64,000 bases of DNA from Planctomycetota bacterium (lineage in GTDB: Bacteria > Planctomycetota > PLA2 > JAEUHO01): positions 1 to 64,000 of the forward strand of contig CBDCWP010000026.1 in assembly GCA_965223505.1 (NCBI GenBank), written 5' to 3'. This document shows, one piece after another, positions 1-64,000 of this stretch. Each line of letters opens with the position of its first letter. Position 1 is the first letter of the stretch. The position numbers were made by a program, and so were the translations under genes. The notes under the pieces were generated by a model. The model saw nothing but the letters and a program-made list of their open reading frames with translations. It was not told the origin of the DNA and searched no databases.

Positions 1-288
1 GCGCAGCGCCCTCGAAGTCCTGCCCGCGGCGTGCAGGGAGAGCGCAACGGTCCATGCTTTGACGAGCCTGGCCGGCGGTTCCGGCGGCGGCGGCGCGGTC
101 AGCATCTCGCGCTCTTCGTCGGTCGGCCCGACGTAGGCGGTGGTGGCGAGGCCGGGTTGCCGTGTCGTGTCTTCGACGCGCGGCGCCTCGGGACCGTCCA
201 CATCGGACGACTCGGCGCCGGCGTCCATCAGCCATACCGCGAGCGCGACGGCGAGCACTATCCCCAGGATGAGCATCGTCGTCCGCAT
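1..288 (-). CDS. Hypothetical exported or membrane-anchored protein, runs off the left edge (partial)
   Basis: Manual translation from ATG at 288: MRTTMLILGIVLAVALAVWLMDAGAESSDVDGPEAPRVED..., a hydrophobic N-terminal segment; not in the ORF track. Confidence 0.65.
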   Translation of the reverse strand, partial: MRTTMLILGIVLAVALAVWLMDAGAESSDVDGPEAPRVEDTTRQPGLATTAYVGPTDEEREMLTAPPPPEPPARLVKAWTVALSLHAAGRTSRALR

Positions 289-374
289 GGCGCCCTGCCA
301 TCACCCTACTAGAATCCGCGGAACGGGCACCGCGGGTGTCTCTTGGACGATACGCAGGGGACGTTGCGTCCCTG

Positions 375-551
375 GGCTCTGTATTTGAAATGCCGCGTCG
401 CGAGCCCGGGGAGACCGATGCGAGCCCGAGCCCGAACGAGCGGTTCTCGCCGCAGGCGGGCTCCGTGCCCGTCGAGGACGAGGTTCCGAGTTCGGGCCGG
501 GCGCAGCGAGAGCATCGCCGGGCGCAGCAGCGGCCATTTCCAAACAGAGCC
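375..551. mobile_element. MITE-like non-autonomous element or long imperfect palindrome
   Basis: Terminal inverted repeats GGCTCTGTATTTGAAATG (375-392) and CATTTCCAAACAGAGCC (535-551); nested internal complementary blocks; no credible coding capacity. Confidence 0.6.
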
Positions 552-1237
552 TAACGCGTCATGCCGAGGTGCTTCGCCGCCTCGCGGAAGCTCAGGGTCG
601 AGAGGCGGTCACCATGCTCTCGCAGGAAGCGCTTCACGCCCGCCGGATTCGTGTAGGCGTGCTCGCGCAGCGCCCAACCGATCGCCTTGCGAATGAAGAA
701 CTCCTTCTCCTCACAGCGCCGCAGACACACGTCGAAGAGCCAGGCCTCGTCCGTTGAGTCCTTGTGCTTGAGCTGGCAGATGATCGAGGAACGGCGAATC
801 CACATGTTGTCGTCGTCCACCCAGCGATCGAGCTTGGGCTTCAGCTTGGCCCGCTGGTCGAGGAGCACGCGCCCCACCATGTGCGGCGCGACCATGTCGA
901 CCGTGTCCCACCACGCGCCGTCGACGATCATCTTGCGGTACATCGGGATCGCGCCCAGCGTCATGTACTGCCTGTGATGTATGGCGAGCTCGCACGCCAG
1001 ATAGCGCTCCTCGCGATAGGGCTGCGCGAAGAGCGCGAGCACGGCTTCTTTGTACGCGGCGCGCGACTCGATCGGATACCGCCTGACCAGCTCGCGAAAC
1101 ACCTCGACGCGGCCCGGCTTCTGCACGCCGTGAAACGGGTCGTCGGTCTTCATGTAGGCCGCCATCGGGCCGGCCTTGGCCTTGTTGGCGCGTTTCCGCA
1201 GCTCGCGCCGCACGAATCGAAGCATGGCGTCCGTCAT
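551..1237 (-). CDS. DNA alkylation repair protein (AlkD-like DNA glycosylase family)
   Basis: MAAYMK..F.GVQKP, WWDTVD, NMWIRRSSI, EFFIRKAIGWALRE, LSFREAAKHL motifs; start MTDAML at 1237. Confidence 0.88.
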   Translation of the reverse strand: MTDAMLRFVRRELRKRANKAKAGPMAAYMKTDDPFHGVQKPGRVEVFRELVRRYPIESRAAYKEAVLALFAQPYREERYLACELAIHHRQYMTLGAIPMYRKMIVDGAWWDTVDMVAPHMVGRVLLDQRAKLKPKLDRWVDDDNMWIRRSSIICQLKHKDSTDEAWLFDVCLRRCEEKEFFIRKAIGWALREHAYTNPAGVKRFLREHGDRLSTLSFREAAKHLGMTR

Positions 1238-1263
1238 GGCGCGGGATTGTAGGATGGGCGTCG

Positions 1264-3117
1264 ATGCGCCGACTGCTCCCGCTCCTCCTTCTGGCCGCGA
1301 CGTTCTTCGCGTTGACGCCCGTCCCCGCACCGGCCGTGGCGAAGGAGAAGGAGAAGCCTGCGGCCATCACGAAGGGCGAGCTACGCGACTGGGTCAAGGT
1401 GCTCGCGGACGACGACTGGAAGGGCCGCGAGGCCGGCGAGCCGGGCTGCGACGCCGCCGCGGACCTGATCGCCGCCGAGCTGAAGCGACTCGGGCTCACG
1501 CCGGTGGGCGACGACGGCACCTACTTCCAGGCGTTCCAGCGGCCGCGCGGCATGAAGGTCCTCGAGACGACGTCGCTGACGGTGGTCGACAAGAAGGGGA
1601 AGGAGACGTCCTTCAAGCTGGCGATCGACTTCTCGCCCCACGACCTCTCGTCGAAGGGCAGCATCGACGCGGACGTCGTGTTCGCCGGATTCGGCATCTC
1701 CGCCCCCAGTCTCGGGTACGACGACTACGAAGGGCTGGACGTCAAGGACAAGGTCGTGGTGATCCTGCGCCACGCGCCCAACTACGGCGACCGCAAGAGT
1801 CCGTTCGCGAACGCCGGCGCGATGCAGCGCCACGGGACCTGGCAGGCCAAAGTCGATCTGGCCGTCAAGAAGGGCGCCGCGGCGCTCGTCACCGTCAACG
1901 ATCCCCTGACGTTCAACCGCAAGTCGAGCGACGCGCTCAAGCCGCCGGGCGGCACGCAGGCCGGCAAGATTCCGGTGTTCCACATGACCTGGAACGCCGG
2001 CAAGAAGTTCGGCAGCAAGCTCGGTGTGAAACTCGTCTCCAAGCAGAAGCGCATCGACGCGAAGCTGCGGCCCGCCAGTGAGGCGCTCGACGGCGTACGC
2101 ATCAAGATGGTGTGCGACCTCGCAGTCGACGTTCGCAAGATGAAGAACGTCGTGGGGCTCATCGAGCCGGAGCGCGCCACGACCGGCGACGGGGCCAAGG
2201 CGGACGGCGATACGGCGAACGATGGCGAGACCGTCGTGCTCGGCGCGCACTACGACCACGTCGGGGTGGGACGCTTCGGCTCGGTGTCCAAGGCCACCGG
2301 ACAGATCCACAACGGCGCCGACGACAATGCCTCCGGAACGTCCGCGCTGCTCGAGATCGCAGGCCTGCTCGCGTCCCGACGTAGCGAGCTGAAGCGCCCG
2401 ATCCTCTGCATCTGGTTCTCGGGCGAAGAGTTGGGACTGTGGGGCAGCAAGCACTACGCGGGCGCGCCGGTCGTTCCGCTTGCGAAGACCGTCGCGATGG
2501 TCAATCTCGACATGGTGGGCCGGCTCGACAAGAACCACCTGATGATCGGCGGTACGGGCACCTCCCCCATCTGGCCCGAGCTGCTCGAGACGCTGAACCA
2601 GGAGGGCAAGTTCAAGCTGACGAAGTGGCCGGGCGGCAAGGCGCCGAGCGACCACACGTCGTTCTACGAGAAGGACGTCCCGGTCCTGTTCTTCTTCACC
2701 GGCTTGCACAACGACTACCACACGCCCGCCGACGACTGGAACACGCTCAACTACGCCGGTCAGGAGCGCGTCGCGCGCATGGCCGCGAACGTCGCTCTGC
2801 ACCTCGCCACGATGCCCGAACGGCCGCAATTCACGAAGTGCGACATCGGCGGCTTCGCAGTCGGCCCTTACTCCGGCCTCGCGGTCGAACAGAAGGAAGA
2901 CGGTGTCTATGTCGCGCACGTCGAGAAGAAGAGCCCCGCGAGCCGGGCGCGCTTCAAGGTCGGCGACCGCATCGTCGAGTGGAACACCATGCCGGTGAAG
3001 GACACGACCGTCTACAACAGCCTCGTCTCCAAGGCCAAGCCCGGCGACAAGGTCGACGTCATCGTCAATCGAGGCGGCAAGGAGAAGCGCCTCAAGATGA
3101 AGCTGGGAAGCACGTAG
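1264..3117 (+). CDS. Secreted M28-family aminopeptidase with PA and C-terminal PDZ domains
   Basis: Signal peptide; GAHYDHVG, NGADDNASG, FSGEELGLWGS, NLDMVGR, PSDH, HNDYH; PDZ-like C-terminus. Confidence 0.93.
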   Translation: MRRLLPLLLLAATFFALTPVPAPAVAKEKEKPAAITKGELRDWVKVLADDDWKGREAGEPGCDAAADLIAAELKRLGLTPVGDDGTYFQAFQRPRGMKVLETTSLTVVDKKGKETSFKLAIDFSPHDLSSKGSIDADVVFAGFGISAPSLGYDDYEGLDVKDKVVVILRHAPNYGDRKSPFANAGAMQRHGTWQAKVDLAVKKGAAALVTVNDPLTFNRKSSDALKPPGGTQAGKIPVFHMTWNAGKKFGSKLGVKLVSKQKRIDAKLRPASEALDGVRIKMVCDLAVDVRKMKNVVGLIEPERATTGDGAKADGDTANDGETVVLGAHYDHVGVGRFGSVSKATGQIHNGADDNASGTSALLEIAGLLASRRSELKRPILCIWFSGEELGLWGSKHYAGAPVVPLAKTVAMVNLDMVGRLDKNHLMIGGTGTSPIWPELLETLNQEGKFKLTKWPGGKAPSDHTSFYEKDVPVLFFFTGLHNDYHTPADDWNTLNYAGQERVARMAANVALHLATMPERPQFTKCDIGGFAVGPYSGLAVEQKEDGVYVAHVEKKSPASRARFKVGDRIVEWNTMPVKDTTVYNSLVSKAKPGDKVDVIVNRGGKEKRLKMKLGST

Positions 3118-3140
3118 GGCACGACTGCGTTCTCTCCCCC

Positions 3141-4298
3141 ATGCGTATCCTCGTTCTCATCGGATGCCTCGCCCTTCTGCTCGCCCGTCCGGCCGGCACA
3201 TGCTGCATGGTGCCGATGTCGTTCGCCGGCGACGTCGATCAGTCCGCCCAACGGGTAATCGCGGTTCATCACGACGGGCACCAGGAGCTCATCGCGCGCG
3301 TCGCGCCGTTCTTCCAGGGCACCGACGACACGCCGGCGTACCTGGCGTGGGTCTTGACCGTGCCGTCGAAGCCGACGGGCTACGACGTCGTCGCACCGGA
3401 GGTGTTCAAGGAAGCGGCGGCGCTCGCGGATCGGCTCGAGGCTCTGGCCGCCCGACAGGAGGCCCGGCGCTCGAGGTTCTTCAACCCCGTCCCGAAAGGC
3501 ATGCTCGGCGTCGACAGCATGCAAGTCACGGCCGCGGCCAGGGGCGGGCTCGACGTGTCGGCGCCGGTCGAGGTCGGCCCGTACGAGATCACGGAGGTCA
3601 AGGCGCGCGGCGTCGACGCGCTGGACCAGCTCAACGCGTACCTCGACGCGCGCGGCTTCCCGCAGGAGGACCCGGCGCACATGCGCTGGTTCGTCGAGAA
3701 CGACTTCACGTTCCTGTGCATCTACATCACCCCGCCCGAGGGGCAGGACCGGCTCGGCAAGCAGCTCGAGCTCGACGCACTGCGCGTCGGCTTCGCAGCC
3801 GAGCGCCCCTACTACCCGGGCATGTTCAGCAGCCGCCAGGGCAACTTCTCGTTGGCGCTGACGGTCGTCACGTCGAAGCCGCTCGCGGCATCGGCGCTGA
3901 ACGCGCAGCGCGGCAAGCTCAACGCGCGGTCGAGCGACTACCGCAACCTCTGGACGGTGAAGGCGTTTCCGGGCGCGCTGGGCAAGTCCGTCGCGGACGT
4001 CCCGCCCCTTCACGGCGTCGAGCGCTGGTATGTCAACGCGTTGCACTCCCGGGGCTTCAACCGCAACCGCGACGATGGGACGCCCGAGATCGCGCATTGG
4101 CGCGAAGACGTCTTCTTCGCCTTGGGTGGTGAAGCCGACGAGCCGCCGTCCTGGTACTACGGCGACCGCGACATCGGCGCCGTCGAGCGCGCGTGGCGCG
4201 AACATCGGATCGCGATCGTCATCTGGACCGCTCTGATCGCGGCCTGCGTCACGGCGATCTGGATCGTTCGGCGCAAGCGGCGCCTCGCGCGGGCCTAG
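3141..4298 (+). CDS. DUF2330-like exported protein with C-terminal membrane anchor
   Basis: Start MRILVLIGC at 3141; signal peptide then CC; AWVLTVPSKP and VGPYE segments; C-terminal TM helix plus RRKRR. Confidence 0.7.
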   Translation: MRILVLIGCLALLLARPAGTCCMVPMSFAGDVDQSAQRVIAVHHDGHQELIARVAPFFQGTDDTPAYLAWVLTVPSKPTGYDVVAPEVFKEAAALADRLEALAARQEARRSRFFNPVPKGMLGVDSMQVTAAARGGLDVSAPVEVGPYEITEVKARGVDALDQLNAYLDARGFPQEDPAHMRWFVENDFTFLCIYITPPEGQDRLGKQLELDALRVGFAAERPYYPGMFSSRQGNFSLALTVVTSKPLAASALNAQRGKLNARSSDYRNLWTVKAFPGALGKSVADVPPLHGVERWYVNALHSRGFNRNRDDGTPEIAHWREDVFFALGGEADEPPSWYYGDRDIGAVERAWREHRIAIVIWTALIAACVTAIWIVRRKRRLARA

Positions 4299-5533
4299 CG
4301 AATCCGCGGCGGCGGCAGCCTCCCGGGCTCCGGCGCCACGGGCGCCGGCTCCGGGAGCGGCTCCTCGATCGGCCGGAACGGCGCCGCGCCATTCGTCGCG
4401 GGCGCGGGCGCCAGTGACGCGCCCGGCGGGTGATCGCTCCAGCTGTCGACGTTGCCACCCATGCGCACGCCCAGGTCGTAGAGCCGGCGCATCGTGGCCG
4501 GATCGAACGCGAGCTTGTCCGCTGCTTCCGCCGTGTACTCATTCGGAATGTGCGTCATACGGAACGTGAACCCGCGCATCTGCGCGATCCCCCATGCGTG
4601 CCACAGGCTGCCGATCATGGACTCGGAGATCAGGGTCGCCAGGCCGCGCCGCCAGATGTCCGGCAGGTTCGGTTGAACGCACTCCGTCGTGTTTCCGAAG
4701 GCGGAGTTCGCGATGACGTACACGTCGCCACGCGGCATCGGGTCGGTCAGCGGATCGGCGCCGGGCTGCGCCGCCAATGCTGCATGCACGTCCGGCACGA
4801 ACACCTGATCGCAGATCCCCCCGTCCACGTACATCTCGCCGTGGATGAGCACGGGAGGCAGGATCAGCGGGATGCTCGAAGCCGCCAGGAGGACACGCCG
4901 GTAGAGCTGGTACTCGCCGGCGCGGGCGAGGGCCGTCATGTCCCAGACCCGCATCGCGCCGCAGTCGAGGTCGGTCGTTGCCACGAGCAGGAGGCGCTTC
5001 CCGTCCTCGGAACGCGTCGCAACTCGATCGATGACCTCGTCCGTGACGTACCGCCCCAGCAGACGCCGCAGCTTGTCGGACTTCGAGACCGACTCGACGA
5101 ACGGAATCGAGATCCGCGAGCGTTCGTCGACGATGTCGTCACGTGAGATCGTCGTGAAGCAGTGCTCGATCATTCGATCCGCTTCGGGCGTGTCGACGAA
5201 GACGAACGTACCCAGGAGCGCGCCGGTGCTCACCCCGGTGATGATGTGGAAGTCCGGACGGCCGGTGGCGTCCGTCTCGGCGGACCGGCGCCAGCCATTG
5301 ACGACCCCGGCGGCGAAGGCGCCGTTCTGTCCGCCGCTCGAGAGCGCCAAGATCTGCAGGTCCGCGTCGGGGTTCATGTGCGCGGTGCGCGCGACGGCGG
5401 CGCGCACCTCCGCGTCGCGTGAGGCGACGTGCGCGGGCATGTCGCTCGGGTGCACGCACGTGCGGGTGGTACAAGCGCTTTCGGCGAGCAGGACCACACC
5501 CAGCAAAGCCACGAGGCCCCACCCGCGTCGCAT
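4295..5533 (-). CDS. Patatin-like phospholipase family lipoprotein
   Basis: LSSGGQNGAF, GVSTG nucleophile motif, YVDGG. Confidence 0.9.
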   Translation of the reverse strand: MRRGWGLVALLGVVLLAESACTTRTCVHPSDMPAHVASRDAEVRAAVARTAHMNPDADLQILALSSGGQNGAFAAGVVNGWRRSAETDATGRPDFHIITGVSTGALLGTFVFVDTPEADRMIEHCFTTISRDDIVDERSRISIPFVESVSKSDKLRRLLGRYVTDEVIDRVATRSEDGKRLLLVATTDLDCGAMRVWDMTALARAGEYQLYRRVLLAASSIPLILPPVLIHGEMYVDGGICDQVFVPDVHAALAAQPGADPLTDPMPRGDVYVIANSAFGNTTECVQPNLPDIWRRGLATLISESMIGSLWHAWGIAQMRGFTFRMTHIPNEYTAEAADKLAFDPATMRRLYDLGVRMGGNVDSWSDHPPGASLAPAPATNGAAPFRPIEEPLPEPAPVAPEPGRLPPPRIR

Positions 5534-5604
5534 CGCGTTCCTCCTTCGCCAACCGAACCCAACAACGCCCGCGCTCGTTCGTCATAGTCTACGGGAGGTC
5601 CGGC

Positions 5605-5790
5605 ATGCGCACGCTCATCACCGTCATCGTCACGGCCGCTCTCTCCGCGGGCATCACCTGGTACGTGATGCGGGACCACCCGCCGGCCGCGCTGGCGAAG
5701 ATCGAGGCCGAGACCCGGGAGGAGCTGCTAGTGCACCTCGACGCGCATCCACCCGCGCACGCGTACGATCCGCCGGCGCCCGACAGATAG
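5605..5790 (+). CDS. Small hypothetical membrane-anchored protein (61 aa)
   Basis: GGAGG RBS upstream of ATG 5605; N-terminal TM segment MRTLITVIVTAALSAGITWYV. Confidence 0.6.
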   Translation: MRTLITVIVTAALSAGITWYVMRDHPPAALAKIEAETREELLVHLDAHPPAHAYDPPAPDR

Positions 5791-5823
5791 CCACGCGGTA
5801 CGATCGGGCGCGGAGACGCACCC

Positions 5824-6321
5824 ATGCCGTATTCGATCGCGCTGCTTCTGATCTGCTTCTGCCTGATGGCGGCCTGGCCGCACGCCGCCGGCGGCGACGA
5901 CGAAGAACCGGGCGCGGCTGTTTCGAAGGTGCTCGACACGTTGCACGACGCCGCGTCGAAAGCCGACGGAGCGCGCTACTTCGCCCTGTTCACCGACGAC
6001 GCGGTGTTCATGGGAACGGATGCGAGCGAGCGCTGGACGATCGACGCGTTCAAGGCGTTCGCGAAACCGTACTTCGACAAGGGCACAGGCTGGACGTACA
6101 CGAAGAAGGAGCGCCACATCGACGTCGACGACAAGGCCGGATACGCGTGGTTCGACGAGCTGTTGGACAACGCCGCCTACGGCGTCTGCCGCGGCAGCGG
6201 CGTGCTGCGCAAGACGACCGACGGCTGGCGCGTCGTTCAGTACAACCTGACGATTCCCATCCCGAACGCGCTGGCCCAGGACCTCGTCGCGCGGATCCGC
6301 AAGGAGCAGTCCGAGAAGTAG
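5824..6321 (+). CDS. Exported SnoaL-like / NTF2-family protein
   Basis: Signal peptide; LHDAASKADG.RYF, FMGTDASERW, AWFDELL, CRGSGVL, QYNLTIPIPN. Confidence 0.85.
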   Translation: MPYSIALLLICFCLMAAWPHAAGGDDEEPGAAVSKVLDTLHDAASKADGARYFALFTDDAVFMGTDASERWTIDAFKAFAKPYFDKGTGWTYTKKERHIDVDDKAGYAWFDELLDNAAYGVCRGSGVLRKTTDGWRVVQYNLTIPIPNALAQDLVARIRKEQSEK

Positions 6322-6324
6322 CTG

Positions 6325-8226
6325 CTATCGCGTGGTGCCGACGACGATCTCGACCCAGGACCGGGCCTTGGCCTGGGTGCCGGCAGCCGGTGACTGACGG
6401 CACACGATGCCGCGCAACGACGGTTCGCGCGGCTCGTAGCTCAGCCGCACGAGGAACCCGGCATCACGCAGCTCCTTCTCGGCGGCCTTGCGTTCGAGCC
6501 CTGCTACATCCGGAATGGGCGTGGTCGTCACGTCCTGCGGCAGGGGTCGGCGCGCGACGACGATCGTGATGCGCGTTCGTTTCGCGACGACCTCCCCGGC
6601 GGAGGGCGACTGCGTGAGCACCTGTCCGTCGGGCGCGTCGTCGGTGAGCTCGAGCTTCGTGCGATAGCGCAGCCCGGCGCGCTTGATCTGGGTCTCGGCC
6701 ATGTCGCGCATGATGCCGATGACGTCCGGAACGATGATCTCCTCCGCGGCCGGCTCGCGCGGACCGGGCGCCGGCGGCGGCGGCGGTTCCGGCTTCGGCT
6801 CGGGCGCCGGCGGCTCGGGCTTCGGCTCGTCGGGGGCGGGCTCCGGCGACGGCGGCGGTTCGGGCTTCGGCTCGTCGGGACCCGGCTCCGGCGGCGGCGG
6901 CTCGGGCTTCGGCTCGTCGGGCGCCGGCTCCGGCGGCGGCGGTTCGGGCTTCGGCTCGTCGGGCGCCGGCTCCGGCGGCGGCGGCTCGGGCTTCGGCTCG
7001 TCGGGCGCCGGCTCCGGCGACGGTGGTTCGGGCTTCGGCTCGTCGGGCGCCGGCTCCGGCGGCGGCGGCTCGGGCTTCGGCTCGTCGGGCGCCGGCTCCG
7101 GCGGCGGCGGTTCGGGCTTCGGCTCGTCGGGCGCCGGCTCCGGCGGCGGCGGTTCGGGCTTCGGCTCGTCGGGAACCGGCTCCGGCGACGGCGGCTCGGG
7201 CATCGGCTCGTCGGGCGCCGGCTCCGGCGGCGGCGGTTCGGGCTTCGGCTCTTCGGGCGCCGGCTCCGGCGGCGGCGGTTCGGGCTTCGGCTCTTCGGGC
7301 GCCGGCTCCGGCGGCGTCGGCTCGGGCTTCGGCTCGTCGGGGCCGGGTTCGTCGGTCGGCGGAATGGGCGGCTCCGCCGGACCAGGCGTCGACCAACGCG
7401 CTTGACCGATGGTCAGCTCGATCGTCGTCCCCAACGCCACCTGATCGCCGGCCTTCGACGACTGCCGCACGACCTTGCCGAAGTCGCGCTCGTCATCCAC
7501 CGGCTCGAACACCAGGTACGCGGCGAGTCCGTCCTCGTTCAGACTTCGCTCCGCAGCCGCCTCGGACTGCCCGACGAGATGCATCATCTCGACGCGCACC
7601 TCGCCGACGAAGACGGCAACTTCATCTTGCTTGGCATGCGGTTCGCCGCCGCGCGGCTTCGTCCGCAAGACCAGGCCGTGCTTGTCGCGATCCTGGACGA
7701 TGTCCGGCCACTCCTTGGCCCGATAGCCGGCTTCCGCCAACCGCTGCTGCGCCTCGTCGAAGCTGAGACCGCGCACGTCCGGGACGTAGTCGCGCTGCAC
7801 GAACTTCGGCCCGAGCCAGATGCCGAGACCGGCCATGCCGAGCAGCAGCAGGAACACCAGTCCGGCCTTCCCGCCGCCTCCACCGCCATCGCCATCGCCG
7901 GTCGCGACCGGCTCCGACGCGACGTCGAGACGCAGTGGATGCTGCGTCGTCTCCTGCTTGCCTTCGTGATCCGTGATGCGCACGTGTACGACCGCGTTGC
8001 CTGGCTGTCCGGTCTCGACGCGAATGGGCACGTGCACCGCCTCGACACCATGCGGCAAGCCGTAGCGCCCGCCCGGACCGACACCCCGCAGGTCCAGCGC
8101 CTGCAGCGGACCCTCGGTCGCCACTTCGACGATGCACTCACCGCGCATCGCAGCCGGAACCTCGACCTTCGCGACGAACAGGGAGCCCTTCGAAGCGGGC
8201 ACACGATCGGGCAGGCTGATTCGCAT
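6325..8226 (-). CDS. Membrane-anchored multi-PASTA-domain protein with long Pro/Glu-rich spacer
   Basis: Start MRISLPDR at 8226; one TM segment; four PASTA-like repeats (VPDVRGLS, MMHLVGQS, VPDVIGIM, IPDVAGLE). Confidence 0.8.
   Translation of the reverse strand: MRISLPDRVPASKGSLFVAKVEVPAAMRGECIVEVATEGPLQALDLRGVGPGGRYGLPHGVEAVHVPIRVETGQPGNAVVHVRITDHEGKQETTQHPLRLDVASEPVATGDGDGGGGGGKAGLVFLLLLGMAGLGIWLGPKFVQRDYVPDVRGLSFDEAQQRLAEAGYRAKEWPDIVQDRDKHGLVLRTKPRGGEPHAKQDEVAVFVGEVRVEMMHLVGQSEAAAERSLNEDGLAAYLVFEPVDDERDFGKVVRQSSKAGDQVALGTTIELTIGQARWSTPGPAEPPIPPTDEPGPDEPKPEPTPPEPAPEEPKPEPPPPEPAPEEPKPEPPPPEPAPDEPMPEPPSPEPVPDEPKPEPPPPEPAPDEPKPEPPPPEPAPDEPKPEPPPPEPAPDEPKPEPPSPEPAPDEPKPEPPPPEPAPDEPKPEPPPPEPAPDEPKPEPPPPEPGPDEPKPEPPPSPEPAPDEPKPEPPAPEPKPEPPPPPAPGPREPAAEEIIVPDVIGIMRDMAETQIKRAGLRYRTKLELTDDAPDGQVLTQSPSAGEVVAKRTRITIVVARRPLPQDVTTTPIPDVAGLERKAAEKELRDAGFLVRLSYEPREPSLRGIVCRQSPAAGTQAKARSWVEIVVGTTR
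6790..7350 (-). repeat. Coding tandem repeat: about 13 copies of a 42-bp unit encoding EPAPDEPKPEPPPP
   Basis: Unit ggctccggcggcggcggctcgggcttcggctcgtcgggcgcc repeated in tandem on the + strand; boundaries approximate. Confidence 0.92.
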
Positions 8227-8327
8227 TCGAGGGTCCGGGGGCGGATTCCGACGGGCCCCCACGATACCGACAGGGGCACCCAGCGTAGATCGACCAACGG
8301 AGCGCGCGCCGTGATCGGTCGGCCCGG

Positions 8328-9275
8328 CTACCGGCGCAGGAACCGGTAGGTGAAGCCGTTCTCGCCCCACTTGAGCATGGCGCGACCGGGCTCGAGGTCG
8401 CTCTCCGTCACCACCGGGCTCTCGAGCGGCTCGCCGTGGCGCTCCGTCACCGCGATCCGCAGCCGACCGCCCCGAACGCTCCAGGTGCCGGACGCCGTCA
8501 GCAGACGCATCGCCCGGTGGCTGCCGCGCAAGGTGATCGCCCCGTCGGCCATCAACACGAGGACGAGGGGCTCGCCGCGGTCGCGCCAATGGGTGAAATC
8601 GATCTCGTGCTCGCGCTCCATCATCTTCAACGCCGTGGCGCGGCCTTCCTCGGTCATCTTCTCGAGATCGTCGGCCTGGGAGGCGACGAGACGGGCCAGC
8701 AGCCCTTCGTCGGCATGTTCGTAGTCGACCCGGTACACACCCGGCACCGCGTCCGAGGGCTGATCGCCCATAGGCTGGTTCCAGCGCTCGCGCAGCGCCG
8801 CTTCGTTCTTCGCGAACCAGGTGTGACAGCGTGCCTGCGCCGCGGGCGCCTCCTCGACGGGACTCGTGTGATCGAAGCCGAAGTCCTCACCGGTGATCGC
8901 CATGAGCGTGTCTGAGGCGGAGTGGCGCACCCAGCGCCGCGCATCGCCCAGCGCTTCGATGAGCGGAAGCAGCACGTCCACCGAACGCAGCTCGGCGAGC
9001 GCGTCGGCGGCGAACGACCGCACCATGTCGCTGCGGCTCTCGCGCATCAGCCGCACCAGCGGCAACGCGGCCGCGCGGATGCGTTCGTCCGAGACGCGCC
9101 GGATGCCTTCGAGCACGACGCTCTCGTCGCGGCTCGCGAGCGCGTCTGCCCACGACGCCGGCGCCTCCGCGACGGCCGGGGGCGGCGTCGGTTCGGGCGC
9201 GGCCGCGTCCTCGGCCTCTCCGCACGCTGAGAGCGACAACGCCATCCCGACGACCAGGCATCGCAGGACGCTCAT
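8328..9275 (-). CDS. HEAT-repeat lipoprotein
   Basis: Start MSVLRCL at 9275; lipobox LSAC; HEAT-like VRSFAADALAEL and LIEALGD..WVR; overlaps the tetR stop by 4 bp. Confidence 0.75.
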   Translation of the reverse strand: MSVLRCLVVGMALSLSACGEAEDAAAPEPTPPPAVAEAPASWADALASRDESVVLEGIRRVSDERIRAAALPLVRLMRESRSDMVRSFAADALAELRSVDVLLPLIEALGDARRWVRHSASDTLMAITGEDFGFDHTSPVEEAPAAQARCHTWFAKNEAALRERWNQPMGDQPSDAVPGVYRVDYEHADEGLLARLVASQADDLEKMTEEGRATALKMMEREHEIDFTHWRDRGEPLVLVLMADGAITLRGSHRAMRLLTASGTWSVRGGRLRIAVTERHGEPLESPVVTESDLEPGRAMLKWGENGFTYRFLRR

Positions 9276-9988
9276 GCCTCGAGCTCGCCGTGCAACGCCT
9301 CGCGGATCATCTTCACCGTCTTGCGCCGAATCGGGGCCATGAACGGCAGGCTCGCCATCTTGATCAAGCGCACGATGAGGTCCGTGGAGCGCTCGATGAG
9401 CGCGTACGTGCGCTTGTACCCCTCCGATTGATCGTGCACCCAGAACAGCACGATGCCCGCGCTGTACACCCAGATCAACTCGGGGAGCTCGGCCTTCAGC
9501 GCACGCGGAATGCGCGCATTCGACCCTTCGACGACGCGCCGGTAGAGCTCGATCGAGGCCTCGCGCGCCGGGCGCGACTCTTCGTGAAACGGGTTCAGCG
9601 GGCTGCGCGGATCGCCGGCGGTTCGAAACAGGACGCCGGAGAACGCGTGGTACGGATCGGACGCCTCGATCTTCGTTTCGAGCGAGATTCGCAGGCGCTT
9701 GCGCAGGTCCTTCTCGCCCTCCAGCGCCTTCTCGCACAGCACGCGGTGCTTTTCGTGCACGGCGCCGTAAAAGCCCTGGATCAACGACTCCTTGGACTTG
9801 TAGTAGTAGTACGCGTTGCTGGCCGACAGTCCCGCGGCATCGGCGATGGCGCGCATGGTCGTCGCGTCGTAGCCCCGCTCCCGAAAGAGCTCGAGCGCCG
9901 TCGCCAGGATGAGCGCCTTGGTCTGCTCGCCCTTGGTGGTCTTCGCCTGCTTGACGGGCGGGTCGACGGGGGCTCGCTTCGGCGTCAT
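9272..9988 (-). CDS. TetR/AcrR-family transcriptional regulator
   Basis: ALELFRERGYDATTMRAIADAAGLSASNAYYYYKSKE helix-turn-helix; start MTPKR at 9988. Confidence 0.93.
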   Translation of the reverse strand: MTPKRAPVDPPVKQAKTTKGEQTKALILATALELFRERGYDATTMRAIADAAGLSASNAYYYYKSKESLIQGFYGAVHEKHRVLCEKALEGEKDLRKRLRISLETKIEASDPYHAFSGVLFRTAGDPRSPLNPFHEESRPAREASIELYRRVVEGSNARIPRALKAELPELIWVYSAGIVLFWVHDQSEGYKRTYALIERSTDLIVRLIKMASLPFMAPIRRKTVKMIREALHGELEA

Positions 9989-10011
9989 GACCGGCAACCT
10001 ACGCGGCGCGC

Positions 10012-10404
10012 TCACTCGCCGCAAACGGAGGTGCGGACGAACGCACGGGAGCTGAGGAAGCCTTCGGCGTGGCCGGCTTTGTCGGGCTTGCCGAATTCGA
10101 GCGCCCACTTGCGGTAGTCGAACAGCGCCCACATGCACATGAGCCAGGCTTTGTCGTTGCGGTAGATCGCGCCTTCGTCGGTCACCACGATCGGGCTCCG
10201 CCGGCCTGCGAAGCGGGTGATCTGCGGCGGCTGTTCAGGCGCCGGGGCGTCGGGCGCGCAAAGCGAAGGAAACCGCTCGCGTGCTTCCGCCGAGTCGAAG
10301 GCCAGGTACTCCAGCTCGACGTAGCTCGGCTGCTCGCGCATCCAGTTCAGGATGCGCCGCTGCCGCGCCTGGTCGCGGTAAAACAGGACGGTGAGCTTCT
10401 TCAT
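10012..10404 (-). CDS. DUF393/DCC1-like thioredoxin-fold protein lacking the DxxCxxC motif
   Basis: MKKLTVLF..., W...QPSYVELEYL, VVTDEGAIYRNDKAWLMCMWALFDYRKWA; start overlaps the upstream stop. Confidence 0.7.
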   Translation of the reverse strand: MKKLTVLFYRDQARQRRILNWMREQPSYVELEYLAFDSAEARERFPSLCAPDAPAPEQPPQITRFAGRRSPIVVTDEGAIYRNDKAWLMCMWALFDYRKWALEFGKPDKAGHAEGFLSSRAFVRTSVCGE

Positions 10405-10808
10405 GCCGCCCCCCCGGCGCCGAGCGTGCCATCCGGCGTCACCGGCGGCGGCGCCGCGTTGAGCTTCGCGCGCGTGTGGATCCGGCTGAAGACGTACATG
10501 TTGAAGAAGTGCATGAAGCCGAGGACCAGCAGCACGAGGCCGAGCTTCCACGACAGGATCTCGATGGCCTCTTCGGCGGTCGCGGCGCGCACGCCCGTCT
10601 TCAGGGCGAGGGTCACGTAGCCCATGTTGATGAGGTAGAAGCCGACCACCAGCAGGTGGTTGATGGCCTCCGCCAGCTTCTCGCGGCCGCCGAAGACGTC
10701 CAGGAGGAAGATCCGCCCCGCGCGGCTGAGCGTGCGGGCGACCCAGATCGTCAAGGCGACGCTGATCAGGATGTACAGCAGGTAGGTGATGACGGCGATG
10801 GACGGCAT
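10401..10808 (-). CDS. Conserved small integral membrane protein (3 TM segments)
   Basis: LTIWVARTL..GRIFL.DVF, INHLLVVGFYLINMGY, LGFMHFFN; GGGAG RBS upstream of ATG 10808. Confidence 0.85.
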   Translation of the reverse strand: MPSIAVITYLLYILISVALTIWVARTLSRAGRIFLLDVFGGREKLAEAINHLLVVGFYLINMGYVTLALKTGVRAATAEEAIEILSWKLGLVLLVLGFMHFFNMYVFSRIHTRAKLNAAPPPVTPDGTLGAGGAA

Positions 10809-10829
10809 TTCGAGTCGTTCTCCCATATT

Positions 10830-10893
10830 TTGAACATGTTCAACAATACAGGGCGCTCGGCGTCCGGCAAGCGCTTTTTTTGATCGCGTTCAA
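10830..10893. promoter_or_regulatory. Two palindromic operators, probably for the adjacent TetR
   Basis: Perfect TTGAACATGTTCAA at 10830-10843 and TTGATCGCGTTCAA at 10880-10893, in an AT-rich divergent intergenic region. Confidence 0.7.
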
Positions 10894-10954
10894 AAATCAG
10901 GGGGCATGGCAGGATTCCCGGCATGAGCGAGGGCATCGAACGGCGCGGGCAGCG

Positions 10955-11932
10955 ATGGATCTGGGGCCGGAGGGCCTTCGGGACCGGGTGGCGGTCTGGG
11001 ATCCGAACGCCGTCGTCCAGTCGTGGGACCGGCAGCAGGCGGGCAAGGTCAACACGACCTACCGGATCGAGCTGAAGGACCGGGCCGCCGTGGGGCTTCG
11101 CCTCTTCGCGCGCGACGCGGACGGGTGCCGTCGGGACGAAGCGCTGTTCGAGCGCATCGGCGCCGCCGTACCGGTGCCCCAGCTCCTGCACACCGCCCCC
11201 ACCGTCGATCCTCCCTGGGCACTCTATCGCTGGATCGACGGGTGGAAGCTGGACGCGCTGCTCGAGAGCCGTCCCTTCGAGGAGGTGGCGGGCGCCGCGC
11301 GGGCTGTCGGCCGCACGCTCGCGGCGCTGGCGTCGGTGCGATTCGAGGGGCACGGGATGCTGGGGCCGGACGGGACGATCGCGGAGCCGATGCCGACGCT
11401 TCGACGTGGGCTCCTGGATGCGATGCGCGGATGGCTGCGGGGTGGTCGGCCGGGCGAGCGGCTGGGCGGGGCGCGCGCCCACCGGGTGTGGCGGCACGTG
11501 CAGGCGAACGCGTCGCTGTGGGACGCGCTCGAGGACGCGCCGTGCCTGGTTCACTCCGACTACAACCCGGGGAATCTGCTCGTCGGCCGCGACGACGACG
11601 GTCGTTGGGTGACGCGCGGCGTGCTGGACTGGGAGTTCGCGTGGGCGGGCCCGAACGTGTTCGACATCGGCAACATGCTGCGTTGCACGCCGGACGCGCC
11701 GGCGGTGACGCACACGCGTCTGCCCGGGGGATTCGAGGGGGCGTTCGTCGAGGGGTTCGTCGAAGCGGGCGGTGTGTTGCCGCCGCAGTGGAAGCGAACG
11801 ATTCGGTTGCTGGACTTCCTGAATCTGGTTTCGTTCCTGGCGGACCCGGCCGAGCGACCGCGCATGTTCGATGTCGTCACGCAGCTGATCGACCACCGCC
11901 TCGACACGTGGAACGAGCTGCCGACGGATTGA
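10955..11932 (+). CDS. Aminoglycoside phosphotransferase (APH)-family kinase
   Basis: LVHSDYNPGNLL Brenner motif, GVLDWEFA, DIGNMLR; start uncertain. Confidence 0.85.
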   Translation: MDLGPEGLRDRVAVWDPNAVVQSWDRQQAGKVNTTYRIELKDRAAVGLRLFARDADGCRRDEALFERIGAAVPVPQLLHTAPTVDPPWALYRWIDGWKLDALLESRPFEEVAGAARAVGRTLAALASVRFEGHGMLGPDGTIAEPMPTLRRGLLDAMRGWLRGGRPGERLGGARAHRVWRHVQANASLWDALEDAPCLVHSDYNPGNLLVGRDDDGRWVTRGVLDWEFAWAGPNVFDIGNMLRCTPDAPAVTHTRLPGGFEGAFVEGFVEAGGVLPPQWKRTIRLLDFLNLVSFLADPAERPRMFDVVTQLIDHRLDTWNELPTD

Positions 11933-11940
11933 CCGGTCTT

Positions 11941-12141
11941 GTTGGGGGGATCACCCTGGTGGCTGCCGAACCCGTCACGCGCCTGATTGGGCGACCACGA
12001 GGGTCGCCCCTACACCACCCCGCTCCCGATCCCGGAGCCGAACGTCTCAGCGCTGTAGGGGCAGCCCTGGTGGCTGCCCAACCGCACATGCGTGCAGACC
12101 TGATCGACGAGCGCTTGGGCGACCACGAGGGTCGCGCCTAC
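11941..12141. repeat. Two tandem GTAG-type REP doublets (11941-12013 degenerate; 12055-12141)
   Basis: GTAGGGGCAGCCCTGGTGGCTGCCC...GGGCGACCACGAGGGTCGCGCCTAC; related copies at 18729, 34447 and 44124. Confidence 0.85.
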
Positions 12142-12240
12142 ATCCGGTCCGAGTCCGACTCCCGTTCTCGTTCTCGATGCGCCGCAGGCGCCACAGAGGG
12201 GGATAGGGCGTAGCGGTCGCAGCCGAAGGCTGCGAGGAAA

Positions 12241-13278
12241 CTAGATCGTCGATCCTGCTTCGTACGCCAAGCCGAGGTTCACGATGCGCTGCACGAGGTC
12301 CTTGAACCGCACGCCGCCCTTCTTCGCGGCCAGGGCGAAGTCCTCGTCCGCGGCGAGATCCGGGTTCGGATTCGCTTCGAGGACGAAGACCTCGCCGTCG
12401 TCGTTCAGCCGCAGGTCGATGCGCGCGTACCCGCTCAAGCCCAACGCGCGGTAGATGCGTTTGCCGATGTGGGCGATCTTCTTCTCCGCGCCCCCGGGCA
12501 GGTTGCGCGCCTCGCGGTTCTCGATCCCGTGCTTCTCCTGGTACTTGACGTCGAACTTGACCTTCGCCGTCGCGACGCGCGGCGCCCCGTCCGGAAGCTT
12601 GTCCATCACGAGCTCCCAAATCGGAAACGTCGTCAGCCGCACATTCCCGATCACCGCGAGGTACAGCTCGCGCCCTTCGACGTACTCCTCGACGAGCGCG
12701 TCGCTCTCGAGCTGCTCGTGAACGAACGCGACGCGCTTCTTGAGCTGCTCGTCGTTCGTCACGACGGATGCCTGCGAGATTCCCGCCGACGCGTCTTCGA
12801 TCAACGACTTGACGAACATCGGATACCGGAGCCGGCGCATCCGCCGGGCGCGACCGCGGCGCGGATAGACGGCGAACCGGGGCGTGCGAATCCGGTGATA
12901 GGTGAGGATCTTCTTCGCGAGCGCCTTGTCACGCGCCAGGACGAGTCCGCGCGGGTTGCAGCCCGTGTAGGGCACGCGCATGAGCTCGAGATAGGCCACG
13001 ACGTTCTGATCGAAGGAAGCCAGCCCGTGGAACTCCTCGAGCATGTTGAAGACGACGTGCGGCTTCCACTCCGTCACGAGCTCCCTGATCGGTGCGAGGC
13101 TGTACCGCACGTCGAGGATCTTGACCTCGTGCCCGAGGCGCTGGAGCGCCGAGATCACGTCGTACTCCATCTTGCACTCGGCGATCTGCTGGTCCGAGAG
13201 CCCGTCGAGGGACTCCGGCGGAATGGCCCCCTCGGGAACCAGCGCGATCACGCGCAGCTTGCGCTTGCGGCTCGTCAT
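12241..13278 (-). CDS. ATP-grasp ligase, D-Ala-D-Ala-ligase-like (probably not canonical Ddl)
   Basis: VFNMLEEF, PYTGC, DKALAKKIL, FVKS..EDASAGI, VEEYVEGRE, GYARIDLRL, LEANPNP; start MTSRKR at 13278. Confidence 0.88.
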   Translation of the reverse strand: MTSRKRKLRVIALVPEGAIPPESLDGLSDQQIAECKMEYDVISALQRLGHEVKILDVRYSLAPIRELVTEWKPHVVFNMLEEFHGLASFDQNVVAYLELMRVPYTGCNPRGLVLARDKALAKKILTYHRIRTPRFAVYPRRGRARRMRRLRYPMFVKSLIEDASAGISQASVVTNDEQLKKRVAFVHEQLESDALVEEYVEGRELYLAVIGNVRLTTFPIWELVMDKLPDGAPRVATAKVKFDVKYQEKHGIENREARNLPGGAEKKIAHIGKRIYRALGLSGYARIDLRLNDDGEVFVLEANPNPDLAADEDFALAAKKGGVRFKDLVQRIVNLGLAYEAGSTI

Positions 13279-14342
13279 AAGGCGACCTGGTAACCTCCCT
13301 TCTGAAGGTACCGCATGACTTGCACGGTCAGCAGCGTGACCGTGTCGAGCTTCGTCTCCCGTTCGGATCGTATTAGGTGCAAATCGAGCGCCCGGCTCCG
13401 ATTGATCATCTCTTTGAGCACTTGTTCGATCGTGTAGGGGTGTTGTCCGGTCCAGTGCGAGACCGTATTGCGTAGTTCCAGTCGCGCCCTCCGCAGGAAG
13501 GCGCTCGCCGATTCCCGCCCGCTCGAAGCCGAGCCGACGCCGAAGAGCCTCAGGAGGTCTTGATCGTAGAAGTCCGGCAGGTCGGCGCCGTAGTGCGAGC
13601 GCTTGATGCAGTAGTGCTCTTGGAGGGTGTGGCGCAAACGCGGTAGCGCGTCGACGCGAGCGCGAGAGCGAACGACCGGCGCGCGGCCCGCGATGTCGTT
13701 CATCAACTCGTCGACACAGTGCAGCTTCTGCAACGCCGGCCAACCCGCATAGTCGCGACGCCACTTCGACCCAGGCTTGAGCCAGACGGCGAACGTCTCC
13801 GCGAAGTCTTCGACCGGATGGCTCTGCGCGTACCACCAGTCGAGGTGCAGGACGTACTTGCGGCTGTGCGGTTTCGGTTTGTAGTGCGTCGGGTACGCCT
13901 GCGAAGCGAGCCCGAAGGCGGCCTGCCACTTGCGCTTGCGGCGCAGGCGATATGCCGTGTCGAACGCGTGGCCCGCCTCGTGGCGCAGGATGCGCATGCA
14001 GCCTTCTTTCGTGCCGCCCTCGACTTCGAGCATTTGCCTTCGCTCGAGCATCATCAACCGCCGGTGCGCGAGATAGAACGGAATCGCGATCCCGGGTACG
14101 CCGTCCGGCGAGAACCACTCGTTCGAGATCCAGCAGTGCGGCCGAAACGTGAGGCCGCGTTCCCAGAGCTCGTCGTAGAGCCGCTCGACCATGTCCTGGA
14201 GCCACGTGCCCTCGATCTTCACGTCGAGTCGATTGAGGGGCAGCTCCAGCAGCTTGCTGTCGGGCAGCGCCACCCATCGCGGGTCGCGGCCGTTGCGCCG
14301 GCGCTTCCCGTTGCGTGACGGCGCTTTCTTTCCTCGACCCAA
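13275..14342 (-). CDS. Putative zinc-binding (zincin) metallopeptidase
   Basis: RHEAGHA HExxH motif, YAQSHPVEDFAETFAVW; overlaps the ATP-grasp start by 4 bp; TTG start uncertain. Confidence 0.85.
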   Translation of the reverse strand: MGRGKKAPSRNGKRRRNGRDPRWVALPDSKLLELPLNRLDVKIEGTWLQDMVERLYDELWERGLTFRPHCWISNEWFSPDGVPGIAIPFYLAHRRLMMLERRQMLEVEGGTKEGCMRILRHEAGHAFDTAYRLRRKRKWQAAFGLASQAYPTHYKPKPHSRKYVLHLDWWYAQSHPVEDFAETFAVWLKPGSKWRRDYAGWPALQKLHCVDELMNDIAGRAPVVRSRARVDALPRLRHTLQEHYCIKRSHYGADLPDFYDQDLLRLFGVGSASSGRESASAFLRRARLELRNTVSHWTGQHPYTIEQVLKEMINRSRALDLHLIRSERETKLDTVTLLTVQVMRYLQKGGYQVAL

Positions 14343-14394
14343 GCCTCGGCTCCCTTCGGGCCGAGGAATCTACCAAACGTAGCCCGGGCCTTCT

Positions 14395-16164
14395 CTACCG
14401 GATGGGCTTCAGATGCTTGATGCGCAGCGCCTTCTCTTCGACTTCCATCTGCATCTTGATGCCGCCGACGACGCCGGTCTTGTTGTGAACGGCCGCCGAG
14501 GCCTCGTTCACGACCACGAACAAGCGGTCGTAGCGCGTCGCACGGAGATTGCGCGCCAACGCCTCGAACTGCGAGGCCCTGCGGTCGAGGTACGGCTTCA
14601 CGCGGTCGTGGTAGCTCGCGGGCAGCTCGGCCAGGATCTCGTCCGGCGGCGTCATCGGCATGGCGGCGCCGCCGCCCTGCTTGCCGCGCAGGAACGCGGT
14701 CTCGACCCACGCGCGAAGCGCGCCGGGCACACCGGCCGCGAACGGGTCCACCGGCTCGGGCGGCAGGATGATGTTCGCGGGAACCGGTTCGTCGGCCCAG
14801 CGGGCAAACACGAACGAAGGCGAGTCGGCGCCGATGTGGACGGTGACGTCGGCCGAGCCCACGCCCTTGACGCCGTTGAAGAAGAACAGCGTCAGCCGAA
14901 CCGTGCTCGGCTCGACGCGCACCGCGTCGCGGAACGCGTCGCGCGACGCTTGGACGGCAGGCACGAGCTTCTCGGGCTCGCGCAGCCGCACGACCATGCT
15001 GTTCTTGATGAGCTGCCCGCCGCGCATACCGGAGAGAAGATTGGTGCCCAGATCCTGGGTGAAGCGCTGCAGATGGGCCGCGATGTCGCGCCGGACGCGC
15101 TCGTTGGGCAGTTGCCCCTTGCGCGAGACGTTGTCGAAGCGCTGCGCCGCGGCGCGCGCCTTGCCGCTCCAATTGATGTCCTCGAGGTCCATGTAGAGGG
15201 CGCCCGGAATGTTCGCGCCGTCGATGGGCCAAGGCTCGGTGCGCGGGGCGATCGGCGGGATCTCGACGCCCTGGCGCGGTTCTGACGAGAGGTCGAGATC
15301 CTTGCCGTGCGGCTCCTTGAGGACGCGGATGCGAACCACCGTCGGCGCGCGAAGGTTGGGCAGCAGCGTGGGGTAGCGGACGCGCACGCCGGCGACGCCG
15401 CCGCGATACAGCACGTCGAGCACGGTGACCGCGTACTGCAGGCTCACGTTGTTGTCCATGCGGACCTCGGCGACGATCCGGCCCATCTTCTGGGTGAAGA
15501 GCTTGGCGAGCGCGTAGAGACGCTTGGGATCGGAGCGTTCGTAGTCGGGTCCCTTCTCACCGGGGCGCAGCCCCTTGAACGACGGGTCGGTCGCGCCGGG
15601 CTCCTTCGCGTCCGGGTGGGTGATGTCGGGGAGGTCGCGCGTCTCGACGCCGGGCTGGTTGGCAACGGCCTTGATCCACAGCGGCAAGCGCGTCGCGCTG
15701 CCGGAGGACGCCTGCGCGCCCTCGGCGCGCGCCGGCAGGAACAGGGGGAAGCCGAGCACCTTGCCGTCCTGGCTCGGGACGCGAATGCCGACGCGGTAGA
15801 TCCCTGCGACCTGGCAGGCGTTGACGATCGGAACGATGTGCGCCCACATGTGATTCTTGGACGCGGTGATCCAGACGGAGTGGGTCGAGGGCTTGGCGGT
15901 GCCGACCCGCGTCTTGAGCAGAGCCGTCAGTCCCTGCAGGTTGACGGGCTCGCGCGAGCCGCCGCTCGCGAGGAACCAGCCGAGCTGTCCGACGCGCACG
16001 TGGGTGACGTCGGTCGAGCGAATGGGCGCGCAGGTTCCGGCGACGGGCAGGTTGGCTTCGGCGATGGGCGGCACGCGGCTGTCCGCGTGCACGGGTGCGA
16101 CCCCGGCCAGGCACAGCGCCCCAGCGAGCGCGAGGTAGAGGACTTGCGAACTTCGAGCAAACAT
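14395..16164 (-). CDS. Exported hypothetical protein with ExbD/TolR-like segments
   Basis: Start MFARSSQ at 16164 with signal peptide; VWITASKNHMWAHIVPIVNACQVAGIYRVG and MDNNVSLQYAVTVLDVLYRGGV resemble ExbD periplasmic domains. Confidence 0.6.
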   Translation of the reverse strand: MFARSSQVLYLALAGALCLAGVAPVHADSRVPPIAEANLPVAGTCAPIRSTDVTHVRVGQLGWFLASGGSREPVNLQGLTALLKTRVGTAKPSTHSVWITASKNHMWAHIVPIVNACQVAGIYRVGIRVPSQDGKVLGFPLFLPARAEGAQASSGSATRLPLWIKAVANQPGVETRDLPDITHPDAKEPGATDPSFKGLRPGEKGPDYERSDPKRLYALAKLFTQKMGRIVAEVRMDNNVSLQYAVTVLDVLYRGGVAGVRVRYPTLLPNLRAPTVVRIRVLKEPHGKDLDLSSEPRQGVEIPPIAPRTEPWPIDGANIPGALYMDLEDINWSGKARAAAQRFDNVSRKGQLPNERVRRDIAAHLQRFTQDLGTNLLSGMRGGQLIKNSMVVRLREPEKLVPAVQASRDAFRDAVRVEPSTVRLTLFFFNGVKGVGSADVTVHIGADSPSFVFARWADEPVPANIILPPEPVDPFAAGVPGALRAWVETAFLRGKQGGGAAMPMTPPDEILAELPASYHDRVKPYLDRRASQFEALARNLRATRYDRLFVVVNEASAAVHNKTGVVGGIKMQMEVEEKALRIKHLKPIR

Positions 16165-16260
16165 GACGGGGATCCAATTTCGGCGGGCAGCGCACAAGTT
16201 TCGCAGGCTCCCGTCACGACGTCGAATTTCGATAGCATCCCGGCTTCGAAGGAGGCAGCA

Positions 16261-18732
16261 ATGCGCAAGGTTCCGTTCGGGGTGGTGGCGTTGGTCGTGT
16301 TCGCATTGGCGGTGCCGGCGGCGGCGCACGAGCAAGAGGATGCGCCCAAGCCGAAGATCGCATTCGACGCCTCGAACCGGGACTTCACCCAGCGACACCT
16401 CACCATCAGCGTCAAGCCCGACATGGAGAACGGAACGATCAGCGGCTGGGTGAAGATCCGCTTCGCGCCGCTCGTCGACGACTTCGAGACGCTGCGGCTG
16501 CACTGCGAAGACACGACCGTTCACGCGGTCAAGGACCCGCAGGGCAACTTCCTCGCGAAGCGCCTCGAGCACGGGCTGCTGTTCGTGACGATGCGCGCGC
16601 CGCTGCAACGCGGCGAAGAGGGCACGGTCATCGTCGAGTACACGTCGAAGCCGACGCGCGGGCTGTACTTCCACAAGCCGAGCCACGCGTGCCCCAACCG
16701 CCCGACGCACATGTACAGCCAAGGGCAAGGCAAGGACAACCGGCGCTGGATTCCCTGCTACGACCACCCGGACGACCGCTGCAGCTGGGACATGCACGTG
16801 GAGGTCGCCAAGACGTTGACGACCGTATCGAACGGCGTGCTCGTCGACCAGAAGGACCTCGGCAACGGACAGCGCTCCGACCACTGGCATTTCGGGAGCC
16901 GCTCCCCCACCTATCTGATCTCGCTGATCGTCGGCACGTTCGAGACGATCAAGGAGAAGTGGGAAGACGTCGACCTGGTCTACAACGGCCCACCCGGCCG
17001 ACGCGAGGAGCTGCAGCGCGCGCTCGACAAGACGCCGGAGATGATGGCGTTCTTCAGCGACTACACCGGCTTCAAGTACCCCTGGCCGAGCTACACGCAG
17101 ACATTCGTGTGGGACTTCATCTACGGCGGCATGGAGAACGTGACCTGCACGACGCTCAACATGCGCGCGCTCCACACCGACAAGGCGAGGCCCAACTACC
17201 GCTCCGACGGGCTGGTCGCGCACGAGCTGGCGCACATGTGGTTCGGCGACCTGATGACCTGCCGCACCTGGGAGCACCTCTGGCTCAACGAGGGCTTCGC
17301 GACGTACTTCACCGACCTGTTCTTCGAGCACGACTTCGGCCGCGACGAGTTCCTGTTGCGACGGCGCAATCAGAACCAGCGCTACATGAGCGGCACGCCG
17401 ACGCCGTCGAAGCTCGGCCTGACCGTGAGCCCGCGCGGGGACGTCCCGATCGAGCTGATGGGCGGCAAGGCCTACACGCGCGGCGCGGCGATCCTGCACA
17501 TGCTCCGCAAGGAGCTCGGGGACGACGTGTTCCGCGGCGGCATCCGTCACTACGTCAAGCGGCATCAGGACCAGGCCGTGGTCTCCGAGCAGCTGCGCCG
17601 CTGCATGGAGGAGGTCGCGGGCCGTGATCTCGAGTGGTTCTGGGACCAGTGGGTGTACGGGAGCGGGTACCCCAAGCTTGACGTTGAGGTGAGCTACGAG
17701 TGGGCCGGGCAGGCGACGGTGCGCGTGAAGCAGAAGCAGCCCCGTACGGGTGGCCAATCGCTCTTTCGGATCAACGTCCCGGTGCGCGTCGGTTCGAACG
17801 GAAAGGTGACCGACCTGCGAATCTATCGCGAGAAGCACACGTTCTTCTTGCCCTACGAGCCGTCCGGCAACGCGGAGACGACGAACGAGATGTTCCCGTT
17901 CGTGCGCTTCGGCGTGGACGGAGACCTCTTGATGGAGGTGAACCTCTCGTACGCCGAGAAGGGACAGGCGTTCCATCGCGCGGCGCTGGCGTTGGATCCG
18001 GACTACACGGGCCGCATGGACGCGGCGCTCGCGCTCGAGCAATACGGCGAGACCGCGGTGACGTCGGTCGCGTGGGGTCTGGCGAACGACCCGTCGTGGT
18101 CGGTTCGCGAGACGTGCGCGAAGGTGCTCGGGCGGTTGGGCGGCGGCGCGGCGGCGATGGCGCTCCTGCCGGCGACCGAGGACAAGGACCCGCGGGTGCG
18201 CGTCGCGGTGGTGCAGGCGTTGGGCGGCATGAGTCGCAAGACGGCGGGCCCGGCGTTGACACGCATGGTCCAGGATCCGCATCCGTACGTGGTGTCCGAA
18301 GTGGCGCGCGCGTTGGGCAAGCTCAAGGTGCCCGACGCGTTGAAGATGTTCGAGGTGCTACTGGCGGTGGACTCGCACGAGGACGTGGTGCAGCAGGGCG
18401 CGATCGACGGGCTGCGCAACCTGGGCGATCCCGCGGGGATCGAGCTGGCGAAGCCGTTCATGCGGTACGTCTGCGGCGAGGGCGGTACGCATCGCATTCG
18501 GCAGAAGGCGTTGGCGTGTGTGATGGCGCTCGGCCCGGACGACCCCGGCGTGCACGCGTGGTTGGTGGCGCAGCTGGACGATCCGTTCCACCGGGTGCGG
18601 CAGTCGGTGTGCGAGGCGTGCGGGACCTACGGCGTGAAGGCGGCGTTGCCCAAGCTGAAGAAGATCGCGGAGCACGACTGGAACGGCGGCGTGCGCAACG
18701 CGGCCCAGAAGGCGATCGAGGCGCTGCAGTAG
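16261..18732 (+). CDS. M1-family aminopeptidase with C-terminal HEAT repeats
   Basis: AAGGAGG RBS; signal peptide; GGMEN, HELAHMWFGD, WLNEGFATY; HEAT repeats. Confidence 0.93.
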   Translation: MRKVPFGVVALVVFALAVPAAAHEQEDAPKPKIAFDASNRDFTQRHLTISVKPDMENGTISGWVKIRFAPLVDDFETLRLHCEDTTVHAVKDPQGNFLAKRLEHGLLFVTMRAPLQRGEEGTVIVEYTSKPTRGLYFHKPSHACPNRPTHMYSQGQGKDNRRWIPCYDHPDDRCSWDMHVEVAKTLTTVSNGVLVDQKDLGNGQRSDHWHFGSRSPTYLISLIVGTFETIKEKWEDVDLVYNGPPGRREELQRALDKTPEMMAFFSDYTGFKYPWPSYTQTFVWDFIYGGMENVTCTTLNMRALHTDKARPNYRSDGLVAHELAHMWFGDLMTCRTWEHLWLNEGFATYFTDLFFEHDFGRDEFLLRRRNQNQRYMSGTPTPSKLGLTVSPRGDVPIELMGGKAYTRGAAILHMLRKELGDDVFRGGIRHYVKRHQDQAVVSEQLRRCMEEVAGRDLEWFWDQWVYGSGYPKLDVEVSYEWAGQATVRVKQKQPRTGGQSLFRINVPVRVGSNGKVTDLRIYREKHTFFLPYEPSGNAETTNEMFPFVRFGVDGDLLMEVNLSYAEKGQAFHRAALALDPDYTGRMDAALALEQYGETAVTSVAWGLANDPSWSVRETCAKVLGRLGGGAAAMALLPATEDKDPRVRVAVVQALGGMSRKTAGPALTRMVQDPHPYVVSEVARALGKLKVPDALKMFEVLLAVDSHEDVVQQGAIDGLRNLGDPAGIELAKPFMRYVCGEGGTHRIRQKALACVMALGPDDPGVHAWLVAQLDDPFHRVRQSVCEACGTYGVKAALPKLKKIAEHDWNGGVRNAAQKAIEALQ

Positions 18733-18815
18733 GGGCGACGCTCGTGGTCGCCCAAGCGTTCGTCGATCAAGTCTGAACGCATGCGCGATTGGGCAGCCAC
18801 AAGGGCTGCCCCTAC
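18729..18815. repeat. GTAG-type REP doublet, inverted relative to the 12055 copy
   Basis: GTAGGGGCGACGCTCGTGGTCGCCC...GGGCAGCCACAAGGGCTGCCCCTAC; its TAG is the aminopeptidase stop codon. Confidence 0.85.
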
Positions 18816-18834
18816 AGATCCTGCGTCACAGAAC

Positions 18835-19194
18835 CTAGTCCGCGGCCTTGCTCGGCTCGGTGATGTTCCAGCCCTTCGCCTTCTCTTCTTCCTGCCACTC
18901 CTCGAGGAGCTTGGCCGTGTCGAGAGGATCCGAACCCTCGCTGACGTTCTCGCCGTCCGCGAACTTCTCCGCGTTGATCGCCGTCCACTCCTCGTACTCG
19001 GGCGGGAGCTCGTGATCGGGCCAGATGGCGTTGATCGGACACGCCGGAACACACGCCTCGCAGTCGATGCACGTGTCCGGATCGATGACCAGCATGTGCG
19101 GGTCCTTGATCTCCCAGAAGCAGGTGACGGGGCACTCGACGACGCAGTACGTGTAGCGACAGTCGACGCAACGCTCGGTGACGACGTGGGTCAT
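18835..19194 (-). CDS. fdxA: Ferredoxin, FdxA (dicluster) family
   Basis: MTHVVTERCVDCRYTYCVVECPVTCF...CIDCEACVPACP; AGGAG RBS. Confidence 0.9.
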   Translation of the reverse strand: MTHVVTERCVDCRYTYCVVECPVTCFWEIKDPHMLVIDPDTCIDCEACVPACPINAIWPDHELPPEYEEWTAINAEKFADGENVSEGSDPLDTAKLLEEWQEEEKAKGWNITEPSKAAD

Positions 19195-19349
19195 GGGGGC
19201 TCCTGAACGCACTCTCTCTCGACGCGCTCGGGAGCATACACACGCGTCCCCCGCCGCCAAACGGGAATGGGCGGGGAATCCGGACGCAGCGCACCTACAA
19301 CCTGAGAACCATTCTCAACATCCGTCGGCGGCCGGGGAGCGCGGAGGCG

Positions 19350-20042
19350 CTAGTTGGAACAGGCGCAGTCGCTGGCGACGACGCGCTTGATGCGCGGCCC
19401 CTGCTTCCAGCACGAGTTGCCTTCGCAGCCCTTGCTGCAGTCGTACTTCGCCTTCCACACGTAGTGGCCCGGGCGGTACAGCTCGTTGACGTAGACGATC
19501 TTGTACTTGGCGGGGACGTACTCGCAGCGGGTCTTCTTGACGGGGCGCGACGTCGCGACGGTCTTGTACTCCGCGGGCTGCTCGACGCAGTACTCGATGC
19601 CCTCTTCCTTGACGACCCGGTTGCACCACTCGTAGCGCGGCGGGCAGTACTCGTACTTCCAGCAACCGCCCTTGTCGACCCAACGCCAGCCGCCGGCCTG
19701 CGCCTCGACGAGGGTCTCGTTGCAGGTCTCGCCGCAGCCGTAGCGCACGTCGCACTTGCAGGGCTTGACCTTGACCTCGTGGTACTCGGTCACCATCTCG
19801 GTGGTCTCGACGGTGCGTGTGGTGTCCTCGCAGCACTTCACCATCTTGGGCACCTTGCGGTACACGGGCGGGACCCACTCGCGGCAGTAGGTCATGCACG
19901 GATCCGGGTTCGGCGGCAGGTCGGCCGGCGGGATGTCGGCGCGCAGACCATCGCCCCGGGTGTCCGGCGCGAAGCAGCAACCGGCCATCGCCAGCGCGAA
20001 CGTGAACAGCACCACGGGCAAACCCATCCGTGCAATGCGCAT
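19350..20042 (-). CDS. Cysteine-rich putative lipoprotein
   Basis: Signal peptide ending MAGCC; about 20 Cys; repeated VPPVYR/PPRYE/PAEYK/PAKYK motifs; GGAGG RBS. Confidence 0.75.
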   Translation of the reverse strand: MRIARMGLPVVLFTFALAMAGCCFAPDTRGDGLRADIPPADLPPNPDPCMTYCREWVPPVYRKVPKMVKCCEDTTRTVETTEMVTEYHEVKVKPCKCDVRYGCGETCNETLVEAQAGGWRWVDKGGCWKYEYCPPRYEWCNRVVKEEGIEYCVEQPAEYKTVATSRPVKKTRCEYVPAKYKIVYVNELYRPGHYVWKAKYDCSKGCEGNSCWKQGPRIKRVVASDCACSN

Positions 20043-20341
20043 CGGAACCCTCCGTCGGAAACGTCGATTCTGCCTACCGGGCCCTCAAGCCCTCTCCCAG
20101 ACCGGAATTCCTATCACGCGCGGCCCGACCGTGGGAAGGGCCGAGGGGCCCGCGCACACCCCTGTTTGCACGCCTACCCTGGAAGTGCCGTCACGGTTCT
20201 GTCATCCGTGGGTGACAGCCTTCCGAGCGCGCATCGGGAGCCGAAATCGGCATCGCCAATTCCCACCGGAACGGCGAAGTGGAACGATGTGGAATCCGAT
20301 CCAAAGCATAGGATCGCAGTCCGCACGCGAGACGGATCGAA

Positions 20342-21439
20342 ATGGGTTCCGAACCCCGAGCTCAGTCCGAGGCCCCGAAAGGCGACCACGCGCACCACGC
20401 GACGGTGCACGTGCACGAGGACTTCACGCTCGGGCGCCTCTTCACGCCGACGGAGTCGCGCCTCATCGAGGACATTCAGGCGTACCTCGACGACGAAGGC
20501 GCGGACTGCGCCGAGGACCTGCACCGCATGCTCGACCAGGGCACGCACAGCCTCGCCGCCATCGTGCTCGCCATGGAGTCGTACCCGTCGTTGCGCGACA
20601 CCGAGAAGCTCGGCGGCAAGGAGCGCTCGCAGGAGTCGCTCACGCGCACGCTCACCGAAGGCGGGCCGCACGGCATGGAGTGGGCGCTCCCGACGAAGGC
20701 GGTGCTCTCGCGCACGTTCGGCATCGCCAAGGTGAACTTCTGGACGGGCATCGGTTACGCGATCGCGCTCACCGAGACCGAGCACGGTCGCCAGCTTCGC
20801 GGTCGGATCGAAGACGCGATCGACGAAGCCGTCTACACCCGGCTGGCCGAAGAGCTCTACGGGTCCTTTGCCACGTCGCATACGACGGACGCCGAGATCC
20901 GGCGGCTGGCGGTGGAGCACGTGATCGACCTCTGGGAAGGCCGCACGCGCTTCGCGACGTATCAGTTCTGTCCCATTCTCCGTTCGGCCTGGGCGGCGCG
21001 CATGCGCGCCCCGCGCACGTTCGGCACCCTGATGGGGACGAGCGAGATCGTGCAGCTCTTGTTCCAGGACTGCGACGAGCGCTTCGTCGACGTCTTCAGC
21101 GCGCGCGATACGGATCAGGGCATGATCCAGGCGTTCGAGGAGTTCGTCTTCGACCTGCCGTACGAGAGCCTCGAGCGCGTGCGCGCCCACATGGAGGTCG
21201 AGGGATTGACCGTCGTGAGTCCCGAGGAGGTCGCCGGCCTGCTGGGATTCAAGGACCACATGCTGCGTCCGCTGATGGAGGGGTCGAAGGCGCTCTACTC
21301 GTCGTTCCGCGTGCGACGGGTGAAGGCCCAATACCGCACCTCCATGCAGACGCCTGGACCGAAGCGAACCGCTGAGTCCTACGTGCTCGAGTCCCTGCTG
21401 CGTACCGAGCACTCGAACGGCAACGGCGCATCGAAGTAG
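20342..21439 (+). CDS. Conserved hypothetical cytoplasmic protein
   Basis: 365-aa ORF with typical codon usage and globular composition; no motif assigned. Confidence 0.75.
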   Translation: MGSEPRAQSEAPKGDHAHHATVHVHEDFTLGRLFTPTESRLIEDIQAYLDDEGADCAEDLHRMLDQGTHSLAAIVLAMESYPSLRDTEKLGGKERSQESLTRTLTEGGPHGMEWALPTKAVLSRTFGIAKVNFWTGIGYAIALTETEHGRQLRGRIEDAIDEAVYTRLAEELYGSFATSHTTDAEIRRLAVEHVIDLWEGRTRFATYQFCPILRSAWAARMRAPRTFGTLMGTSEIVQLLFQDCDERFVDVFSARDTDQGMIQAFEEFVFDLPYESLERVRAHMEVEGLTVVSPEEVAGLLGFKDHMLRPLMEGSKALYSSFRVRRVKAQYRTSMQTPGPKRTAESYVLESLLRTEHSNGNGASK

Positions 21440-21465
21440 GCGTGAATCGCAGGTAGCTTGGGGGC

Positions 21466-22177
21466 ATGGGCATCCGTCTGGACACACTGGAGCAACGCAT
21501 CGTCGGCGTGTTGATCGAGAAGGCGCTGACCGTCCCCCGAGACGTATCCGCTCACGTTGAACAGCCTGTTGGCGGGCTGCAACCAGAAGAGCAACCGCGA
21601 TCCGCAGATGAGCGTCGAGGAGTACGAGCTGGAAGGTGCGCTGCGTGCGCTGATGGACCGCGACTGGGTCGTGCGGCACGAGCGCGACACGGGGCGCGTC
21701 ATGCGCTACGCCCACCAGGCGAGGGAACAGCTCGGCGTGGAGACCGCCGATCTCGCGATCCTGAGCGAGCTACTGTGCCGGGGGCCGCAGAGCCCCGGCG
21801 AGCTCAAGACGCGCGCCTCGCGCATGACGCCGTTCTCGAGCCCGGCCGACGTCGAAGGACGCCTGCGCGACCTGGCCGCGCGGCCGACACCGTACGTCGT
21901 CGAGCTCCCGAGACGGCCGCGGGAACGCATGAAGCGCTGGCGCCATCTCCTGGACGGCGCGACCGCGGAGGAGGCGCTCGCGGAGGCCGGCGCGCCGGCG
22001 GTCGCGCCGACGGCGCCCGTGGTGGCCCCTGCGGTGCCGACGGTGGCGCCGACCGCGCCGGTCGTCGCCGCCACGCCGCCCGACGACGCGAACGACGAGC
22101 TGAGGAAACGCATCGACGCCTTGGAGCGCGAGGTGCGGGATCTGACAGAACGGCTCGACCGACTCGAGGGTCGCTGA
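21466..22177 (+). pseudogene. yceH: YceH/DUF480-family gene with a +1 frameshift (pseudogene or sequence error)
   Basis: MGIRLDTLEQRIVGVLIEKALTVP continues as ETYPLTLNSLLAGCNQKSNRDP only if one C is removed from the C5 run at 21534-21538. Confidence 0.85.
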
Positions 22178-22197
22178 GCGATCGGACCCTCGACGAG

Positions 22198-22836
22198 CTA
22201 GTTTTCGGTACCGAGAACACGCTTGAGCCGTTCCGCGAGCTCGCTCAGCGCCATCGCCGTCGCCCCCCACACCTGCCAATCGGCGAGCTGGAAGAACGCC
22301 ACGTTCACGTCGCGGTCGAGAACCGTCCAAACCTCTTCGCGACGTTTCTCGTCGTCGATCAGATCCGCCACCGACACGACCGCGATGTCGGCTACTTCTT
22401 CCGGTTGCGCGACGAGCGCCCCTGGAGGCGGCCCCACCGCGACGTGCACGTGCAGGCGCGTGTGCGTGACCGGGATGTAGACCGGCGCCAGCGACCCGAC
22501 GGCGGTGGGCAGCGCCGGGTCGAGCCCGATCTCCTCGTGGGCCTCGCGCACGGCCGTCTCCCACAGGGACTCGTCTTCGTGCGGGCGTCCGCCGGGCAAG
22601 GAGACCTGTCCGCGGTGCTCGCGGAGGTCTTCACGCCGAAGCGTGATCGGGAACCGCAACCCGTCCTCGCCGGGGAACGCGTAGAGCAGCGCCGCCGCCT
22701 CGCGTGGATCGCGCTCGTCGAAGTCGGTCGGGGGCGGCCCGCGAAACGTGGGCTCCATCGGGCGCTGAGCCGCGCGTCCGTCGAATTCGGGCAGCGCGAG
22801 CGCGGCGTACAGGTGCTGATCGGCGATAGGAGGCAT
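22198..22836 (-). CDS. CoA pyrophosphatase (Nudix, NudL/PCD1-like)
   Basis: LREHRGQVSLPGGR...TAVREAHEEIGL Nudix box; VWGATA. Confidence 0.9.
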   Translation of the reverse strand: MPPIADQHLYAALALPEFDGRAAQRPMEPTFRGPPPTDFDERDPREAAALLYAFPGEDGLRFPITLRREDLREHRGQVSLPGGRPHEDESLWETAVREAHEEIGLDPALPTAVGSLAPVYIPVTHTRLHVHVAVGPPPGALVAQPEEVADIAVVSVADLIDDEKRREEVWTVLDRDVNVAFFQLADWQVWGATAMALSELAERLKRVLGTEN

Positions 22837-22889
22837 GCCAAGACGCCGAGGGTACCCTTCCACTCCGCTCGGTACCGGAGGGAGTCACC

Positions 22890-24380
<1,491 letters not shown>

Positions 24381-24393
24381 ACCCAGGTACCAG

Positions 24394-25737
24394 ATGGCGA
24401 AGGAAACGGCCAACCCGACGGCGTTGGAGACCCTGCTGCGTCAGGGCAGCGACGCCGATCTGCGCCGATTCCTGCTGCTGCTGCAGCCGCCCGAGATCGC
24501 CGATCTGATCGAGGCGCTGCGCACGGACGAAGACCGTGCCCGCGCATTCAAGGCCATCGTCGGCAAGGAGGACCGCTCCAACGTCCTGCGCGACATGGAG
24601 GACAAGGAGCGCGCCTCCATCGTCGAGGACCTTCCGGCGGAAGAGACCGCCGAGCTGCTGGGCGAGATGCAGTCGGACGACGCCGTCGACGTGCTGCAGG
24701 ACATGAAGGCCGAGAAGCAACAGGAGGTGCTCACCCACATCGAGCCGGGCGAGCAGGCCGGCCTGCGGAAGATCCTCACGTATCCGGAGGAAAGCGCGGG
24801 CGGCATCATGCAGACCGAGCTGGTCCGGGTCCATGAGGACTGGACGGCTCGCGAGGCGATCGAGGAGATCCGGCGCACCCGGGACGAGATCGGCGAGCTG
24901 CACGAGACGTTCGTGGTCGACGACGACGACCAGCTCAAGGGTTGGGTGAGCGAGCGCGCGCTGATCCTGGCCGAAGACGAGACGCCCATGCGCGGCCTGA
25001 CGATTCCGGCGCCGGTGAGCGTGCTCGTCACGACGGACCAGGAGGAGATCGCCTCGCTGGTGCGCGACTACGACGTCTCCTCGGTCCCGGTCGTCGACGA
25101 CGAAGGCCGTCTGGTCGGTCGCGTGCTGGTCGACGACATCGTCGATGTCATCGAAGAAGAGGCGACGGAGGACATCACGCGCCTGGGCGGATCGGACCCG
25201 CGCGAGGTCTACGAACCGTCGGTGCTCAGCGCGCTCAAGTCCCGTGCACCGTGGTTGCTGATCACCTTCGCGGGGGGCATCGCCGCCGCTGAGATCATTC
25301 AGGTCGGCGAAGACTACGTGCGCAAGGCGGGCATCTTGTTCGCGTTCATTCCCGTGATCATGGGGATGGGCGGCGGCATCTCGACGCAGGCGGCCACGGT
25401 CACCGTGCGGAGTCTCGCCCTCGGCCGCATCGGTCTCGGCGGCGTGATGGGCGTCGTGCGCAAGGAGCTGTTCGTCGGGCTGATCATGGCCGCGGGCGCG
25501 GGCGTCCTCGTGTGGGCGGCGGCCGCGCTTCGCGCCGAAGACCCGACCGTCGCGTGGATTGCCGCGTTCGCGTTGTTCGGATCGATGTTCTTCGGCGCGT
25601 TGTTCGGCGTGCTGACGCCGCTGTTCCTGAACAAGCTGGGCGCGGACCCGGCCGTGGCGACCAGTCCCTTCGTCACGACGACGAACGACGTGCTGGGCTC
25701 GACGCTGATCATCCTCTGCACGCTGGCGCTGCTGTAG
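24394..25737 (+). CDS. mgtE: Magnesium transporter MgtE
   Basis: YPEESAGGIMQTE, CBS pair, RAPWL, DPAVATSPFVTTTND. Confidence 0.95.
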   Translation: MAKETANPTALETLLRQGSDADLRRFLLLLQPPEIADLIEALRTDEDRARAFKAIVGKEDRSNVLRDMEDKERASIVEDLPAEETAELLGEMQSDDAVDVLQDMKAEKQQEVLTHIEPGEQAGLRKILTYPEESAGGIMQTELVRVHEDWTAREAIEEIRRTRDEIGELHETFVVDDDDQLKGWVSERALILAEDETPMRGLTIPAPVSVLVTTDQEEIASLVRDYDVSSVPVVDDEGRLVGRVLVDDIVDVIEEEATEDITRLGGSDPREVYEPSVLSALKSRAPWLLITFAGGIAAAEIIQVGEDYVRKAGILFAFIPVIMGMGGGISTQAATVTVRSLALGRIGLGGVMGVVRKELFVGLIMAAGAGVLVWAAAALRAEDPTVAWIAAFALFGSMFFGALFGVLTPLFLNKLGADPAVATSPFVTTTNDVLGSTLIILCTLALL

Positions 25738-26250
25738 CTACGCGAACAAGAGATCGGGCGTGAGCTCGAATCCCGCCACGGCGTCGGACGAGATCGAGTC
25801 TTCGCCTTCGACGCGTCGAACACCTTGCGACGTGTGACGTTCGACCCACCTCGTCCTCGGATCGACGAGCCACACCTCCTCGACGCCGATTTCGATCAGG
25901 CGCGGCGTCTTGCGGTCTCGATCGTGCCTCGCCGTCGCGGGCGACAGGATCTCGAAGGCGATGCGGGGCGTTCCGACGTAGTGCGCTTCGCGCGCGGGGG
26001 CGGCCGCCAGCACGGCGATGTCGGGTTGGAAGACGTTGTGATCGTCGACGAGCACGTCGACCGGTGATGCCACCAGCAGGTCCGGATCGAGGAGCGGCAT
26101 GAGCAGCCTGAGCAGGCGCATCTGCACGTTCTGATGGCCGTACGTCGGCGCGGGGTCGCGGACGAGCATCCCGTCGATGAGCTGGGCCGGGAACCCCTCG
26201 GGAAGAAGGTCGTAGTCGGACTTCGTGAACAGATCGTGCATCGCCTGCAT
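25738..26250 (-). CDS. Uma2-family (PD-(D/E)xK) endonuclease-like protein
   Basis: PAPTYGHQ, FQPDIAV, FEILSPAT..DR..K, EEVWLVDP. Confidence 0.88.
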   Translation of the reverse strand: MQAMHDLFTKSDYDLLPEGFPAQLIDGMLVRDPAPTYGHQNVQMRLLRLLMPLLDPDLLVASPVDVLVDDHNVFQPDIAVLAAAPAREAHYVGTPRIAFEILSPATARHDRDRKTPRLIEIGVEEVWLVDPRTRWVERHTSQGVRRVEGEDSISSDAVAGFELTPDLLFA

Positions 26251-26376
26251 ACAGCGTACTCGTTCGGGCGCTGCGCGGGGTTACGGACGGCCCCCGGTCT
26301 CCTCGACCAGTGGTACCCTGTGCGCCGAGGGGACCCCGAAGCGGCCGGCACCGGGGATCTCCAGGAGAGAAGCATC

Positions 26377-26829
26377 ATGCGCACGATCCTGTTCGCAACC
26401 GTGGCGCTCGCCGCCGTTGCCATCTGGGCCGCGCCCGACGCCGACGCATCGCCGCTCAGCACGTCGACGATCTCGATCACACCCGACGTGTACATCGGAT
26501 TCGGGTACGGGGGGCACTACCGCCGTCGAAGCTGCTACCGGCGCTACTACCGGCGGCCCGTACGGCGCGTCGTGTACCGCTCGTACGACCACTACCCGAG
26601 CTACGGCTACTCGTACTACGGTCACTACCCGCGCCACCACTACTACCCGCGCTACCGCTCCAGCGTGAGCATCGGATTCGGGTACGGCCACGGACACGGG
26701 CACGGCCACTACTACAGCGGACACAGCCACTCCCATCGCAGCTACTACCGCAGTCACCGCGGCCACCGCGGGCACTACGGCCACCGTCACCACGGCGGCA
26801 GCCGCCGAGCGTACGGACGACGTCGGTAG
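26377..26829 (+). CDS. Secreted His/Tyr/Arg/Gly-rich low-complexity protein
   Basis: AGGAG RBS; signal peptide ending ADA; IGFGYG twice; GH repeats. Confidence 0.75.
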   Translation: MRTILFATVALAAVAIWAAPDADASPLSTSTISITPDVYIGFGYGGHYRRRSCYRRYYRRPVRRVVYRSYDHYPSYGYSYYGHYPRHHYYPRYRSSVSIGFGYGHGHGHGHYYSGHSHSHRSYYRSHRGHRGHYGHRHHGGSRRAYGRRR

Positions 26830-26877
26830 CGTGTTTGCTCCGAGCGGCCCATAGGGGCCGCGCCCTACAATCCGCCC

Positions 26878-29637
26878 ATGCGCGGTCCCGCTGCGGTCTC
26901 GGTTGTGCTCGTCCTGGCGGTGCTTCCCTCCGTCGCGGCCGACGACGACGTGCGCGTCACCACGACGTGGGAGCCGACGGCGCTGCGCGTGTCGGACGGC
27001 CACCCCGTCGCGTTGCAGGCGCTCGGATCGGAAGCGGCCCTCCCTTCGGGCGTTCGCAACGGACGCGTCGCGCTGCTGAGGCTCGGGGGCCGTTCGTTCC
27101 GGCTCCTGGTCGAGTCCGTCGAGGACGCGCCCCGGCTCTGGTACGACCGCAACCTCAATCAGCGCCTCGACGACGATCCGGCCGTCAGGCTCGAGACGGG
27201 CTTCCGCACCAAGATCGCCCTCGAGGTCAAGCACGCCGACGAACCGGATGATGCGATCACGGTGCACGTCGGCGTGTGGCTGCAGCGCGAAGACGACGTC
27301 GCCACGCTGCTGGTCCGTCCCGACGCGCACCGCCGGGGGCAGGCCGTCCTCGGCGGCCGCCTGCGCCGCTTCGCGCTCTGGGACGGCAATGCCGATCTGA
27401 GCTTCGACGATCCGACCCACGACTTGCTGTTCGTCGACCTCGACGGCGACGGCCGACTCGACACGGCGTCGGCGTTCGAGCAAGTCCGCGTCGGCGAGGT
27501 GTTCCCGGCCGGCGGCGTGGGCTACACCGCGACGGTCGCCGGCGGATCGGGACGCGTGGTCACGTTTCGGCCGACCGCCGACGCGCCCGCGCCGCGACGG
27601 CGCCCTTGGCCGTCGACGCGCACACCGGAAGCGGGCATCACCCTGCGGCCGTCCAACAACGGCTTCGAGCTCTTGGCGAAGCGGTTCCGCGAGCAGAAGT
27701 CGCTGCGTCTGGCCAAGCGGAAGCTGGCCGTCTATCAGCTCGGGTCCGAAGGCTCGAACCAGGCCTTCGACCTTCTGATGAAGGCCGCCAAGACCGATCG
27801 CGACAAGAACATGCGCCCGGTCGCGTTCGCGGCGCTCGGCAATCGCGCGTTTCTCGACTATGGCGGCGACAGGGTCGTCGCCTTCACGAAGCGCGCGCCC
27901 CCCGCACTCCAGCGCGAAGCCCCACGGGTGCTGTACCGCATGGGTCACCCGGGCCGCGCGCGAGCCTGCATCGAGCTGTTGAGCGCCAAGGACCCGGAGG
28001 TCGTCGGCAACGCGGCGCGCCATCTCGCGTACGAGGACACGCAGGTCGCGCGCGCGGCGATCTTCAACACGGTGCGCACCCATCCCGTCGAGCCGGCGCG
28101 CGCGGCGGCCTACGAGTTCGGCGCTCGCTCGCTCGAGGGCGGACCTACGGCCGAGCTGATGCGCTTCGTCTTCGAGGAGGAGGACGACCGGGTCCAGCTC
28201 CTGGCGCTGCGGGACCTCCATGCGACGGGAGAACCGGAAGCGACGAAGCTGGCGCTGTCGCTCACGAAACGACGGCCCGTCGAGCGCGATGTGGCCGAGA
28301 CCGTGATCCCGATCCTGGGCCGCGACGCGAGTCGCAAGAGCGTGGCCGCGCTGCTCGAGATGGCCGACGCGTACGCCCGGCCGGAGACGCTGCGAACGCT
28401 GCTCGAGGCGGAGCTGCGCTGGGCGCGCAGCCCCAGGATCACCGACGCGATCATCGACGCGCTCGACGCCGACTCGCCGCACATCCGCATGATGGCCGCG
28501 GACCTCCTCGCCCGCGGCGACGATCGGCGTGCGACCTCGGCGCTGGTCGCCCGCGTGGCGAAGGAACACGACGACGCCGTCAAGCGCGTGTTGCTGCGCG
28601 CGCTCGGCGATCAGCGCGACCCGGCATCGATCGACACCTTGGTCGAGTTCGCACGGCGCCGGAACGGGCCCATGCGCTCGATCGCGCTCTCCGCCCTCGC
28701 GCGCATCGGCTTCGACAACGAACGCGTGCGCGGGTTCTTCGTCGGCCTGCTCGACGCGCCGCAGTGGCCCGACCGTCTCCTGGCCATCGCGGCGGCCGGC
28801 GAGAGCGGCGACCCGAGCCTGTGCGCGAGCATGCTGCCCTGCCTCGGCCACAGTCAGTGGCAGGTGCGTCTGGCGCTGCTTCGCGCGCTGCGCAAGCTCC
28901 GCTGCCGCGACGCGATCGAGCCGCTCATCGAACGGCTCGCGAACGAGGAGAGCGGCCGCGTGCGCCACGCCCTCGCCGTGACGCTGTACGTGATCACGGG
29001 CGTGCATCTCTACGACGATGTCGAGACGTGGCGGCGGTGGTGGCGTGAGAACGCGGCGACGTTCCGCGTGCCGAAGGAGCCGCCGGCGAAGATCCCCGCC
29101 GCGAGCGACACCAACCCGGAGTTCTACGGGATCCCGCTCGTGTCGAACCGGATCGCGTTCGTCATCGACCAATCGGGCTCGATGTCGGCGACGTCCGGGA
29201 CGGCGGCCGCGTCGCGTCTCGACATCGCCAAGAGCGAGGTCCTGCGTTCGATCGCCCAGCTCGATCGCAAGGCCAAGATCAACGTGGTGTTGTTCAACAA
29301 CGGCGTGCGAGCCTGGCGCGACGGGCTGGTGTTCCTGTCGCCGTCGCGACGCGCGAACCTGGAGAAGTGGCTGGCCCGACGTTCCCCCAACGGCGGAACG
29401 AACCTGTACGACGGCTTGGAACGCGCGCTCCTCCTAAAGGAGGTCGACACCGTCTACCTGCTCTCGGACGGCGAGCCCGGGGTCGGCCGGTTCATCGAGG
29501 CGAGCGACATCCTGCGCGAGGTCCGCCGCCTGAACCTGACGCGCGGCATCGCGATTCACTGCGTGTCGATCGGCCGCGCGTCACCGCTGCTTCGGGAGCT
29601 GGCGGCGGCGTTCGACGGTCACTACGTGCGGCGCTAG
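26878..29637 (+). CDS. Exported HEAT-repeat protein with C-terminal vWA domain
   Basis: Signal peptide; many HEAT repeats; FVIDQSGSMS MIDAS, GGTNLYDGL, LLSDGEP. Confidence 0.88.
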   Translation: MRGPAAVSVVLVLAVLPSVAADDDVRVTTTWEPTALRVSDGHPVALQALGSEAALPSGVRNGRVALLRLGGRSFRLLVESVEDAPRLWYDRNLNQRLDDDPAVRLETGFRTKIALEVKHADEPDDAITVHVGVWLQREDDVATLLVRPDAHRRGQAVLGGRLRRFALWDGNADLSFDDPTHDLLFVDLDGDGRLDTASAFEQVRVGEVFPAGGVGYTATVAGGSGRVVTFRPTADAPAPRRRPWPSTRTPEAGITLRPSNNGFELLAKRFREQKSLRLAKRKLAVYQLGSEGSNQAFDLLMKAAKTDRDKNMRPVAFAALGNRAFLDYGGDRVVAFTKRAPPALQREAPRVLYRMGHPGRARACIELLSAKDPEVVGNAARHLAYEDTQVARAAIFNTVRTHPVEPARAAAYEFGARSLEGGPTAELMRFVFEEEDDRVQLLALRDLHATGEPEATKLALSLTKRRPVERDVAETVIPILGRDASRKSVAALLEMADAYARPETLRTLLEAELRWARSPRITDAIIDALDADSPHIRMMAADLLARGDDRRATSALVARVAKEHDDAVKRVLLRALGDQRDPASIDTLVEFARRRNGPMRSIALSALARIGFDNERVRGFFVGLLDAPQWPDRLLAIAAAGESGDPSLCASMLPCLGHSQWQVRLALLRALRKLRCRDAIEPLIERLANEESGRVRHALAVTLYVITGVHLYDDVETWRRWWRENAATFRVPKEPPAKIPAASDTNPEFYGIPLVSNRIAFVIDQSGSMSATSGTAAASRLDIAKSEVLRSIAQLDRKAKINVVLFNNGVRAWRDGLVFLSPSRRANLEKWLARRSPNGGTNLYDGLERALLLKEVDTVYLLSDGEPGVGRFIEASDILREVRRLNLTRGIAIHCVSIGRASPLLRELAAAFDGHYVRR

Positions 29638-29641
29638 CGCC

Positions 29642-30187
29642 CTACTGCGGCTCGAGGAAGACCTGCGTCCACCAGGGGCCGTCGTAGGACCCGCCCGGAC
29701 CGAAGCGCGCGCCGACACCCACCGCCGATCGGTCCGTCGTGAGCAGGTTGAGGTTGTGGCCGGGCGAGTTCGCCCACGCGTCCACGACCTCCGCGGGCGT
29801 GAGCTGCCCGACGGCCACGTTCTCGGAGACCGAGGTGTGCCCGATCTGCGCGGCGGTCAGACGGTCGCCGGGCGTCTCGCCGTTCGGCCCGAAGTGCGTG
29901 AAGTTGCCGATGCCCTGTTGGTACATCGAGTGCTCGTACGCCACCTGGGCCGCTTCTTCGTGCCACGTCAGCGGCGGCAGGCCGTGGGCGGCCCGGTAGT
30001 TGTTGGTGTGCACCCAGACGTCGCGGGCGAAGGCGTACTCGTCGGCGGTCGGCGTGCTGGTCGGATTGATCGATCCGCCGCCGGGCGCGCTGTTGTCGAA
30101 GCGGCCGACCAGGTCGTCGGCGAAGTCACCGGCACCGCAGGCGGTGAAGAGCAGCGCGAGGACGAGGACGGACGGGCTGCGTGACAT
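29642..30187 (-). CDS. CAP/SCP-domain lipoprotein
   Basis: Lipobox FTAC; TNNYRAAHGLPPL, HS.Y, ENVAVG, WANSPGHNLNLL, WTQVF. Confidence 0.9.
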   Translation of the reverse strand: MSRSPSVLVLALLFTACGAGDFADDLVGRFDNSAPGGGSINPTSTPTADEYAFARDVWVHTNNYRAAHGLPPLTWHEEAAQVAYEHSMYQQGIGNFTHFGPNGETPGDRLTAAQIGHTSVSENVAVGQLTPAEVVDAWANSPGHNLNLLTTDRSAVGVGARFGPGGSYDGPWWTQVFLEPQ

Positions 30188-30315
30188 CGAGAGGGATCTC
30201 CACTCCCTGTATCGACGCGCCCACCGCCCCCGCTGTAGGAAAACGTCGGTTCCCAGCGTACCCGGCGGCGGCCCTCGCGCGAGGACAAGGCAGTCGACCT
30301 GCCGGAGTGCCCCCG

Positions 30316-30978
30316 ATGCCCGCACCGCTCACGTTCCTTGTCACGCTTCTTCTAGCCCTCGTCGCCGCCGCAGGCCCCGCGCTGGCGGAGTCCATCGAGA
30401 CGTTCTCGCTCGACGGCGCTCTCGGCGACGGCGACAGCCAGTGCCTGAGCCAAGACACCCTCACCGTGACGCGAACGGGGCTCTCGGTGGGCGACGTCAC
30501 GTTCGACGTGGTGCTGACCGTCGTCGGCTCGAACGATCTCAACCAGGTGAGCTCGGGGCTGGGCGTCGACGGCGGCTCGAACCCCATCAACGACGGCGAG
30601 CACCTGACGTTCTCGCTCGAGATCAAGAACGAGAAAGGCGGAACGGTCACCTTCGACGGGTTCTCGGAGGTCGACTTCACCTTCTTCGGCGCGGACGGGG
30701 AGCAGGCCGTCTTCAGCAAGGACGACAGCCTGACCTCCACGAGCGACAACTTCCTGATCGCGGAAGGAAGCGACGACGACCCCGCGGATCTCTCGGACAC
30801 GTCGCCACTGGCGTTCACGCTCTTCGGCCACGACGACGGGGGCACCGTCTCCTTCCGCGTGGACTCGATCGACGCCGCGTTCAGCGCGGCCTCGCCCGTA
30901 CCCGAGCCGGCGTCGGCCTTGCTGCTGGGGACCGGCGTCCTCGTCGTCGCCCTGCGGCGACGACGCTGCGCGTCCTGA
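30316..30978 (+). CDS. PEP-CTERM sorting-domain surface protein
   Basis: Signal peptide; acidic Ser/Thr/Gly-rich body; C-terminal VPEPASALLLGTGVLVVALRRRR. Confidence 0.9.
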   Translation: MPAPLTFLVTLLLALVAAAGPALAESIETFSLDGALGDGDSQCLSQDTLTVTRTGLSVGDVTFDVVLTVVGSNDLNQVSSGLGVDGGSNPINDGEHLTFSLEIKNEKGGTVTFDGFSEVDFTFFGADGEQAVFSKDDSLTSTSDNFLIAEGSDDDPADLSDTSPLAFTLFGHDDGGTVSFRVDSIDAAFSAASPVPEPASALLLGTGVLVVALRRRRCAS

Positions 30979-31006
30979 TCACGTCGCGCGGGTAGACTCC
31001 CGCCCC

Positions 31007-31849
31007 GTGAGCACCGCCGTCGAGAACGCAGATCTGGCCGCCTATCTCGCGTACCTCCGTGCGCACGGGGCCCAGTTCGACGTGTCACCGGCGTTGCGCC
31101 GCGACCGCGATCACACGGAGCGCACGTTGGCTCCGTGCAAGGACAAGTGGGCCGACATCGACTGGGACGGGCTGCCGCACATTCGCGAGCGCCGGGACCC
31201 GGCGGCCGGGTTCGTCGCGGACCACGCGACGGAGATGATCGCGCGCTGCTACACCAACCCCGCGGTCTTCGAGCCCGGGTGCCGGGTGTGGGACGTCGGC
31301 TGCGGCACCGGCGTCCTCGGCGTGCTGGCGCTCGTCATGGGCGCGAAGGAGGCCCTGGGAACGGACATCTCGCTCGACGCGCTCGAGCTCGCCGATGCAA
31401 CCGCCGGCGCCGCGGGCGTCGCGTTCCCGATGTACGTCGGCTCGGTCCTCGACGCCGTGCCGGTGGAATGCGCCGCGGATCTCGTGACAGCGAACCTGCC
31501 GCACAAACCGTGTCCGCAAGACCGCATGCTGCAAGTCTCGCAGAACGGCGGGCCGGAAGGCGACGAGCCGCACGCGCTGCTCGCCGCGCAAGCGTCGGAG
31601 CGTCTCTCCCCGGGCGCCCGCGTGTTGTTCTTCCTGCACTCGCTCCCCCACCCGCGCCTCCTGGGTCACTACCAGGCGTCGTTCGACCTGACGCTGCTCG
31701 CATGGAAGTACCGGTTTCTCGGCGATGGCGAATACGGCGCGCTGGAAGAGGTCTTCGCGAAGCGCTGCAGCGAGGGGCGCAGCTTCATCGTCGAGCGCGA
31801 CGGCCGGCGCGCATTGATCGCCTGCGCCTGGATGGCGAGGCGCAAGTGA
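31007..31849 (+). CDS. Class I SAM-dependent methyltransferase, HemK/PrmC-like
   Basis: VWDVGCGTGVLG, GTDIS, ANLPH (NPPY-like motif IV), GGPEG. Confidence 0.85.
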   Translation: MSTAVENADLAAYLAYLRAHGAQFDVSPALRRDRDHTERTLAPCKDKWADIDWDGLPHIRERRDPAAGFVADHATEMIARCYTNPAVFEPGCRVWDVGCGTGVLGVLALVMGAKEALGTDISLDALELADATAGAAGVAFPMYVGSVLDAVPVECAADLVTANLPHKPCPQDRMLQVSQNGGPEGDEPHALLAAQASERLSPGARVLFFLHSLPHPRLLGHYQASFDLTLLAWKYRFLGDGEYGALEEVFAKRCSEGRSFIVERDGRRALIACAWMARRK

Positions 31850-32652
31850 ATGCGCGGCTGATCGTCAACGCCGACGACGGTGGGCTCGCTGCCTCGACCG
31901 ACGCGGCGATCCTGCGCTGCGCGCGGGAGGGCATCGTCGGCTGCGCGTCCGTCGTCGTCAGCGGCACGAGCGCGGCGACGTTCGTCCGCGACGCCGCTTC
32001 CATCGGCATCGACCTCGGCCTGCATCTGAACCTCACCGAGGGCCGCTCGCTCACCGGCGGGCCGGCGCTCCTGACGGACGACGACGGCTCGTTCAAGGGA
32101 CCGAAACAAGCCGTCTGGGCGTGGGGCGCGACGACCGACACGCCGCCGCCGGGACTCGTCGAGGAGATCCGCGCCCAGTGGCAGCGGCTGTGCGAGCTCG
32201 GCGCCCGTCCGACCCACGTGAACGGCCACAATCACGTCCACGTGCTGCCGCCCGTGTTGCACGCGTTGCGCGAGGCGCTGGAAGACGAGACGGTCTACGT
32301 GCGCATGCCGCACGAGGCCCACGCCGGTCACGTCCCGCCCTTTCCGCTCGAAGCGCTGTGCGCCCGGGCGCGCGATCGGTTGCCGGGGCGCTGGCGCGCG
32401 ACGGACGGGTTCGTCGGATACGGCTTCTGCCACGCGCCGTCCGTCGAGACGTTGCTCGACAGCCTGCCGGAGCCGCGCGGCACCACGGAGCTGATGGTGC
32501 ATCCCGGCGGACGCAGCGGCTCGCCGTTCGGCGAAGCACCGGAGCGGGAGGCCGAGGTCGAGGCGCTCTGTGACGGCAGCCTCCTGCCGCGCCTCGAGGC
32601 GCGGGGCTATGCACCGGCCACGTTCCGGGACCTGCTTCGGGAGCACGCATGA
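31846..32652 (+). CDS. YdjC/ChbG/HpnK-family carbohydrate deacetylase
   Basis: GTG at 31846 overlapping the upstream TGA; LIVNADDGG, GLHLNLTEG, HVNGHNHVH, ELMVHPG. Confidence 0.9.
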   Translation: MNARLIVNADDGGLAASTDAAILRCAREGIVGCASVVVSGTSAATFVRDAASIGIDLGLHLNLTEGRSLTGGPALLTDDDGSFKGPKQAVWAWGATTDTPPPGLVEEIRAQWQRLCELGARPTHVNGHNHVHVLPPVLHALREALEDETVYVRMPHEAHAGHVPPFPLEALCARARDRLPGRWRATDGFVGYGFCHAPSVETLLDSLPEPRGTTELMVHPGGRSGSPFGEAPEREAEVEALCDGSLLPRLEARGYAPATFRDLLREHA

Positions 32653-33638
32653 CGATCCGCGTCGCGATCGTCACGAACGCGCTCGGGCCGCCGACGCGCG
32701 GCAACGGCACCACGGTGCAGCGCTGGCTCGGCTGGCTGCCGGACGTGGACGTCGATGCGTTCGTCGTCGATCCGAGCGGCGACCTCACCTTCGACGGCCC
32801 CGCGCCCGACGTCGTTCACGGCTATCACGCCCTGCACGGCGGAGAGGCCGCGATCCGCCTCGCGGACCGGGTCGACCGTCCGCTGATGGTCAGCATCGGC
32901 GGTACGGACCTGTTGTCGTTGCGCACGGGCGAGGGCGAGGTCGAACGCTGCCGCCGGGTCTTCGAGCGCGCGGACCTGGTGACCGGCGCCGTCGCCTCGT
33001 TCGGCGAGGTTTTGGGCGAAGTCCCGTACGCGGTCGTCCCGCGCGGGGTGCACGTGCCCGACACGCCTCCCTCGAAGCCCGACGGCCGGCTGAGCGTGCT
33101 CCTGCCGGCGGGCCTGCGCCCGGTCAAGGACCCGCTGCTCGCCATCGAGATGGCCGACGTCCTCATCGAACGCGGCGTGGAAATGCACCTGCTCATCCTC
33201 GGCCCAACGCTGGACGACGACTACGCGTCGCGCGTTCTCGAAGCGGCGGCATCGCGCGAACACGTGACGCTGGGCGAGGTCGAACGCGACCAGATGCCGG
33301 CCGCCTACGCGGATGCGCACGTCGTGTGGAACACGTCCTTCCACGAGGGAGGCTCGAACGCCGTGCTCGAAGCACTGGCCCATGGCTGCGAGGTGTACGT
33401 GCGCAACGCGCCGGGCAACTACGACGTCCTGCACGACCTGGAGGCGCCGGGGCGCCTGTTCGGGCCGGGCGACTGGGAGGACCTGGAGTCGTTCCATCGC
33501 TGGCTGTTGCAGGAAAGCGACGACCAGCGCGCGGAGCGCGTGGAGCTCACCCGTCGCTGGTTGCTCGCGAACCACAGCTCGGCGTCCGAGGTGCGCGCCT
33601 TGCGCGCCGCATACGACCGGCTACGCGCGGTGACGTAG
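32649..33638 (+). CDS. GT-B (GT4-like) glycosyltransferase, SenB/GLT1D1-like
   Basis: GNGTTVQRW, HGYHA, GGTD, PAGLRPVKDP, NTSFHEGGSNAVLEAL; ATGA coupling to the deacetylase. Confidence 0.82.
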   Translation: MTIRVAIVTNALGPPTRGNGTTVQRWLGWLPDVDVDAFVVDPSGDLTFDGPAPDVVHGYHALHGGEAAIRLADRVDRPLMVSIGGTDLLSLRTGEGEVERCRRVFERADLVTGAVASFGEVLGEVPYAVVPRGVHVPDTPPSKPDGRLSVLLPAGLRPVKDPLLAIEMADVLIERGVEMHLLILGPTLDDDYASRVLEAAASREHVTLGEVERDQMPAAYADAHVVWNTSFHEGGSNAVLEALAHGCEVYVRNAPGNYDVLHDLEAPGRLFGPGDWEDLESFHRWLLQESDDQRAERVELTRRWLLANHSSASEVRALRAAYDRLRAVT

Positions 33639-33660
33639 ACAACGTGGACGGTACGTAGAC

Positions 33661-34437
33661 CTAGTCGAACAGCGCGACGACGGGAACGTGATCGGATGGC
33701 TTGGAGTCCTTGCGCTCCTTGCGCTCGTCGCGATCGATCTCGACGCCGACGCACCGGTCCCACATGGGCGTCGTACCGAGCACGAGATCGATACGCAGGC
33801 CCTTGTTGCGCTGGAATCCGCCCGCCCGGTAGTCCCACCACGTGTACAGCCCGGCTTCGTCGTGGTGCTTGCGCAACAGGTCCCCGAATCCCCAGTCGAA
33901 GAAGGCCCGCAGGGTCGCGTGCTCGAGGGGGTGGAAGTGGACCTTGCCCTTCCAGAGCTCGGGATCGTGCACGTCACGTTCGTCGGGCGCGATGTTGAAG
34001 TCGCCGAGCAACACGACGGGATCGGACGGCTCGTGCGCCGCGCGGATCGAGGCGAGCAACCGATTCAGCCACCCGATCTTGTAGGGAAAGAACTCGCTCT
34101 CGACGCGCTTGCCGTTCGGAACGTACACGCCGACGACGCGCACGCCGGCGAACGTGCCGGCAATCACGCGCGCTTCGGCGTCCTCCTCGTCGTCCGGGAT
34201 GCCGCGAACGACGTCTTCCGCGGGCGCGCGAGAGATGAACGCGACCCCGTTGTACGTCTTCTGGCCGAAGGTCTCGACGTGGTAGCCGAGCGACTCGAAC
34301 GCGTCGCGCGGGAAGGCGTCGTCGACGACCTTGATCTCCTGCAGGCAGAGCACATCGGGCTCGTTCTGCTCGATCCAGGCGATCGCGCGCTCCAGGCGCG
34401 TCCGAATTGAGTTGACGTTCCACGTGACGATCTTCAT
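33661..34437 (-). CDS. xthA: Exodeoxyribonuclease III
   Basis: MKIVTWNVNSIR, LQEIK, YNGVA, YVPNG, GDFNIAP, YTWWDYR, GLRID, SDHVPV. Confidence 0.95.
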   Translation of the reverse strand: MKIVTWNVNSIRTRLERAIAWIEQNEPDVLCLQEIKVVDDAFPRDAFESLGYHVETFGQKTYNGVAFISRAPAEDVVRGIPDDEEDAEARVIAGTFAGVRVVGVYVPNGKRVESEFFPYKIGWLNRLLASIRAAHEPSDPVVLLGDFNIAPDERDVHDPELWKGKVHFHPLEHATLRAFFDWGFGDLLRKHHDEAGLYTWWDYRAGGFQRNKGLRIDLVLGTTPMWDRCVGVEIDRDERKERKDSKPSDHVPVVALFD

Positions 34438-34446
34438 GGCGCCTTT

Positions 34447-34472
34447 GTACGGGGCGACCCTTGTGGTCGCCC
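34447..34472. repeat. Single degenerate REP unit
   Basis: GTACGGGGCGACCCTTGTGGTCGCCC matches the REP arm seen at 18729 and 44124. Confidence 0.65.
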
Positions 34473-34540
34473 ACGAACAACGGTATCGAAGGCACCCGAG
34501 CGAGCGTCCCCGACGTTTCGCACGCCCCCCGGGAGACGGC

Positions 34541-36334
34541 ATGGAGAACGCGGACAAGCTGCTGATCGGCCTGGCCGCGTTGCTCGGGCTGGGCACGGCG
34601 GCGCAGTGGCTCGCGTGGCGGCTGCGCGTGCCGTCGATCCTGCTCCTGCTCCCCTTCGGGTTCTTCGCCGGCACCGCCTACACGGGCCTCGTGGACCCCA
34701 CCTTCCTGCTGGGCGATCTGCTGTTCCCGATCGTCTCGGCTTCCGTCGGCATCCTGCTGTTCGAGGGCGGCCTGAGCCTGCGCTTCAAGGACCTCAAGCA
34801 GCACGGCAAGGTCGTCGTACGCCTCGTGACGCTAGGGGCGCTCCTGACGTGGGGCCTCGGCGCCCTGGCGGCGTATGGGCTCCTCGACGTCTCTCTCAAC
34901 ATCGCGGGGCTGATCGGAGCCGTACTGATCGTCTCGGGCCCGACGGTCGTCATGCCCCTGCTGCGGCACATCAAGCCCAGCGGTCCCACCGGCGCGATCC
35001 TGAAGTGGGAAGGCATCGTCATCGATCCGATCGGCGCCGTGGTCGCGCTGCTGGTGTTCGAGGGCATCCTGGGGCACGACGCGACGGACACGCTGTACGG
35101 GATCTGGCGAACCCTGCTCGCGGGCACCGTCTTCGGCGGGCTCGGTGCGTTGCTCGTGCGCGAGATGCTGCGCCGCTACTGGGTCCCCGATCACCTGCAC
35201 GTGCCCTTCGTTCTGGGCCTGGTGCTCGGCGCGTTCACGGCCGCCAACACGATGCAGCACGAGTCCGGACTCCTCGCGACGACCTTCATGGGCATCCTGC
35301 TCGCGAATCAGAAGAAGGTCTCGGTCAAGCACATCCTGGAGTTCAAGGAGAACTTGAGCGTCCTGCTGGTATCGAGCCTCTTCATCCTGCTCGCGGCGCA
35401 GCTCAGCCCCGATCAGCTGCGCGTGATCGGTGTCGGTGCGTTCCTCTTCCTCGGCGTGCTGGTGCTGATCGCGCGACCGCTCGTGGTGGCGGTCTGCGCC
35501 TGGCGCTCCGAGCTCTCGCTCAAGGACAAGACCCTGCTTGCGTGGTTGTACCCGCGCGGCATCGTCGCCGCTGCCGTCGCGTCCGTCTTCGCGTTCCGGT
35601 TGAAGGAGGCGGGCATCGCCGGGCACGACCTCATCGTGCCCATCACCTTTCTCGTGATCGTCGGCAGCGTCGTGCTGTACGGGTTGACGGCCGGACCGCT
35701 CGCCAAGCGTCTCGGTTTGTCGACGCCGAACCCCCAGGGCGTGATGTTGATCGGCGCGCAAGGCTGGGCTCGCGAGATCGCGACCGCGCTAAAGGAGCTC
35801 GACGTACCGATCCTGATGGTGGACTCGAACCGGCACAACGCGCGTCAGGCGCGCTTGCTCGGCCTCAACACGTATACGGGGAACGCGTTGTCCGAGTTCG
35901 CCGAGGACAACCTCGACCTCGCCGGCATCGGCCGCGTACTGGCGTTGACTCCCAACGACGAGGTCAACAGCCTCGTGTGCCTACGCTTCTTGCACGTGTT
36001 CGGACGGCAGGAGGTGTACAAGCTGGTGACCCAGCGCGCGGACGTCGAAACCGAGAAGGCGTCGACGGACACGGGACGCGCGCTCTTTGCCGAGGACGCG
36101 ACCTACAAGGCGCTCCGCGAGCGCTTCTCCCGCGGGGCGACCATCCGCGCAACCAAGCTCACGGAGCAGTTCGGATTCGACGAGTTCCGCGCCGAACACG
36201 GCTTGACGACGTGGCTGCTCTTCTCGGTCGGCGAGAAGGGCACGGTGCGGATCAATGCGTTGGACCAGCCGCTGGAGCCCAAGGTCGGCCAGACACTCGT
36301 CGCGGTCGTGGAACCGTCCCCAACCAAGCCCTGA
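34541..36334 (+). CDS. Cation:proton antiporter (CPA1/NhaP-like) with C-terminal TrkA-N-like domain
   Basis: ILLFEGGL, GPTVV.PLL, KWEGIVIDPIG, ESGLLA, PRGIVAAAVAS; about 12 TM segments. Confidence 0.92.
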   Translation: MENADKLLIGLAALLGLGTAAQWLAWRLRVPSILLLLPFGFFAGTAYTGLVDPTFLLGDLLFPIVSASVGILLFEGGLSLRFKDLKQHGKVVVRLVTLGALLTWGLGALAAYGLLDVSLNIAGLIGAVLIVSGPTVVMPLLRHIKPSGPTGAILKWEGIVIDPIGAVVALLVFEGILGHDATDTLYGIWRTLLAGTVFGGLGALLVREMLRRYWVPDHLHVPFVLGLVLGAFTAANTMQHESGLLATTFMGILLANQKKVSVKHILEFKENLSVLLVSSLFILLAAQLSPDQLRVIGVGAFLFLGVLVLIARPLVVAVCAWRSELSLKDKTLLAWLYPRGIVAAAVASVFAFRLKEAGIAGHDLIVPITFLVIVGSVVLYGLTAGPLAKRLGLSTPNPQGVMLIGAQGWAREIATALKELDVPILMVDSNRHNARQARLLGLNTYTGNALSEFAEDNLDLAGIGRVLALTPNDEVNSLVCLRFLHVFGRQEVYKLVTQRADVETEKASTDTGRALFAEDATYKALRERFSRGATIRATKLTEQFGFDEFRAEHGLTTWLLFSVGEKGTVRINALDQPLEPKVGQTLVAVVEPSPTKP

Positions 36335-36399
36335 GCGTGCGGAAATTCACAGGGAATTCGGCCGGGCCCGGCGGCCTGATTCGGGGCCCGCGCCGCGGG

Positions 36400-36427
36400 T
36401 TGACCGTCCGGTGGCGAGGGGTAGGGT
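36400..36427 (+). promoter_or_regulatory. Putative sigma70 promoter for citrate synthase
   Basis: TTGACC (36400-36405), 16-nt spacer, TAGGGT (36422-36427). Confidence 0.5.
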
Positions 36428-36461
36428 GATCTTCCCAACTTCCCTCGCAGAGGATCGCAAC

Positions 36462-37643
36462 ATGTCCACCGAAGCAGCCACGACCGACAAGGTGCTGTTC
36501 GAAATCACGGAGTCTCACCTCAACACGGGCTTGCGGGGCTTTCCCGTCGGCACGTGCCGCACGAGCGCAGTCGACCCGGTCAACGGCGTCACGTACGGCG
36601 GCTACACGCTCGAGGACCTTCAAGACCTTCCGGCGGAAGACATCATCTTCCTGCTGCTGAACAAGAACCTCCCGAACGCGGAAGAGGCCGCGGCGTTGCG
36701 CGCCGACATGGCCAAGCGCAGTGCCATCGATCCGCGCGTCTTCGATGCGCTCCGCGCGCTGCCCAAGGACGGCCACCCGATGGAGTGGTTGATCGCGGGT
36801 CTCGTCTTCCTCGGTATGACCGGCAAGACGGAGGACTACCGCGAGGACTGCCTGAACCTGATCGCGCGCATCAGCACGTTGTCCGCGGCGATCTTCCGCA
36901 TTCGCGAAGGCTGGGGTGATCCCATCGAGCCGCGCGAGGACCTTCCGTTCCACGAGAACTTCGCCCACATGATCGGCGTCGAGGGCGCGTCCGAGGTGTT
37001 GCCGGAGTTGCTGCGTCTCTTCTACATCCTGCACATGGACCACGGCGGCGGGAACCTCTCGACGTTCGTCGGCAAGGCGGTCGCGTCCGGCAAGTCGCAC
37101 ATGTACACCTCGATCGCGTCCGCGATGGCGGCGCTCTACGGCCCGCGGCACGGCCGCGCGAACCAGGAGTGTCTCGCGTTCGTGAAGGAGATCGGAACGC
37201 CGGACAAGGCGCAGGCCGAGAAGCGCGTCCGCGAGATCATGGCGAGCGGCGGGCTGGTCTACGGCTTCGGACACGCGGTGCTCCGCCAGGAAGATCCTCG
37301 CGCGAAGATCCAGTACGCCTTCGGCCAGGAGCACTTCCCCGACAACGAGCTCGTCCAGACGGCGCTCACGTTGCGCGAGGTCGTGCCGCCGATCCTGAAG
37401 GAGAACCCCAAGATCCAGAACCCGTATCCGAACGTCGACGCGATCTCCGGCAGCCTCCTGACGGCCGCCGGCCTGCCCGACCCGGACTACTACACGCTGC
37501 TCTTCGGCTGGTCGCGCGTCGCGGGCATCGCGTGCCAGATCGTGGACGAGCGCAACTTCCCGGGCAAGAAGGACGGCCTGGCCATCTACCGCCCGAAGTA
37601 CATCGCGCAGGACCAGCCGCGCCGCACCCGCGCCGACGGCTAG
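36462..37643 (+). CDS. Citrate (or 2-methylcitrate) synthase
   Basis: HMDHGGGNLST, GPRHGRAN, GFGHAVLR.EDPR, YPNVD; start MSTEAA at 36462. Confidence 0.92.
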   Translation: MSTEAATTDKVLFEITESHLNTGLRGFPVGTCRTSAVDPVNGVTYGGYTLEDLQDLPAEDIIFLLLNKNLPNAEEAAALRADMAKRSAIDPRVFDALRALPKDGHPMEWLIAGLVFLGMTGKTEDYREDCLNLIARISTLSAAIFRIREGWGDPIEPREDLPFHENFAHMIGVEGASEVLPELLRLFYILHMDHGGGNLSTFVGKAVASGKSHMYTSIASAMAALYGPRHGRANQECLAFVKEIGTPDKAQAEKRVREIMASGGLVYGFGHAVLRQEDPRAKIQYAFGQEHFPDNELVQTALTLREVVPPILKENPKIQNPYPNVDAISGSLLTAAGLPDPDYYTLLFGWSRVAGIACQIVDERNFPGKKDGLAIYRPKYIAQDQPRRTRADG

Positions 37644-37666
37644 ACACCCCTACACGACCCCACACC

Positions 37667-37704
37667 GAGCCGCCGGCGCCGCGAGGCCCGGCGGCTCTCG
37701 CTTT
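37667..37704 (+). terminator. GC-rich hairpin after citrate synthase
   Basis: GAGCCGCCGG-C-GCC-GCGA-GGC-CCGGCGGCTC followed by TCGCTTT; weak U-tract. Confidence 0.55.
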
Positions 37705-37804
37705 GATCCGGGACGTTCGTTGGGCTGAGCGCGGCATCCGCGGCCCGGACTTGTTAGCCGGAAGTTGCCGGCATTCTTGACAGTGCGACGCCGGTCTTGC
37801 CGAA

Positions 37805-39595
37805 TTGAATCTCGTGAAGACGCTCCGCACCCTTCTCCTCGAAAGCCGGCCGAGCTTCGCCATCCGCCGCGGCGCGGCGTTCTTCATCGAGGCGGTGCTC
37901 TGGGCCTCCGGCATCACGGCGTTGGAGGTCAGCGCGCGGTTCGCGAAGACGGACGCGTCCGATCTGATGGCCGTGGCATGCGGAACACTCTTCATCTTCG
38001 TGATGGTGCGCGCGTCCAAGTCGGGGTTGCTGATCGCGACGCGCCACATCGGCGGCGCGCTCGTCGCCCGCTGCAAGCAGGCCGTCAAGCGTCTGACCCC
38101 GCGGTATGCCGTTGCGTTTCGCTCGCGACCCGAGGTGCCGTCGAAACCGGATGCCGCGCTCGACGTGGCGCTCTGGATCGGCGCGGTCGCCGCGGCCACG
38201 TTCGTCGCCTTCGGCGCGCAGATCTTCGACGGGCTGCTGTTTCTCAAGACGGACGTCTCGTACACCGTGTACCTCGTCCTGCTGGCGTTCGTCTGGGCCG
38301 TCCTCGCATTCGTCGTGTTCCTCGGTGCCGTTGCCGGCGCGCAATGGGTGCAGCAGATGGGCGGAGGCACGCGCACGGCGCCCACGCTGATCCTGTGTCT
38401 GGGTTGGCTCGCGGGCATGCTCGTCACCGCCATCGTCCCGGGGATCGTTTCGGTTGCCGCGGTCGCCCTCTTCGCGGGCATCCGCATCCGTTGGCTGTGG
38501 CGGCGCCCGCGCACGCCGTATCTGTTCTGCCGGCGCGATGCCGACGGCTACCCGCGCACGGTCCGCGTCGGACACTATCTCGTACAGGCGTACTTCCTGA
38601 TCGCGCTGCTGCTGATGTCCGTCGTTGCCGTGGGCCAGTCGCAGCGGATGTGGAGCGTGGCGTTGCCGGAGGGGCCCTTCGCGCTGACGACCGGACTCGG
38701 GACGTTCGCAGCGGTGAGCGCCGTTTTCTTGATGGCCCGGGTGGGCGCGCACTTCCATCGGTTGACGGGCAGCCGGCACCCGCCGGAGCTGCCCCTACGA
38801 CCGACGGCCTGGAGTCGCGAGCCCGACGAAACCGACGAACGCGCCGGCGAGACGCAGTGGATGCGTGTCGCCCGCGAGCACGGCTGGACCGTGACGCGAG
38901 GACCGCGCGCGCCGTCGGACGGCTACGATCTCGTGGCGGGCGACCCGAGCGACAGCCGGCGCTTCGTGCCGCGACCGGACCAGGACGACGCCGATACGTT
39001 CTTCCAGCTCCAACGCCGCTTCCACGTCGTGATGCGCCGGCGCTTCTACCGGCCGTTCAAGCGCCTGTACAAGGCGCTTCGCGCGAAGCGTTCCTACCAG
39101 GGATCCGGCTTCCTGTTCTGCCCGCATGTCTGGCTCGTGGCGGGCGTCGTACGTGACGTGGACCCGCAGGCGGTCCGGGGCTCGGGTTCGCTGGTCGGGC
39201 CGAGCTACGTCGGACCGCTCTACGGCGATCTGTTCGAGCCGCGGGTACGCCGCTATCTCGGCAACGTGTTGCGCAAGCTCGAGATCGACATCGTGTTCTG
39301 GGAGGACGCCATCCGGTACCCGGAGCTTCGACGCGTGTTCGGCGTCGCGTTCGAGATCTACGACCAGGACCGCGCGCCGCTGCAAGCGCGGCACTTCGTC
39401 GGCGTGCCGAAGGTGCGCGTGATGATCCACGAAGAGGACGCGGAATCCGACGGCAGCGGCAGCAGTGCGGGCCGCCCGACGCAGGCACCGGGCTACGCAC
39501 GCGTGTTGGTGATCATGCGCGACCGCAGCGAGGACGAGGACGTCATGTCGCTCGATCCGGAAGATGCGTCGTTGCGCAGCCCCGCGCTCGTGTAG
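37805..39595 (+). CDS. Hypothetical multi-pass membrane protein with soluble C-terminal domain
   Basis: About 8 TM segments in the N-terminal half, then a globular region; start uncertain (TTG 37805 or GTG 37814). Confidence 0.75.
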   Translation: MNLVKTLRTLLLESRPSFAIRRGAAFFIEAVLWASGITALEVSARFAKTDASDLMAVACGTLFIFVMVRASKSGLLIATRHIGGALVARCKQAVKRLTPRYAVAFRSRPEVPSKPDAALDVALWIGAVAAATFVAFGAQIFDGLLFLKTDVSYTVYLVLLAFVWAVLAFVVFLGAVAGAQWVQQMGGGTRTAPTLILCLGWLAGMLVTAIVPGIVSVAAVALFAGIRIRWLWRRPRTPYLFCRRDADGYPRTVRVGHYLVQAYFLIALLLMSVVAVGQSQRMWSVALPEGPFALTTGLGTFAAVSAVFLMARVGAHFHRLTGSRHPPELPLRPTAWSREPDETDERAGETQWMRVAREHGWTVTRGPRAPSDGYDLVAGDPSDSRRFVPRPDQDDADTFFQLQRRFHVVMRRRFYRPFKRLYKALRAKRSYQGSGFLFCPHVWLVAGVVRDVDPQAVRGSGSLVGPSYVGPLYGDLFEPRVRRYLGNVLRKLEIDIVFWEDAIRYPELRRVFGVAFEIYDQDRAPLQARHFVGVPKVRVMIHEEDAESDGSGSSAGRPTQAPGYARVLVIMRDRSEDEDVMSLDPEDASLRSPALV

Positions 39596-39754
39596 ACCGC
39601 TCATTCTCGCGGGGATCCGCAATTCGCACCGCCGGCGCGCCGTCCTCGTCTCCATGGGCGGGAATTCGGGTATCCCGAACAACAGCCTTGCAGTAGTCTC
39701 TGCGCCCGATTCGACCGCGTCGAGAGGCCGGTCCAAACAAGGAGGAAACGCTCG

Positions 39755-39850
39755 ATGCGTAAGGTCATCACACTTCTCGTTCTCACCGTCGTCTGCTTCG
39801 GCATTGCGGCCTGCACCAGCGGCGGCGGCTGCTCGACCTGCGGCGGCTAG
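39755..39850 (+). CDS. 31-aa Cys-rich lipopeptide MRKVITLLVLTVVCFGIAACTSGGGCSTCGG
   Basis: AAGGAGG RBS at 39739-39745; type II signal peptide with lipobox IAAC; TAGTAG double stop; own terminator; below the ORF-track length cutoff. Confidence 0.82.
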   Translation: MRKVITLLVLTVVCFGIAACTSGGGCSTCGG

Positions 39851-39871
39851 TAGAACGAAATCGCTGGATTC

Positions 39872-39913
39872 GAAGGGTCACGTCTCCGCGCGAGACGTGG
39901 CCCTTCTTCAATT
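39872..39913 (+). terminator. Intrinsic terminator hairpin between the lipopeptide gene and the convergent radical SAM gene
   Basis: 15-bp stem GAAGGGTCACGTCTC / GAGACGTGGCCCTTC (one G-U pair), 5-nt loop, then TTCAATT. Confidence 0.75.
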
Positions 39914-39971
39914 CGGGACGGATGCACGCAAGGCACGGCGAGCGCGTGGACGTGCCGCCGACCCGCAACGC

Positions 39972-42452
39972 CTAGCAGCACGCCTCGCCCGGCACGCAAC
40001 CGTTCTCCAACGTCGGGAACGGTTGCGTCGGATCCGTCACCAGGAACGACGACTGGTACGGCGCGACGCGCAGCTTCGCCGCCGTGTCCGTGCAGACCTC
40101 CACCGGTACGCCGCGCGGGAAGCGATGGCCCTCCTCGTCCACGACGGCCTCGAACGGCCCCAGGAACGTCGCCGTCTCGCCGATGTAGACGCACCCGGCC
40201 TTCTTCTCGTACTTCCACGCGCGGACCGTGACCGTCAGGTAGGTGACGTCTTCCACGCTGCGCCACGGCGCCCTGCGCAGCACCTCCAGACCGTGGAAGC
40301 CGGCCCGCCGCAGCATCGACAGGAAGGCGTCTTCCGAGAGCGCGCCGGAGAGGCACTCGCCCCACAACCTGCCGTCGACCTTCTGGTGCGGCGGCACCTC
40401 CCGGTCGGCGACGATGTCCGAGATGACCGCGCGGCCGTTGTCCTTCAAGACGCGCCAGATGCCCGCGAGCACGCGCTCCTTGTCCGGTGACAGGTTGATC
40501 ACGCAGTTGCTGGTCACGCAGTCGACGCTGGCCGCCTCGACGGGGATCTCCTCGAGGAATCCCTTGCGGAACTCCGCCACGTCGAAGCCGAGACGTTCGG
40601 CGACCAGCGGTTTGTTCTCCGCCGCGACCGCGAGCATGCGATCCGTCATGTCCACCCCGATCGCGCGTCCAGTCTCGCCGACCTTCTTCGCCGCGATGAA
40701 CACGTCGATGCCGGCGCCCGAGCCGAGATCGAGGTAGGTCTCGCCCGCTTGGAGTCCGCAGCGCGCGACCGGACTCCCGCATCCGTAGAAGCGGTCCAGG
40801 ACGGCCTGCGGAATGTGCGACGTGTCCTCCGGCTCGTAGCTCGTCGGACAGCACAGCTCCTCCTGCGGTTCCTCCGCGGCGTCGCCGTAGAACTCGCGCA
40901 CGACCTTGCGGGCGGCGTCGAGATCGTAGGAGAGCACGCATTCGCTGTGGCGAAGGCGCACGCCGGGCTCCGGCGCCGCGTCTACCTCCTTGTCGCCGCA
41001 CAGAACGGCGCCCTGCCCCATGGCGCGCTCGATGCGGGCCGCGTCGAACCCGGCTCGGTTGCGATGCGCCTTGCGCGCGTGCACCAACCGGTCGAACGCG
41101 TCGGCGATCATGCCCTTGTGCAGCTCGCAGTACGGGTCGTGCGCGAGGAACGACTTCTTGCCGAGCTGCGCGGGGCCGGCGTGCCAGGCGTGCTCGAGAT
41201 CGCCGCCGCCGCACAGGAACCGCAGCGAGCAGTCGCGGCACACGGCCTTCTCGGTGAGCGACAGACGGCGGATGTCCTCAAGCACGGTGCTCGTGCGCCA
41301 GATCGTCTCGAGCGACTGCTCGTTGAGGTCGCCGGCCCGAAGGTCCGACTCGCCGGCGAGCGCCGCACTCGGGTACACGCCCCCGTCGGCGTAGATGCAG
41401 AGACTCTCCCAGCCCATGTTGCTCAGGTCGTGGCGCGTCCCGGCGCGCGCGGTCAGCCGTTGCTCGACGGAGACGTCGTTGTCGACCGTGACGTCGAGCT
41501 CGTCGGCGACAGCCCGCACCTTGCGAACGACGTCCAGCACTCGTTCCGGCGCCAGCTCGAGGTCGTCGCCGGCCCGGCCGCGGTGGTGCAGCCAGAGCAG
41601 GTGGTGGTTCTTGACCCCCATGCCGGCGAGCAGGCGCGTGGTGTCGGGAAGATCCTCCGCATTCGACGCCATGATCACGGTCGTGACCGTGACCCGCAGG
41701 CCCGCATCGACCGCCTTGCGAATCCCGGCGTTGATCTTCTCGAACGATCCTTCGCCCCGGCACGGGTCGTTGAGCGCCGGCGTGCTGCCGTCGAGCGAGA
41801 TCTGCACGCGGAAGCGGTCGGTCGGGAAGTCCGAGAGCGTGCCGAGACGGTCGTCGGTGAACAGCATCCCGTTGGTCAGGACGCATACCTCGGTGTCGTC
41901 GTGACCGAGGATCCATGCGATGAGGCCGACCATGTCCTTGCGCAGGAAGGGCTCGCCGCCCGTGATGAACACGCGCTTCACGCCCAGATCGAGGCCCTGC
42001 CGGATCCACCCGCGCAATACGTCGGGCGCGACGCCTTTGTCGCCGTCCGGCCCGGACGACACGAGACAGTGCGCGCACGTCAGGTTGCACGAGTTGTTCG
42101 AGTGCACCCACAGCTCGCGCAGGTTCGCAAGCCGCAGACGCCCGGCTCGGCCCTCGTAGGCGCGCGCGGCGGACGGGGCGTGGCGCAGGAAGCCCTCGCG
42201 CAGGGCGTCGAGCGCGAAGCTGTGGACGTGCATCCACGCCTTGCCTGGGTCGTAGCCGAACGAGGAGCCGTACGACTGCGTGACATCGTCGAGGTTGCGG
42301 CGGCCGTCGAAGAGCGAAGCCAGTCGCTCACCCCGCTCGTCCGTCCCGATCCAGTGCGGTCCCTCGGGATCGATCAGGACCCGCGTGCCGTTCCGGCTCA
42401 GGCGGGCCATGGGGGGCGCGTGAAGCACGCTGGAGCCGTCGATCGTCGCCAT
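39972..42452 (-). CDS. Fusion: PqqD/RRE-like domain, radical SAM, SPASM-like domain, ArsM/AS3MT-type methyltransferase
   Basis: CNLTCAHC and ITGGEP; CRDCSLRFLCGGG...DPYC; ELCCP, FYGCGSP, DLGSGAGID, SNCVINL, WGECLSGA; ends EACC; GAGGAGG RBS. Confidence 0.9.
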   Translation of the reverse strand: MATIDGSSVLHAPPMARLSRNGTRVLIDPEGPHWIGTDERGERLASLFDGRRNLDDVTQSYGSSFGYDPGKAWMHVHSFALDALREGFLRHAPSAARAYEGRAGRLRLANLRELWVHSNNSCNLTCAHCLVSSGPDGDKGVAPDVLRGWIRQGLDLGVKRVFITGGEPFLRKDMVGLIAWILGHDDTEVCVLTNGMLFTDDRLGTLSDFPTDRFRVQISLDGSTPALNDPCRGEGSFEKINAGIRKAVDAGLRVTVTTVIMASNAEDLPDTTRLLAGMGVKNHHLLWLHHRGRAGDDLELAPERVLDVVRKVRAVADELDVTVDNDVSVEQRLTARAGTRHDLSNMGWESLCIYADGGVYPSAALAGESDLRAGDLNEQSLETIWRTSTVLEDIRRLSLTEKAVCRDCSLRFLCGGGDLEHAWHAGPAQLGKKSFLAHDPYCELHKGMIADAFDRLVHARKAHRNRAGFDAARIERAMGQGAVLCGDKEVDAAPEPGVRLRHSECVLSYDLDAARKVVREFYGDAAEEPQEELCCPTSYEPEDTSHIPQAVLDRFYGCGSPVARCGLQAGETYLDLGSGAGIDVFIAAKKVGETGRAIGVDMTDRMLAVAAENKPLVAERLGFDVAEFRKGFLEEIPVEAASVDCVTSNCVINLSPDKERVLAGIWRVLKDNGRAVISDIVADREVPPHQKVDGRLWGECLSGALSEDAFLSMLRRAGFHGLEVLRRAPWRSVEDVTYLTVTVRAWKYEKKAGCVYIGETATFLGPFEAVVDEEGHRFPRGVPVEVCTDTAAKLRVAPYQSSFLVTDPTQPFPTLENGCVPGEACC

Positions 42453-42640
42453 GGGGCCTCCTCCTCGACGCGGAAAGGACGTACGTTCCGGTCGTCCGCA
42501 TTGCAGCGGGGTGCGGATCCTACCGCACCCCCGACCACGGGTGCGCGGGGGCGGGGGACGGGGATCCCGGAAGCGCGGGGGGCATCGAGATCGGTCGACG
42601 GGGGGTTGAAACCGGGGTACACCCGAGCCGGAGGCCCCCC

Positions 42641-44110
42641 ATGCGAACGGTCCGACTCGTGCTGATTTTCGCCCTGCTCCTGGTTTCGACAGCGGCCGCG
42701 CACGCCGAGGAGCAACCGGCGACGCGACGCATCAAGATCCCGGCGGCCTCGCTCACCGTCGACGTGCCCGCCGACTGGACCGTCGACCAGTACGACGACG
42801 CGCCGCTCAAGCTGTCCAAGGGCAAGGCGGCGGTCTGGTTTCGAACCGTGGCGGCGGCGCCGGGCGGCTCGAACGACCTCCAGCGCCTGGCAGACCGCGT
42901 CGGCGCCGACTTGGCGAACCCGCCCAAGGTCGCTCGCTGGAAGGTGAAGGGCGCGTTCGGCGCGCGTGCGCTCTGGTACGAGGAGGAAGGACAAACGCGC
43001 TTCGCCGGCATCATCAACGTCACGGACAAGTCCGCGATTCACGTCGAGGCGTACATCAGCGAGCCGGAGCAAGACACCCGCAAGGCGCTGGAGGCGATCT
43101 TCGGGACCGTGAACACGACCGCGTTCGCGCACCCCGAGCGCCATGTGAGCTGGAACGATGGCTGGACGCTCGAGATTCCGTCCGACTGGACGCGGCAGCG
43201 GGACGAAGCCCACGCGAACCGGGTGCGCCTGCGCTCGCCCGGCCGATCCGGTGTCACCCTGCGCATCGATCGCGTCACCGAGAAGGCGGCCGCGGAGACG
43301 GCCGCGCAGCGCGTGCGCCGCATGATCGACGCGACGGCGGAGACGATCCGCGCGCGGGGCCTGAGCTTCTCGATCGAGGGCGAGGGCGGGGACATGGCCA
43401 TCGGCTCGACCGACTTGAAGCACGGCGATGCCGCGCCGTCGTTCCGCGGCCGCGCACGCATCTCACGGGAGGGCATGGCGCAGCCGATCTTCATGCACGT
43501 CGAGGCGCTCCTCGTCGGCCGCATCGAGCTGTTGCTCGCGTGCACGGGCGGCGCGAAGGATGTGCTCGAGGCGGCGCGCGCGACGGCGGCCACGCTGCAG
43601 GAAGGCACGCATCCGGGGCCCTATGAGATTCGGGTGCCGGCCCGGCCCGACCGCTTCGAGAGCAAGAAGGCGCCTCCGGTTCGCTTCGACCTGCCCGAGG
43701 GCTGGACGCTGGGCACGCCGCGAAGCCCCATGCGGCTGGCGGAGATCCAGGCGCCGGGCGGGCTGCACGGCTCCGTGTACTACTTCGGCGAGGGCCGGGG
43801 CGGCGGCCTCGAGCCCAACATCGAGCGCTGGAAGGGCCAGTGGACCGAGGCCGGCGAATGGAAGCGCGAGACGCTCGAGCTGGACGACGACATGCGGGCG
43901 ACGCTCTTGTCGGGTTTCGGCCGCTACGTCGCGCCGCTGCGGCCGGGGTTGCCGGACAAGCACGACAAGCCCGACCACGGGTTGCTGGCGGCGTATGTCG
44001 AGGTTCCCAAGGGCCCGCTCATGTTCAAGATCGTCGGGCCGAAGAAGGACGTCGAGAAGGCCGCGACCGCGTTTCGCAATTGGATTCGCAGCTTCAAGCC
44101 TGCGGACTGA
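42641..44110 (+). CDS. Exported hypothetical protein with repeated PsbP-like segments
   Basis: GGAGG RBS, signal peptide; three P..W starts (VPADW, IPSDW, LPEGW); YFGEGRGGG..NIERW. Confidence 0.75.
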   Translation: MRTVRLVLIFALLLVSTAAAHAEEQPATRRIKIPAASLTVDVPADWTVDQYDDAPLKLSKGKAAVWFRTVAAAPGGSNDLQRLADRVGADLANPPKVARWKVKGAFGARALWYEEEGQTRFAGIINVTDKSAIHVEAYISEPEQDTRKALEAIFGTVNTTAFAHPERHVSWNDGWTLEIPSDWTRQRDEAHANRVRLRSPGRSGVTLRIDRVTEKAAAETAAQRVRRMIDATAETIRARGLSFSIEGEGGDMAIGSTDLKHGDAAPSFRGRARISREGMAQPIFMHVEALLVGRIELLLACTGGAKDVLEAARATAATLQEGTHPGPYEIRVPARPDRFESKKAPPVRFDLPEGWTLGTPRSPMRLAEIQAPGGLHGSVYYFGEGRGGGLEPNIERWKGQWTEAGEWKRETLELDDDMRATLLSGFGRYVAPLRPGLPDKHDKPDHGLLAAYVEVPKGPLMFKIVGPKKDVEKAATAFRNWIRSFKPAD

Positions 44111-44123
44111 CCGGTCACGGGCC

Positions 44124-44243
44124 GTAGGGGCAACCCTTGTGGCTGCCCAACCGCACATGCGTTCAGACCTGATCGACGAACGAGGGTCGCCCCTACATCC
44201 AACCCCGCTCCCGGAGCCCGGGCCCGTCGCGGGTCGCCCCTAC
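44124..44243. repeat. GTAG-type REP doublet (44124-44196) plus a half unit (44231-44243)
   Basis: GTAGGGGCAACCCTTGTGGCTGCCCAACCGCACATGCG nearly identical to the 12055 copy; the half unit provides the stop codon of the DUF2891 gene. Confidence 0.85.
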
Positions 44244-45199
44244 AGCGTCAACGCATACACCGCGAACTGCGGGACCCAATGGTCGTACGCCGCATAGTCG
44301 CCCTTGTGCGCCGCGAACTCCTTCAGACCCTGCCGCACGTGCGCCTCGTACGCCTGCTCGAAACGCTTCCGCTCGGCCTCCGGCGCCTTGCGGCTCAATT
44401 TCTTCAGCGCCCACGCCCGGCTCCAATTCATGCCAAAGTGATGCGGCCTCGGCTTCGCGTGCACGATCGGCTTCAGATCCGCGTCGGCGATGGGCCGCTT
44501 CTTCAGGAACGCGTGAAGCGTCGTCTCGTCCAGCGTCTCGGCGATCAAGTGCACCCAATTGCCGAAACGCGAGAAGAACTCCTGTCGCTCATTGTCGGAG
44601 CCGAAGCTCAGTTTCTCGTCCCCGAGGAAGCGCTCACGAACGATCTCCTCGACCCGGCTGCAACCTGCATCGTCCTTCACGTAACGGAAGAAGGCGTGCA
44701 CCTGCACGAGCGCCCACGCGTCGTTCGCGTACTCGCGCGACGCGGGCGTCGGCGAGCCCTTCTCCAGGTACTCGATCAGGGTCTTGGCCTGCACGGACGC
44801 CACGCGCCTCAGCGGCTCGTGCGGCTTGATCGAATCGGCCTCGATCGCGAGGCGCAGGAACCAAGCGCGCCCGTACGGCAGCTCGAATGCCGGGCGCTTG
44901 ACCAAGTCCGCACTCTCGGCTTCCAGCGCTGTGGCGGTGAAACGCTCCAGTACGCGGTCGGCAAGGGCCTTGTGACGCTTGACCGTGCGCGCGATCCGAA
45001 GCAATGCCCAATGGCCGTGTACCGAGGAGTGCCAGTCGTAGCAGCCGTGGAAGATCGCGTGTTCGGTGTCCTTGCGCTCGATCGCGTCCTTCAGAATCGG
45101 CACGAACGCATCGAGTGCCTCGTTCACGTCGATCGTCTCGTCGTCGGCGTGCACGGGCAGCACCCAAACCAGCAGAGCCACGCCCGCCAGTCGACGCAC
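44240..45199 (-). CDS. DUF2891-family protein, exported
   Basis: HAIFHGCYDWHSSVHGHW, FELPYGRAWFL, GMNWSRAWAL, DHWV; probable GTG start at 45199. Confidence 0.82.
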   Translation of the reverse strand: MRRLAGVALLVWVLPVHADDETIDVNEALDAFVPILKDAIERKDTEHAIFHGCYDWHSSVHGHWALLRIARTVKRHKALADRVLERFTATALEAESADLVKRPAFELPYGRAWFLRLAIEADSIKPHEPLRRVASVQAKTLIEYLEKGSPTPASREYANDAWALVQVHAFFRYVKDDAGCSRVEEIVRERFLGDEKLSFGSDNERQEFFSRFGNWVHLIAETLDETTLHAFLKKRPIADADLKPIVHAKPRPHHFGMNWSRAWALKKLSRKAPEAERKRFEQAYEAHVRQGLKEFAAHKGDYAAYDHWVPQFAVYALTL

Positions 45200-45200
45200 G

Positions 45201-46691
45201 TCAAACCACATACCCGACGCAGCCGCGGCGCTCGGTGTCGGCACCCGCATTGAAGCCGCCTTCGGTCTGCGACACGGCCTGCACGCCGCCGAAGAAGAAG
45301 CCTGCCTCGTACGTGTACACGACCTCGTCGCCGAACTGCTCCAGCGCCGCCGCCTCGGGCGGTGTGCGTCCGTGCGCCTCGATGTAGATCGTGTCGCCTT
45401 CGGTGTGGATGCGCGGGTGCTTGACCGCCTGCTCGAGCGTCATGCCGCTGTCGATGATCTGCACGATCGTCTGCAGGATCGCCGAACGAATGCGAGCGCT
45501 GCCCGAGGCGCCGAGCGCCCCCCACCGGCCCTTTCGGTCGCGCAGGATCGTCGGCGCCATCGAGGTGCGCATGCGGTCGCCCGGCGCGTGGTGCTCGGAG
45601 GGCTTGAAGATGTCCTCTTCGCCCAGGAAGTTGTTCAGCATGATCCCGGTGCCGGGAATGACGAACCCGGCGCCCTCGCCGACGGTGGTCGTGAACGACA
45701 CGACGTTGCCGTCGGCGTCGATCGTAGAGCACTGCATCGTCGATCCCCCGGGGCACATGGCGAGGACCGCGTCGAGGTAACCCTCCTCGAAAATGCGCGC
45801 CTCGTACTCCTCGGTTCGAATCGCCGCGCTCACGCGCAGCGCGGTGGCGATCTCACCCCAGAACGCGGGGTCGTCCACCGGCGGCAATCGGTCGCGCGTT
45901 TCGAGGAACGCGAGCGCGGCAAGCACCTGCGCGCCGGTCAGGCTCGGCATCGCCGGCGCGAAGACGTTCCAGTCGCGGTACGTGCTGCGAAGCGGCGTGT
46001 GGTAGACGGGCTCGTACCGGGCGAGGTCCTCGAGCGTGATCACGCCGTCCGAGCACGCGGCGATGCGTTGGGCGATCTCGCCCCGGTAGAAGAGATCCAC
46101 CCCCTCGGTCACGATCGCCTCGAGCGTGTCGGCGAGGTCCTCGTTGTGCAGCCGGTCGCCCTCTTCCAGCACCTGGTCGCCCTTGCCGATCAACGCCCAG
46201 CCGCCCGGCGAGCGCCGGAAGACCGGCTCGAGCAGCCCGAACGCCTTCTCATGGCCTTCAGTGACCTCGACGCCCTCGCGCGCGGCCTGGATCACCGGTG
46301 CCGCCAGCTCCTTCATCGGCACGCTTCCGTAGCGCTCGTGCACGCGGAAGAACCCGGCCAGCTGACCGGGGGTCGCGATGGTCAGCGGTCCCACGAGGAA
46401 CGGCAGCCGCACGCCCTCGAACGGAACGATGACGACATCGGGTTCCCAGGGCGAGATGACGTCCCGGCCGTGGCCCGGCAGGCTCGCGAAGTGGTCGAGA
46501 ACGATGACGTCGTCGCCCATGCGCAGCGTCATCACGCCGCCGCCGGCGAGGCTGGTCATCGTCGGCAGCGTCAAGCTCGCCATGAGCCCGGCGGCGACGG
46601 CCGCATCGACGGCATTGCCGCCGGCGGCGAGGACGTCGGCGCCGTGACGGGCACTGGCGGCGTCTCCGGATGCGCAGGCTCCGCGGTTCAT
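45201..46691 (-). CDS. ggt: Gamma-glutamyltransferase family protein
   Basis: GGNAVDAAVA, ST.QCSTIDADGNVVSFTTT, TGIMLNN, SMAPT, GASGS.RI, PRIH. Confidence 0.88.
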   Translation of the reverse strand: MNRGACASGDAASARHGADVLAAGGNAVDAAVAAGLMASLTLPTMTSLAGGGVMTLRMGDDVIVLDHFASLPGHGRDVISPWEPDVVIVPFEGVRLPFLVGPLTIATPGQLAGFFRVHERYGSVPMKELAAPVIQAAREGVEVTEGHEKAFGLLEPVFRRSPGGWALIGKGDQVLEEGDRLHNEDLADTLEAIVTEGVDLFYRGEIAQRIAACSDGVITLEDLARYEPVYHTPLRSTYRDWNVFAPAMPSLTGAQVLAALAFLETRDRLPPVDDPAFWGEIATALRVSAAIRTEEYEARIFEEGYLDAVLAMCPGGSTMQCSTIDADGNVVSFTTTVGEGAGFVIPGTGIMLNNFLGEEDIFKPSEHHAPGDRMRTSMAPTILRDRKGRWGALGASGSARIRSAILQTIVQIIDSGMTLEQAVKHPRIHTEGDTIYIEAHGRTPPEAAALEQFGDEVVYTYEAGFFFGGVQAVSQTEGGFNAGADTERRGCVGYVV

Positions 46692-46731
46692 GGCGCGTAT
46701 CCTACGCGCGCCGCACCGGAGTGAGCCGCGC

Positions 46732-47328
46732 ATGCAGATCGATCCGACAACTCTCTCGCCCCGCGACGCCTACCGCCTCATGATCGCCTGCGTGATTCCA
46801 CGCCCCATCGCGTGGACGAGCACGGTCGACGCCGACGGCCGGCCCAACCTCGCCCCCTTCAGCTTCTTCGGCGGCGTCACGAGCAGCCCGATGACCGTGA
46901 TGGTGAGCGTGGGCCGGCGCGGCGGCGTCGAGAAGGACACGGGAGCGAACCTCAAGGCGACCGGCGAAGCGGTCGTGCACATCTGCACGCGGCCGCTCGC
47001 CGAATCGATGGTGGCGACGTCCGCCGAGGCGGCGCCGGACGTCAGCGAATTCGAGCTCGCCGGCCTGCCCGCGCTGCCGAGCGCGAAGGTGAAACCGCCT
47101 CGGGTCGCAACGGCCGCGATCGCGATGGAGGCCCGGGTCGCGCATCACATGACCGTCGGCACGGCGCCGGTGGACCTGTTCCTGCTCGAGGTCGTGCAAC
47201 TGCACGTGGCCGACGAGATGCTCGTGGACGGCCTGCCGGATCCGGCGCGGCTCCAAGCCGTCGGCCGCCTGGGCGGAGCTGGGTACTGCGACACCGCCGC
47301 GCCGTTCGAGGTGCGCCGGCCGGATTGA
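46732..47328 (+). CDS. Flavin reductase-like (DIM6/NTAB) protein
   Basis: PRPIAWTST, NLAPFSFF, KDT..N, VGRLGG..Y. Confidence 0.9.
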   Translation: MQIDPTTLSPRDAYRLMIACVIPRPIAWTSTVDADGRPNLAPFSFFGGVTSSPMTVMVSVGRRGGVEKDTGANLKATGEAVVHICTRPLAESMVATSAEAAPDVSEFELAGLPALPSAKVKPPRVATAAIAMEARVAHHMTVGTAPVDLFLLEVVQLHVADEMLVDGLPDPARLQAVGRLGGAGYCDTAAPFEVRRPD

Positions 47329-47475
47329 CGCGAAATAGGCGCGCCGCATTCGCGCCCATGTTTCACGACGGACGCACCCCATGTTGCTCCAGGGCTGGGG
47401 TCCAAGAGGCAGCCCGTCGTTGCGGCCACTCTCCGGTGCGTCGTTGGGGATGCGGCGGGCTGCCTCGCTTCTCGA

Positions 47476-47670
47476 TCAGACGTCGGGACGGTCGTCCGTC
47501 AACGCCAAGTTGTTGACCGCCTGCCACAACGACGCGATCGCCTCCCGAACATTGGCGTCGGCCGTCGGCGACAGGTCTTCGTCGAGGAGCGCCTTCAGGA
47601 CGTCGTACGCCTCGAGCAGCTTCGTCTCGGCCTGCGTGAGGTCGGCGCCGAGTAGATCCTTTCCGGACAT
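47476..47670 (-). CDS. Small helical protein (64 aa) coupled to the CoA ligase
   Basis: MSGKDLLGADLTQAETKLLEAY...WQAVNNLAL; TGATG overlap with the ligase stop; AAGGGAG RBS. Confidence 0.78.
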   Translation of the reverse strand: MSGKDLLGADLTQAETKLLEAYDVLKALLDEDLSPTADANVREAIASLWQAVNNLALTDDRPDV

Positions 47671-49013
47671 CAGTTCGCTCCCTTCACCACGCGCTCGTCG
47701 AGCACACGCTTCGCCTTGAGCTCGAAACGCGGCAATGTGCCCGCCTCGACGCGCAGGACCTTGAATCCGAGCCCCTCGGTGTTGGTCGAGAGATCGCTCT
47801 GCAGCCGGCGCGCGACCGCGTCCCACTGGCCCTCGAAGCCCGAACGCACCTCGCAGCGCACCGCGATCTCGTCGCGGATGCCGTCCTTCGTGTGCAGGTA
47901 GATCTGGAACTCGTCGACCGCCGGATACTCGCGCACGATCGCCTCGACGGCGCGTGGATACACGTTCGTGCCGCGGATGAGCAACATGTCGTCGACACGT
48001 CCGCGAATGCCGCCTTCGTAAACGTCGAACGTTCGGCCGCAGCCGCAGATGGTGTGCGGCTGCTTGAGGACCAGGTCGCGCGTCTTGTAGCGCAGCAGCG
48101 GGATCGCGCCGCGGCCGAAGCTCGTAACGACACGCTCGCCCTGCTCGCCGTAGTCCACCGGCTCCCCGGTGTCGGGGTCGATGACCTCCTCGATGAAGTG
48201 GTCCTCGATGATGTGCGTGCCGCCCGGCTGATCGGAGCACTCGAACATCATGATCGTGCCGATCTCGGTCATGCCGGCGGTGTCGGCGGCGGCGGCCCCC
48301 CACTGCTCTTCGATCATGCGCTTGCTGGCCGGGATCGATCCGGCGGGCTCGCCCGAGAGGATCAGCCGGTCGACCTTGCCGGCGGGCAGATCCATGCCGA
48401 GGTCTTCGGCTTCCTGCGCGAGACGCAGCGCGTAGGTGGGCGTCGCGCAGACGACGGTCGCGCCGACCTCGTCGATGAGCCCGACGCGGTTCGCAGTGTT
48501 CATGTTGCCGGACGGCAGCACGAGGCAGCCGATCTTCTCGCAGCCGTAGTGCGCGCCCCAGAACCCGATGAAGGTGCCGTACGAGAACGCGAAGAACACG
48601 CGGTCGGTCGGCCGCACCCCGAAGCCGTAGAACCCGTAGCACCAACACTCGGAGATCCACTTCCAGTCCGTACGGCTGTCGAGCACGCGCAGGGGCGTGC
48701 GTCCGGACGTGCCCGACGTCGTGTGATAGCGGATCGTGTCGTCGGGCGTCTGGATCGTCATCTCGCCGAACGGCGGGTGCTCCTCCTGGGACTTCATCCA
48801 CGCGTCGCGCGTCGTGAAGGGGATCCGCTGCAGGTCGTCGACGCCCTGGATGTCGTCGGGCTTCACGCCCGCCTCGTCCAGCAGCTTCCGATGGAACGGG
48901 CTGTGCGCGTACGCCCGCTGAACGACGTTGCGCAGCCGGTGGCTCTGCAACGCCTTCAGTTCGTCACGCGGCATCGTCTCCGTCTTGGGATTCCAATAGG
49001 GGCTCGCAGTCAT
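47670..49013 (-). CDS. Phenylacetate-CoA-ligase-family acyl-CoA synthetase
   Basis: TTSGTSG P-loop, AGMTEIG, LRYKTRD, GRVDDMLLIRGTNVYP, KAKRV; start MTASPYWNP at 49013. Confidence 0.92.
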   Translation of the reverse strand: MTASPYWNPKTETMPRDELKALQSHRLRNVVQRAYAHSPFHRKLLDEAGVKPDDIQGVDDLQRIPFTTRDAWMKSQEEHPPFGEMTIQTPDDTIRYHTTSGTSGRTPLRVLDSRTDWKWISECWCYGFYGFGVRPTDRVFFAFSYGTFIGFWGAHYGCEKIGCLVLPSGNMNTANRVGLIDEVGATVVCATPTYALRLAQEAEDLGMDLPAGKVDRLILSGEPAGSIPASKRMIEEQWGAAAADTAGMTEIGTIMMFECSDQPGGTHIIEDHFIEEVIDPDTGEPVDYGEQGERVVTSFGRGAIPLLRYKTRDLVLKQPHTICGCGRTFDVYEGGIRGRVDDMLLIRGTNVYPRAVEAIVREYPAVDEFQIYLHTKDGIRDEIAVRCEVRSGFEGQWDAVARRLQSDLSTNTEGLGFKVLRVEAGTLPRFELKAKRVLDERVVKGAN

Positions 49014-49142
49014 GGCCGGCCGTCCTCCGTCCGCCGGCGTCGTCGCCGGGCGGGAGGAGGAATCTATCCCTACGCGCGCGCGATTGGTAGGGCCCTCCAA
49101 TCGACCCTCGATTCCGCGACGATCCCCCCGCAGAATCCGCGC

Positions 49143-49565
49143 ATGGCCTTCGAATTCGACCTTCCGGTGCACTACGCGTCGATCGACTTCGCGCGCATCG
49201 TCTACTACCCCCAGTTCCTGCACTTCTGCCACGTCACGATGGAAGAGATGTTCCGGGAGGTCGTGGGCGTGTCCTATCCGGACGCGCTGCAGAAGGAGCA
49301 GGTGGGCTACCCGACGGTCAAGAGCGAGGCGGACTTCGAGCGTCCCGTCGCCTACGGCGAGACGCTGCGCATGCGCATGTCGGTGACCCGGATCGGCACC
49401 AGCTCGATCGACTTCCTCTACGAGGGCCGCCGCTCGAGCGACGGTGAGTTGGCCTTCCGCGTGCACAACACCCAGGTCGCGGTGAACATGGCGGCGTGGG
49501 GCAGCACGCCGATCCCGGATCACCACCGTGCAGCGTTCGAGAGGCTGTTGGACGCGAATGACTGA
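49143..49565 (+). CDS. Acyl-CoA thioesterase (4HBT/YbgC hot-dog family)
   Basis: SIDFARIVYYPQF, DFERPVAYGE, RIGTSS. Confidence 0.9.
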   Translation: MAFEFDLPVHYASIDFARIVYYPQFLHFCHVTMEEMFREVVGVSYPDALQKEQVGYPTVKSEADFERPVAYGETLRMRMSVTRIGTSSIDFLYEGRRSSDGELAFRVHNTQVAVNMAAWGSTPIPDHHRAAFERLLDAND

Positions 49566-50655
49566 CCGCGACATCCCGAGCCGCTTCGACGTGAACTTCG
49601 AAGGGCTGACCCTGCTCGACATGTACCGCGTCGACGAGAAGCTCGACGAAGGCGGGATGGGCGCGGTCTACCTCGGCGAGAACACCAACCTCGGCACCAA
49701 GGTCGTCATCAAGGTGCCGCACGTTCGCTTCTTGGGGGAGCAGGGCTTCCGCGCGCGGTTCGAGCGCGAGGTCGCCGGCCTGGTGAAGCTCCGGCACCGC
49801 GACATCGTGCGCATCCTCGCGCAAGGGGTGCACGACGACGTGCCCTTCTTCGTCCTCGAGTACTTGGAAGGAGGTTCGCTGCAGCAACGCATTCGCGCGG
49901 CGAAGCGACTGCCGGTCGACGACGTGAAGCCGTGGCTACGCACCATTGCGAACACGCTCGACTGGGTCCACTCGCAAGCGGTGGTGCACCGCGACGTGAA
50001 GCCGGGCAACGTGCTCTTCGACGAGCACGACAACGTGTTCCTGTCGGACTTCGGGATCGCCAAGACGTTGGAGGGGACGGATCTCTCGATCACGGCGACC
50101 GGCGCGGGCGTCGGTTCGCCCGAGTACGCCGCGCCCGAGCAAGGCGCCGGCCAGGATCTGAGCCCGGCATCGGATCAGTACGCGCTCGCGGCGACGCTGT
50201 ACGAGGCGCTAACGGGCACGACGCCGTTCGGCGGAAACACGCCGGTCCAGGTGCTCCTTCGAAAGCTCCAGGAGGAGCCGACGCCGATTCGCGAGCACGT
50301 GCCGGAGCTGCCCGAGCCGGCCGCCGCGGCGATCATGAAGGCGCTGTCGCGCGCGCCCGAAGACCGGTTTCCGTCGTGCTCGGCCTTCGCCGACGCGTTC
50401 GAAGCGGGCTGCGGCGACTTCGTCCCCTTGCCGACGACGCCGCCCCCACCGATCGTCGCGACGCTCGACAGCACCCAGTTCAGCGAGCAGAAGACGATTC
50501 GACACACCCCGACGACGCCGAGTCCCACACGACCGCCGCCGCCGCCACCGCCTCCCCCTCCCCCGCCGGACGAACAACACGGCCTGAGCAAGAAGGCGAT
50601 CTGGATCATCATCGGCGCCGCGGCGCTCTACGTGCTGACGCGGTGCGCGAGCTGA
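49558..50655 (+). CDS. Hanks-type Ser/Thr protein kinase with Pro-rich linker and C-terminal TM segment
   Basis: GGMGAVY, VIK, HRDVKPGN, DFG, YAAPEQ, SDQYAL. Confidence 0.93.
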   Translation: MTDRDIPSRFDVNFEGLTLLDMYRVDEKLDEGGMGAVYLGENTNLGTKVVIKVPHVRFLGEQGFRARFEREVAGLVKLRHRDIVRILAQGVHDDVPFFVLEYLEGGSLQQRIRAAKRLPVDDVKPWLRTIANTLDWVHSQAVVHRDVKPGNVLFDEHDNVFLSDFGIAKTLEGTDLSITATGAGVGSPEYAAPEQGAGQDLSPASDQYALAATLYEALTGTTPFGGNTPVQVLLRKLQEEPTPIREHVPELPEPAAAAIMKALSRAPEDRFPSCSAFADAFEAGCGDFVPLPTTPPPPIVATLDSTQFSEQKTIRHTPTTPSPTRPPPPPPPPPPPPDEQHGLSKKAIWIIIGAAALYVLTRCAS

Positions 50656-50665
50656 CCGGGGCGGT

Positions 50666-51493
50666 TCAGTACGACGGCTTGCGTCCCGTGACCGCGAAGA
50701 GCAACCAGCACGAGTAGCGGTCCGTATCGAGAACGGTGAGCATCAGCGCGTCGAAGCGTCGCGACACGGCGCGCGGCTCGACACCGAGGCCCTCCGCGAG
50801 GAACCGCGCGTAGCCGTCACGCCAGTGACGCAGCATCGTCGCGAAAATCTGCCGGTCGGTGTTCTCGGTGTCGACGAGGATCGGCGTGACGCGCACGCCG
50901 TCGAAGCCCGCCGCGCGCAGCGCCCGGTACGCCGTGCGGCCGTGAAGGAGATCGGTGCCCTTCGCCAGCACGGTCGGCGCGGCCTCGTTGAACAGCGAGA
51001 AGTCGTGATACGAGGGCGCGTCGAAGATCAGCCCCTGGTAGTCCTCGGCGAGAAGGTAGAGCATCCCGCCCGGCTCGAGGATGCGCCGCGCCTCCATCAG
51101 CACGTCCTCGGGCTGCGGCAGGGCGTGCAGGAAGTGGCGCAGCGTCACGACGTCGAAGGCGCCGCTCTTCCACCCGGTCTTGCGCGCATCGCCGTGCACG
51201 AACGACAGGTTCGGATGCGTCGTCTCGGGGAATTCCGCCCGCGCCCGCGCCAGGTGGCCTTCGAAGAGATCCAACCCGGTGATGCGCGCGCCAGGGCACG
51301 CCACGGCGAGACGGCCGGCAAACTGCCCCGTCCCGCACCCGAGGTCCGCGATGCGCTCGCCGTTCGTGACGCCGAGCTGCTCGAGCACGGGCCGCTCGAG
51401 CGGCCAGATCATCTCCGCCTGCGCGTGCAGCGTGCCGACCATGCTGCGATCTTCCATCTCGCGTTGCTGGCCGTAGACGAGGTCGGACGACAT
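50666..51493 (-). CDS. Class I SAM-dependent methyltransferase
   Basis: IADLGCGTG, GDA, FDVV, LEPGG. Confidence 0.88.
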   Translation of the reverse strand: MSSDLVYGQQREMEDRSMVGTLHAQAEMIWPLERPVLEQLGVTNGERIADLGCGTGQFAGRLAVACPGARITGLDLFEGHLARARAEFPETTHPNLSFVHGDARKTGWKSGAFDVVTLRHFLHALPQPEDVLMEARRILEPGGMLYLLAEDYQGLIFDAPSYHDFSLFNEAAPTVLAKGTDLLHGRTAYRALRAAGFDGVRVTPILVDTENTDRQIFATMLRHWRDGYARFLAEGLGVEPRAVSRRFDALMLTVLDTDRYSCWLLFAVTGRKPSY

Positions 51494-52252
51494 CTAGGAT
51501 TCCTCCGGCAACACGCGCGTGAGCCGCGCCTTCAACCAGTCCGGAAAACGGTTGATCAACCGCGCCGCCACACGCATGCGCCACGGGAAATCGTACACCT
51601 TCTTCTTCTTTCGGATCGCCCTCGCGATCAGCACGGCCGCCTTCTCGGCCGACATCAGCAGCGGCATCCGGGTGGTGTTCTGATCGGTCATGGCCGTCTT
51701 CACGAATCCCGGTTGGATCGTGGTGCAGTGAATCCCCTTGTCCCGCAGCTCGATGCGGATCGACTCCATCCAGGACGACAGTCCGGCCTTCGTCGCGGAG
51801 TAGCCCCCGGAGCCTGGGGCCGTGACGTACGCGGCGAGGCTCGAGACGGCCACGATGTGCCCCGCGCCGCGCGCGAGCATGGAGGGCAAGACGGCCTCGA
51901 CCGCGTAGTGCGGTCCGAGCAGGTTGACGCGCACCATCGTCTCGTACCCCGCAGCGTCCGGTTCCTCGATGAAGCTGCTCAGTCCGACGCCCGCGTTGGC
52001 AACCAGCAGGTCCACCGGCCCGAGCGTCTCGGCCAGCGCGTGAAGCGCGCGCAGCGTTTCGTCGCGATCGCCTGCGTCGGCGACGGCGACGGCCGCCGTG
52101 CCCCCGTCGCGCTCGATCTCCTCGCGCAGCGTCTCGAGCAGCGGCTTGCGCCGCGCGGTCAGTCCGACCGCATAGCCCTCGCCGGCCAGCTCCTTGGCCA
52201 GCGCCCTGCCGATGCCGGCCGACGCGCCGGTCACGACGGCGACTCGGCTCAC
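51494..52252 (-). CDS. SDR-family oxidoreductase
   Basis: GTG start; TGASAGIG, NAG, YSATK. Confidence 0.92.
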   Translation of the reverse strand: MSRVAVVTGASAGIGRALAKELAGEGYAVGLTARRKPLLETLREEIERDGGTAAVAVADAGDRDETLRALHALAETLGPVDLLVANAGVGLSSFIEEPDAAGYETMVRVNLLGPHYAVEAVLPSMLARGAGHIVAVSSLAAYVTAPGSGGYSATKAGLSSWMESIRIELRDKGIHCTTIQPGFVKTAMTDQNTTRMPLLMSAEKAAVLIARAIRKKKKVYDFPWRMRVAARLINRFPDWLKARLTRVLPEES

Positions 52253-53172
52253 GCCGGCGGTCCCTTCGGCAACGGCGGCGCCTGGTACACGCGGCTGCGC
52301 AACGGGTGCGCGACGTGTTCCGCGATGCCGTGGCTCGCTTCGCGCAACCGCTCGAGCTCGACGCCCGTCCGGATGTCGAGGCCGTCGAGCAGGAACACGA
52401 TGTCCTCCGTCGCCAGATTGCCCGAAGCCCCCGGCGCGAACGGACATCCGCCCAGCCCCGCGGCGCTGGCATCGAACGCCGTGATGCCGTAGCGCAACCC
52501 CTCGAGCACGTTGGCCGCGGCCATGCCGCGCGTGTCGTGCAGGTGCAAGACGAGCCTGCGCACGTCGATCGTCTCGAGGAGGACGTCGAGCAGACGCGCG
52601 ATGTCTCCCGGCGTCGCGGCGCCGATCGTGTCCCCGACGGAGACCTCGTCGCACCCCAGCTCGAGCAGACGCTCGACGACGTCGAGTGTCGCGGCGGGAT
52701 CGACCGGCCCCTCGTACGGACACGCGACCGCCACGCTGACGTAGCCGCGCAGCGCCAAGCCGCTCTCGCGCACGGTCTTCGCCACCGGCTCGAAGTTGCT
52801 CAGCGACTGGTGGATCGTCGCGTTCACGTTGCGTTGGTTGAAGGTCTCGGTCGCGGCGGTGAATACCGAGACCTTGCCGACCTCGACGTCGAGCGCGCGT
52901 TCCAGACCGCGCATGTTCGGTACGAGCGCGCCGTAGGTCACGCCGTCGGGCGGCGGACCGAGCATCCGAAAGAGCTCCTCGGCGTCGGCGAGCTGCGGCA
53001 CGCGGTCGGGGCGGACGAACGACGAGACCTCGATGTCGCGCAGACCCGCGGCGGCAAGACGCCTCACGAACGCGGCCTTCGCGTCCGTCGGGACCGGCTC
53101 GACCTCGTTCTGCAGCCCGTCGCGCGGCCCGACTTCCGTCAGCGTCACGCGCGAGGGCAAGGTTCTGCTCAT
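52249..53172 (-). CDS. liuE: Hydroxymethylglutaryl-CoA lyase
   Basis: EVGPRDGLQNE, GDTIG, HLHDTRG, GLGGCPFAPGASGNLATED. Confidence 0.93.
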   Translation of the reverse strand: MSRTLPSRVTLTEVGPRDGLQNEVEPVPTDAKAAFVRRLAAAGLRDIEVSSFVRPDRVPQLADAEELFRMLGPPPDGVTYGALVPNMRGLERALDVEVGKVSVFTAATETFNQRNVNATIHQSLSNFEPVAKTVRESGLALRGYVSVAVACPYEGPVDPAATLDVVERLLELGCDEVSVGDTIGAATPGDIARLLDVLLETIDVRRLVLHLHDTRGMAAANVLEGLRYGITAFDASAAGLGGCPFAPGASGNLATEDIVFLLDGLDIRTGVELERLREASHGIAEHVAHPLRSRVYQAPPLPKGPPA

Positions 53173-53690
53173 TGGACCGCCTCGGCCGTCTGAAACGAGA
53201 CGACCTCCTCGCCCAATTCTACGCGGTCCCCCGTTTGGAAGTGGACGGCGTCCACCACGAGATCGCGCGGCGCGCGCACGACGTACTCCATCTTCATCGC
53301 CTCGACCACGAAGAGCTCGGCGCCGGAGACGACCTCGGCGCCCGCATCGACCGACATCTTGGCGACGACGCCGCTCATGGGGCTGGCGGCGGACTTGGCG
53401 GCTGCGCCCGACGCCGCAGCCGCCGCGCCGGGCTCGGCCAGCTGCAGCCGCACGCTGGCGCCGTCGATGCACACCCACGCCGTGTCGCCGCGCGTGACGA
53501 CCGTCGCGCGCAGCGTGCGTTCGCCGACGCGCACCTCGACGCGGTGCGCGCCGAGCCGGCGCGCGGCCGCCTCGACGTCGTGGTCCGCGTCTCCGATGCG
53601 GATCGAACCCGCGAGCATCCCGTCCGCCTGGCGCAGCTCCGCCTCTGCCGCGTCCGCACCGTCGAGGTAGACCCGCCGGAGGCCGCTCAC
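53169..53690 (-). CDS. Biotin carboxyl carrier subunit (split C-terminus of MCC alpha)
   Basis: SPMSG...VEAMKME biotinylation motif. Confidence 0.88.
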   Translation of the reverse strand: MSGLRRVYLDGADAAEAELRQADGMLAGSIRIGDADHDVEAAARRLGAHRVEVRVGERTLRATVVTRGDTAWVCIDGASVRLQLAEPGAAAAASGAAAKSAASPMSGVVAKMSVDAGAEVVSGAELFVVEAMKMEYVVRAPRDLVVDAVHFQTGDRVELGEEVVSFQTAEAVQ

Positions 53691-55219
53691 GTGTCACCGC
53701 CCATGCGGAAGCCCGCCAGCGTGTCCCACGGCGACGGCAGCTCGATGCCGCCGTTCGTCCCGGCCGGCGACGACCCGGCGCGGCCTGCCAACAGCTCGTC
53801 GGCGGCGGCGCACAGCACGGCGTCGAGCAGATCGACGTGACCGGTGGCGAGCTCGGGCGCGATGTCGTCCAGCGCGTCGATGCGCAGTCCGCCCGGCTCG
53901 AACGCGTCGTGGGCGAGCAACGCCCGCAGGAACGCGACGTTGTTGGCGACACCGGCGATCACCATGTCGCGCAACGCCGTGTCCAGTCGGCGCCGCGCCT
54001 CCTCGCGCGTCTCGCCGTGCGCGACGACCTTCGCGAGCAGCGGGTCGTAGAACGGCGAAACCTCCATGGTCGTCATCAACGCCGAGTCCACGCGGATCCC
54101 CGGCCCCTGCGGTTCCGACGCATGTTCGATGCGTCCGGCGGACGGCAAGAACCCCTGCGCCGGATCCTCGGCGTACACGCGCGCCTCGATGGCGTGGCCG
54201 CGCGCCGAGAACCGGCTGGGATCGGGCAGCGCCTCCCCTGCCGCGACCCGCAGCTGCCAGGCGACGAGGTCGACGCCGAAGCACATCTCGGTGACGGGGT
54301 GCTCGACCTGCAGCCGCCGGTTCACCTCCAGGAAGAAGAACGAGCCGTCCGGCTGCATCAGGAACTCGACGGTGCCGGCGCCGCGGTATCCCAGCGCGCG
54401 AACGGCATCGGCGCCGGCGCCATGAAGCGCGGCGCGCACGTCGTCGCTCAAACCGGGGGCGGGGCACTCCTCGATCACCTTCTGGTGACGGCGCTGTAGC
54501 GAGCAGTCGCGTTCGCCGAGCACCACGACGCCGTCGTGCGCGTCGCACAGCACCTGCACCTCGACGTGTCGCGCAGGCTGCACGATGCGCTCGAGATACA
54601 GCTCGGTGTTGCCGAACGCGCCGCCGGCCTCGCGCCGCGCACCTTCCGCGGCGGCGAGCAGCGCGCCCGCTTCCTCGACGCGGCGCATGCCCTTGCCGCC
54701 GCCGCCCGCGCTGGCCTTGAGCAGCAACGGATAGCCGGTCGCGTTCGCCGCCGCCGTCAACGCCGCGTCGTCCGCCGGCACGGCATCGAGCGGCCCGGGA
54801 ATCACGGGCACGCCGGCGTCCGACACGCGTCGCTTGACGACGAGCTTGTCGTTCGAACCTTCCAGCACGTCGGCCGGCGGACCGATGAACGTGATGCCGG
54901 CGTCGCTGCACGCCCGTGCGAACACGGCGTTTTCCGACAGGAACCCGTAGCCCGGATGCACCGCGTCGGCGCCGGTCGCGCGCGCGGCGCGAACGACGGC
55001 CTCCACGTCGAGGTACGACGCGGTCGCCTCCGCGGGTCCGATGAGGACCGCTTCGTCGGCCTCGAGCACGTGGCGTTGTTCGGCGTCCGCTTCGCTGTAG
55101 ACGGCTACCGACGGGATGCCGAGGGTGCGACACGTGCGCATCACGCGCAGGGCGATCTCCCCACGGTTCGCAACGAGCACCTTGCGGAAGGGGTTGCCGT
55201 TGCCGGATCGAGACGTCAT
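53687..55219 (-). CDS. Biotin carboxylase subunit of 3-methylcrotonyl-CoA carboxylase
   Basis: KVLVANRGEIALR, HPGYGFLSEN, GGGGKGMR, RDCSLQRRHQK, RLQVEHPVTE, YDPLLAK. Confidence 0.92.
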   Translation of the reverse strand: MTSRSGNGNPFRKVLVANRGEIALRVMRTCRTLGIPSVAVYSEADAEQRHVLEADEAVLIGPAEATASYLDVEAVVRAARATGADAVHPGYGFLSENAVFARACSDAGITFIGPPADVLEGSNDKLVVKRRVSDAGVPVIPGPLDAVPADDAALTAAANATGYPLLLKASAGGGGKGMRRVEEAGALLAAAEGARREAGGAFGNTELYLERIVQPARHVEVQVLCDAHDGVVVLGERDCSLQRRHQKVIEECPAPGLSDDVRAALHGAGADAVRALGYRGAGTVEFLMQPDGSFFFLEVNRRLQVEHPVTEMCFGVDLVAWQLRVAAGEALPDPSRFSARGHAIEARVYAEDPAQGFLPSAGRIEHASEPQGPGIRVDSALMTTMEVSPFYDPLLAKVVAHGETREEARRRLDTALRDMVIAGVANNVAFLRALLAHDAFEPGGLRIDALDDIAPELATGHVDLLDAVLCAAADELLAGRAGSSPAGTNGGIELPSPWDTLAGFRMGGDT

Positions 55220-56004
55220 TGCGTCCATCGCGGCGGGCGTTCCTCCAGGAAGGCGCTCAACCCCTCGCGGCCGTCGTCGGACGCGCGGGCGTCGGCGATG
55301 GCCTCGCGCGCCAGCTCGAGCGAGCGCTCGTGATCGGCCTCGCGAATCTCGTGCAGGAGCGCCTTGGCGCCGCGCACGCCGCCAGGCGCGCACTCCTTCA
55401 GGCGCTGCACGACGAGACCGACCGCCGCGTCCATCTGGCTCTGAGGCACGACGTGGTGCACGAGGCCGATCTGCTGCGCCCGCTGCGCGCCGAAACGCTC
55501 CGCGGTCAGGAAGAGCTGACGCGTGTGGCTGAAGCCGATCTTGCGCAGCACGTACGGCGAGATGACGCCCGGCACCAGACCAAGACGCACCTCGGAGAAG
55601 GCGAACTTGGTGTCCGACTCGGCCACGGCGACGTCGCACAGCGCCACGAGGCCCGCGCCGCCACCGAAGGCGTGGCCGTGGATGCGCCCGACGACGGGCA
55701 CGGGGCACCGGTCGATGCGCTCGAAGGCGCGCTGGAACGCCGCGGCGTCGGCGAGGTTCTCTTCGCGCGAGTAGTCGGCGACGCGCCGCATCCACTCGAC
55801 GTCCCCGCCCGCGCAGAAGCTCGCGCCGCTGCCGCCGATGATGATGACGCGGACGGCGTCGTTCGCGCCGAGCTCCGCGAACACGCTGTCGAGCCTGGCG
55901 GCGATCTGGTCGTCGAACGCGTTGCGCTTCTCGGGGCGATTGAGCCGCACGTGGGCGACGCCGTCGCGAACGACCGACTGCACTGCTTCGTCGACGCTGC
56001 TCAT
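55216..56004 (-). CDS. liuC: Enoyl-CoA hydratase, probable methylglutaconyl-CoA hydratase
   Basis: LNRPEKRNAF, FCAGGD..WM, GGGAGL, SEVRLGLVP; liu operon context. Confidence 0.85.
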   Translation of the reverse strand: MSSVDEAVQSVVRDGVAHVRLNRPEKRNAFDDQIAARLDSVFAELGANDAVRVIIIGGSGASFCAGGDVEWMRRVADYSREENLADAAAFQRAFERIDRCPVPVVGRIHGHAFGGGAGLVALCDVAVAESDTKFAFSEVRLGLVPGVISPYVLRKIGFSHTRQLFLTAERFGAQRAQQIGLVHHVVPQSQMDAAVGLVVQRLKECAPGGVRGAKALLHEIREADHERSLELAREAIADARASDDGREGLSAFLEERPPRWTQ

Positions 56005-56006
56005 GG

Positions 56007-57620
56007 CTACATCCGGTAGACCGGCGGACGCACGGGCGCCTCCGGTGCGTAGCGGGTCACGGCGAACGCCAACCCGAGGATGTCGCGCGTCTGGGTGGGC
56101 TCGATGACGCCGTCGTCCCAGAGCCGCGCGCTGCCGTAGTACGGGTGGCCCTCTCTCTCGTACTTGGCGCGGATCGGATCGGTCAGCGCCGACTCCTCTT
56201 TCGCGCTCAACGCGTCCTTGCCTTCCGACGCGAGCTGCTGGCGCTTGACGGTGAGCAGTGTCTGCGCCGCTTGCTCGCCGCCCATCACGCTGATGCGCGC
56301 GTTCGGCCACGTGAACAGGAAGCGCGCGTCGTACGCGCGACCGCACATGCCGTAGTTCCCGGCGCCGAACGACGATCCGATGATGACCGTGATCTTGGGC
56401 ACGTTGACGGTCGCGACGGCCTGCACCATCTTCGCGCCGTCCTTGGCAATGCCGCCGTTCTCGGCTTCCTTGCCGACCATGAACCCGGTGACGTTCTGCA
56501 GGAAGAGCAACGGGATGCCGCGCTGCCCGCAGATCTCGATGAAGTGCGCGCCCTTCTGCGCCGAGCTCGAGAACAGCACGCCGTTGTTCGCGACGATGCC
56601 GATCGGCATGCCGTGCAGGCGCGCGAAGCCGGTCACGAGCGTGGTGCCGTAGCGCGCCTTGAACTCCTGGAAGCGGCTGCCGTCCACGATTCGCGCGATG
56701 ACCTCGCGCACGTCGTACGGCGTGCGCACGTCCTTGGGCACGATGCCGAGCAGCTCCTCGGCGTCGTACTTGGGCGGCTCGACCGCGGCGACGTCCATGT
56801 GCGCCGGCGGATGCGGGTTGAGCGACTCGAGAATCGAGCGGAGCTTGCGCAGCGCGTCGTCGTCGTCCTCGGCGAAGTGGTCGGCGACGCCGCTGATGCG
56901 GGTGTGCACGTCGGCGCCGCCCAGTTCCTCGGCGGTGACCTCTTCGCCGGTCGCGGCGCGTACGAGCGGCGGACCGGCCAGGAAGATCGTCCCCGTGCCC
57001 TTCACGATGACGGCTTCGTCGCTCATGGCGGGCACGTAGGCGCCGCCCGCGGTGCACGACCCCATGACCGCCGCGATCTGCGGCACGCGCATCGACGACA
57101 GCACCGCCTGGTTCCGGAAGATGCGGCCGAAGTGGTACTTGTCGGGGAAGACGTCGTCCTGCAGCGGCAGGAACGCGCCCCCGGAGTCGACGAGGTAGAC
57201 CGTGGGCAGGTGGTTCTCGATCGCGACCTCTTGCGCGCGAACGTGCTTCTTCACGGTCAGCGGCAGGTAGGTGCCGCCCTTCACGGTCGCGTCGTTGGCC
57301 ACGACCATGACCTCGTTGCCGTGGACGCTGCCGATGCCGGTCACGACCCCCGCGCACGGCACGTCGGTGTCCGGGTACACCTCGTGCGCGGCCAGACACG
57401 AAAGCTCGAGGAACGGGCTGCCCGGGTCCAGGAGCCGCTCGATGCGCTCGCGCGCGAGCAGCTTGCCGCGCTCATGGTGGCGCTCGCGGGAACGGGGGCT
57501 GCCCCCCTGCCGGAGCCGGCCTTGGAGGTTGCGAAGGTCCGCCCGGAGCGCATCGTTGTGCGTCCGGCGGGATGCGAACGTCTCGTCGGACGTGTCGACC
57601 TGGGTCGGGAGAACCTCCAT
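56007..57620 (-). CDS. liuB: 3-methylcrotonyl-CoA carboxylase beta (carboxyltransferase) subunit
   Basis: [47 protein letters not shown]. Confidence 0.93.
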
Positions 57621-57684
57621 GCGGGCGGCATGGTACCCGCAACGGCCCTGGGCCCGAGGTTGAGACCGCCGTACTCTTGCGCCC

Positions 57685-58440
57685 ATGGCCGCAGCCGACC
57701 ATGCCGGCAACGACGTCGCGCTCGTCACGGGCGGCGGCGGCGGTGTCGGGTTCGCGTGCGCGGAAGCGCTGGTCGTGGCGGGGTACCGGCCGGTCCTGTT
57801 GGGACGCCAGGGCGACCGGCTCGAAGCGGCGCGCGACCGGCTGGACGGCGACGTCGAGGTAATCGTCGCGGACGTCACCGATCGCGCGGGCATGCAGCGG
57901 GCGGTGGCGTGGGTCGAGGACCAGGTCGGCCCGCCGCTGATCCTGGTCAACGCGGCCGGCATGGCCGCGTCGGCCCCGCTGCTCCCGCCCGACGACGAGC
58001 TCTGGCGGCGCACGCTCGACGTGAACCTCACCGGTACGTGGATCGCGTCCACGGCGTGCCTGCCGGCAATGCGCGCGGCGAGGCGCGGATTCATCTGCAA
58101 CATCGCGAGCACGGCCGCGCTGCAGGGCTATGCGTACACGGCCGCCTACGTCGCGAGCAAGCACGGCGTGCTCGGCCTCACCCGCGCGATGGCCGAAGAC
58201 CTTCAGGGCAAGGGCGTGCGCGTCAATGCGATCTGTCCCGGCTTCCTGGACACGCCCATGACCGATCGCACGGTCCAGAACATCATCGCGCAGACGGGCA
58301 TGAGCGCGGAGGACGCACGCGAGACGCTCGCGAAGATGAACACGAGCGGACGGCTGATCCGGCCGGAGGAGGTCGCCGCCCAGATGCTATCGCTGCTTCG
58401 AGACGACCGGCAACACGGCGCTTCGATTCGCCTCGATTGA
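57685..58440 (+). CDS. SDR-family oxidoreductase
   Basis: [25 protein letters not shown]. Confidence 0.92.
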
Positions 58441-58470
58441 TAGGATGCGCGCCCTGCAGGGAGTACCACC

Positions 58471-59265
58471 ATGGCCGAGCTGCCCTTTGGCTACGACATC
58501 GCGGACGGCATCGCGACGATCACGTTGAACCGGCCCGAACGCCTGAACGCGCTGACATTCGACATCTACCGGCGCTTGACCGACATCCTCTACCGCCTGC
58601 GCTTCACGAAAGAGGTGAACGTCGTCGTCATCACCGGCGAGGGCAAGGGCTTCTGCGGCGGCGGCGACGTGCACGCGATCATCGGTGAGCTCCTCAAGAA
58701 GGACACGCACGACGTCATCGAGTTCACGCGGATGACAGGCGAGCTCATCGAGAACATGCGCCGACTCGACAAGCCGATCATCGCGGCGATCAACGGCACG
58801 GCCGCCGGCGCAGGCGCCGTCATCGCGCTCGCGGCGGACTTCCGCATCATGGTCCCCAAGGCCAAGTTCCACTTCCTGTTCAACCGCGTCGGGTTGACCG
58901 GGGCGGACATGGGCGCCGCGTGGCTTCTGCCGCGCGTCGTGGGACTCGGCCGCGCGACGGAGTGGCTCATGCTCGGCTCGGGGATCGACGCAGAGACGGC
59001 GAAGAGCGCGGGACTGGCGACGCAGATCGTGAGCGACGACGAGCTCATGGAGGCCGCCAACGAGCTGGCGCTGCGGCTGGCCAACGGACCGACGCTGGCG
59101 CACTCGATGACGAAGCGCATGCTCAACAACGAGCTTTCGATGGATCTCTCGTCTGCCATCGAGGCCGAGGCGATCGCGCAGGCGATCCTGCTGCAGGCGG
59201 ACGATCACCGGCTCTTCTACGAGGCCTACACCAAGGGCGAAGCGCCCAAGTTCACGGGACGTTGA
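58471..59265 (+). CDS. Enoyl-CoA hydratase/isomerase family protein
   Basis: NRPERLNALTF, FCGGGDV, GADMGAAWLLPRVVG, IEAEA.AQA. Confidence 0.92.
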   Translation: MAELPFGYDIADGIATITLNRPERLNALTFDIYRRLTDILYRLRFTKEVNVVVITGEGKGFCGGGDVHAIIGELLKKDTHDVIEFTRMTGELIENMRRLDKPIIAAINGTAAGAGAVIALAADFRIMVPKAKFHFLFNRVGLTGADMGAAWLLPRVVGLGRATEWLMLGSGIDAETAKSAGLATQIVSDDELMEAANELALRLANGPTLAHSMTKRMLNNELSMDLSSAIEAEAIAQAILLQADDHRLFYEAYTKGEAPKFTGR

Positions 59266-59266
59266 C

Positions 59267-60442
59267 TTGCCCCCTACCGACTACACGACCGAGTACGGAC
59301 TGAACGAGGCCGAGGCGGCGTGGCGCAACGCCGCCCGCAAGTTCGCCGCGGAAGCGCTGGCCCCCGTCGCCCGGCAGGCAGACCGCGACGGCGCGTTCTC
59401 CCGCGCGCTGGTCGAGCAGCTCGGGGAAGCCGGTCTGCTCGCGGCCACGTTGCCGCGCGACGCCGGCGGCGGCGGCGCCTCCACGCTCTCGGGCTGCCTG
59501 ATCGCCGAGGAGATCGGCGCGATCGACGGCAGCATGCGCGGCTTCATGGCGGTGCAGATCGGGCTGGTGCTCTCACCCTTGATCCGTCACGGCAGCCACG
59601 AGCAGGTCGACGCCTGGGTCGCCGACCTCATGGCCGGCCGCGCGATCGGCGCCTACGGACTCACCGAGCCGGGCGCGGGCAGCGACGTCGGCGCGATCGC
59701 GACCACGATCGAGCCGGACGGCGATGACGTCGTGATCAACGGCGAAAAGGTCTGGATCACGAACGGCGGCATCGCCGACTTCGTGCTGGTCTTCGGCACC
59801 GTCGATCCGTCGGCGAAGACGCGCGGTCTCGAGTGCTACCTCGTTCCCGGGGACACGCCGGGACTCGCGCGGGATCCGATGCCGGGCCGCGAGCTCGGCC
59901 ATCGCGCCTCGGACCACGCGCACCTGCGCTTCGAGAACGTGCGCGTGCCCAAGTCGCAGCGCGTCGGTCCGGCGCGCGGCGGGTTCGCGGTGGCGATGGA
60001 CGCGCTCGGCGTGGGCCGGCTGAACGTGGCCGCGGGCGCGGTCGGCATCCACCGCGCGTGCCTCGACGCGAGCGTAGCGTTCGCGCGCGAGCGGCGGCAG
60101 TTCGGCAGGCGCATCGGCGATTTCCAGCAGATCGGCGCGCAGCTGGCGGACATGGCGGTCGAGCTGCGCGCGGCGCGCCTGCTCACGCATCACGCGGCGC
60201 GATTGACGGACGCCGGCGTCGACGCCACGGCGCACGTGAGCGCCGCCAAGCTCTACGCCACCGAAGCGGCGCTGCGCGCTTCCACGAACGCGATCCAGAT
60301 TCACGGCTCGCGCGCGTACTCCGACGAGCTTCCGATCGAGCGCTTCCATCGCGACGTGATCGCGCTGACCATCTACGAAGGCACGAGCCACATCCAGCGC
60401 GTGATTCTCGCGCGCTCGCTACTGGGACGGGACGAGGCATGA
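59267..60442 (+). CDS. Acyl-CoA dehydrogenase family protein
   Basis: LTEPGAGSD, NGEKVWITNG, RRQFG, IYEGTSHIQR. Confidence 0.93.
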   Translation: MPPTDYTTEYGLNEAEAAWRNAARKFAAEALAPVARQADRDGAFSRALVEQLGEAGLLAATLPRDAGGGGASTLSGCLIAEEIGAIDGSMRGFMAVQIGLVLSPLIRHGSHEQVDAWVADLMAGRAIGAYGLTEPGAGSDVGAIATTIEPDGDDVVINGEKVWITNGGIADFVLVFGTVDPSAKTRGLECYLVPGDTPGLARDPMPGRELGHRASDHAHLRFENVRVPKSQRVGPARGGFAVAMDALGVGRLNVAAGAVGIHRACLDASVAFARERRQFGRRIGDFQQIGAQLADMAVELRAARLLTHHAARLTDAGVDATAHVSAAKLYATEAALRASTNAIQIHGSRAYSDELPIERFHRDVIALTIYEGTSHIQRVILARSLLGRDEA

Positions 60443-60855
60443 GCGACGACTCCGTCTGGCGCGCGATCAACCCGCCCGAGTGGGCGAATCCCATCGGCTA
60501 CGCGAACGCCGTCGAGTCGCGCGGCGGGCGCCGCATCGCGCTGGCCGGGCAGGTCGCGATGGCGCCGGACGGCGCGATGATGCATCCCGGCGATCTGGTG
60601 GCGCAGGCGAATCAGACGTTCGCCAACATCAAGGCGGTGCTGGACACGGCCGGCGCGAAGCCCGAGCACCTCGTGCGCATGCGCATCTACGTGCTCGACG
60701 CCAAGGCGTACGCGGCGAACGCGCGCGAGATCGGCGCGCGGTATCGCGAGCACTTCGGCCGCTGGTTCCCGGCGATGACGCTCGTCCAGGTCGCGGGGTT
60801 GTACGAAGAGGGCGCCCTGATCGAGATCGAGACCGACGCCGTGGTGCCGGACTGA
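60439..60855 (+). CDS. RidA/YjgF-family protein
   Basis: PIGYAN, LAGQV, FPAMTLVQV..L...ALIEIE; ATGA coupling to the ACAD gene. Confidence 0.9.
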   Translation: MSDDSVWRAINPPEWANPIGYANAVESRGGRRIALAGQVAMAPDGAMMHPGDLVAQANQTFANIKAVLDTAGAKPEHLVRMRIYVLDAKAYAANAREIGARYREHFGRWFPAMTLVQVAGLYEEGALIEIETDAVVPD

Positions 60856-60862
60856 GTCCGAG

Positions 60863-61681
60863 GTGCGCCTCTCGCTCGTCTTCTATGCGTTCTTGGCCCG
60901 CACCGCCATCGGTACGTTGATCGCGCTGGTGCCGCTGTGGGCGTTGCGCCCCGCGGAGCGGCACGTGCGCTTCCAGGTCCTGCTCGCGCTCGTGCTGTCG
61001 GCGGGATCGGCCGCGCTCTACGGCGCGGCGCTGGGCGACGCGCACCCGGAGTGGCCAAGGGGCGTCGACGCATTCTTGTCGTTCGAAGGCGGCATGCCCG
61101 GGTTCCTCGTGTTGGTCTGCGCGCTCTGCCTGATCACGAACCTGCTGTTCGGCACATTCAAGCGGCGCGCGGCGCGCATCACGTTGAGCCTGGCGATCCT
61201 GTGCGGGCTGGGCGTGATCATCGGATCGGCACGGCTGGGACCGTTGTCGACGACCGGCGGCGCGCTGGCGGTGCTGTCGATCAGCGCGCTGTTGGGCGGT
61301 CTGGTGATGGCGTCGATCAACGACTCGATGGTGCTCGGTCACTTCTATCTGATGATCCGCGGCTTGCCGCTCCAGGCGCTCAAGCGCTCCGGGATGATGG
61401 TCTTCTGCGTGTTGGTGGCGCGCATGATCGTCTTCGGACTCGTGCTGCTGTTCTGGGGCGGCGCCGCCGACGTGTTGCTCGGCCCGGAGCTGGTGTGGAC
61501 GACGTGGCGCGTGGCGTTCGGCTTCTTCGGCCCGCTGGTGCTGCTGTGGATGGTGAAGGACACGGTTCGGCTGAAGCACACCCAGGCCGCGACCGGGCTG
61601 CTGTACGTCGCGGTCGGCTTTGCGATCATGGGCGAGCTGGCCGCCGTCTACATCGAGCTGGCCACCGGAATCCCGACGTAG
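60863..61681 (+). CDS. Conserved multi-pass membrane protein
   Basis: About 8 TM segments; MVLGHFYL, TQAATGLLYV, GELAA motifs. Confidence 0.82.
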   Translation: MRLSLVFYAFLARTAIGTLIALVPLWALRPAERHVRFQVLLALVLSAGSAALYGAALGDAHPEWPRGVDAFLSFEGGMPGFLVLVCALCLITNLLFGTFKRRAARITLSLAILCGLGVIIGSARLGPLSTTGGALAVLSISALLGGLVMASINDSMVLGHFYLMIRGLPLQALKRSGMMVFCVLVARMIVFGLVLLFWGGAADVLLGPELVWTTWRVAFGFFGPLVLLWMVKDTVRLKHTQAATGLLYVAVGFAIMGELAAVYIELATGIPT

Positions 61682-62196
61682 TGCCCGCGCCCCTCGAGAT
61701 CACCTTCGCCTGCCCGCAATCCGGTTGCGGCGAACCGGTCGACGGCCCGCTTCGCGCGGACACGGCGGAGATGGCGTGCGACGCCTGCGGACGAAGCACG
61801 CCGCTTCACGACGCGGCGTCGTTCGTGGAGAGCGCGCCGCTGCGGCCCTGTCCGGTCTGCGGCGGCGACGACTTCTACGTGCAGCGCGACTTCAACCGCA
61901 AGCTCGGCCTGTCGATCGTCGCGGTCGGCTGCGTGCTGGGCCCCTTCACGTCCTGGATCAGCGTGGTCGTCGCCGTGGTCGTCGACGCTGTGCTCTATCT
62001 CGTCGTTCCGTCGGTTGCGGTGTGCTACGCGTGCAATGCGCAGTACCGTGGGTTCCTGAAGGAGCAAAAGCCGGAGGCTTTCGAGATCGCCATCCACGAC
62101 GCCTACAAGTTCGCCAAGCGTCATCCGCCGCGCCGGGACATCGCGGTCGCCGGACCGTTGCAGACGCGGTTGCGGTTCGAGGGCAAGGTGGAATGA
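61681..62196 (+). CDS. Membrane protein with multiple CxxC zinc-ribbon motifs
   Basis: GTG overlapping the upstream TAG; CPQSGC, CDAC, CPVC, TM hairpin, CYAC. Confidence 0.78.
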   Translation: MPAPLEITFACPQSGCGEPVDGPLRADTAEMACDACGRSTPLHDAASFVESAPLRPCPVCGGDDFYVQRDFNRKLGLSIVAVGCVLGPFTSWISVVVAVVVDAVLYLVVPSVAVCYACNAQYRGFLKEQKPEAFEIAIHDAYKFAKRHPPRRDIAVAGPLQTRLRFEGKVE

Positions 62197-62675
62197 CGTT
62201 CTTCCTGACCACCTGCGCGGCGTTCTACATCCTCGGCGCGGCGGTGGTGTTCGGCGGCACGTGCGCGTTGGCCTTCGCGACGGCGCCGAACCTCTTTCGG
62301 ACGTTGCCGGACCGGCTGGCCGACCGCAGCTTCGGCCGCGTGTTGGCGACGTTCGACCGCGTCGGCATCATCGCGGCGATCCTCGCGACGATGGCCGCGG
62401 CGGCCGCGATCACGTTCGGCGACGTCGACCCGGTGCTGGCGAGCATTCCGGTGTGTTTGATGGCGCTCATCGTGGCGGTCTTCGGCTTCTTGCGTGGCAG
62501 CGTCGCGCCGCGCATGGCCGAGCTTGGACCGCCCGACGATCCGGATGCGGCGGACGCGCGCAGCGACGAGGACAAGGCGGCGTTCGAGAAGTTGCACCGG
62601 CAATACGTGCGGATGTACGCGATCAACCTCTTCGCGTCGGCGATGGCGTTGATCGTCGTCGCGATTCAGCCGTAG
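62193..62675 (+). CDS. DUF4149/TMEM205-like membrane protein
   Basis: APNLFRTL..FG, FEKLHRQ..N; 4 TM segments; ATGA coupling. Confidence 0.75.
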   Translation: MTFFLTTCAAFYILGAAVVFGGTCALAFATAPNLFRTLPDRLADRSFGRVLATFDRVGIIAAILATMAAAAAITFGDVDPVLASIPVCLMALIVAVFGFLRGSVAPRMAELGPPDDPDAADARSDEDKAAFEKLHRQYVRMYAINLFASAMALIVVAIQP

Positions 62676-62704
62676 CGCGACATCACGTCAGAACTGGTTG
62701 GACC

Positions 62705-63631
62705 CTAGACACCGCCACCAACGAACGGCGTCTCGAGCTCGCTGTCCATGTAGGCCAGCGGCATGAACGGCGTGTTGAACGAATACCCGATCGATCCGTC
62801 CCGCGCGATCAGGATGATCCCCCCGCGCCCCAGATACCGTTTCTGCAGCTCTCCCATCGCCAGCCACGTCGCGTCCTGCGCGTTGTTCTCGCGCGACAGC
62901 TCCACCGCGCGCCGCGCCAAGCCCATCCGCAGGATCGGCTCCCCCCAGCCCGTCACAGCCGCGCCGCCTGCCAGGTCGTCGGCGTAGTACCCGGCGCCCG
63001 GGATCGGCGTGTCGCCGACGCGGCCCGGCAGCTTGCCGAGCACGCCACCCGTGGACGCGCCCGCCGCAATCGTGCCGCGAACGTCCACGGCCACGGCGCC
63101 GACCGTCTCGCCCGGATCCGTGAGGTAGCCGAAGTCCGACGCGTGGTCGTCCGGGTCCGCGCGCAACCGCCAGGCCTCGAGCCGCTTGATCTCACGGCCG
63201 ACCACGAGCGACGCCGGGTCGCACTTCTCCAGCTTGCCGTCCAGGAACTTCGACGCGCCGTCGCCGACCATCAAGACGTGCTTCGACAGCCGGACGACAT
63301 CGGCCGCTTCGATCGGGTTGCGCCGGTCGCGCAGGCTGCCGACGGCGCCGGCCGAGAGGTCCTTGCCCCACATGATGCCGGCGTCGAGCGATACCTGGCC
63401 GCTCGAATCGAGCACGCTGCCGTTGCCCGCGTTGAGGTTGCCGTCGTTCTCCATCGAACGAACGGCGGCCTTCACGGCATCGATCGAGCTGCCGCCGTCC
63501 TGCAGGACCTGCCAGCCGAGCTCCACCGCGTCGACACAGCCGCGGCGGTGCGCGCGACGCTCGTCCTCGGGGACGGCCCAGGCGCCGCAGTGAACGATCA
63601 CGGCCGGACGGGGCGGAGGCGGCTTGTCCAT
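62705..63631 (-). CDS. iaaA: Isoaspartyl peptidase / L-asparaginase (Ntn hydrolase)
   Basis: NAG.GSV, DAGIM, ETVGAVA (catalytic Thr), STGG..GKLPGRVGDTP. Confidence 0.9.
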   Translation of the reverse strand: MDKPPPPRPAVIVHCGAWAVPEDERRAHRRGCVDAVELGWQVLQDGGSSIDAVKAAVRSMENDGNLNAGNGSVLDSSGQVSLDAGIMWGKDLSAGAVGSLRDRRNPIEAADVVRLSKHVLMVGDGASKFLDGKLEKCDPASLVVGREIKRLEAWRLRADPDDHASDFGYLTDPGETVGAVAVDVRGTIAAGASTGGVLGKLPGRVGDTPIPGAGYYADDLAGGAAVTGWGEPILRMGLARRAVELSRENNAQDATWLAMGELQKRYLGRGGIILIARDGSIGYSFNTPFMPLAYMDSELETPFVGGGV

Positions 63632-63778
63632 CCGGGAATCATCCGTCGTGCCGCGCGGGAATGGGCATTTTCATTCCCTCGAGCGTGAACAGGTCCCTAC
63701 GTGCGATCGCCGGCGACCTCGGGCGTCGAGTGCGCCGGACCGATCGAAGGGCCCCCCTCGCGGGCATCATGGACGTGC

Positions 63779-64000
63779 ATGGTGCGCCCGGACCCGCAAG
63801 ACGCCGCCGACATCCGCCGCGTGCTCGCGGGGGACGCGCAGGCGTTCCAGGGCCTCATCGAACGCCACGGCCGCCGCGCATTCGACGTCGCGCGACGCAT
63901 GCTCCGCGACACGCACGAAGCCGAGGACGTCGTCCAGCACGCCTTCCTCAACGCCTTCAACGCGCTCGAGCGCTTCGACGTCGACCGCCCGTTCCGCCAC
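63779..64000 (+). CDS. ECF RNA polymerase sigma-70 factor (partial, runs off the right edge)
   Basis: Manual translation MVRPDPQDAADIRRVLAGDAQAFQGLIERH...EAEDVVQHAFLNAF..LERFD..RPF, sigma region 2. Confidence 0.88.
   Translation, partial: MVRPDPQDAADIRRVLAGDAQAFQGLIERHGRRAFDVARRMLRDTHEAEDVVQHAFLNAFNALERFDVDRPFRH

What the first reader, a model, noticed from the sequence alone, without database searches (positions are those of the whole stretch)
31007..33638. Methyltransferase + deacetylase + SenB-like glycosyltransferase operon: candidate seleno/thio-sugar pathway
Seen: three translationally coupled genes (GTGA and ATGA overlaps) with a TAGACT -10 box 8 nt before the first start, closed by the convergent xthA. 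The glycosyltransferase has G-N19-G-T-T22-V-Q-R-W, H60, GGT-D87, LRPV-K160-DP and E233-GG. Established: these motifs characterise the SenB/GLT1D1 group; SenB makes Se-glycosides from selenophosphate and a UDP-sugar in selenoneine biosynthesis. As I recall them (must be verified), the key SenB residues are N20/T23/H58/D86/K158/E231, and these positions match within 1-2 residues. Seen: no senA (EgtB-like) or selD in the window; the partners are a YdjC deacetylase and a methyltransferase with an NLPH (NPPY-like) motif. Inference: a Se- or S-GlcNAc is made, de-N-acetylated and Se- or N-methylated, giving a product other than selenoneine. Similar clusters may already be reported in other lineages, so novelty needs a literature check.
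Basis: partly seen in the sequence, partly recalled or inferred. Interest (0 to 1): 0.85.

Follow-up and report, generated by a model that had tools for sequence, protein, structure and literature searches.

The report
SenB-related sugar operon, selenium link unproven
Three tightly coupled genes, conserved in uncultured Planctomycetota, probably build a de-acetylated and N-methylated amino-sugar conjugate; the sugar-transferring enzyme is a cousin of the selenium enzyme SenB, but nothing found here ties it to selenium.

Summary
Three genes overlap by 4 nt at each junction: methyltransferase 31007-31849, YdjC deacetylase 31846-32652, glycosyltransferase (GT) 32649-33638. A convergent xth closes them.

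The GT's closest solved relative is SenB, by sequence (E 3e-8) and by fold (TM 0.82). It keeps SenB's N20, T23, H58, D86, R155, K158 and E231 equivalents.

These residues do not diagnose selenium chemistry. They are invariant or nearly so (90% or more) across a wider superfamily that includes the uncharacterised "GPMC system family 4 GT".
- The GT scores 165 bits on the GPMC model and 77 on SenB, below both cut-offs (400, 300).
- It sits in its own well-supported clade.
- It shares 8 of 30 SenB-diagnostic columns against 20 of 33 GPMC-like ones.
- No selD or SenA/EgtB homologue lies in the 64 kb window or beside the GT in 14 related loci. Both known SenB pathways carry a senBC cassette.

The trio recurs with the same overlaps in 6 of 14 related loci. 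The methyltransferase's nearest relatives are almost all N-methyltransferases, including amino-sugar ones.

Best reading: UDP-HexNAc is transferred to a small polar acceptor, de-N-acetylated, then N-methylated. The acceptor is unknown. It is a new variant of a known logic (BshA/BshB-like), of moderate interest.

The parts
30993..30998 (+). TAGACT hexamer 8 nt upstream of the MT start; possible -10 element, unverified
   Evidence: Seen. The promoter scan of 30700-34000 found 0 sites. Only 28 nt separate it from the stop of the upstream PEP-CTERM gene at 30978.
31007..31849 (+). Class I SAM methyltransferase (280 aa) of a trio-specific family. Motif I is G98-C-G-T-G102 and motif IV-like is A-N163-L-P-H-K-P168. 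It is predicted to be an N-methyltransferase.
   Evidence: Pfam PrmA, MTS and Methyltransf_25 hits. NCBIfam PrmA and PrmC hits lie far below their cut-offs. There are 58 close homologues, then a sharp drop. The AF2 model has pLDDT 96.3.
31846..32652 (+). YdjC-family carbohydrate de-N-acetylase (268 aa). Its GTG start overlaps the MT stop (GTGA).
   Evidence: Pfam YdjC 147.9 bits against a cut-off of 29.7. ChbG 7vi8 matches at E 1.2e-16, with the N-A-D-D and H-x-x-x-H-x-H stretches aligned. The NCBIfam ChbG and HpnK models score below cut-off.
32649..33638 (+). Compact GT-B glycosyltransferase (329 aa) of the SenB/GPMC-GT4 superfamily, in its own Planctomycetota clade. Its ATG overlaps the YdjC stop (ATGA).
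33661..34434 (-). Convergent exodeoxyribonuclease III-like gene (xth). It is the downstream boundary and not part of the pathway.
   Evidence: Pfam Exo_endo_phos 1.2e-36. The same convergent arrangement occurs in L006, L008 and L010.

Best explanation
This is a three-gene, translationally coupled operon of uncultured Planctomycetota. It most likely makes a small amino-sugar conjugate in three steps.
1. The GT is a compact GT-B enzyme of the SenB/GPMC-GT4 superfamily. It transfers an N-acetylhexosamine from a UDP-sugar onto a small, polar, probably anionic acceptor. This step is inferred.
2. The YdjC enzyme removes the N-acetyl group. This is inferred from family and from adjacency.
3. The PrmA/PrmC-like methyltransferase methylates the freed amine. 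This is inferred from its relatives and its N-x-P-H motif.

The logic is that of BshA/BshB and MshA/MshB (GT4, then deacetylase), with a YdjC-type deacetylase and a dedicated N-methyltransferase. The acceptor is not known. Selenophosphate is one candidate and is not the favoured one.
For: Operon and conservation.
- The junctions have 4-nt start/stop overlaps in the window.
- The MT-YdjC junction has the same 4-nt overlap in L003, L004, L005, L006 and L008, and an overlap of about 7 nt in L002. YdjC-GT overlaps of 4-16 nt occur in L002, L003, L005, L006, L007 and L008.
- MT-YdjC-GT is found in 6 of 14 related loci (L002-L006, L008), and YdjC-GT in 1 more (L007), while the flanking genes differ.
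- The MT family (58 close homologues) and the GT clade (about 79) are of similar size, and their named members are mostly Planctomycetota.

GT.
- The AF2 model has pLDDT 94.8.
- The best folds are SenB (TM 0.82/0.83), then BshA and MshA (TMq 0.77-0.81). All of these act on small acceptors.
- It is about 50 residues shorter than BshA or MshA.
- The V159 and E233 equivalents of the SenB residues that contact the 2-acetamido/C2' group are kept.

YdjC. The nearest solved relative is the chitooligosaccharide deacetylase 7vi8, E 1.2e-16.

MT.
- Sequence neighbours in the PDB are PrmA, PrmC, an apramycin N-methyltransferase, PRMTs, METTL5 and RsmC.
- Fold neighbours are PrmA, the gentamicin methyltransferase of 5u0n, the carbamoyl N-MT Asc-Orf2, KMT9, PrmC and AerE.
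- The invariant A-N-L-P-H-K-P aligns with PrmA's A-N-[IL].
Against: - No substrate or product is shown, and the acceptor is unknown.
- The GT stands without YdjC or MT within about 8 kb in L001, L009, L011, L012 and L013. The partners are therefore not obligatorily linked.
- MT fold matches are weak (TM 0.4-0.6), and one neighbour (MmtN) is an S-methyltransferase.
- MT fusions to a receiver domain exist (P0142-P0144). They fit a regulated or protein-directed methyltransferase equally well.
- The nearest solved, fold and language-model neighbours of the GT are all SenB. A selenium or sulfur acceptor therefore stays open.
Confidence: 0.5

Rival explanations
1. The GT is a Se- (or S-) glycosyltransferase that takes selenophosphate (or thiophosphate) from a SelD encoded elsewhere. 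The 1-seleno-GlcNAc is de-N-acetylated and methylated, giving a selenosugar end product other than selenoneine.
For: - SenB is the top hit by PDB sequence (E 3.3e-8), by Foldseek (TM 0.82/0.83) and by ESM-Atlas features (0.99).
- The N20, T23, H58, T85, R155, K158 and E231 equivalents are all kept.
- The window shares W26 and the full L-R-P-V-K-D-P-L string with SenB rather than with core GPMC members.
- SenB and the window's clade branch near each other, and their sisterhood is unresolved.
Against: - The kept residues are superfamily-wide.
- TIGR04348 scores 77.2 bits against a cut-off of 300, while NF038229 scores 165.5.
- The GT lies outside the SenB clade, which has 100 support and a long stem of 1.24.
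- It shares 8 of 30 SenB-diagnostic columns against 20 of 33 GPMC-like ones.
- The pocket residues R61 and T83 are replaced by H63 and G84.
- No selD or NHISS gene was found among the 52 window ORFs scanned, or among 73 ORFs around the GT in 12 of the 14 loci. The sen and ovs clusters carry senBC.
- The MT's relatives are mostly N-methyltransferases.
- SenC made no thiophosphate from sulfide in vitro, so a thiophosphate donor has no known source.
Confidence: 0.12
2. The GT and YdjC are the first two steps of a low-molecular-weight thiol or similar cofactor pathway of the bacillithiol/mycothiol type (GlcNAc-acid or GlcNAc-inositol-phosphate, then GlcN-X). The ligase is encoded elsewhere, and the MT modifies a later intermediate.
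For: - BshA and MshA are the next-best folds after SenB.
- GT-then-deacetylase is the logic of those pathways (established knowledge).
- DinB/DUF1572 genes lie upstream in L001, L002 and L007. That DinB-fold proteins are often thiol-dependent is recalled.
Against: - No BshA or MshA model appears for the window GT at E<=0.01.
- No BshC/MshC-like ligase was seen in the window or loci ORFs scanned.
- The deacetylase is YdjC, not the LmbE type.
- The DinB genes are divergent and present in only 3 of 14 loci.
Confidence: 0.12
3. The methyltransferase is a protein or RNA N-methyltransferase (PrmA/PrmC-like) whose target is not the sugar. The operon couples it to a GT-YdjC pair that acts on some glycoconjugate, or the coupling is only transcriptional.
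For: - PrmA is the best Pfam, PDB and fold match.
- NCBI names some family members 'L11 methyltransferase'.
- Receiver-domain fusions exist.
- YdjC-GT occurs without the MT in L007.
Against: - PrmA and PrmC equivalog scores are far below cut-off: 25.6 vs 183 and 32.3 vs 199.
- The MT HMM hit was strong only where the GT-YdjC pair is present, in 6 loci plus the window.
- The 4-nt MT/YdjC overlap is conserved in 5 of 6 loci.
- The family drops sharply to E 6e-7 outside itself.
Confidence: 0.15

Closest known systems
SenB, selenosugar synthase (NCBIfam TIGR04348; PDB 8FBX, 8JJN, 8JJQ, 8JJT, 8RZ3, 8K5U)
   Same: It is a compact GT-B of about 320-330 aa and the best PDB match by sequence and fold. 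The G-N, T, H, G-T-D, L-R-P-V-K-D-P and E-G-G motifs are shared.
   Different: - 24-25% identity, and 77 bits against a cut-off of 300.
- A separate clade.
- R61>H63, T83>G84, and EGGAHV>EGGSNA.
- No adjacent selD/senC or SenA/OvsA.
- Its partners are YdjC and an N-MT-like enzyme instead.
GPMC system family 4 glycosyltransferase (NCBIfam NF038229)
   Same: It is the best-scoring curated model (165.5 bits) and matches end to end, 4-324 on profile 1-335 of 338. The window has the GPMC-like residue in 20 of 33 diagnostic columns, including H-A-x-H-G-G.
   Different: - The score is below the cut-off of 400, and true members score 441-447.
- The window's clade is separate, with 100 support for clades A+B.
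- The system's function is not described in any paper I could search, and its other components were not examined.
BshA/BshB and MshA/MshB (GT4 plus deacetylase steps of bacillithiol and mycothiol synthesis)
   Same: The pathway logic is UDP-GlcNAc onto a small acceptor, then de-N-acetylation. BshA and MshA are the next-best folds (TMq 0.77-0.81).
   Different: - 15-18% identity.
- Those enzymes are about 50 residues longer.
- Their deacetylases are of the LmbE type (established knowledge), not YdjC.
- No Cys ligase is present here, and a methyltransferase is present instead.
ChbG and HpnK (characterised YdjC-family de-N-acetylases)
   Same: The family is the same: Pfam 147.9 bits, and 7vi8 at E 1.2e-16. 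Like HpnK, it sits in a biosynthetic rather than catabolic context next to a GT (HpnK's context is recalled).
   Different: It scores below both equivalog cut-offs: 98 vs 227 and 85.5 vs 232.6.
PrmA and PrmC; amino-sugar N-methyltransferases of aminoglycoside pathways (5u0n; apramycin N-MT 23lq)
   Same: It has the class I fold, and its motif IV-like N-x-P-H aligns with PrmA's A-N-[IL]. These are its nearest sequence and fold neighbours.
   Different: - TM is only 0.4-0.6.
- It has its own 85-residue N-terminal part and the invariant D-H-A-T and H-S-L-P motifs.
- It scores far below the PrmA and PrmC equivalog cut-offs.

Membership tests
SenB (TIGR04348) | Score at or above the curated NCBIfam cut-off (300 bits) | tested here: not met
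   77.2 bits. Clade relatives score 70-110 bits, while true SenB members score 305-372.
SenB (TIGR04348) | Placement inside the SenB clade in a family tree | tested here: not met
   The SenB clade (10 rows, support 100, stem 1.24) excludes the window. The window sits in a 25-row clade (96) within a 52-row clade (100). The tree is effectively unrooted.
SenB (TIGR04348) | Sugar-donor triad N20/T23/E231 and K158 | tested here: met
   N19, T22, E233 and K160 are present. The feature does not discriminate: it is conserved in GPMC-type relatives too, and K and E occur in an ordinary GT4.
SenB (TIGR04348) | Selenophosphate pocket N20, H58, R61, T83, T85, R155 (PMC10891094) | tested here: inconclusive
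   4 of 6 are kept (N19, H60, T86, R157). R61>H63 and T83>G84.
SenB (TIGR04348) | Genomic link to selD/senC (senBC cassette) and to an NHISS gene (SenA/OvsA) | tested here: not met
   None was found among the 52 window ORFs scanned or among 73 ORFs around the GT in 12 of the 14 loci. A selD elsewhere in the genome is not testable here.
SenB (TIGR04348) | Formation of a Se-glycoside from selenophosphate and a UDP-sugar | not testable with these tools
   This needs a biochemical assay.
GPMC system family 4 GT (NF038229) | Score at or above the curated cut-off (400 bits) | tested here: not met
   165.5 bits. Of the sequences scored, only P0081 and P0083 pass, at 447 and 441 bits.
GPMC system family 4 GT (NF038229) | Presence of the system's other genes nearby | not tested
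   I do not know the system's components. No other 'GPMC' model matched the MT or YdjC or the other window ORFs scanned against NCBIfam.
GT4-type GT-B glycosyltransferase | Glycos_transf_1 domain, E-x7-E motif and two-Rossmann GT-B fold | tested here: met
   PF00534 scores 50.1 bits against a cut-off of 26.4. E233...E241 are invariant. The AF2 model has pLDDT 94.8 and all top folds are GT-B. That E-x7-E marks GT4 is established knowledge.
YdjC (PF04794) | Pfam gathering score and the catalytic Asp/His stretches | tested here: met
   147.9 bits against 29.7. N-A-D-D and H-x-N-G-H-x-H-V-H align with ChbG 7vi8.
ChbG and HpnK equivalogs | NCBIfam cut-offs (227 and 232.6 bits) | tested here: not met
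   98.4 and 85.5 bits.
PrmA and PrmC | NCBIfam equivalog cut-offs (TIGR00406 183; TIGR03534 199) | tested here: not met
   25.6 and 32.3 bits. Only the Pfam PrmA domain-level score passes (37.3 vs 22).
BshA and MshA | NCBIfam TIGR03999 and TIGR03449 | tested here: not met
   Neither model is listed for the window GT at E<=0.01. The similarity is of fold only.
   No GLT1D1 sequence was fetched. No paper holds both GLT1D1 and selenosugar.

The most novel reading that the evidence does not exclude
The Planctomycetota clade (and perhaps the wider SenB/GPMC superfamily) uses selenophosphate from an unlinked SelD. The trio would then make a free, de-N-acetylated and methylated 1-seleno-hexosamine. 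That would be a selenosugar made as an end product rather than as a Se donor for selenoneine or ovoselenol. Formally it would resemble the methylated and deacetylated selenosugars excreted by mammals (structures recalled from memory), whose biosynthetic enzymes I believe are unknown.
Probability: 0.1. Interest if true: 0.85.

Novelty: new variant of a known kind. Interest (0 to 1): 0.45.

Why it matters
SenB is the only characterised enzyme of its superfamily. In this sample its catalytic layout is shared by two further groups. One is the large GPMC-like group: about 96 of the 131 full-length representatives scanned score 240-397 bits on the GPMC model, out of 2073 representatives with E<=1e-3 overall. 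The other is a well-supported 52-row Planctomycetota-rich clade. Neither has a known substrate.

The trio gives this clade a pathway context (deacetylase plus N-methyltransferase-like enzyme). That makes its chemistry directly testable with three soluble proteins.
- If the acceptor proves to be an ordinary oxyanion or hydroxy acid, the result marks where selenium chemistry arose within the superfamily.
- If it proves to be selenophosphate, it would be a third selenometabolite pathway.

Either way, the finding warns against reading "SenB residues" as a selenium signature.

Tried and rejected
- Promoter and terminator scan of 30700-34000: 0 sites of either kind.
- tRNA scan of the window and Rfam scan at gathering score: 0 hits each, so no tRNA-Sec or SECIS-like lead.
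- Search for longer fused forms of the GT (577-2000 aa): none found. The tool itself calls this weak evidence.
- P0107 looked like a GT+YdjC fusion. It carries only the first 46 of 266 YdjC profile positions, so I treat it as a deletion or gene-call artefact. At most it shows adjacency.
- P0104 and P0108 were meant as tree outgroups but proved to be superfamily members. The only true outgroup, the L014 GT4, is a long row (2.99) misplaced inside clade B. I therefore draw no conclusion about the root or the direction of change.
- ESM Atlas for the MT gave only generic MTS/PrmA clusters.
- Literature: no paper holds GLT1D1 with selenosugar. 'GPMC system' is in no paper, and TIGR04348/'SenB-like' appear in only three SenB papers. 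No listed paper describes a YdjC + GT + methyltransferase cluster in Planctomycetes (top 15 of 57 seen as listing only). No further SenB-type genome-mining paper since 2023 turned up beyond the ovoselenol preprint.
- My GC3-based gene caller mis-called some genes (for example the strand opposite xth, and parts of the loci). Neighbour tables are therefore incomplete.
Paper supplements, such as Supplementary Fig. 12 of PMC10891094 on SenB-like conservation, were not opened.
Full report
**1. What is in the sequence**

The window (68.8% G+C) carries three same-strand ORFs at the reported place.
- A 280-aa methyltransferase (MT), 31007-31849, with a GTG start.
- A 268-aa YdjC protein, 31846-32652. 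Its GTG lies inside GTGA with the MT stop.
- A 329-aa glycosyltransferase (GT), 32649-33638. Its ATG lies inside ATGA with the YdjC stop.

A convergent Exo_endo_phos (xth) gene ends 22 nt after the GT stop. The hexamer TAGACT sits 8 nt before the MT start. The consensus scan found no promoter-like or terminator-like site in 30700-34000. Only 28 nt separate the MT from the upstream PEP-CTERM gene.

**2. Identities**

- The MT matches Pfam PrmA, MTS and Methyltransf_25 weakly. YdjC matches PF04794 at 147.9 bits. The GT matches Glycos_transf_1.
- In NCBIfam the GT's best model is NF038229, "GPMC system family 4 glycosyltransferase": 165.5 bits against a cut-off of 400, matched end to end. The second is TIGR04348 (SenB): 77.2 bits against a cut-off of 300.
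- In the PDB the only sequence matches better than E 1e-3 are SenB entries, at E about 3-5e-8.
- An AlphaFold model built on 75 family members has pLDDT 94.8. It superposes best on SenB (8jjn, TM 0.82/0.83, 24-25% identity), followed closely by BshA (TMq 0.77-0.81) and MshA (0.80).
- By language-model features, the nearest large clusters are named SenB (0.99). This is a lead, not a test.

**3. Are the "SenB residues" diagnostic?**

Passages of PMC10891094 confirm the roles. N20/T23/E231 set sugar-donor preference. K158 initiates Se-P cleavage and also contacts the UDP beta-phosphate. N20, H58, R61, T83, T85 and R155 line the docked selenophosphate pocket.

The window GT has N19, T22, E233, K160, H60, T86 and R157. 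It has H63 for R61 and G84 for T83.

I aligned 24 sequences that span true SenB (P0099 and P0100, above cut-off), true GPMC GTs (P0081 and P0083, above cut-off) and the window's clade.
- G18, T22, R25, G85, D87, P158, K160, E233 and E241 are invariant.
- N19, H60, T86 and R157 are at least 90% conserved.
- K160 and the E233...E241 pair (the GT4 E-x7-E motif, established knowledge) are also present in an ordinary GT4 taken from L014 (one outgroup only).

It marks the superfamily, not selenium chemistry.

In columns that separate the groups, the window has the SenB residue in 8 of 30 and the GPMC-like residue in 20 of 33. In SenB's favour, it shares W26 and the full L-R-P-V-K-D-P-L string with SenB rather than with core GPMC members.

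**4. Phylogeny**

A full scan of 1.84 billion representatives gave 2073 relatives at E<=1e-3 and 34 at E<=1e-30.

Of the 131 full-length representatives among the best 150:
- 3 are SenB-like (260-307 bits on TIGR04348);
- about 96 are GPMC-like (240-397 bits, none reaching 400);
- the rest, including the 24 nearest to the window, reach neither model at E<=1e-70.

An 83-row IQ-TREE (quick search, SH-aLRT support only) gives the following.
- The window falls in a 25-row clade (support 96).
- Its sister is a 27-row clade (97), and the two together have support 100.
- SenB forms a separate 10-row clade (100) on a long stem (1.24).
- GPMC-like sequences form a grade around both.

Whether SenB and the window's clade are sisters is unresolved. 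The tree is effectively unrooted, because two intended outgroups proved to be family members and the true one is a misplaced long branch. The GT is therefore a member of neither named family. It is a third branch of their superfamily.

**5. Conservation of the neighbourhood**

tblastn and an MT-family HMM run on six-frame ORFs show four situations.
- MT-YdjC-GT in 6 loci (L002-L006, L008). L006 is cut by its contig end.
- YdjC-GT in L007.
- The GT alone within about 8 kb in L001, L009, L011, L012, L013 and L014.
- L010 is cut at the GT.

In the six trio loci, the 4-nt MT/YdjC overlap recurs in 5 and YdjC/GT overlaps of 4-16 nt recur in 5. L007's YdjC/GT pair also overlaps.

Flanking genes differ from locus to locus.
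- PhzF and DinB/DUF1572 upstream in some loci.
- MetH convergent in three.
- xth convergent in three, plus the window.
- etfBA, a HEAT protein and a UDP-GlcNAc 2-epimerase downstream in L009; etfBA and the HEAT protein also in L011 and L012.

The trio, not its surroundings, is the conserved unit.

The MT family has 58 close homologues (34-80% identity). The named ones are mostly Planctomycetota. Beyond them the scores fall abruptly to E 6e-7.

**6. Selenium link**

No selD, SenA/EgtB-type gene or other selenium gene was found in any of these sets.
- The 17 window ORFs scanned with Pfam.
- The 32 window ORFs scanned with NCBIfam.
- The 73 ORFs around the GT in 12 of the 14 loci, scanned with Pfam.

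The window has no tRNA and no Rfam hit.

By contrast, TIGR04348 was discovered because it overlaps selD. 827 of 2353 family members had egtB and selD within 5 kb (preprint 10.1101/2022.04.13.486033, passages). The ovoselenol cluster again carries a senBC cassette (PMC11030361, passages). A selD elsewhere in these genomes could not be checked.

**7. The partners**

*YdjC.* Its nearest solved relative is the chitooligosaccharide deacetylase 7vi8 (E 1.2e-16), with the Asp and His stretches aligned. It scores below the ChbG and HpnK equivalog cut-offs.

*MT.*
- PDB sequence neighbours are PrmA (5e-7), PrmC, an apramycin N-methyltransferase (4.9e-5), PRMTs, METTL5 and RsmC.
- The model (pLDDT 96.3) finds PrmA, the gentamicin methyltransferase 5u0n, a carbamoyl N-methyltransferase, KMT9, PrmC and AerE. 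TM is only 0.4-0.6. One S-methyltransferase, MmtN, is also listed.
- The family's invariant A-N-L-P-H-K-P aligns with PrmA's A-N-[IL]. It fits the (D/N/S)-x-P-(Y/F/W/H) motif of amino-group methyltransferases; that motif rule is recalled.

This favours N-methylation of the amine freed by YdjC over Se-methylation.

*Fusions.* Members fused to a C-terminal receiver domain (P0142-P0144) show that in some lineages the enzyme is under phospho-relay control. They also keep a protein-directed role open.

**8. Best explanation and rivals**

- *Best reading (0.5).* A HexNAc is transferred to a small polar acceptor, de-N-acetylated and then N-methylated. This is the BshA/BshB or MshA/MshB logic with different accessory enzymes and an unknown acceptor.
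- *A thiol-cofactor-type pathway (0.12).*
- *An MT with an unrelated protein or RNA target (0.15).*

All pathway steps are inferred; none is shown.

**9. Novelty**

I found no paper describing this clade, this trio or the GPMC system (listings and passages only, no supplements). It is a new variant of a known kind: an uncharacterised branch of the SenB superfamily with a pathway context that makes it testable.

It is of moderate interest as it stands. It would be of high interest only if selenium is shown.

Noticed in passing
window 39975-42731 (-): A 919-aa fusion of a radical SAM/SPASM domain (about residues 205-535) with an ArsM-like arsenite methyltransferase domain (about 605-920). NCBIfam arsenite MT scores 223.8 bits against a cut-off of 263, and arsenosugar ArsM 161 bits. 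It could be a fused arsenosugar/organoarsenical-type enzyme. It lies 6 kb from the trio and is separated from it by housekeeping genes.
   Followed up: no
window 30181-30978 (+): A PEP-CTERM-tailed secreted protein lies directly upstream of the MT, with a 28-nt gap. The syntenic relative L008 lacks it, and there the divergent CAP gene abuts the MT.
   Followed up: partly
proteins P0142, P0143, P0144 (homologues of the window MT): The MT family occurs fused to a C-terminal response-regulator receiver domain (429-448 aa; one cluster has 23 member sequences).
   Followed up: partly
L009 9096-14219; L011 9105-14031; L012 9052-13845: Where the GT stands alone, it is followed in all three loci by etfB, etfA and a HEAT-repeat protein. 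In L009 a UDP-GlcNAc 2-epimerase (Pfam Epimerase_2) also follows. The equivalent ORFs in L011 and L012 were not scanned.
   Followed up: partly
L012 8001-8946: The GT homologue matches in two tblastn segments (query residues 1-121 and 153-322) with a gap between them. This could be a frameshift, an indel or a pseudogene.
   Followed up: no
L001 4809-6192; L002 3611-4895; L003 5664-6449; L007 4291-4917: DinB/DUF1572 genes (L001, L002, L007) and PhzF-family genes (L001, L002, L003) recur just upstream of the GT or trio in these loci. This may be synteny or a functional hint.
   Followed up: no
window 6328-8589 (-) and 6394-8349 (+): Two long, mutually overlapping ORFs on opposite strands both show high GC3. 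The minus-strand ORF has PASTA-kinase-like hits (131 bits), and the plus-strand ORF has none.
   Followed up: no
window 4298-5533 (-): A 412-aa protein with a weak match to the CBASS cGAMP-activated phospholipase model (37.7 bits against a cut-off of 200).
   Followed up: no
protein P0022: A source names this protein 'GPMC system family 4 glycosyltransferase', although it scores only 193 bits on NF038229 (cut-off 400) and falls in the window's clade. Public names for this clade are inconsistent.
   Followed up: yes

Follow-up and report, generated by a model that had tools for sequence, protein, structure and literature searches.

The window is the whole stretch of DNA that was analysed, 64 kb in length. 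On its reverse strand, positions 39972..42452 form one uninterrupted open reading frame of 826 amino acids (P0001), an RRE / radical SAM / half-SPASM / ArsM-like fusion. Judged by its sequence, this one chain holds an iron-sulfur radical SAM enzyme and an arsenic-methylating enzyme. The GC content of the frame by codon position (0.69/0.47/0.92) is typical for the real genes of the window, and an AF2 model of the whole protein has a pLDDT of 87.7 and a pTM of 0.86. A consensus scan of positions 39400-42800 gave no promoter or terminator site, but is uninformative because of the 69% GC content. P0001 is under every curated NCBIfam cut-off among the best 25 of its 83 matches. The features of the gene, from its start to its stop codon, are:

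42457..42466, reverse strand: Shine-Dalgarno-like GAGGAGGAGG, read from the sequence, 5 nt upstream of the ATG at 42452
42156..42452, reverse strand: RRE / PqqD-like winged-helix domain, residues 1-99 (domain model, Foldseek, PF05402 in homologs)
41631..42095, reverse strand: radical SAM core, residues 120-274 (Pfam PF04055, 1e-22; invariant columns)
42066-42089, reverse strand: CxxxCxxC motif, C122, C126 and C129 (invariant)
41127..41417, reverse strand: SPASM-like domain, residues 346-442 (Pfam SPASM, anSME alignment, conservation)
40917..41069, reverse strand: fusion-specific linker, residues 462-512 (pLDDT 55-75, conservation, comparison with stand-alone relatives)
40026..40916, reverse strand: ArsM-type As(III) SAM methyltransferase, residues 513-809 (CmArsM/CrArsM alignment, Foldseek match to 4fs8)
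39975..40025, reverse strand: flexible Cys-rich C-terminal tail, residues 810-826, with C819, C825 and C826 (pLDDT <55)
39972-39974, reverse strand: stop codon

The radical SAM half

The N-terminus had been likened to PqqD and RRE domains in a first-pass annotation of this DNA. Modelled separately, residues 1-99 reach a pLDDT of 90.6 and their best folds in a Foldseek search of the PDB are RRE domains (TbiB1, PqqD, PbtF-RRE and lasso B1; TM 0.6-0.73), which bears the likeness out. The PqqD family (PF05402) matches 17 of 30 family members, P0001 itself is not matched at E<=0.01. A profile of the fusion aligns to residues 14-248 of CteB.

The next domain is a radical SAM core, as first annotated, with the superfamily features present: the cluster motif, a GGE motif, PF04055 and the fold matches. 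In the family alignments (118 homologs) the GGEP motif (165-168) is invariant alongside C122, C126 and C129. BlsE, a sugar-nucleoside radical SAM enzyme, is among the sequence matches to solved structures (1.6e-10 and 2.6e-20), and BlsE and DesII are both among the fold matches. The BlsE sequence match makes a tailoring role of the radical SAM half possible.

The description of the following region as SPASM-like stands only in part. Pfam SPASM (PF13186) covers residues 346-408 (8.7e-8), but only half of the domain is canonical. C405, C408, C414 and C442 match the ligands of the second auxiliary cluster of anSME and make one full cysteine set, the first-cluster positions C276 and C330 are S362 and D418 in the fusion. 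The anSME alignment thus keeps a single ligand set and lacks the seven-cysteine SPASM motif for two auxiliary [4Fe-4S] clusters. The other site is non-canonical and comprises C352, S362 and D418/E420/H421, within an invariant CGGGDxEH motif. Across the family the auxiliary-cluster cysteines vary little or not at all, and with the invariant CxxxCxxC and GGEP motifs this argues for a working radical SAM half.

RRE, radical SAM and C-terminal Fe-S domains occur in the same layout in the N-terminal 470 residues of the fusion and in the peptide maturases CteB (5WGG), SkfB (6EFN), SuiB (5V1T), TigE (8VPO) and PqqE/PqqD. This half superposes on CteB and TigE with a TM of 0.72 over about 470 columns and on SuiB and SkfB with 0.60-0.61. 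Among the best NCBIfam radical SAM matches are the peptide maturases WgkB, MftC, StsB and AlbA, none of which reaches its cut-off. The closest solved folds, those of the RRE peptide maturases CteB, SkfB, SuiB and TigE, suggest that the substrate is a peptide or a protein. The RRE, which is a genuine RRE fold, might recruit a peptide or a partner segment for the radical SAM domain to modify, and the methyltransferase might methylate it or attach arsenic. We consider such a maturase quite unlikely. Where sactisynthases have their ligands of the first auxiliary cluster, the fusion has S362 and D418; the methyltransferase retains the full arsenic-binding cysteine set, and the conserved neighbours of the gene are ArsS-cluster genes rather than RiPP genes. 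Unlike the RRE maturases, the fusion has one auxiliary-cluster set, an attached arsenic methyltransferase and no precursor gene that we could find.

Precursor genes were sought among ORFs of 15-90 amino acids up to 700 bp either side of the fusion gene in 75 loci, clustered with blastp-short. No small ORF is conserved family-wide in these flanks, the ORFs found are lineage-restricted and mostly overlap neighbouring genes. An 85-residue ORF present in four loci was rejected as a precursor: it matches the annotated zf-HC2 domain protein of the plasmid described below, which we read as an anti-sigma factor. A divergent or distant precursor peptide is possible. Peptide modification, which the first-pass annotation had offered as an alternative, therefore keeps the RRE fold in its favour and lacks a conserved precursor ORF.

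The ArsM half and conservation of the fusion

The ArsM half is complete, with N-terminal, Rossmann and C-terminal subdomains, and residues 513-809 have the same three-subdomain fold as the ArsM/AS3MT proteins (CmArsM, 4FR0/4FS8; CrArsM, 5EVJ; human AS3MT, 8XT7). Pfam Methyltransf_31 (PF13847) covers residues 569-718 (1.4e-28), and the glycine-rich SAM motif LDLGSGAGID is conserved in the family, in keeping with a class I SAM-methyltransferase fold. Sequence identity of the half is 32-36% with the two microbial ArsM structures, and with human AS3MT it is 30%. Its profile match to solved ArsM structures has an E-value of 2e-55 and spans CmArsM 22-345 and CrArsM 17-344, Foldseek matches it to 4fs8 (E 4.5e-22, 36% identity). 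The alignment extends to CmArsM residue 345 and AS3MT residue 298 and so runs through the ArsM C-terminal domain, in agreement with the AS3MT-like C-terminal subdomain noted at first.

The cysteines of this half are C534/C535 (LCCP), C558 (YGCG), C650 (SNCV), C700 (GEC), C754 and C787. C535, C558, C650 and C700 are in register with CmArsM C44, C72, C174 and C224, as expected from the initial reading of a complete ArsM-like module with cysteine in four motifs. None of the four varies in 118 homologs, and the C72A and C224A mutant structures carry PDB titles that put both residues at the arsenic site. That the four are aligned and invariant suggests arsenic as the substrate. The half is below the NCBIfam cut-offs of the PRK11873 arsenite methyltransferase (residues 515-735; 224 bits versus 263), of the arsinothricin ArsM model (190 versus 500; residues 638-826 aligned to model positions 167-355 of 356) and of the arsenosugar ArsM model (162 versus 400).

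Such thiol-rich sites do not select for one element, and the true substrate might be a different soft metalloid or chalcogen (Sb, Se or Te) instead of arsenic. MerA-like oxidoreductases, redoxins and AhpD/CMD proteins among the neighbours of the relatives would fit this. It is nevertheless highly improbable: every one of the closest relatives, solved or curated, is an arsenite methyltransferase, and the gene context is shared with ArsS.

The fusion differs from ArsM in that the methyltransferase sits behind a 500-residue radical SAM module and has the extra conserved cysteines C754 and C787 and a terminal CC. These extra cysteines are common to stand-alone ArsM-like proteins of about 320 amino acids from uncultured bacteria (P0332, P0339, P0358), which are 56-61% identical over the full ArsM half and share LCCP, YGCG, SNCV, GEC, GCV and VCTDT with the fusion. 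The stand-alone proteins are encoded on long contigs and reach 235-255 bits with PRK11873, just under the cut-off. The terminal CC is present in seven of eight, P0350 stops before it. They are without the radical SAM module and, except for P0264, which starts inside the linker, without the conserved C485 and S503/C505 (HSECVLS) motif that the linker of the fusion holds. The terminal CC, already noted in the first annotation, ends 62 of 70 family ORFs, and the same 70 ORFs give no sign of selenocysteine read-through at the C-terminus.

The existence of these stand-alone relatives indicates that the methyltransferase can work by itself. The fusion could then be a detoxifying arsenite methyltransferase whose accessory Fe-S module supplies electrons (for example to the ArsM disulfide cycle) or senses redox state or oxygen, with no radical chemistry on arsenic. 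The gene in the window stands alone, as many arsM genes do. Against this, the SAM-cleaving motifs are strictly conserved in 118 sequences, and the operon links of the family are to genes of biosynthetic type, not to ars resistance genes, which the window also lacks. We regard simple detoxification as very unlikely.

The first-pass annotation had allowed for an artefactual junction. The best 120 database matches include 118 that span at least 96% of P0001, and relatives of the fusion are present in at least 542 species genomes. The identities of the two halves correlate pairwise (r = 0.93, a value reached by none of 999 permutations). Full-length homologs in many phyla and co-varying halves rule out an assembly artefact or chimera, the fusion is conserved and obligate. 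It occurs in anammox Planctomycetota, Nitrospirota, Thermodesulfobacteriota, Acidobacteriota and Gemmatimonadota, lineages that are uncultured and largely anaerobic; 80 family records include 20 from anammox bacteria and none from named cultured isolates. The two nearest clusters in the ESM Atlas (score 0.99; 160 and 97 members) resemble the same fusion family. At least three architectures, one with the reversed order, join relatives of the radical SAM half to methyltransferases. A full-text search of the literature returned no description of a radical SAM/SPASM-ArsM fusion, and the available part of a paper on arsM evolution mentions only an arsM-SelD fusion (PMC5552862).

No natural split form was found; the short matches to the radical SAM half come from short contigs and are fragments. 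Four of these short matches were examined (P0128, P0308, P0132 and P0138). They begin or end out of frame or inside the SPASM domain, and the apparent split forms are frameshifts or fragments. P0128 and P0308 lie on equally long contigs.

Gene neighbourhoods

The fusion gene of the window lies alone between opposite-strand genes, i.e. it is monocistronic, and these flanking genes are common only to its closest relative (L004). Pfam finds no ars genes among 47 ORFs of the 64 kb window, so the first-pass remark that no ars resistance genes flank the fusion holds. The context genes of the relatives are likewise absent from the window in a tblastn search with 14 representative neighbour proteins (E<=1e-3). 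Any pathway partners of this copy would lie elsewhere in the genome.

Gene context was counted in 66 loci (65 relatives and the window) that extend at least 3 kb on one or both sides of the gene. The 'arsenosugar biosynthesis glycosyltransferases' TIGR04282 and/or TIGR04283 are found within 10 kb of the fusion gene in 30 of these loci, and 40 of the 66 have at least one of TIGR04282/3, VTT, a MerA-like oxidoreductase or DUF547 nearby. Over 75 loci, 25 of 31 TIGR04282/TIGR04283-type genes lie within 2 kb of the fusion gene and 28 are on its strand. Representatives exceed the curated NCBIfam cut-offs (210 versus 134 bits and 229 versus 182 bits), the names of the two families themselves presumably rest on association. 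Other recurrent neighbours are VTT/DedA and DUF547 proteins, the MerA-like oxidoreductase, redoxin/CcdA, an ECF sigma/anti-sigma pair and AhpD/CMD proteins. Among the 43 loci with at least 5 kb on both sides, 10 have none of eight recurrent neighbour families. The organoarsenical link drawn by the first-pass annotation is thus supported by the operons that relatives share with TIGR04282/TIGR04283 and other such genes, the copy in the window lacks these neighbours.

A canonical ArsS locus is found on a plasmid of B. thailandensis (L081). It includes TIGR04283, TIGR04282, a VTT/oxidoreductase fusion, an ECF sigma factor, zf-HC2, thioredoxin, CcdA and CMD, and all of these families recur in the fusion loci. 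ArsS (TIGR04167) is likewise a radical SAM enzyme beside ArsM chemistry, with a neighbourhood of the type seen in the fusion relatives. The radical SAM half resembles ArsS at the superfamily level only and is not its ortholog: the plasmid ArsS matches fusion ORFs at an E-value of 2e-7 in only 3 of 75 loci. ArsS presumably has a Cys-rich C-terminal domain, going by its family name, where the fusion has RRE and SPASM domains. No ArsS ortholog is present in the 75 fusion loci, in which a phmmer search with the plasmid ArsS matches nothing outside the fusion ORFs. The TIGR04167 model and the ArsL model are both absent among the best 25 of 83 NCBIfam matches of P0001. ArsL is the partner of ArsM in arsQML; a context of the ArsL kind was not seen in the fusion family, whose context genes are of the ArsS type.

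No other operon-linked radical SAM gene was found in the 75 loci. A profile of the fusion's radical SAM core finds six other radical SAM ORFs in these loci, one of which belongs to the fusion itself and is split off by a frameshift. The remaining five, including L062:3813-5198 and L007:17299-19209, are not on the strand of the fusion. Three of them were scanned with Pfam or NCBIfam; one has the MoaA domain pair, and the other two are unassigned radical SAM proteins that score under all cut-offs.

These loci bear on a reading in which the pathway is the same and the radical step is another. The radical SAM half would tailor a nucleoside or sugar, or act in redox, and an ArsS encoded elsewhere, or some other enzyme, would make the carbon-arsenic bond. 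The matches to BlsE and DesII and the glycosyltransferase-like gene context, which fits sugar chemistry, speak for it. We nevertheless think it unlikely, since none of the operons in the 75 loci has an ArsS or other radical SAM gene and the radical SAM half is repeatedly fused specifically to ArsM-like domains. That such fusions recur in both orders speaks for one arsenic substrate shared by the two sites.

A possible route to carbon-arsenic bonds

To our knowledge, ArsS and ArsL are the only radical SAM enzymes that forge carbon-arsenic bonds. Both are described as separate proteins beside ArsM in the available parts of the sources (PMC13598754; 10.64898/2026.04.29.721666; PMC8552651). ArsS is reported there to adenosylate DMAs(III) in a redox-neutral reaction via an arsenic-centred radical (PMC13598754). 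The C-terminal cysteines of ArsL are described as binding arsenic (10.64898/2026.04.29.721666), and the product of its carbon-arsenic bond formation as passing to ArsM (10.64898/2026.04.29.721666; PMC8552651).

We propose that the fusion is a two-in-one organoarsenical synthase of an arsenosugar-type pathway, in which the radical SAM half takes the place of ArsS and forms the carbon-arsenic bond. We put the probability of this reading at roughly 0.45. The ArsM half would bind As(III) on its conserved cysteines and methylate it with SAM, probably to dimethylarsenite. The radical SAM half would reductively cleave another SAM at the [4Fe-4S] cluster of the CxxxCxxC motif, and the resulting carbon radical, most likely 5'-deoxyadenosyl as in ArsS, would be joined to trivalent arsenic. 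It is from the arguments above that we infer carbon-arsenic bond formation by this half. The product would be 5'-deoxy-5'-dimethylarsinoyl-adenosine-like, and in most relatives the adjacent TIGR04282/TIGR04283 transferases would process it. The single auxiliary cluster could take or return the electron of an arsenic-centred radical, and the CC tail and the linker cysteines C485 and C505 may ferry arsenic between both active sites. The radical SAM half would thus be a non-orthologous replacement of ArsS on a peptide-maturase scaffold.

A bolder form of this proposal, which we hold to be doubtful, is that the family represents a second, evolutionarily independent radical-SAM route to carbon-arsenic bonds. 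A maturase scaffold of RRE and half-SPASM would have been welded onto ArsM, and one polypeptide would use three SAM (two for methyl groups, one for the radical) to make the committed precursor of arsenosugars or arsenolipids. With no peptide to bind, the RRE might hold on to the protein's own Cys-rich tail or to a carrier and so shuttle arsenic between the two active sites. Given the spread of the family over uncultured, largely anaerobic lineages, complex organoarsenical synthesis would then extend into anoxic habitats.

Given its relatives in arsenic-sugar clusters, the fusion may be an undescribed route to carbon-arsenic compounds in anaerobic bacteria. If so, it would be a third carbon-arsenic-forming radical SAM enzyme, on an unrelated scaffold and in the place of ArsS within the same neighbourhood, and a natural experiment in the substrate channelling of a toxic intermediate. 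Should the host organisms produce arsenosugars or arsenolipids, they would have to be accounted for in models of how arsenic cycles through sediments, groundwater and oxygen-minimum zones. The fusion is compact and its structure confidently predicted, so the hypothesis is directly testable in vitro.

Another ESM Atlas cluster, of 676 residues, bears the name 'Radical SAM/Cys-rich domain protein' and includes a methyltransferase domain; it is a candidate for a true ArsS-methyltransferase fusion.

Predicted structure, domains and cysteines

The fusion is encoded by one uninterrupted open reading frame whose third-position GC content (0.92) is as in other real genes of the window (69% GC). The following features were identified.

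Features of the fusion gene and protein
39972-42452, minus strand: fusion gene, single uninterrupted open reading frame of 826 codons
Directly 5' of the fusion ATG, minus strand: ribosome-binding site GAGGAGGAGG, from reading of the sequence
Residues 120-274 of the fusion protein: Radical_SAM (Pfam)
Residues 346-408 of the fusion protein: SPASM (Pfam)
Residues 569-718 of the fusion protein: class I methyltransferase (Pfam)

The top NCBIfam matches of the N-terminal half are a mixture of SPASM/twitch radical SAM families (Rv1681 family, WgkB, MftC, NirJ2 and AhbD), those of the C-terminal half are arsenite methyltransferase models. Every NCBIfam hit scores below its curated cut-off, which leaves the protein outside all curated families. 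Public records name it either 'methyltransferase domain-containing protein' or 'radical SAM protein with SPASM domain'.

The AlphaFold2 model of the fusion, built from an input alignment of 118 sequences, has a pLDDT of 87.7 and a pTM of 0.86. Low confidence is confined to residues 462-540 and the last 16 residues, and the model shows no confident docking of the C-terminal tail. The C-terminal half superposes on solved ArsM/AS3MT structures (E down to 4.5e-22, identity 30-36%). The N-terminal half resembles peptide maturases that bear a PqqD-like RiPP recognition element (RRE), with TM scores of 0.72 for CteB and TigE and about 0.60 for SuiB and SkfB; it also matches anSME, ChlB and PqqE. The first-pass annotation had guessed that the N-terminus is an RRE, and rightly so, because the best matches of residues 1-99, modelled separately (pLDDT 90.6), are RRE domains (TbiB1 with its leader peptide, PqqD, the PbtF RRE and lasso B1) and PF05402 was detected in 17 of 30 homologs. 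Such a fold would suit a peptide or protein maturase; no family-wide small ORF for a precursor peptide was found close to the fusion in the loci searched, and we regard this function as improbable.

A family-profile alignment to CmArsM, which also covers the ArsM C-terminal subdomain, pairs C535, C558, C650 and C700 with CmArsM C44, C72, C174 and C224. These four cysteines, the CxxxCxxC triad C122, C126 and C129, and the GGEP motif are invariant across the 118 sequences. We put the probability that the methyltransferase substrate is arsenic at roughly 0.75; another metalloid, which the same cysteines might bind, seems very remote. In the SPASM domain, a weak single-sequence alignment (E 0.09) pairs C405, C408, C414 and C442 with anSME C317, C320, C326 and C348, and places S362 and D418 at anSME C276 and C330; the family profile matches anSME at 2e-15. 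D418 is located in the invariant CGGGDxEH motif. The SPASM domain is only half canonical, and one auxiliary cluster, not two, is to be expected. In the fusion both the radical SAM site and the ArsM site for arsenic and SAM are intact, and there is a single auxiliary-cluster site. A terminal CC is present in 62 of 70 family ORFs, the other eight ending in CCG, CCP, CCR, CGCRNC or CAR.

Distribution and related architectures

The fusion is real. In 118 of the 120 best database matches, which come from many phyla, the alignment spans 96% or more of the protein, at identities of 49-90%. Pairwise identities of the N- and C-terminal halves are correlated at r = 0.93, a value reached in none of 999 permutations; the two halves evolved as one unit. 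Short proteins that had the appearance of split forms turned out to be fragments or to result from frameshifts. When one genome per species was scanned, at least 578 pattern matches were obtained; a relative is encoded in at least 542 of them, and 80 loci were retained. These are metagenome-assembled genome records in 78 cases, and bins or Candidatus organisms in the other two. Anammox lineages account for 20 loci; the remainder come from Nitrospirota, other Planctomycetota, Thermodesulfobacteriota, Acidobacteriota, Gemmatimonadota, several candidate phyla and one archaeon.

With the radical SAM half as query, an exhaustive HMMER search identified 172 representative clusters at E<=1e-30. Those examined include radical SAM-methyltransferase proteins, radical SAM-SPASM-methyltransferase-DUF5714 proteins of about 1000-1079 amino acids that keep YGCG, SNCV and GEC, proteins of reversed order (methyltransferase-radical SAM-SPASM), and PqqD-radical SAM-SPASM proteins alone (27-40% identity). 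Relatives with such other fused forms are P0371, P0387 and P0400 (about 1020-1079 amino acids) and P0396, P0405 and P0411 (about 681-711 amino acids). Recurrent fusion to a methyltransferase, whichever of the two comes first, is classically taken to indicate functional coupling. D418 and H421 are part of the radical SAM half, in which the window's family has CGGGD where more distant members have the canonical CGGGC.

Close relatives of the ArsM half also exist as stand-alone proteins of about 320 amino acids, with 56-61% identity and an identical cysteine set. Among eight examined, seven end in CC, and seven are missing the linker cysteine C485 and the HSECVLS motif (C505). A 676-amino-acid ESM Atlas cluster (rank 6), automatically named 'Radical SAM/Cys-rich domain protein', has methyltransferase and Radical_SAM domains and may be a true ArsS-methyltransferase fusion parallel to the window's family.

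Gene neighbourhood of the relatives and the proposed reaction

The gene context of the relatives is the decisive evidence. All ORFs of the 80 loci and the window were clustered, and annotations of representatives were mapped back. Among the relatives a same-strand operon recurs. Neighbours were counted in 66 loci, the window included, each having at least one flank of at least 3 kb.

Neighbour families of the fusion (loci of 66)
TIGR04282 and/or TIGR04283: 30
PHO4-type phosphate transporter: 20
VTT/DedA: 16
DUF547: 16
Redoxin: 16
GT-C-like 480-aa protein: 16
DUF3179: 15
505-aa GT2: 15
MerA-like pyridine-nucleotide-disulfide oxidoreductase: 13
At least one of eight families (the nine minus redoxin): 53
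None of the eight (redoxin uncounted): 13

Where at least 5 kb is available on both sides (43 loci), 33 have one or more of the eight and ten have none, among them the window and L004, the locus of a Planctomycetota MAG. Representative neighbours score above the curated cut-offs (210 against 134 bits for TIGR04282, 229 against 182 bits for TIGR04283). NCBI names both families 'arsenosugar biosynthesis glycosyltransferase', names which we take to be founded on association. Further recurrent neighbours are ECF sigma/zf-HC2 anti-sigma pairs, CcdA/DsbD, AhpD/CMD, an FMN reductase and binding proteins of the PstS type. Glycosyltransferase-like neighbours would fit a radical SAM half that tailors a sugar or nucleoside; such a role, or one in redox, we consider unlikely.

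The PHO4/PiT-type transporter adjoins the fusion, invariably on the same strand (e.g. L002:12436-13566, L026:8652-9785), and is replaced in a few loci by PstS/PstC-like genes; it may serve to take up arsenate, or may be connected with phosphate limitation. Loci of Scalindua and related anammox bacteria (L023, L025, L029, L031, L039, L046, L049, L050, L055, L078, L079) have an operon of their own, about 0-10 kb upstream of the fusion. It runs from FMN reductase and redoxin, often with a PHO4 transporter, through a 505-aa cellulose-synthase-like GT2, DUF3179 and the approximately 480-aa GT-C-like membrane protein to the fusion, and hints at a membrane glycoconjugate as product.

A canonical ArsS locus was reached by querying plasmids with a TIGR04283-TIGR04282 protein in tblastn: on Burkholderia thailandensis plasmid NZ_CP010016 (L081), ArsS is annotated together with TIGR04283, TIGR04282, a VTT/FAD-oxidoreductase fusion, ECF sigma, zf-HC2, thioredoxin, CcdA, CMD and S-methyl-5'-thioadenosine (MTA) phosphorylase. 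Proteins of this cluster match fusion loci as follows: TIGR04282 in 21, TIGR04283 in 19, VTT/oxidoreductase in 19, sigma in nine, zf-HC2, CcdA and CMD in four each, and thioredoxin in two. The plasmid ArsS itself matches only fusion ORFs in these loci, weakly (E 2e-7, three loci). Across all loci, only six further radical SAM ORFs were detected with a profile built on the radical SAM core of the fusion; a frameshifted piece of the fusion accounts for one, and none of the remaining five is on the fusion's strand. In these loci the fusion therefore occupies the place of ArsS without being ArsS; the neighbourhood is of the ArsS type in many relatives, and the radical SAM scaffold is non-homologous. 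The MTA phosphorylase (L081 8033-8914) adjoins TIGR04283 and is a plausible remover of adenine from DDMAA; no homolog was found in fusion loci in the search with L081 proteins.

According to published work, ArsM supplies DMAs(III), to which ArsS adds a 5'-deoxyadenosyl radical in a redox-neutral reaction that proceeds via an As-centred radical and gives DDMAA (PMC13598754; 10.64898/2026.04.29.721666). ArsL forms its C-As bond via an aminocarboxypropyl radical, with arsenic bound by C-terminal cysteines (10.64898/2026.04.29.721666; PMC8552651; 10.1101/2024.02.01.577332). In the fusion, whose halves are obligately joined, the ArsM half would produce di- or monomethyl As(III), which would then move to the radical SAM site, with the CC tail and the cysteines of the linker perhaps acting as carriers. 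At that site arsenic would be attacked by a radical derived from SAM, most likely 5'-deoxyadenosyl, and either the auxiliary cluster or the cluster of the radical SAM core would accept the electron. That the radical SAM half makes a C-As bond is a tentative proposal, to which we give somewhat less than even odds. The protein is best filed as radical SAM plus ArsM organoarsenical chemistry on a non-homologous, fused radical SAM scaffold. No description of a radical SAM/SPASM-ArsM fusion was found in the full texts searched, a set mostly outside subscription journals.

Surroundings in the window

The first-pass annotation had proposed that neighbourhoods of homologs be compared. ArsS-type context was found in many relatives, but the window copy lacks it: its gene is monocistronic, with opposite-strand genes on both sides.

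Genes flanking the fusion in the window
42641-44110, plus strand: secreted 489-aa protein, no Pfam or NCBIfam match
37805-39595, plus strand: 596-aa multi-pass membrane protein, no Pfam or NCBIfam match

These neighbours are common only to L004, where the 489-aa protein is 35%, the 596-aa protein 46% and the fusion 80% identical. Pfam scans of 47 window ORFs found no ars genes. That the protein is an ArsM for detoxification, to which an Fe-S module was added as an accessory, would accord with the methyltransferase half but is quite improbable.

Elsewhere in the window, a cluster at 53169-60442 resembles leucine/isovalerate catabolism (biotin-carboxyl-carrier and biotin carboxylase subunit, carboxyltransferase, short-chain dehydrogenase, enoyl-CoA hydratase and acyl-CoA dehydrogenase). 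Two large HEAT-repeat proteins are encoded at 15307-18732 and 26878-29637 (both plus strand); the fusion partner is an M1 peptidase in one and a von Willebrand A domain in the other. At 29642-33638, genes for a methyltransferase, a YdjC-like deacetylase and a GT1 glycosyltransferase come after those for a CAP-domain protein and a PEP-CTERM protein. The true start of the ORF at 31135-32652 is probably near 31850, because YdjC is confined to its second half.
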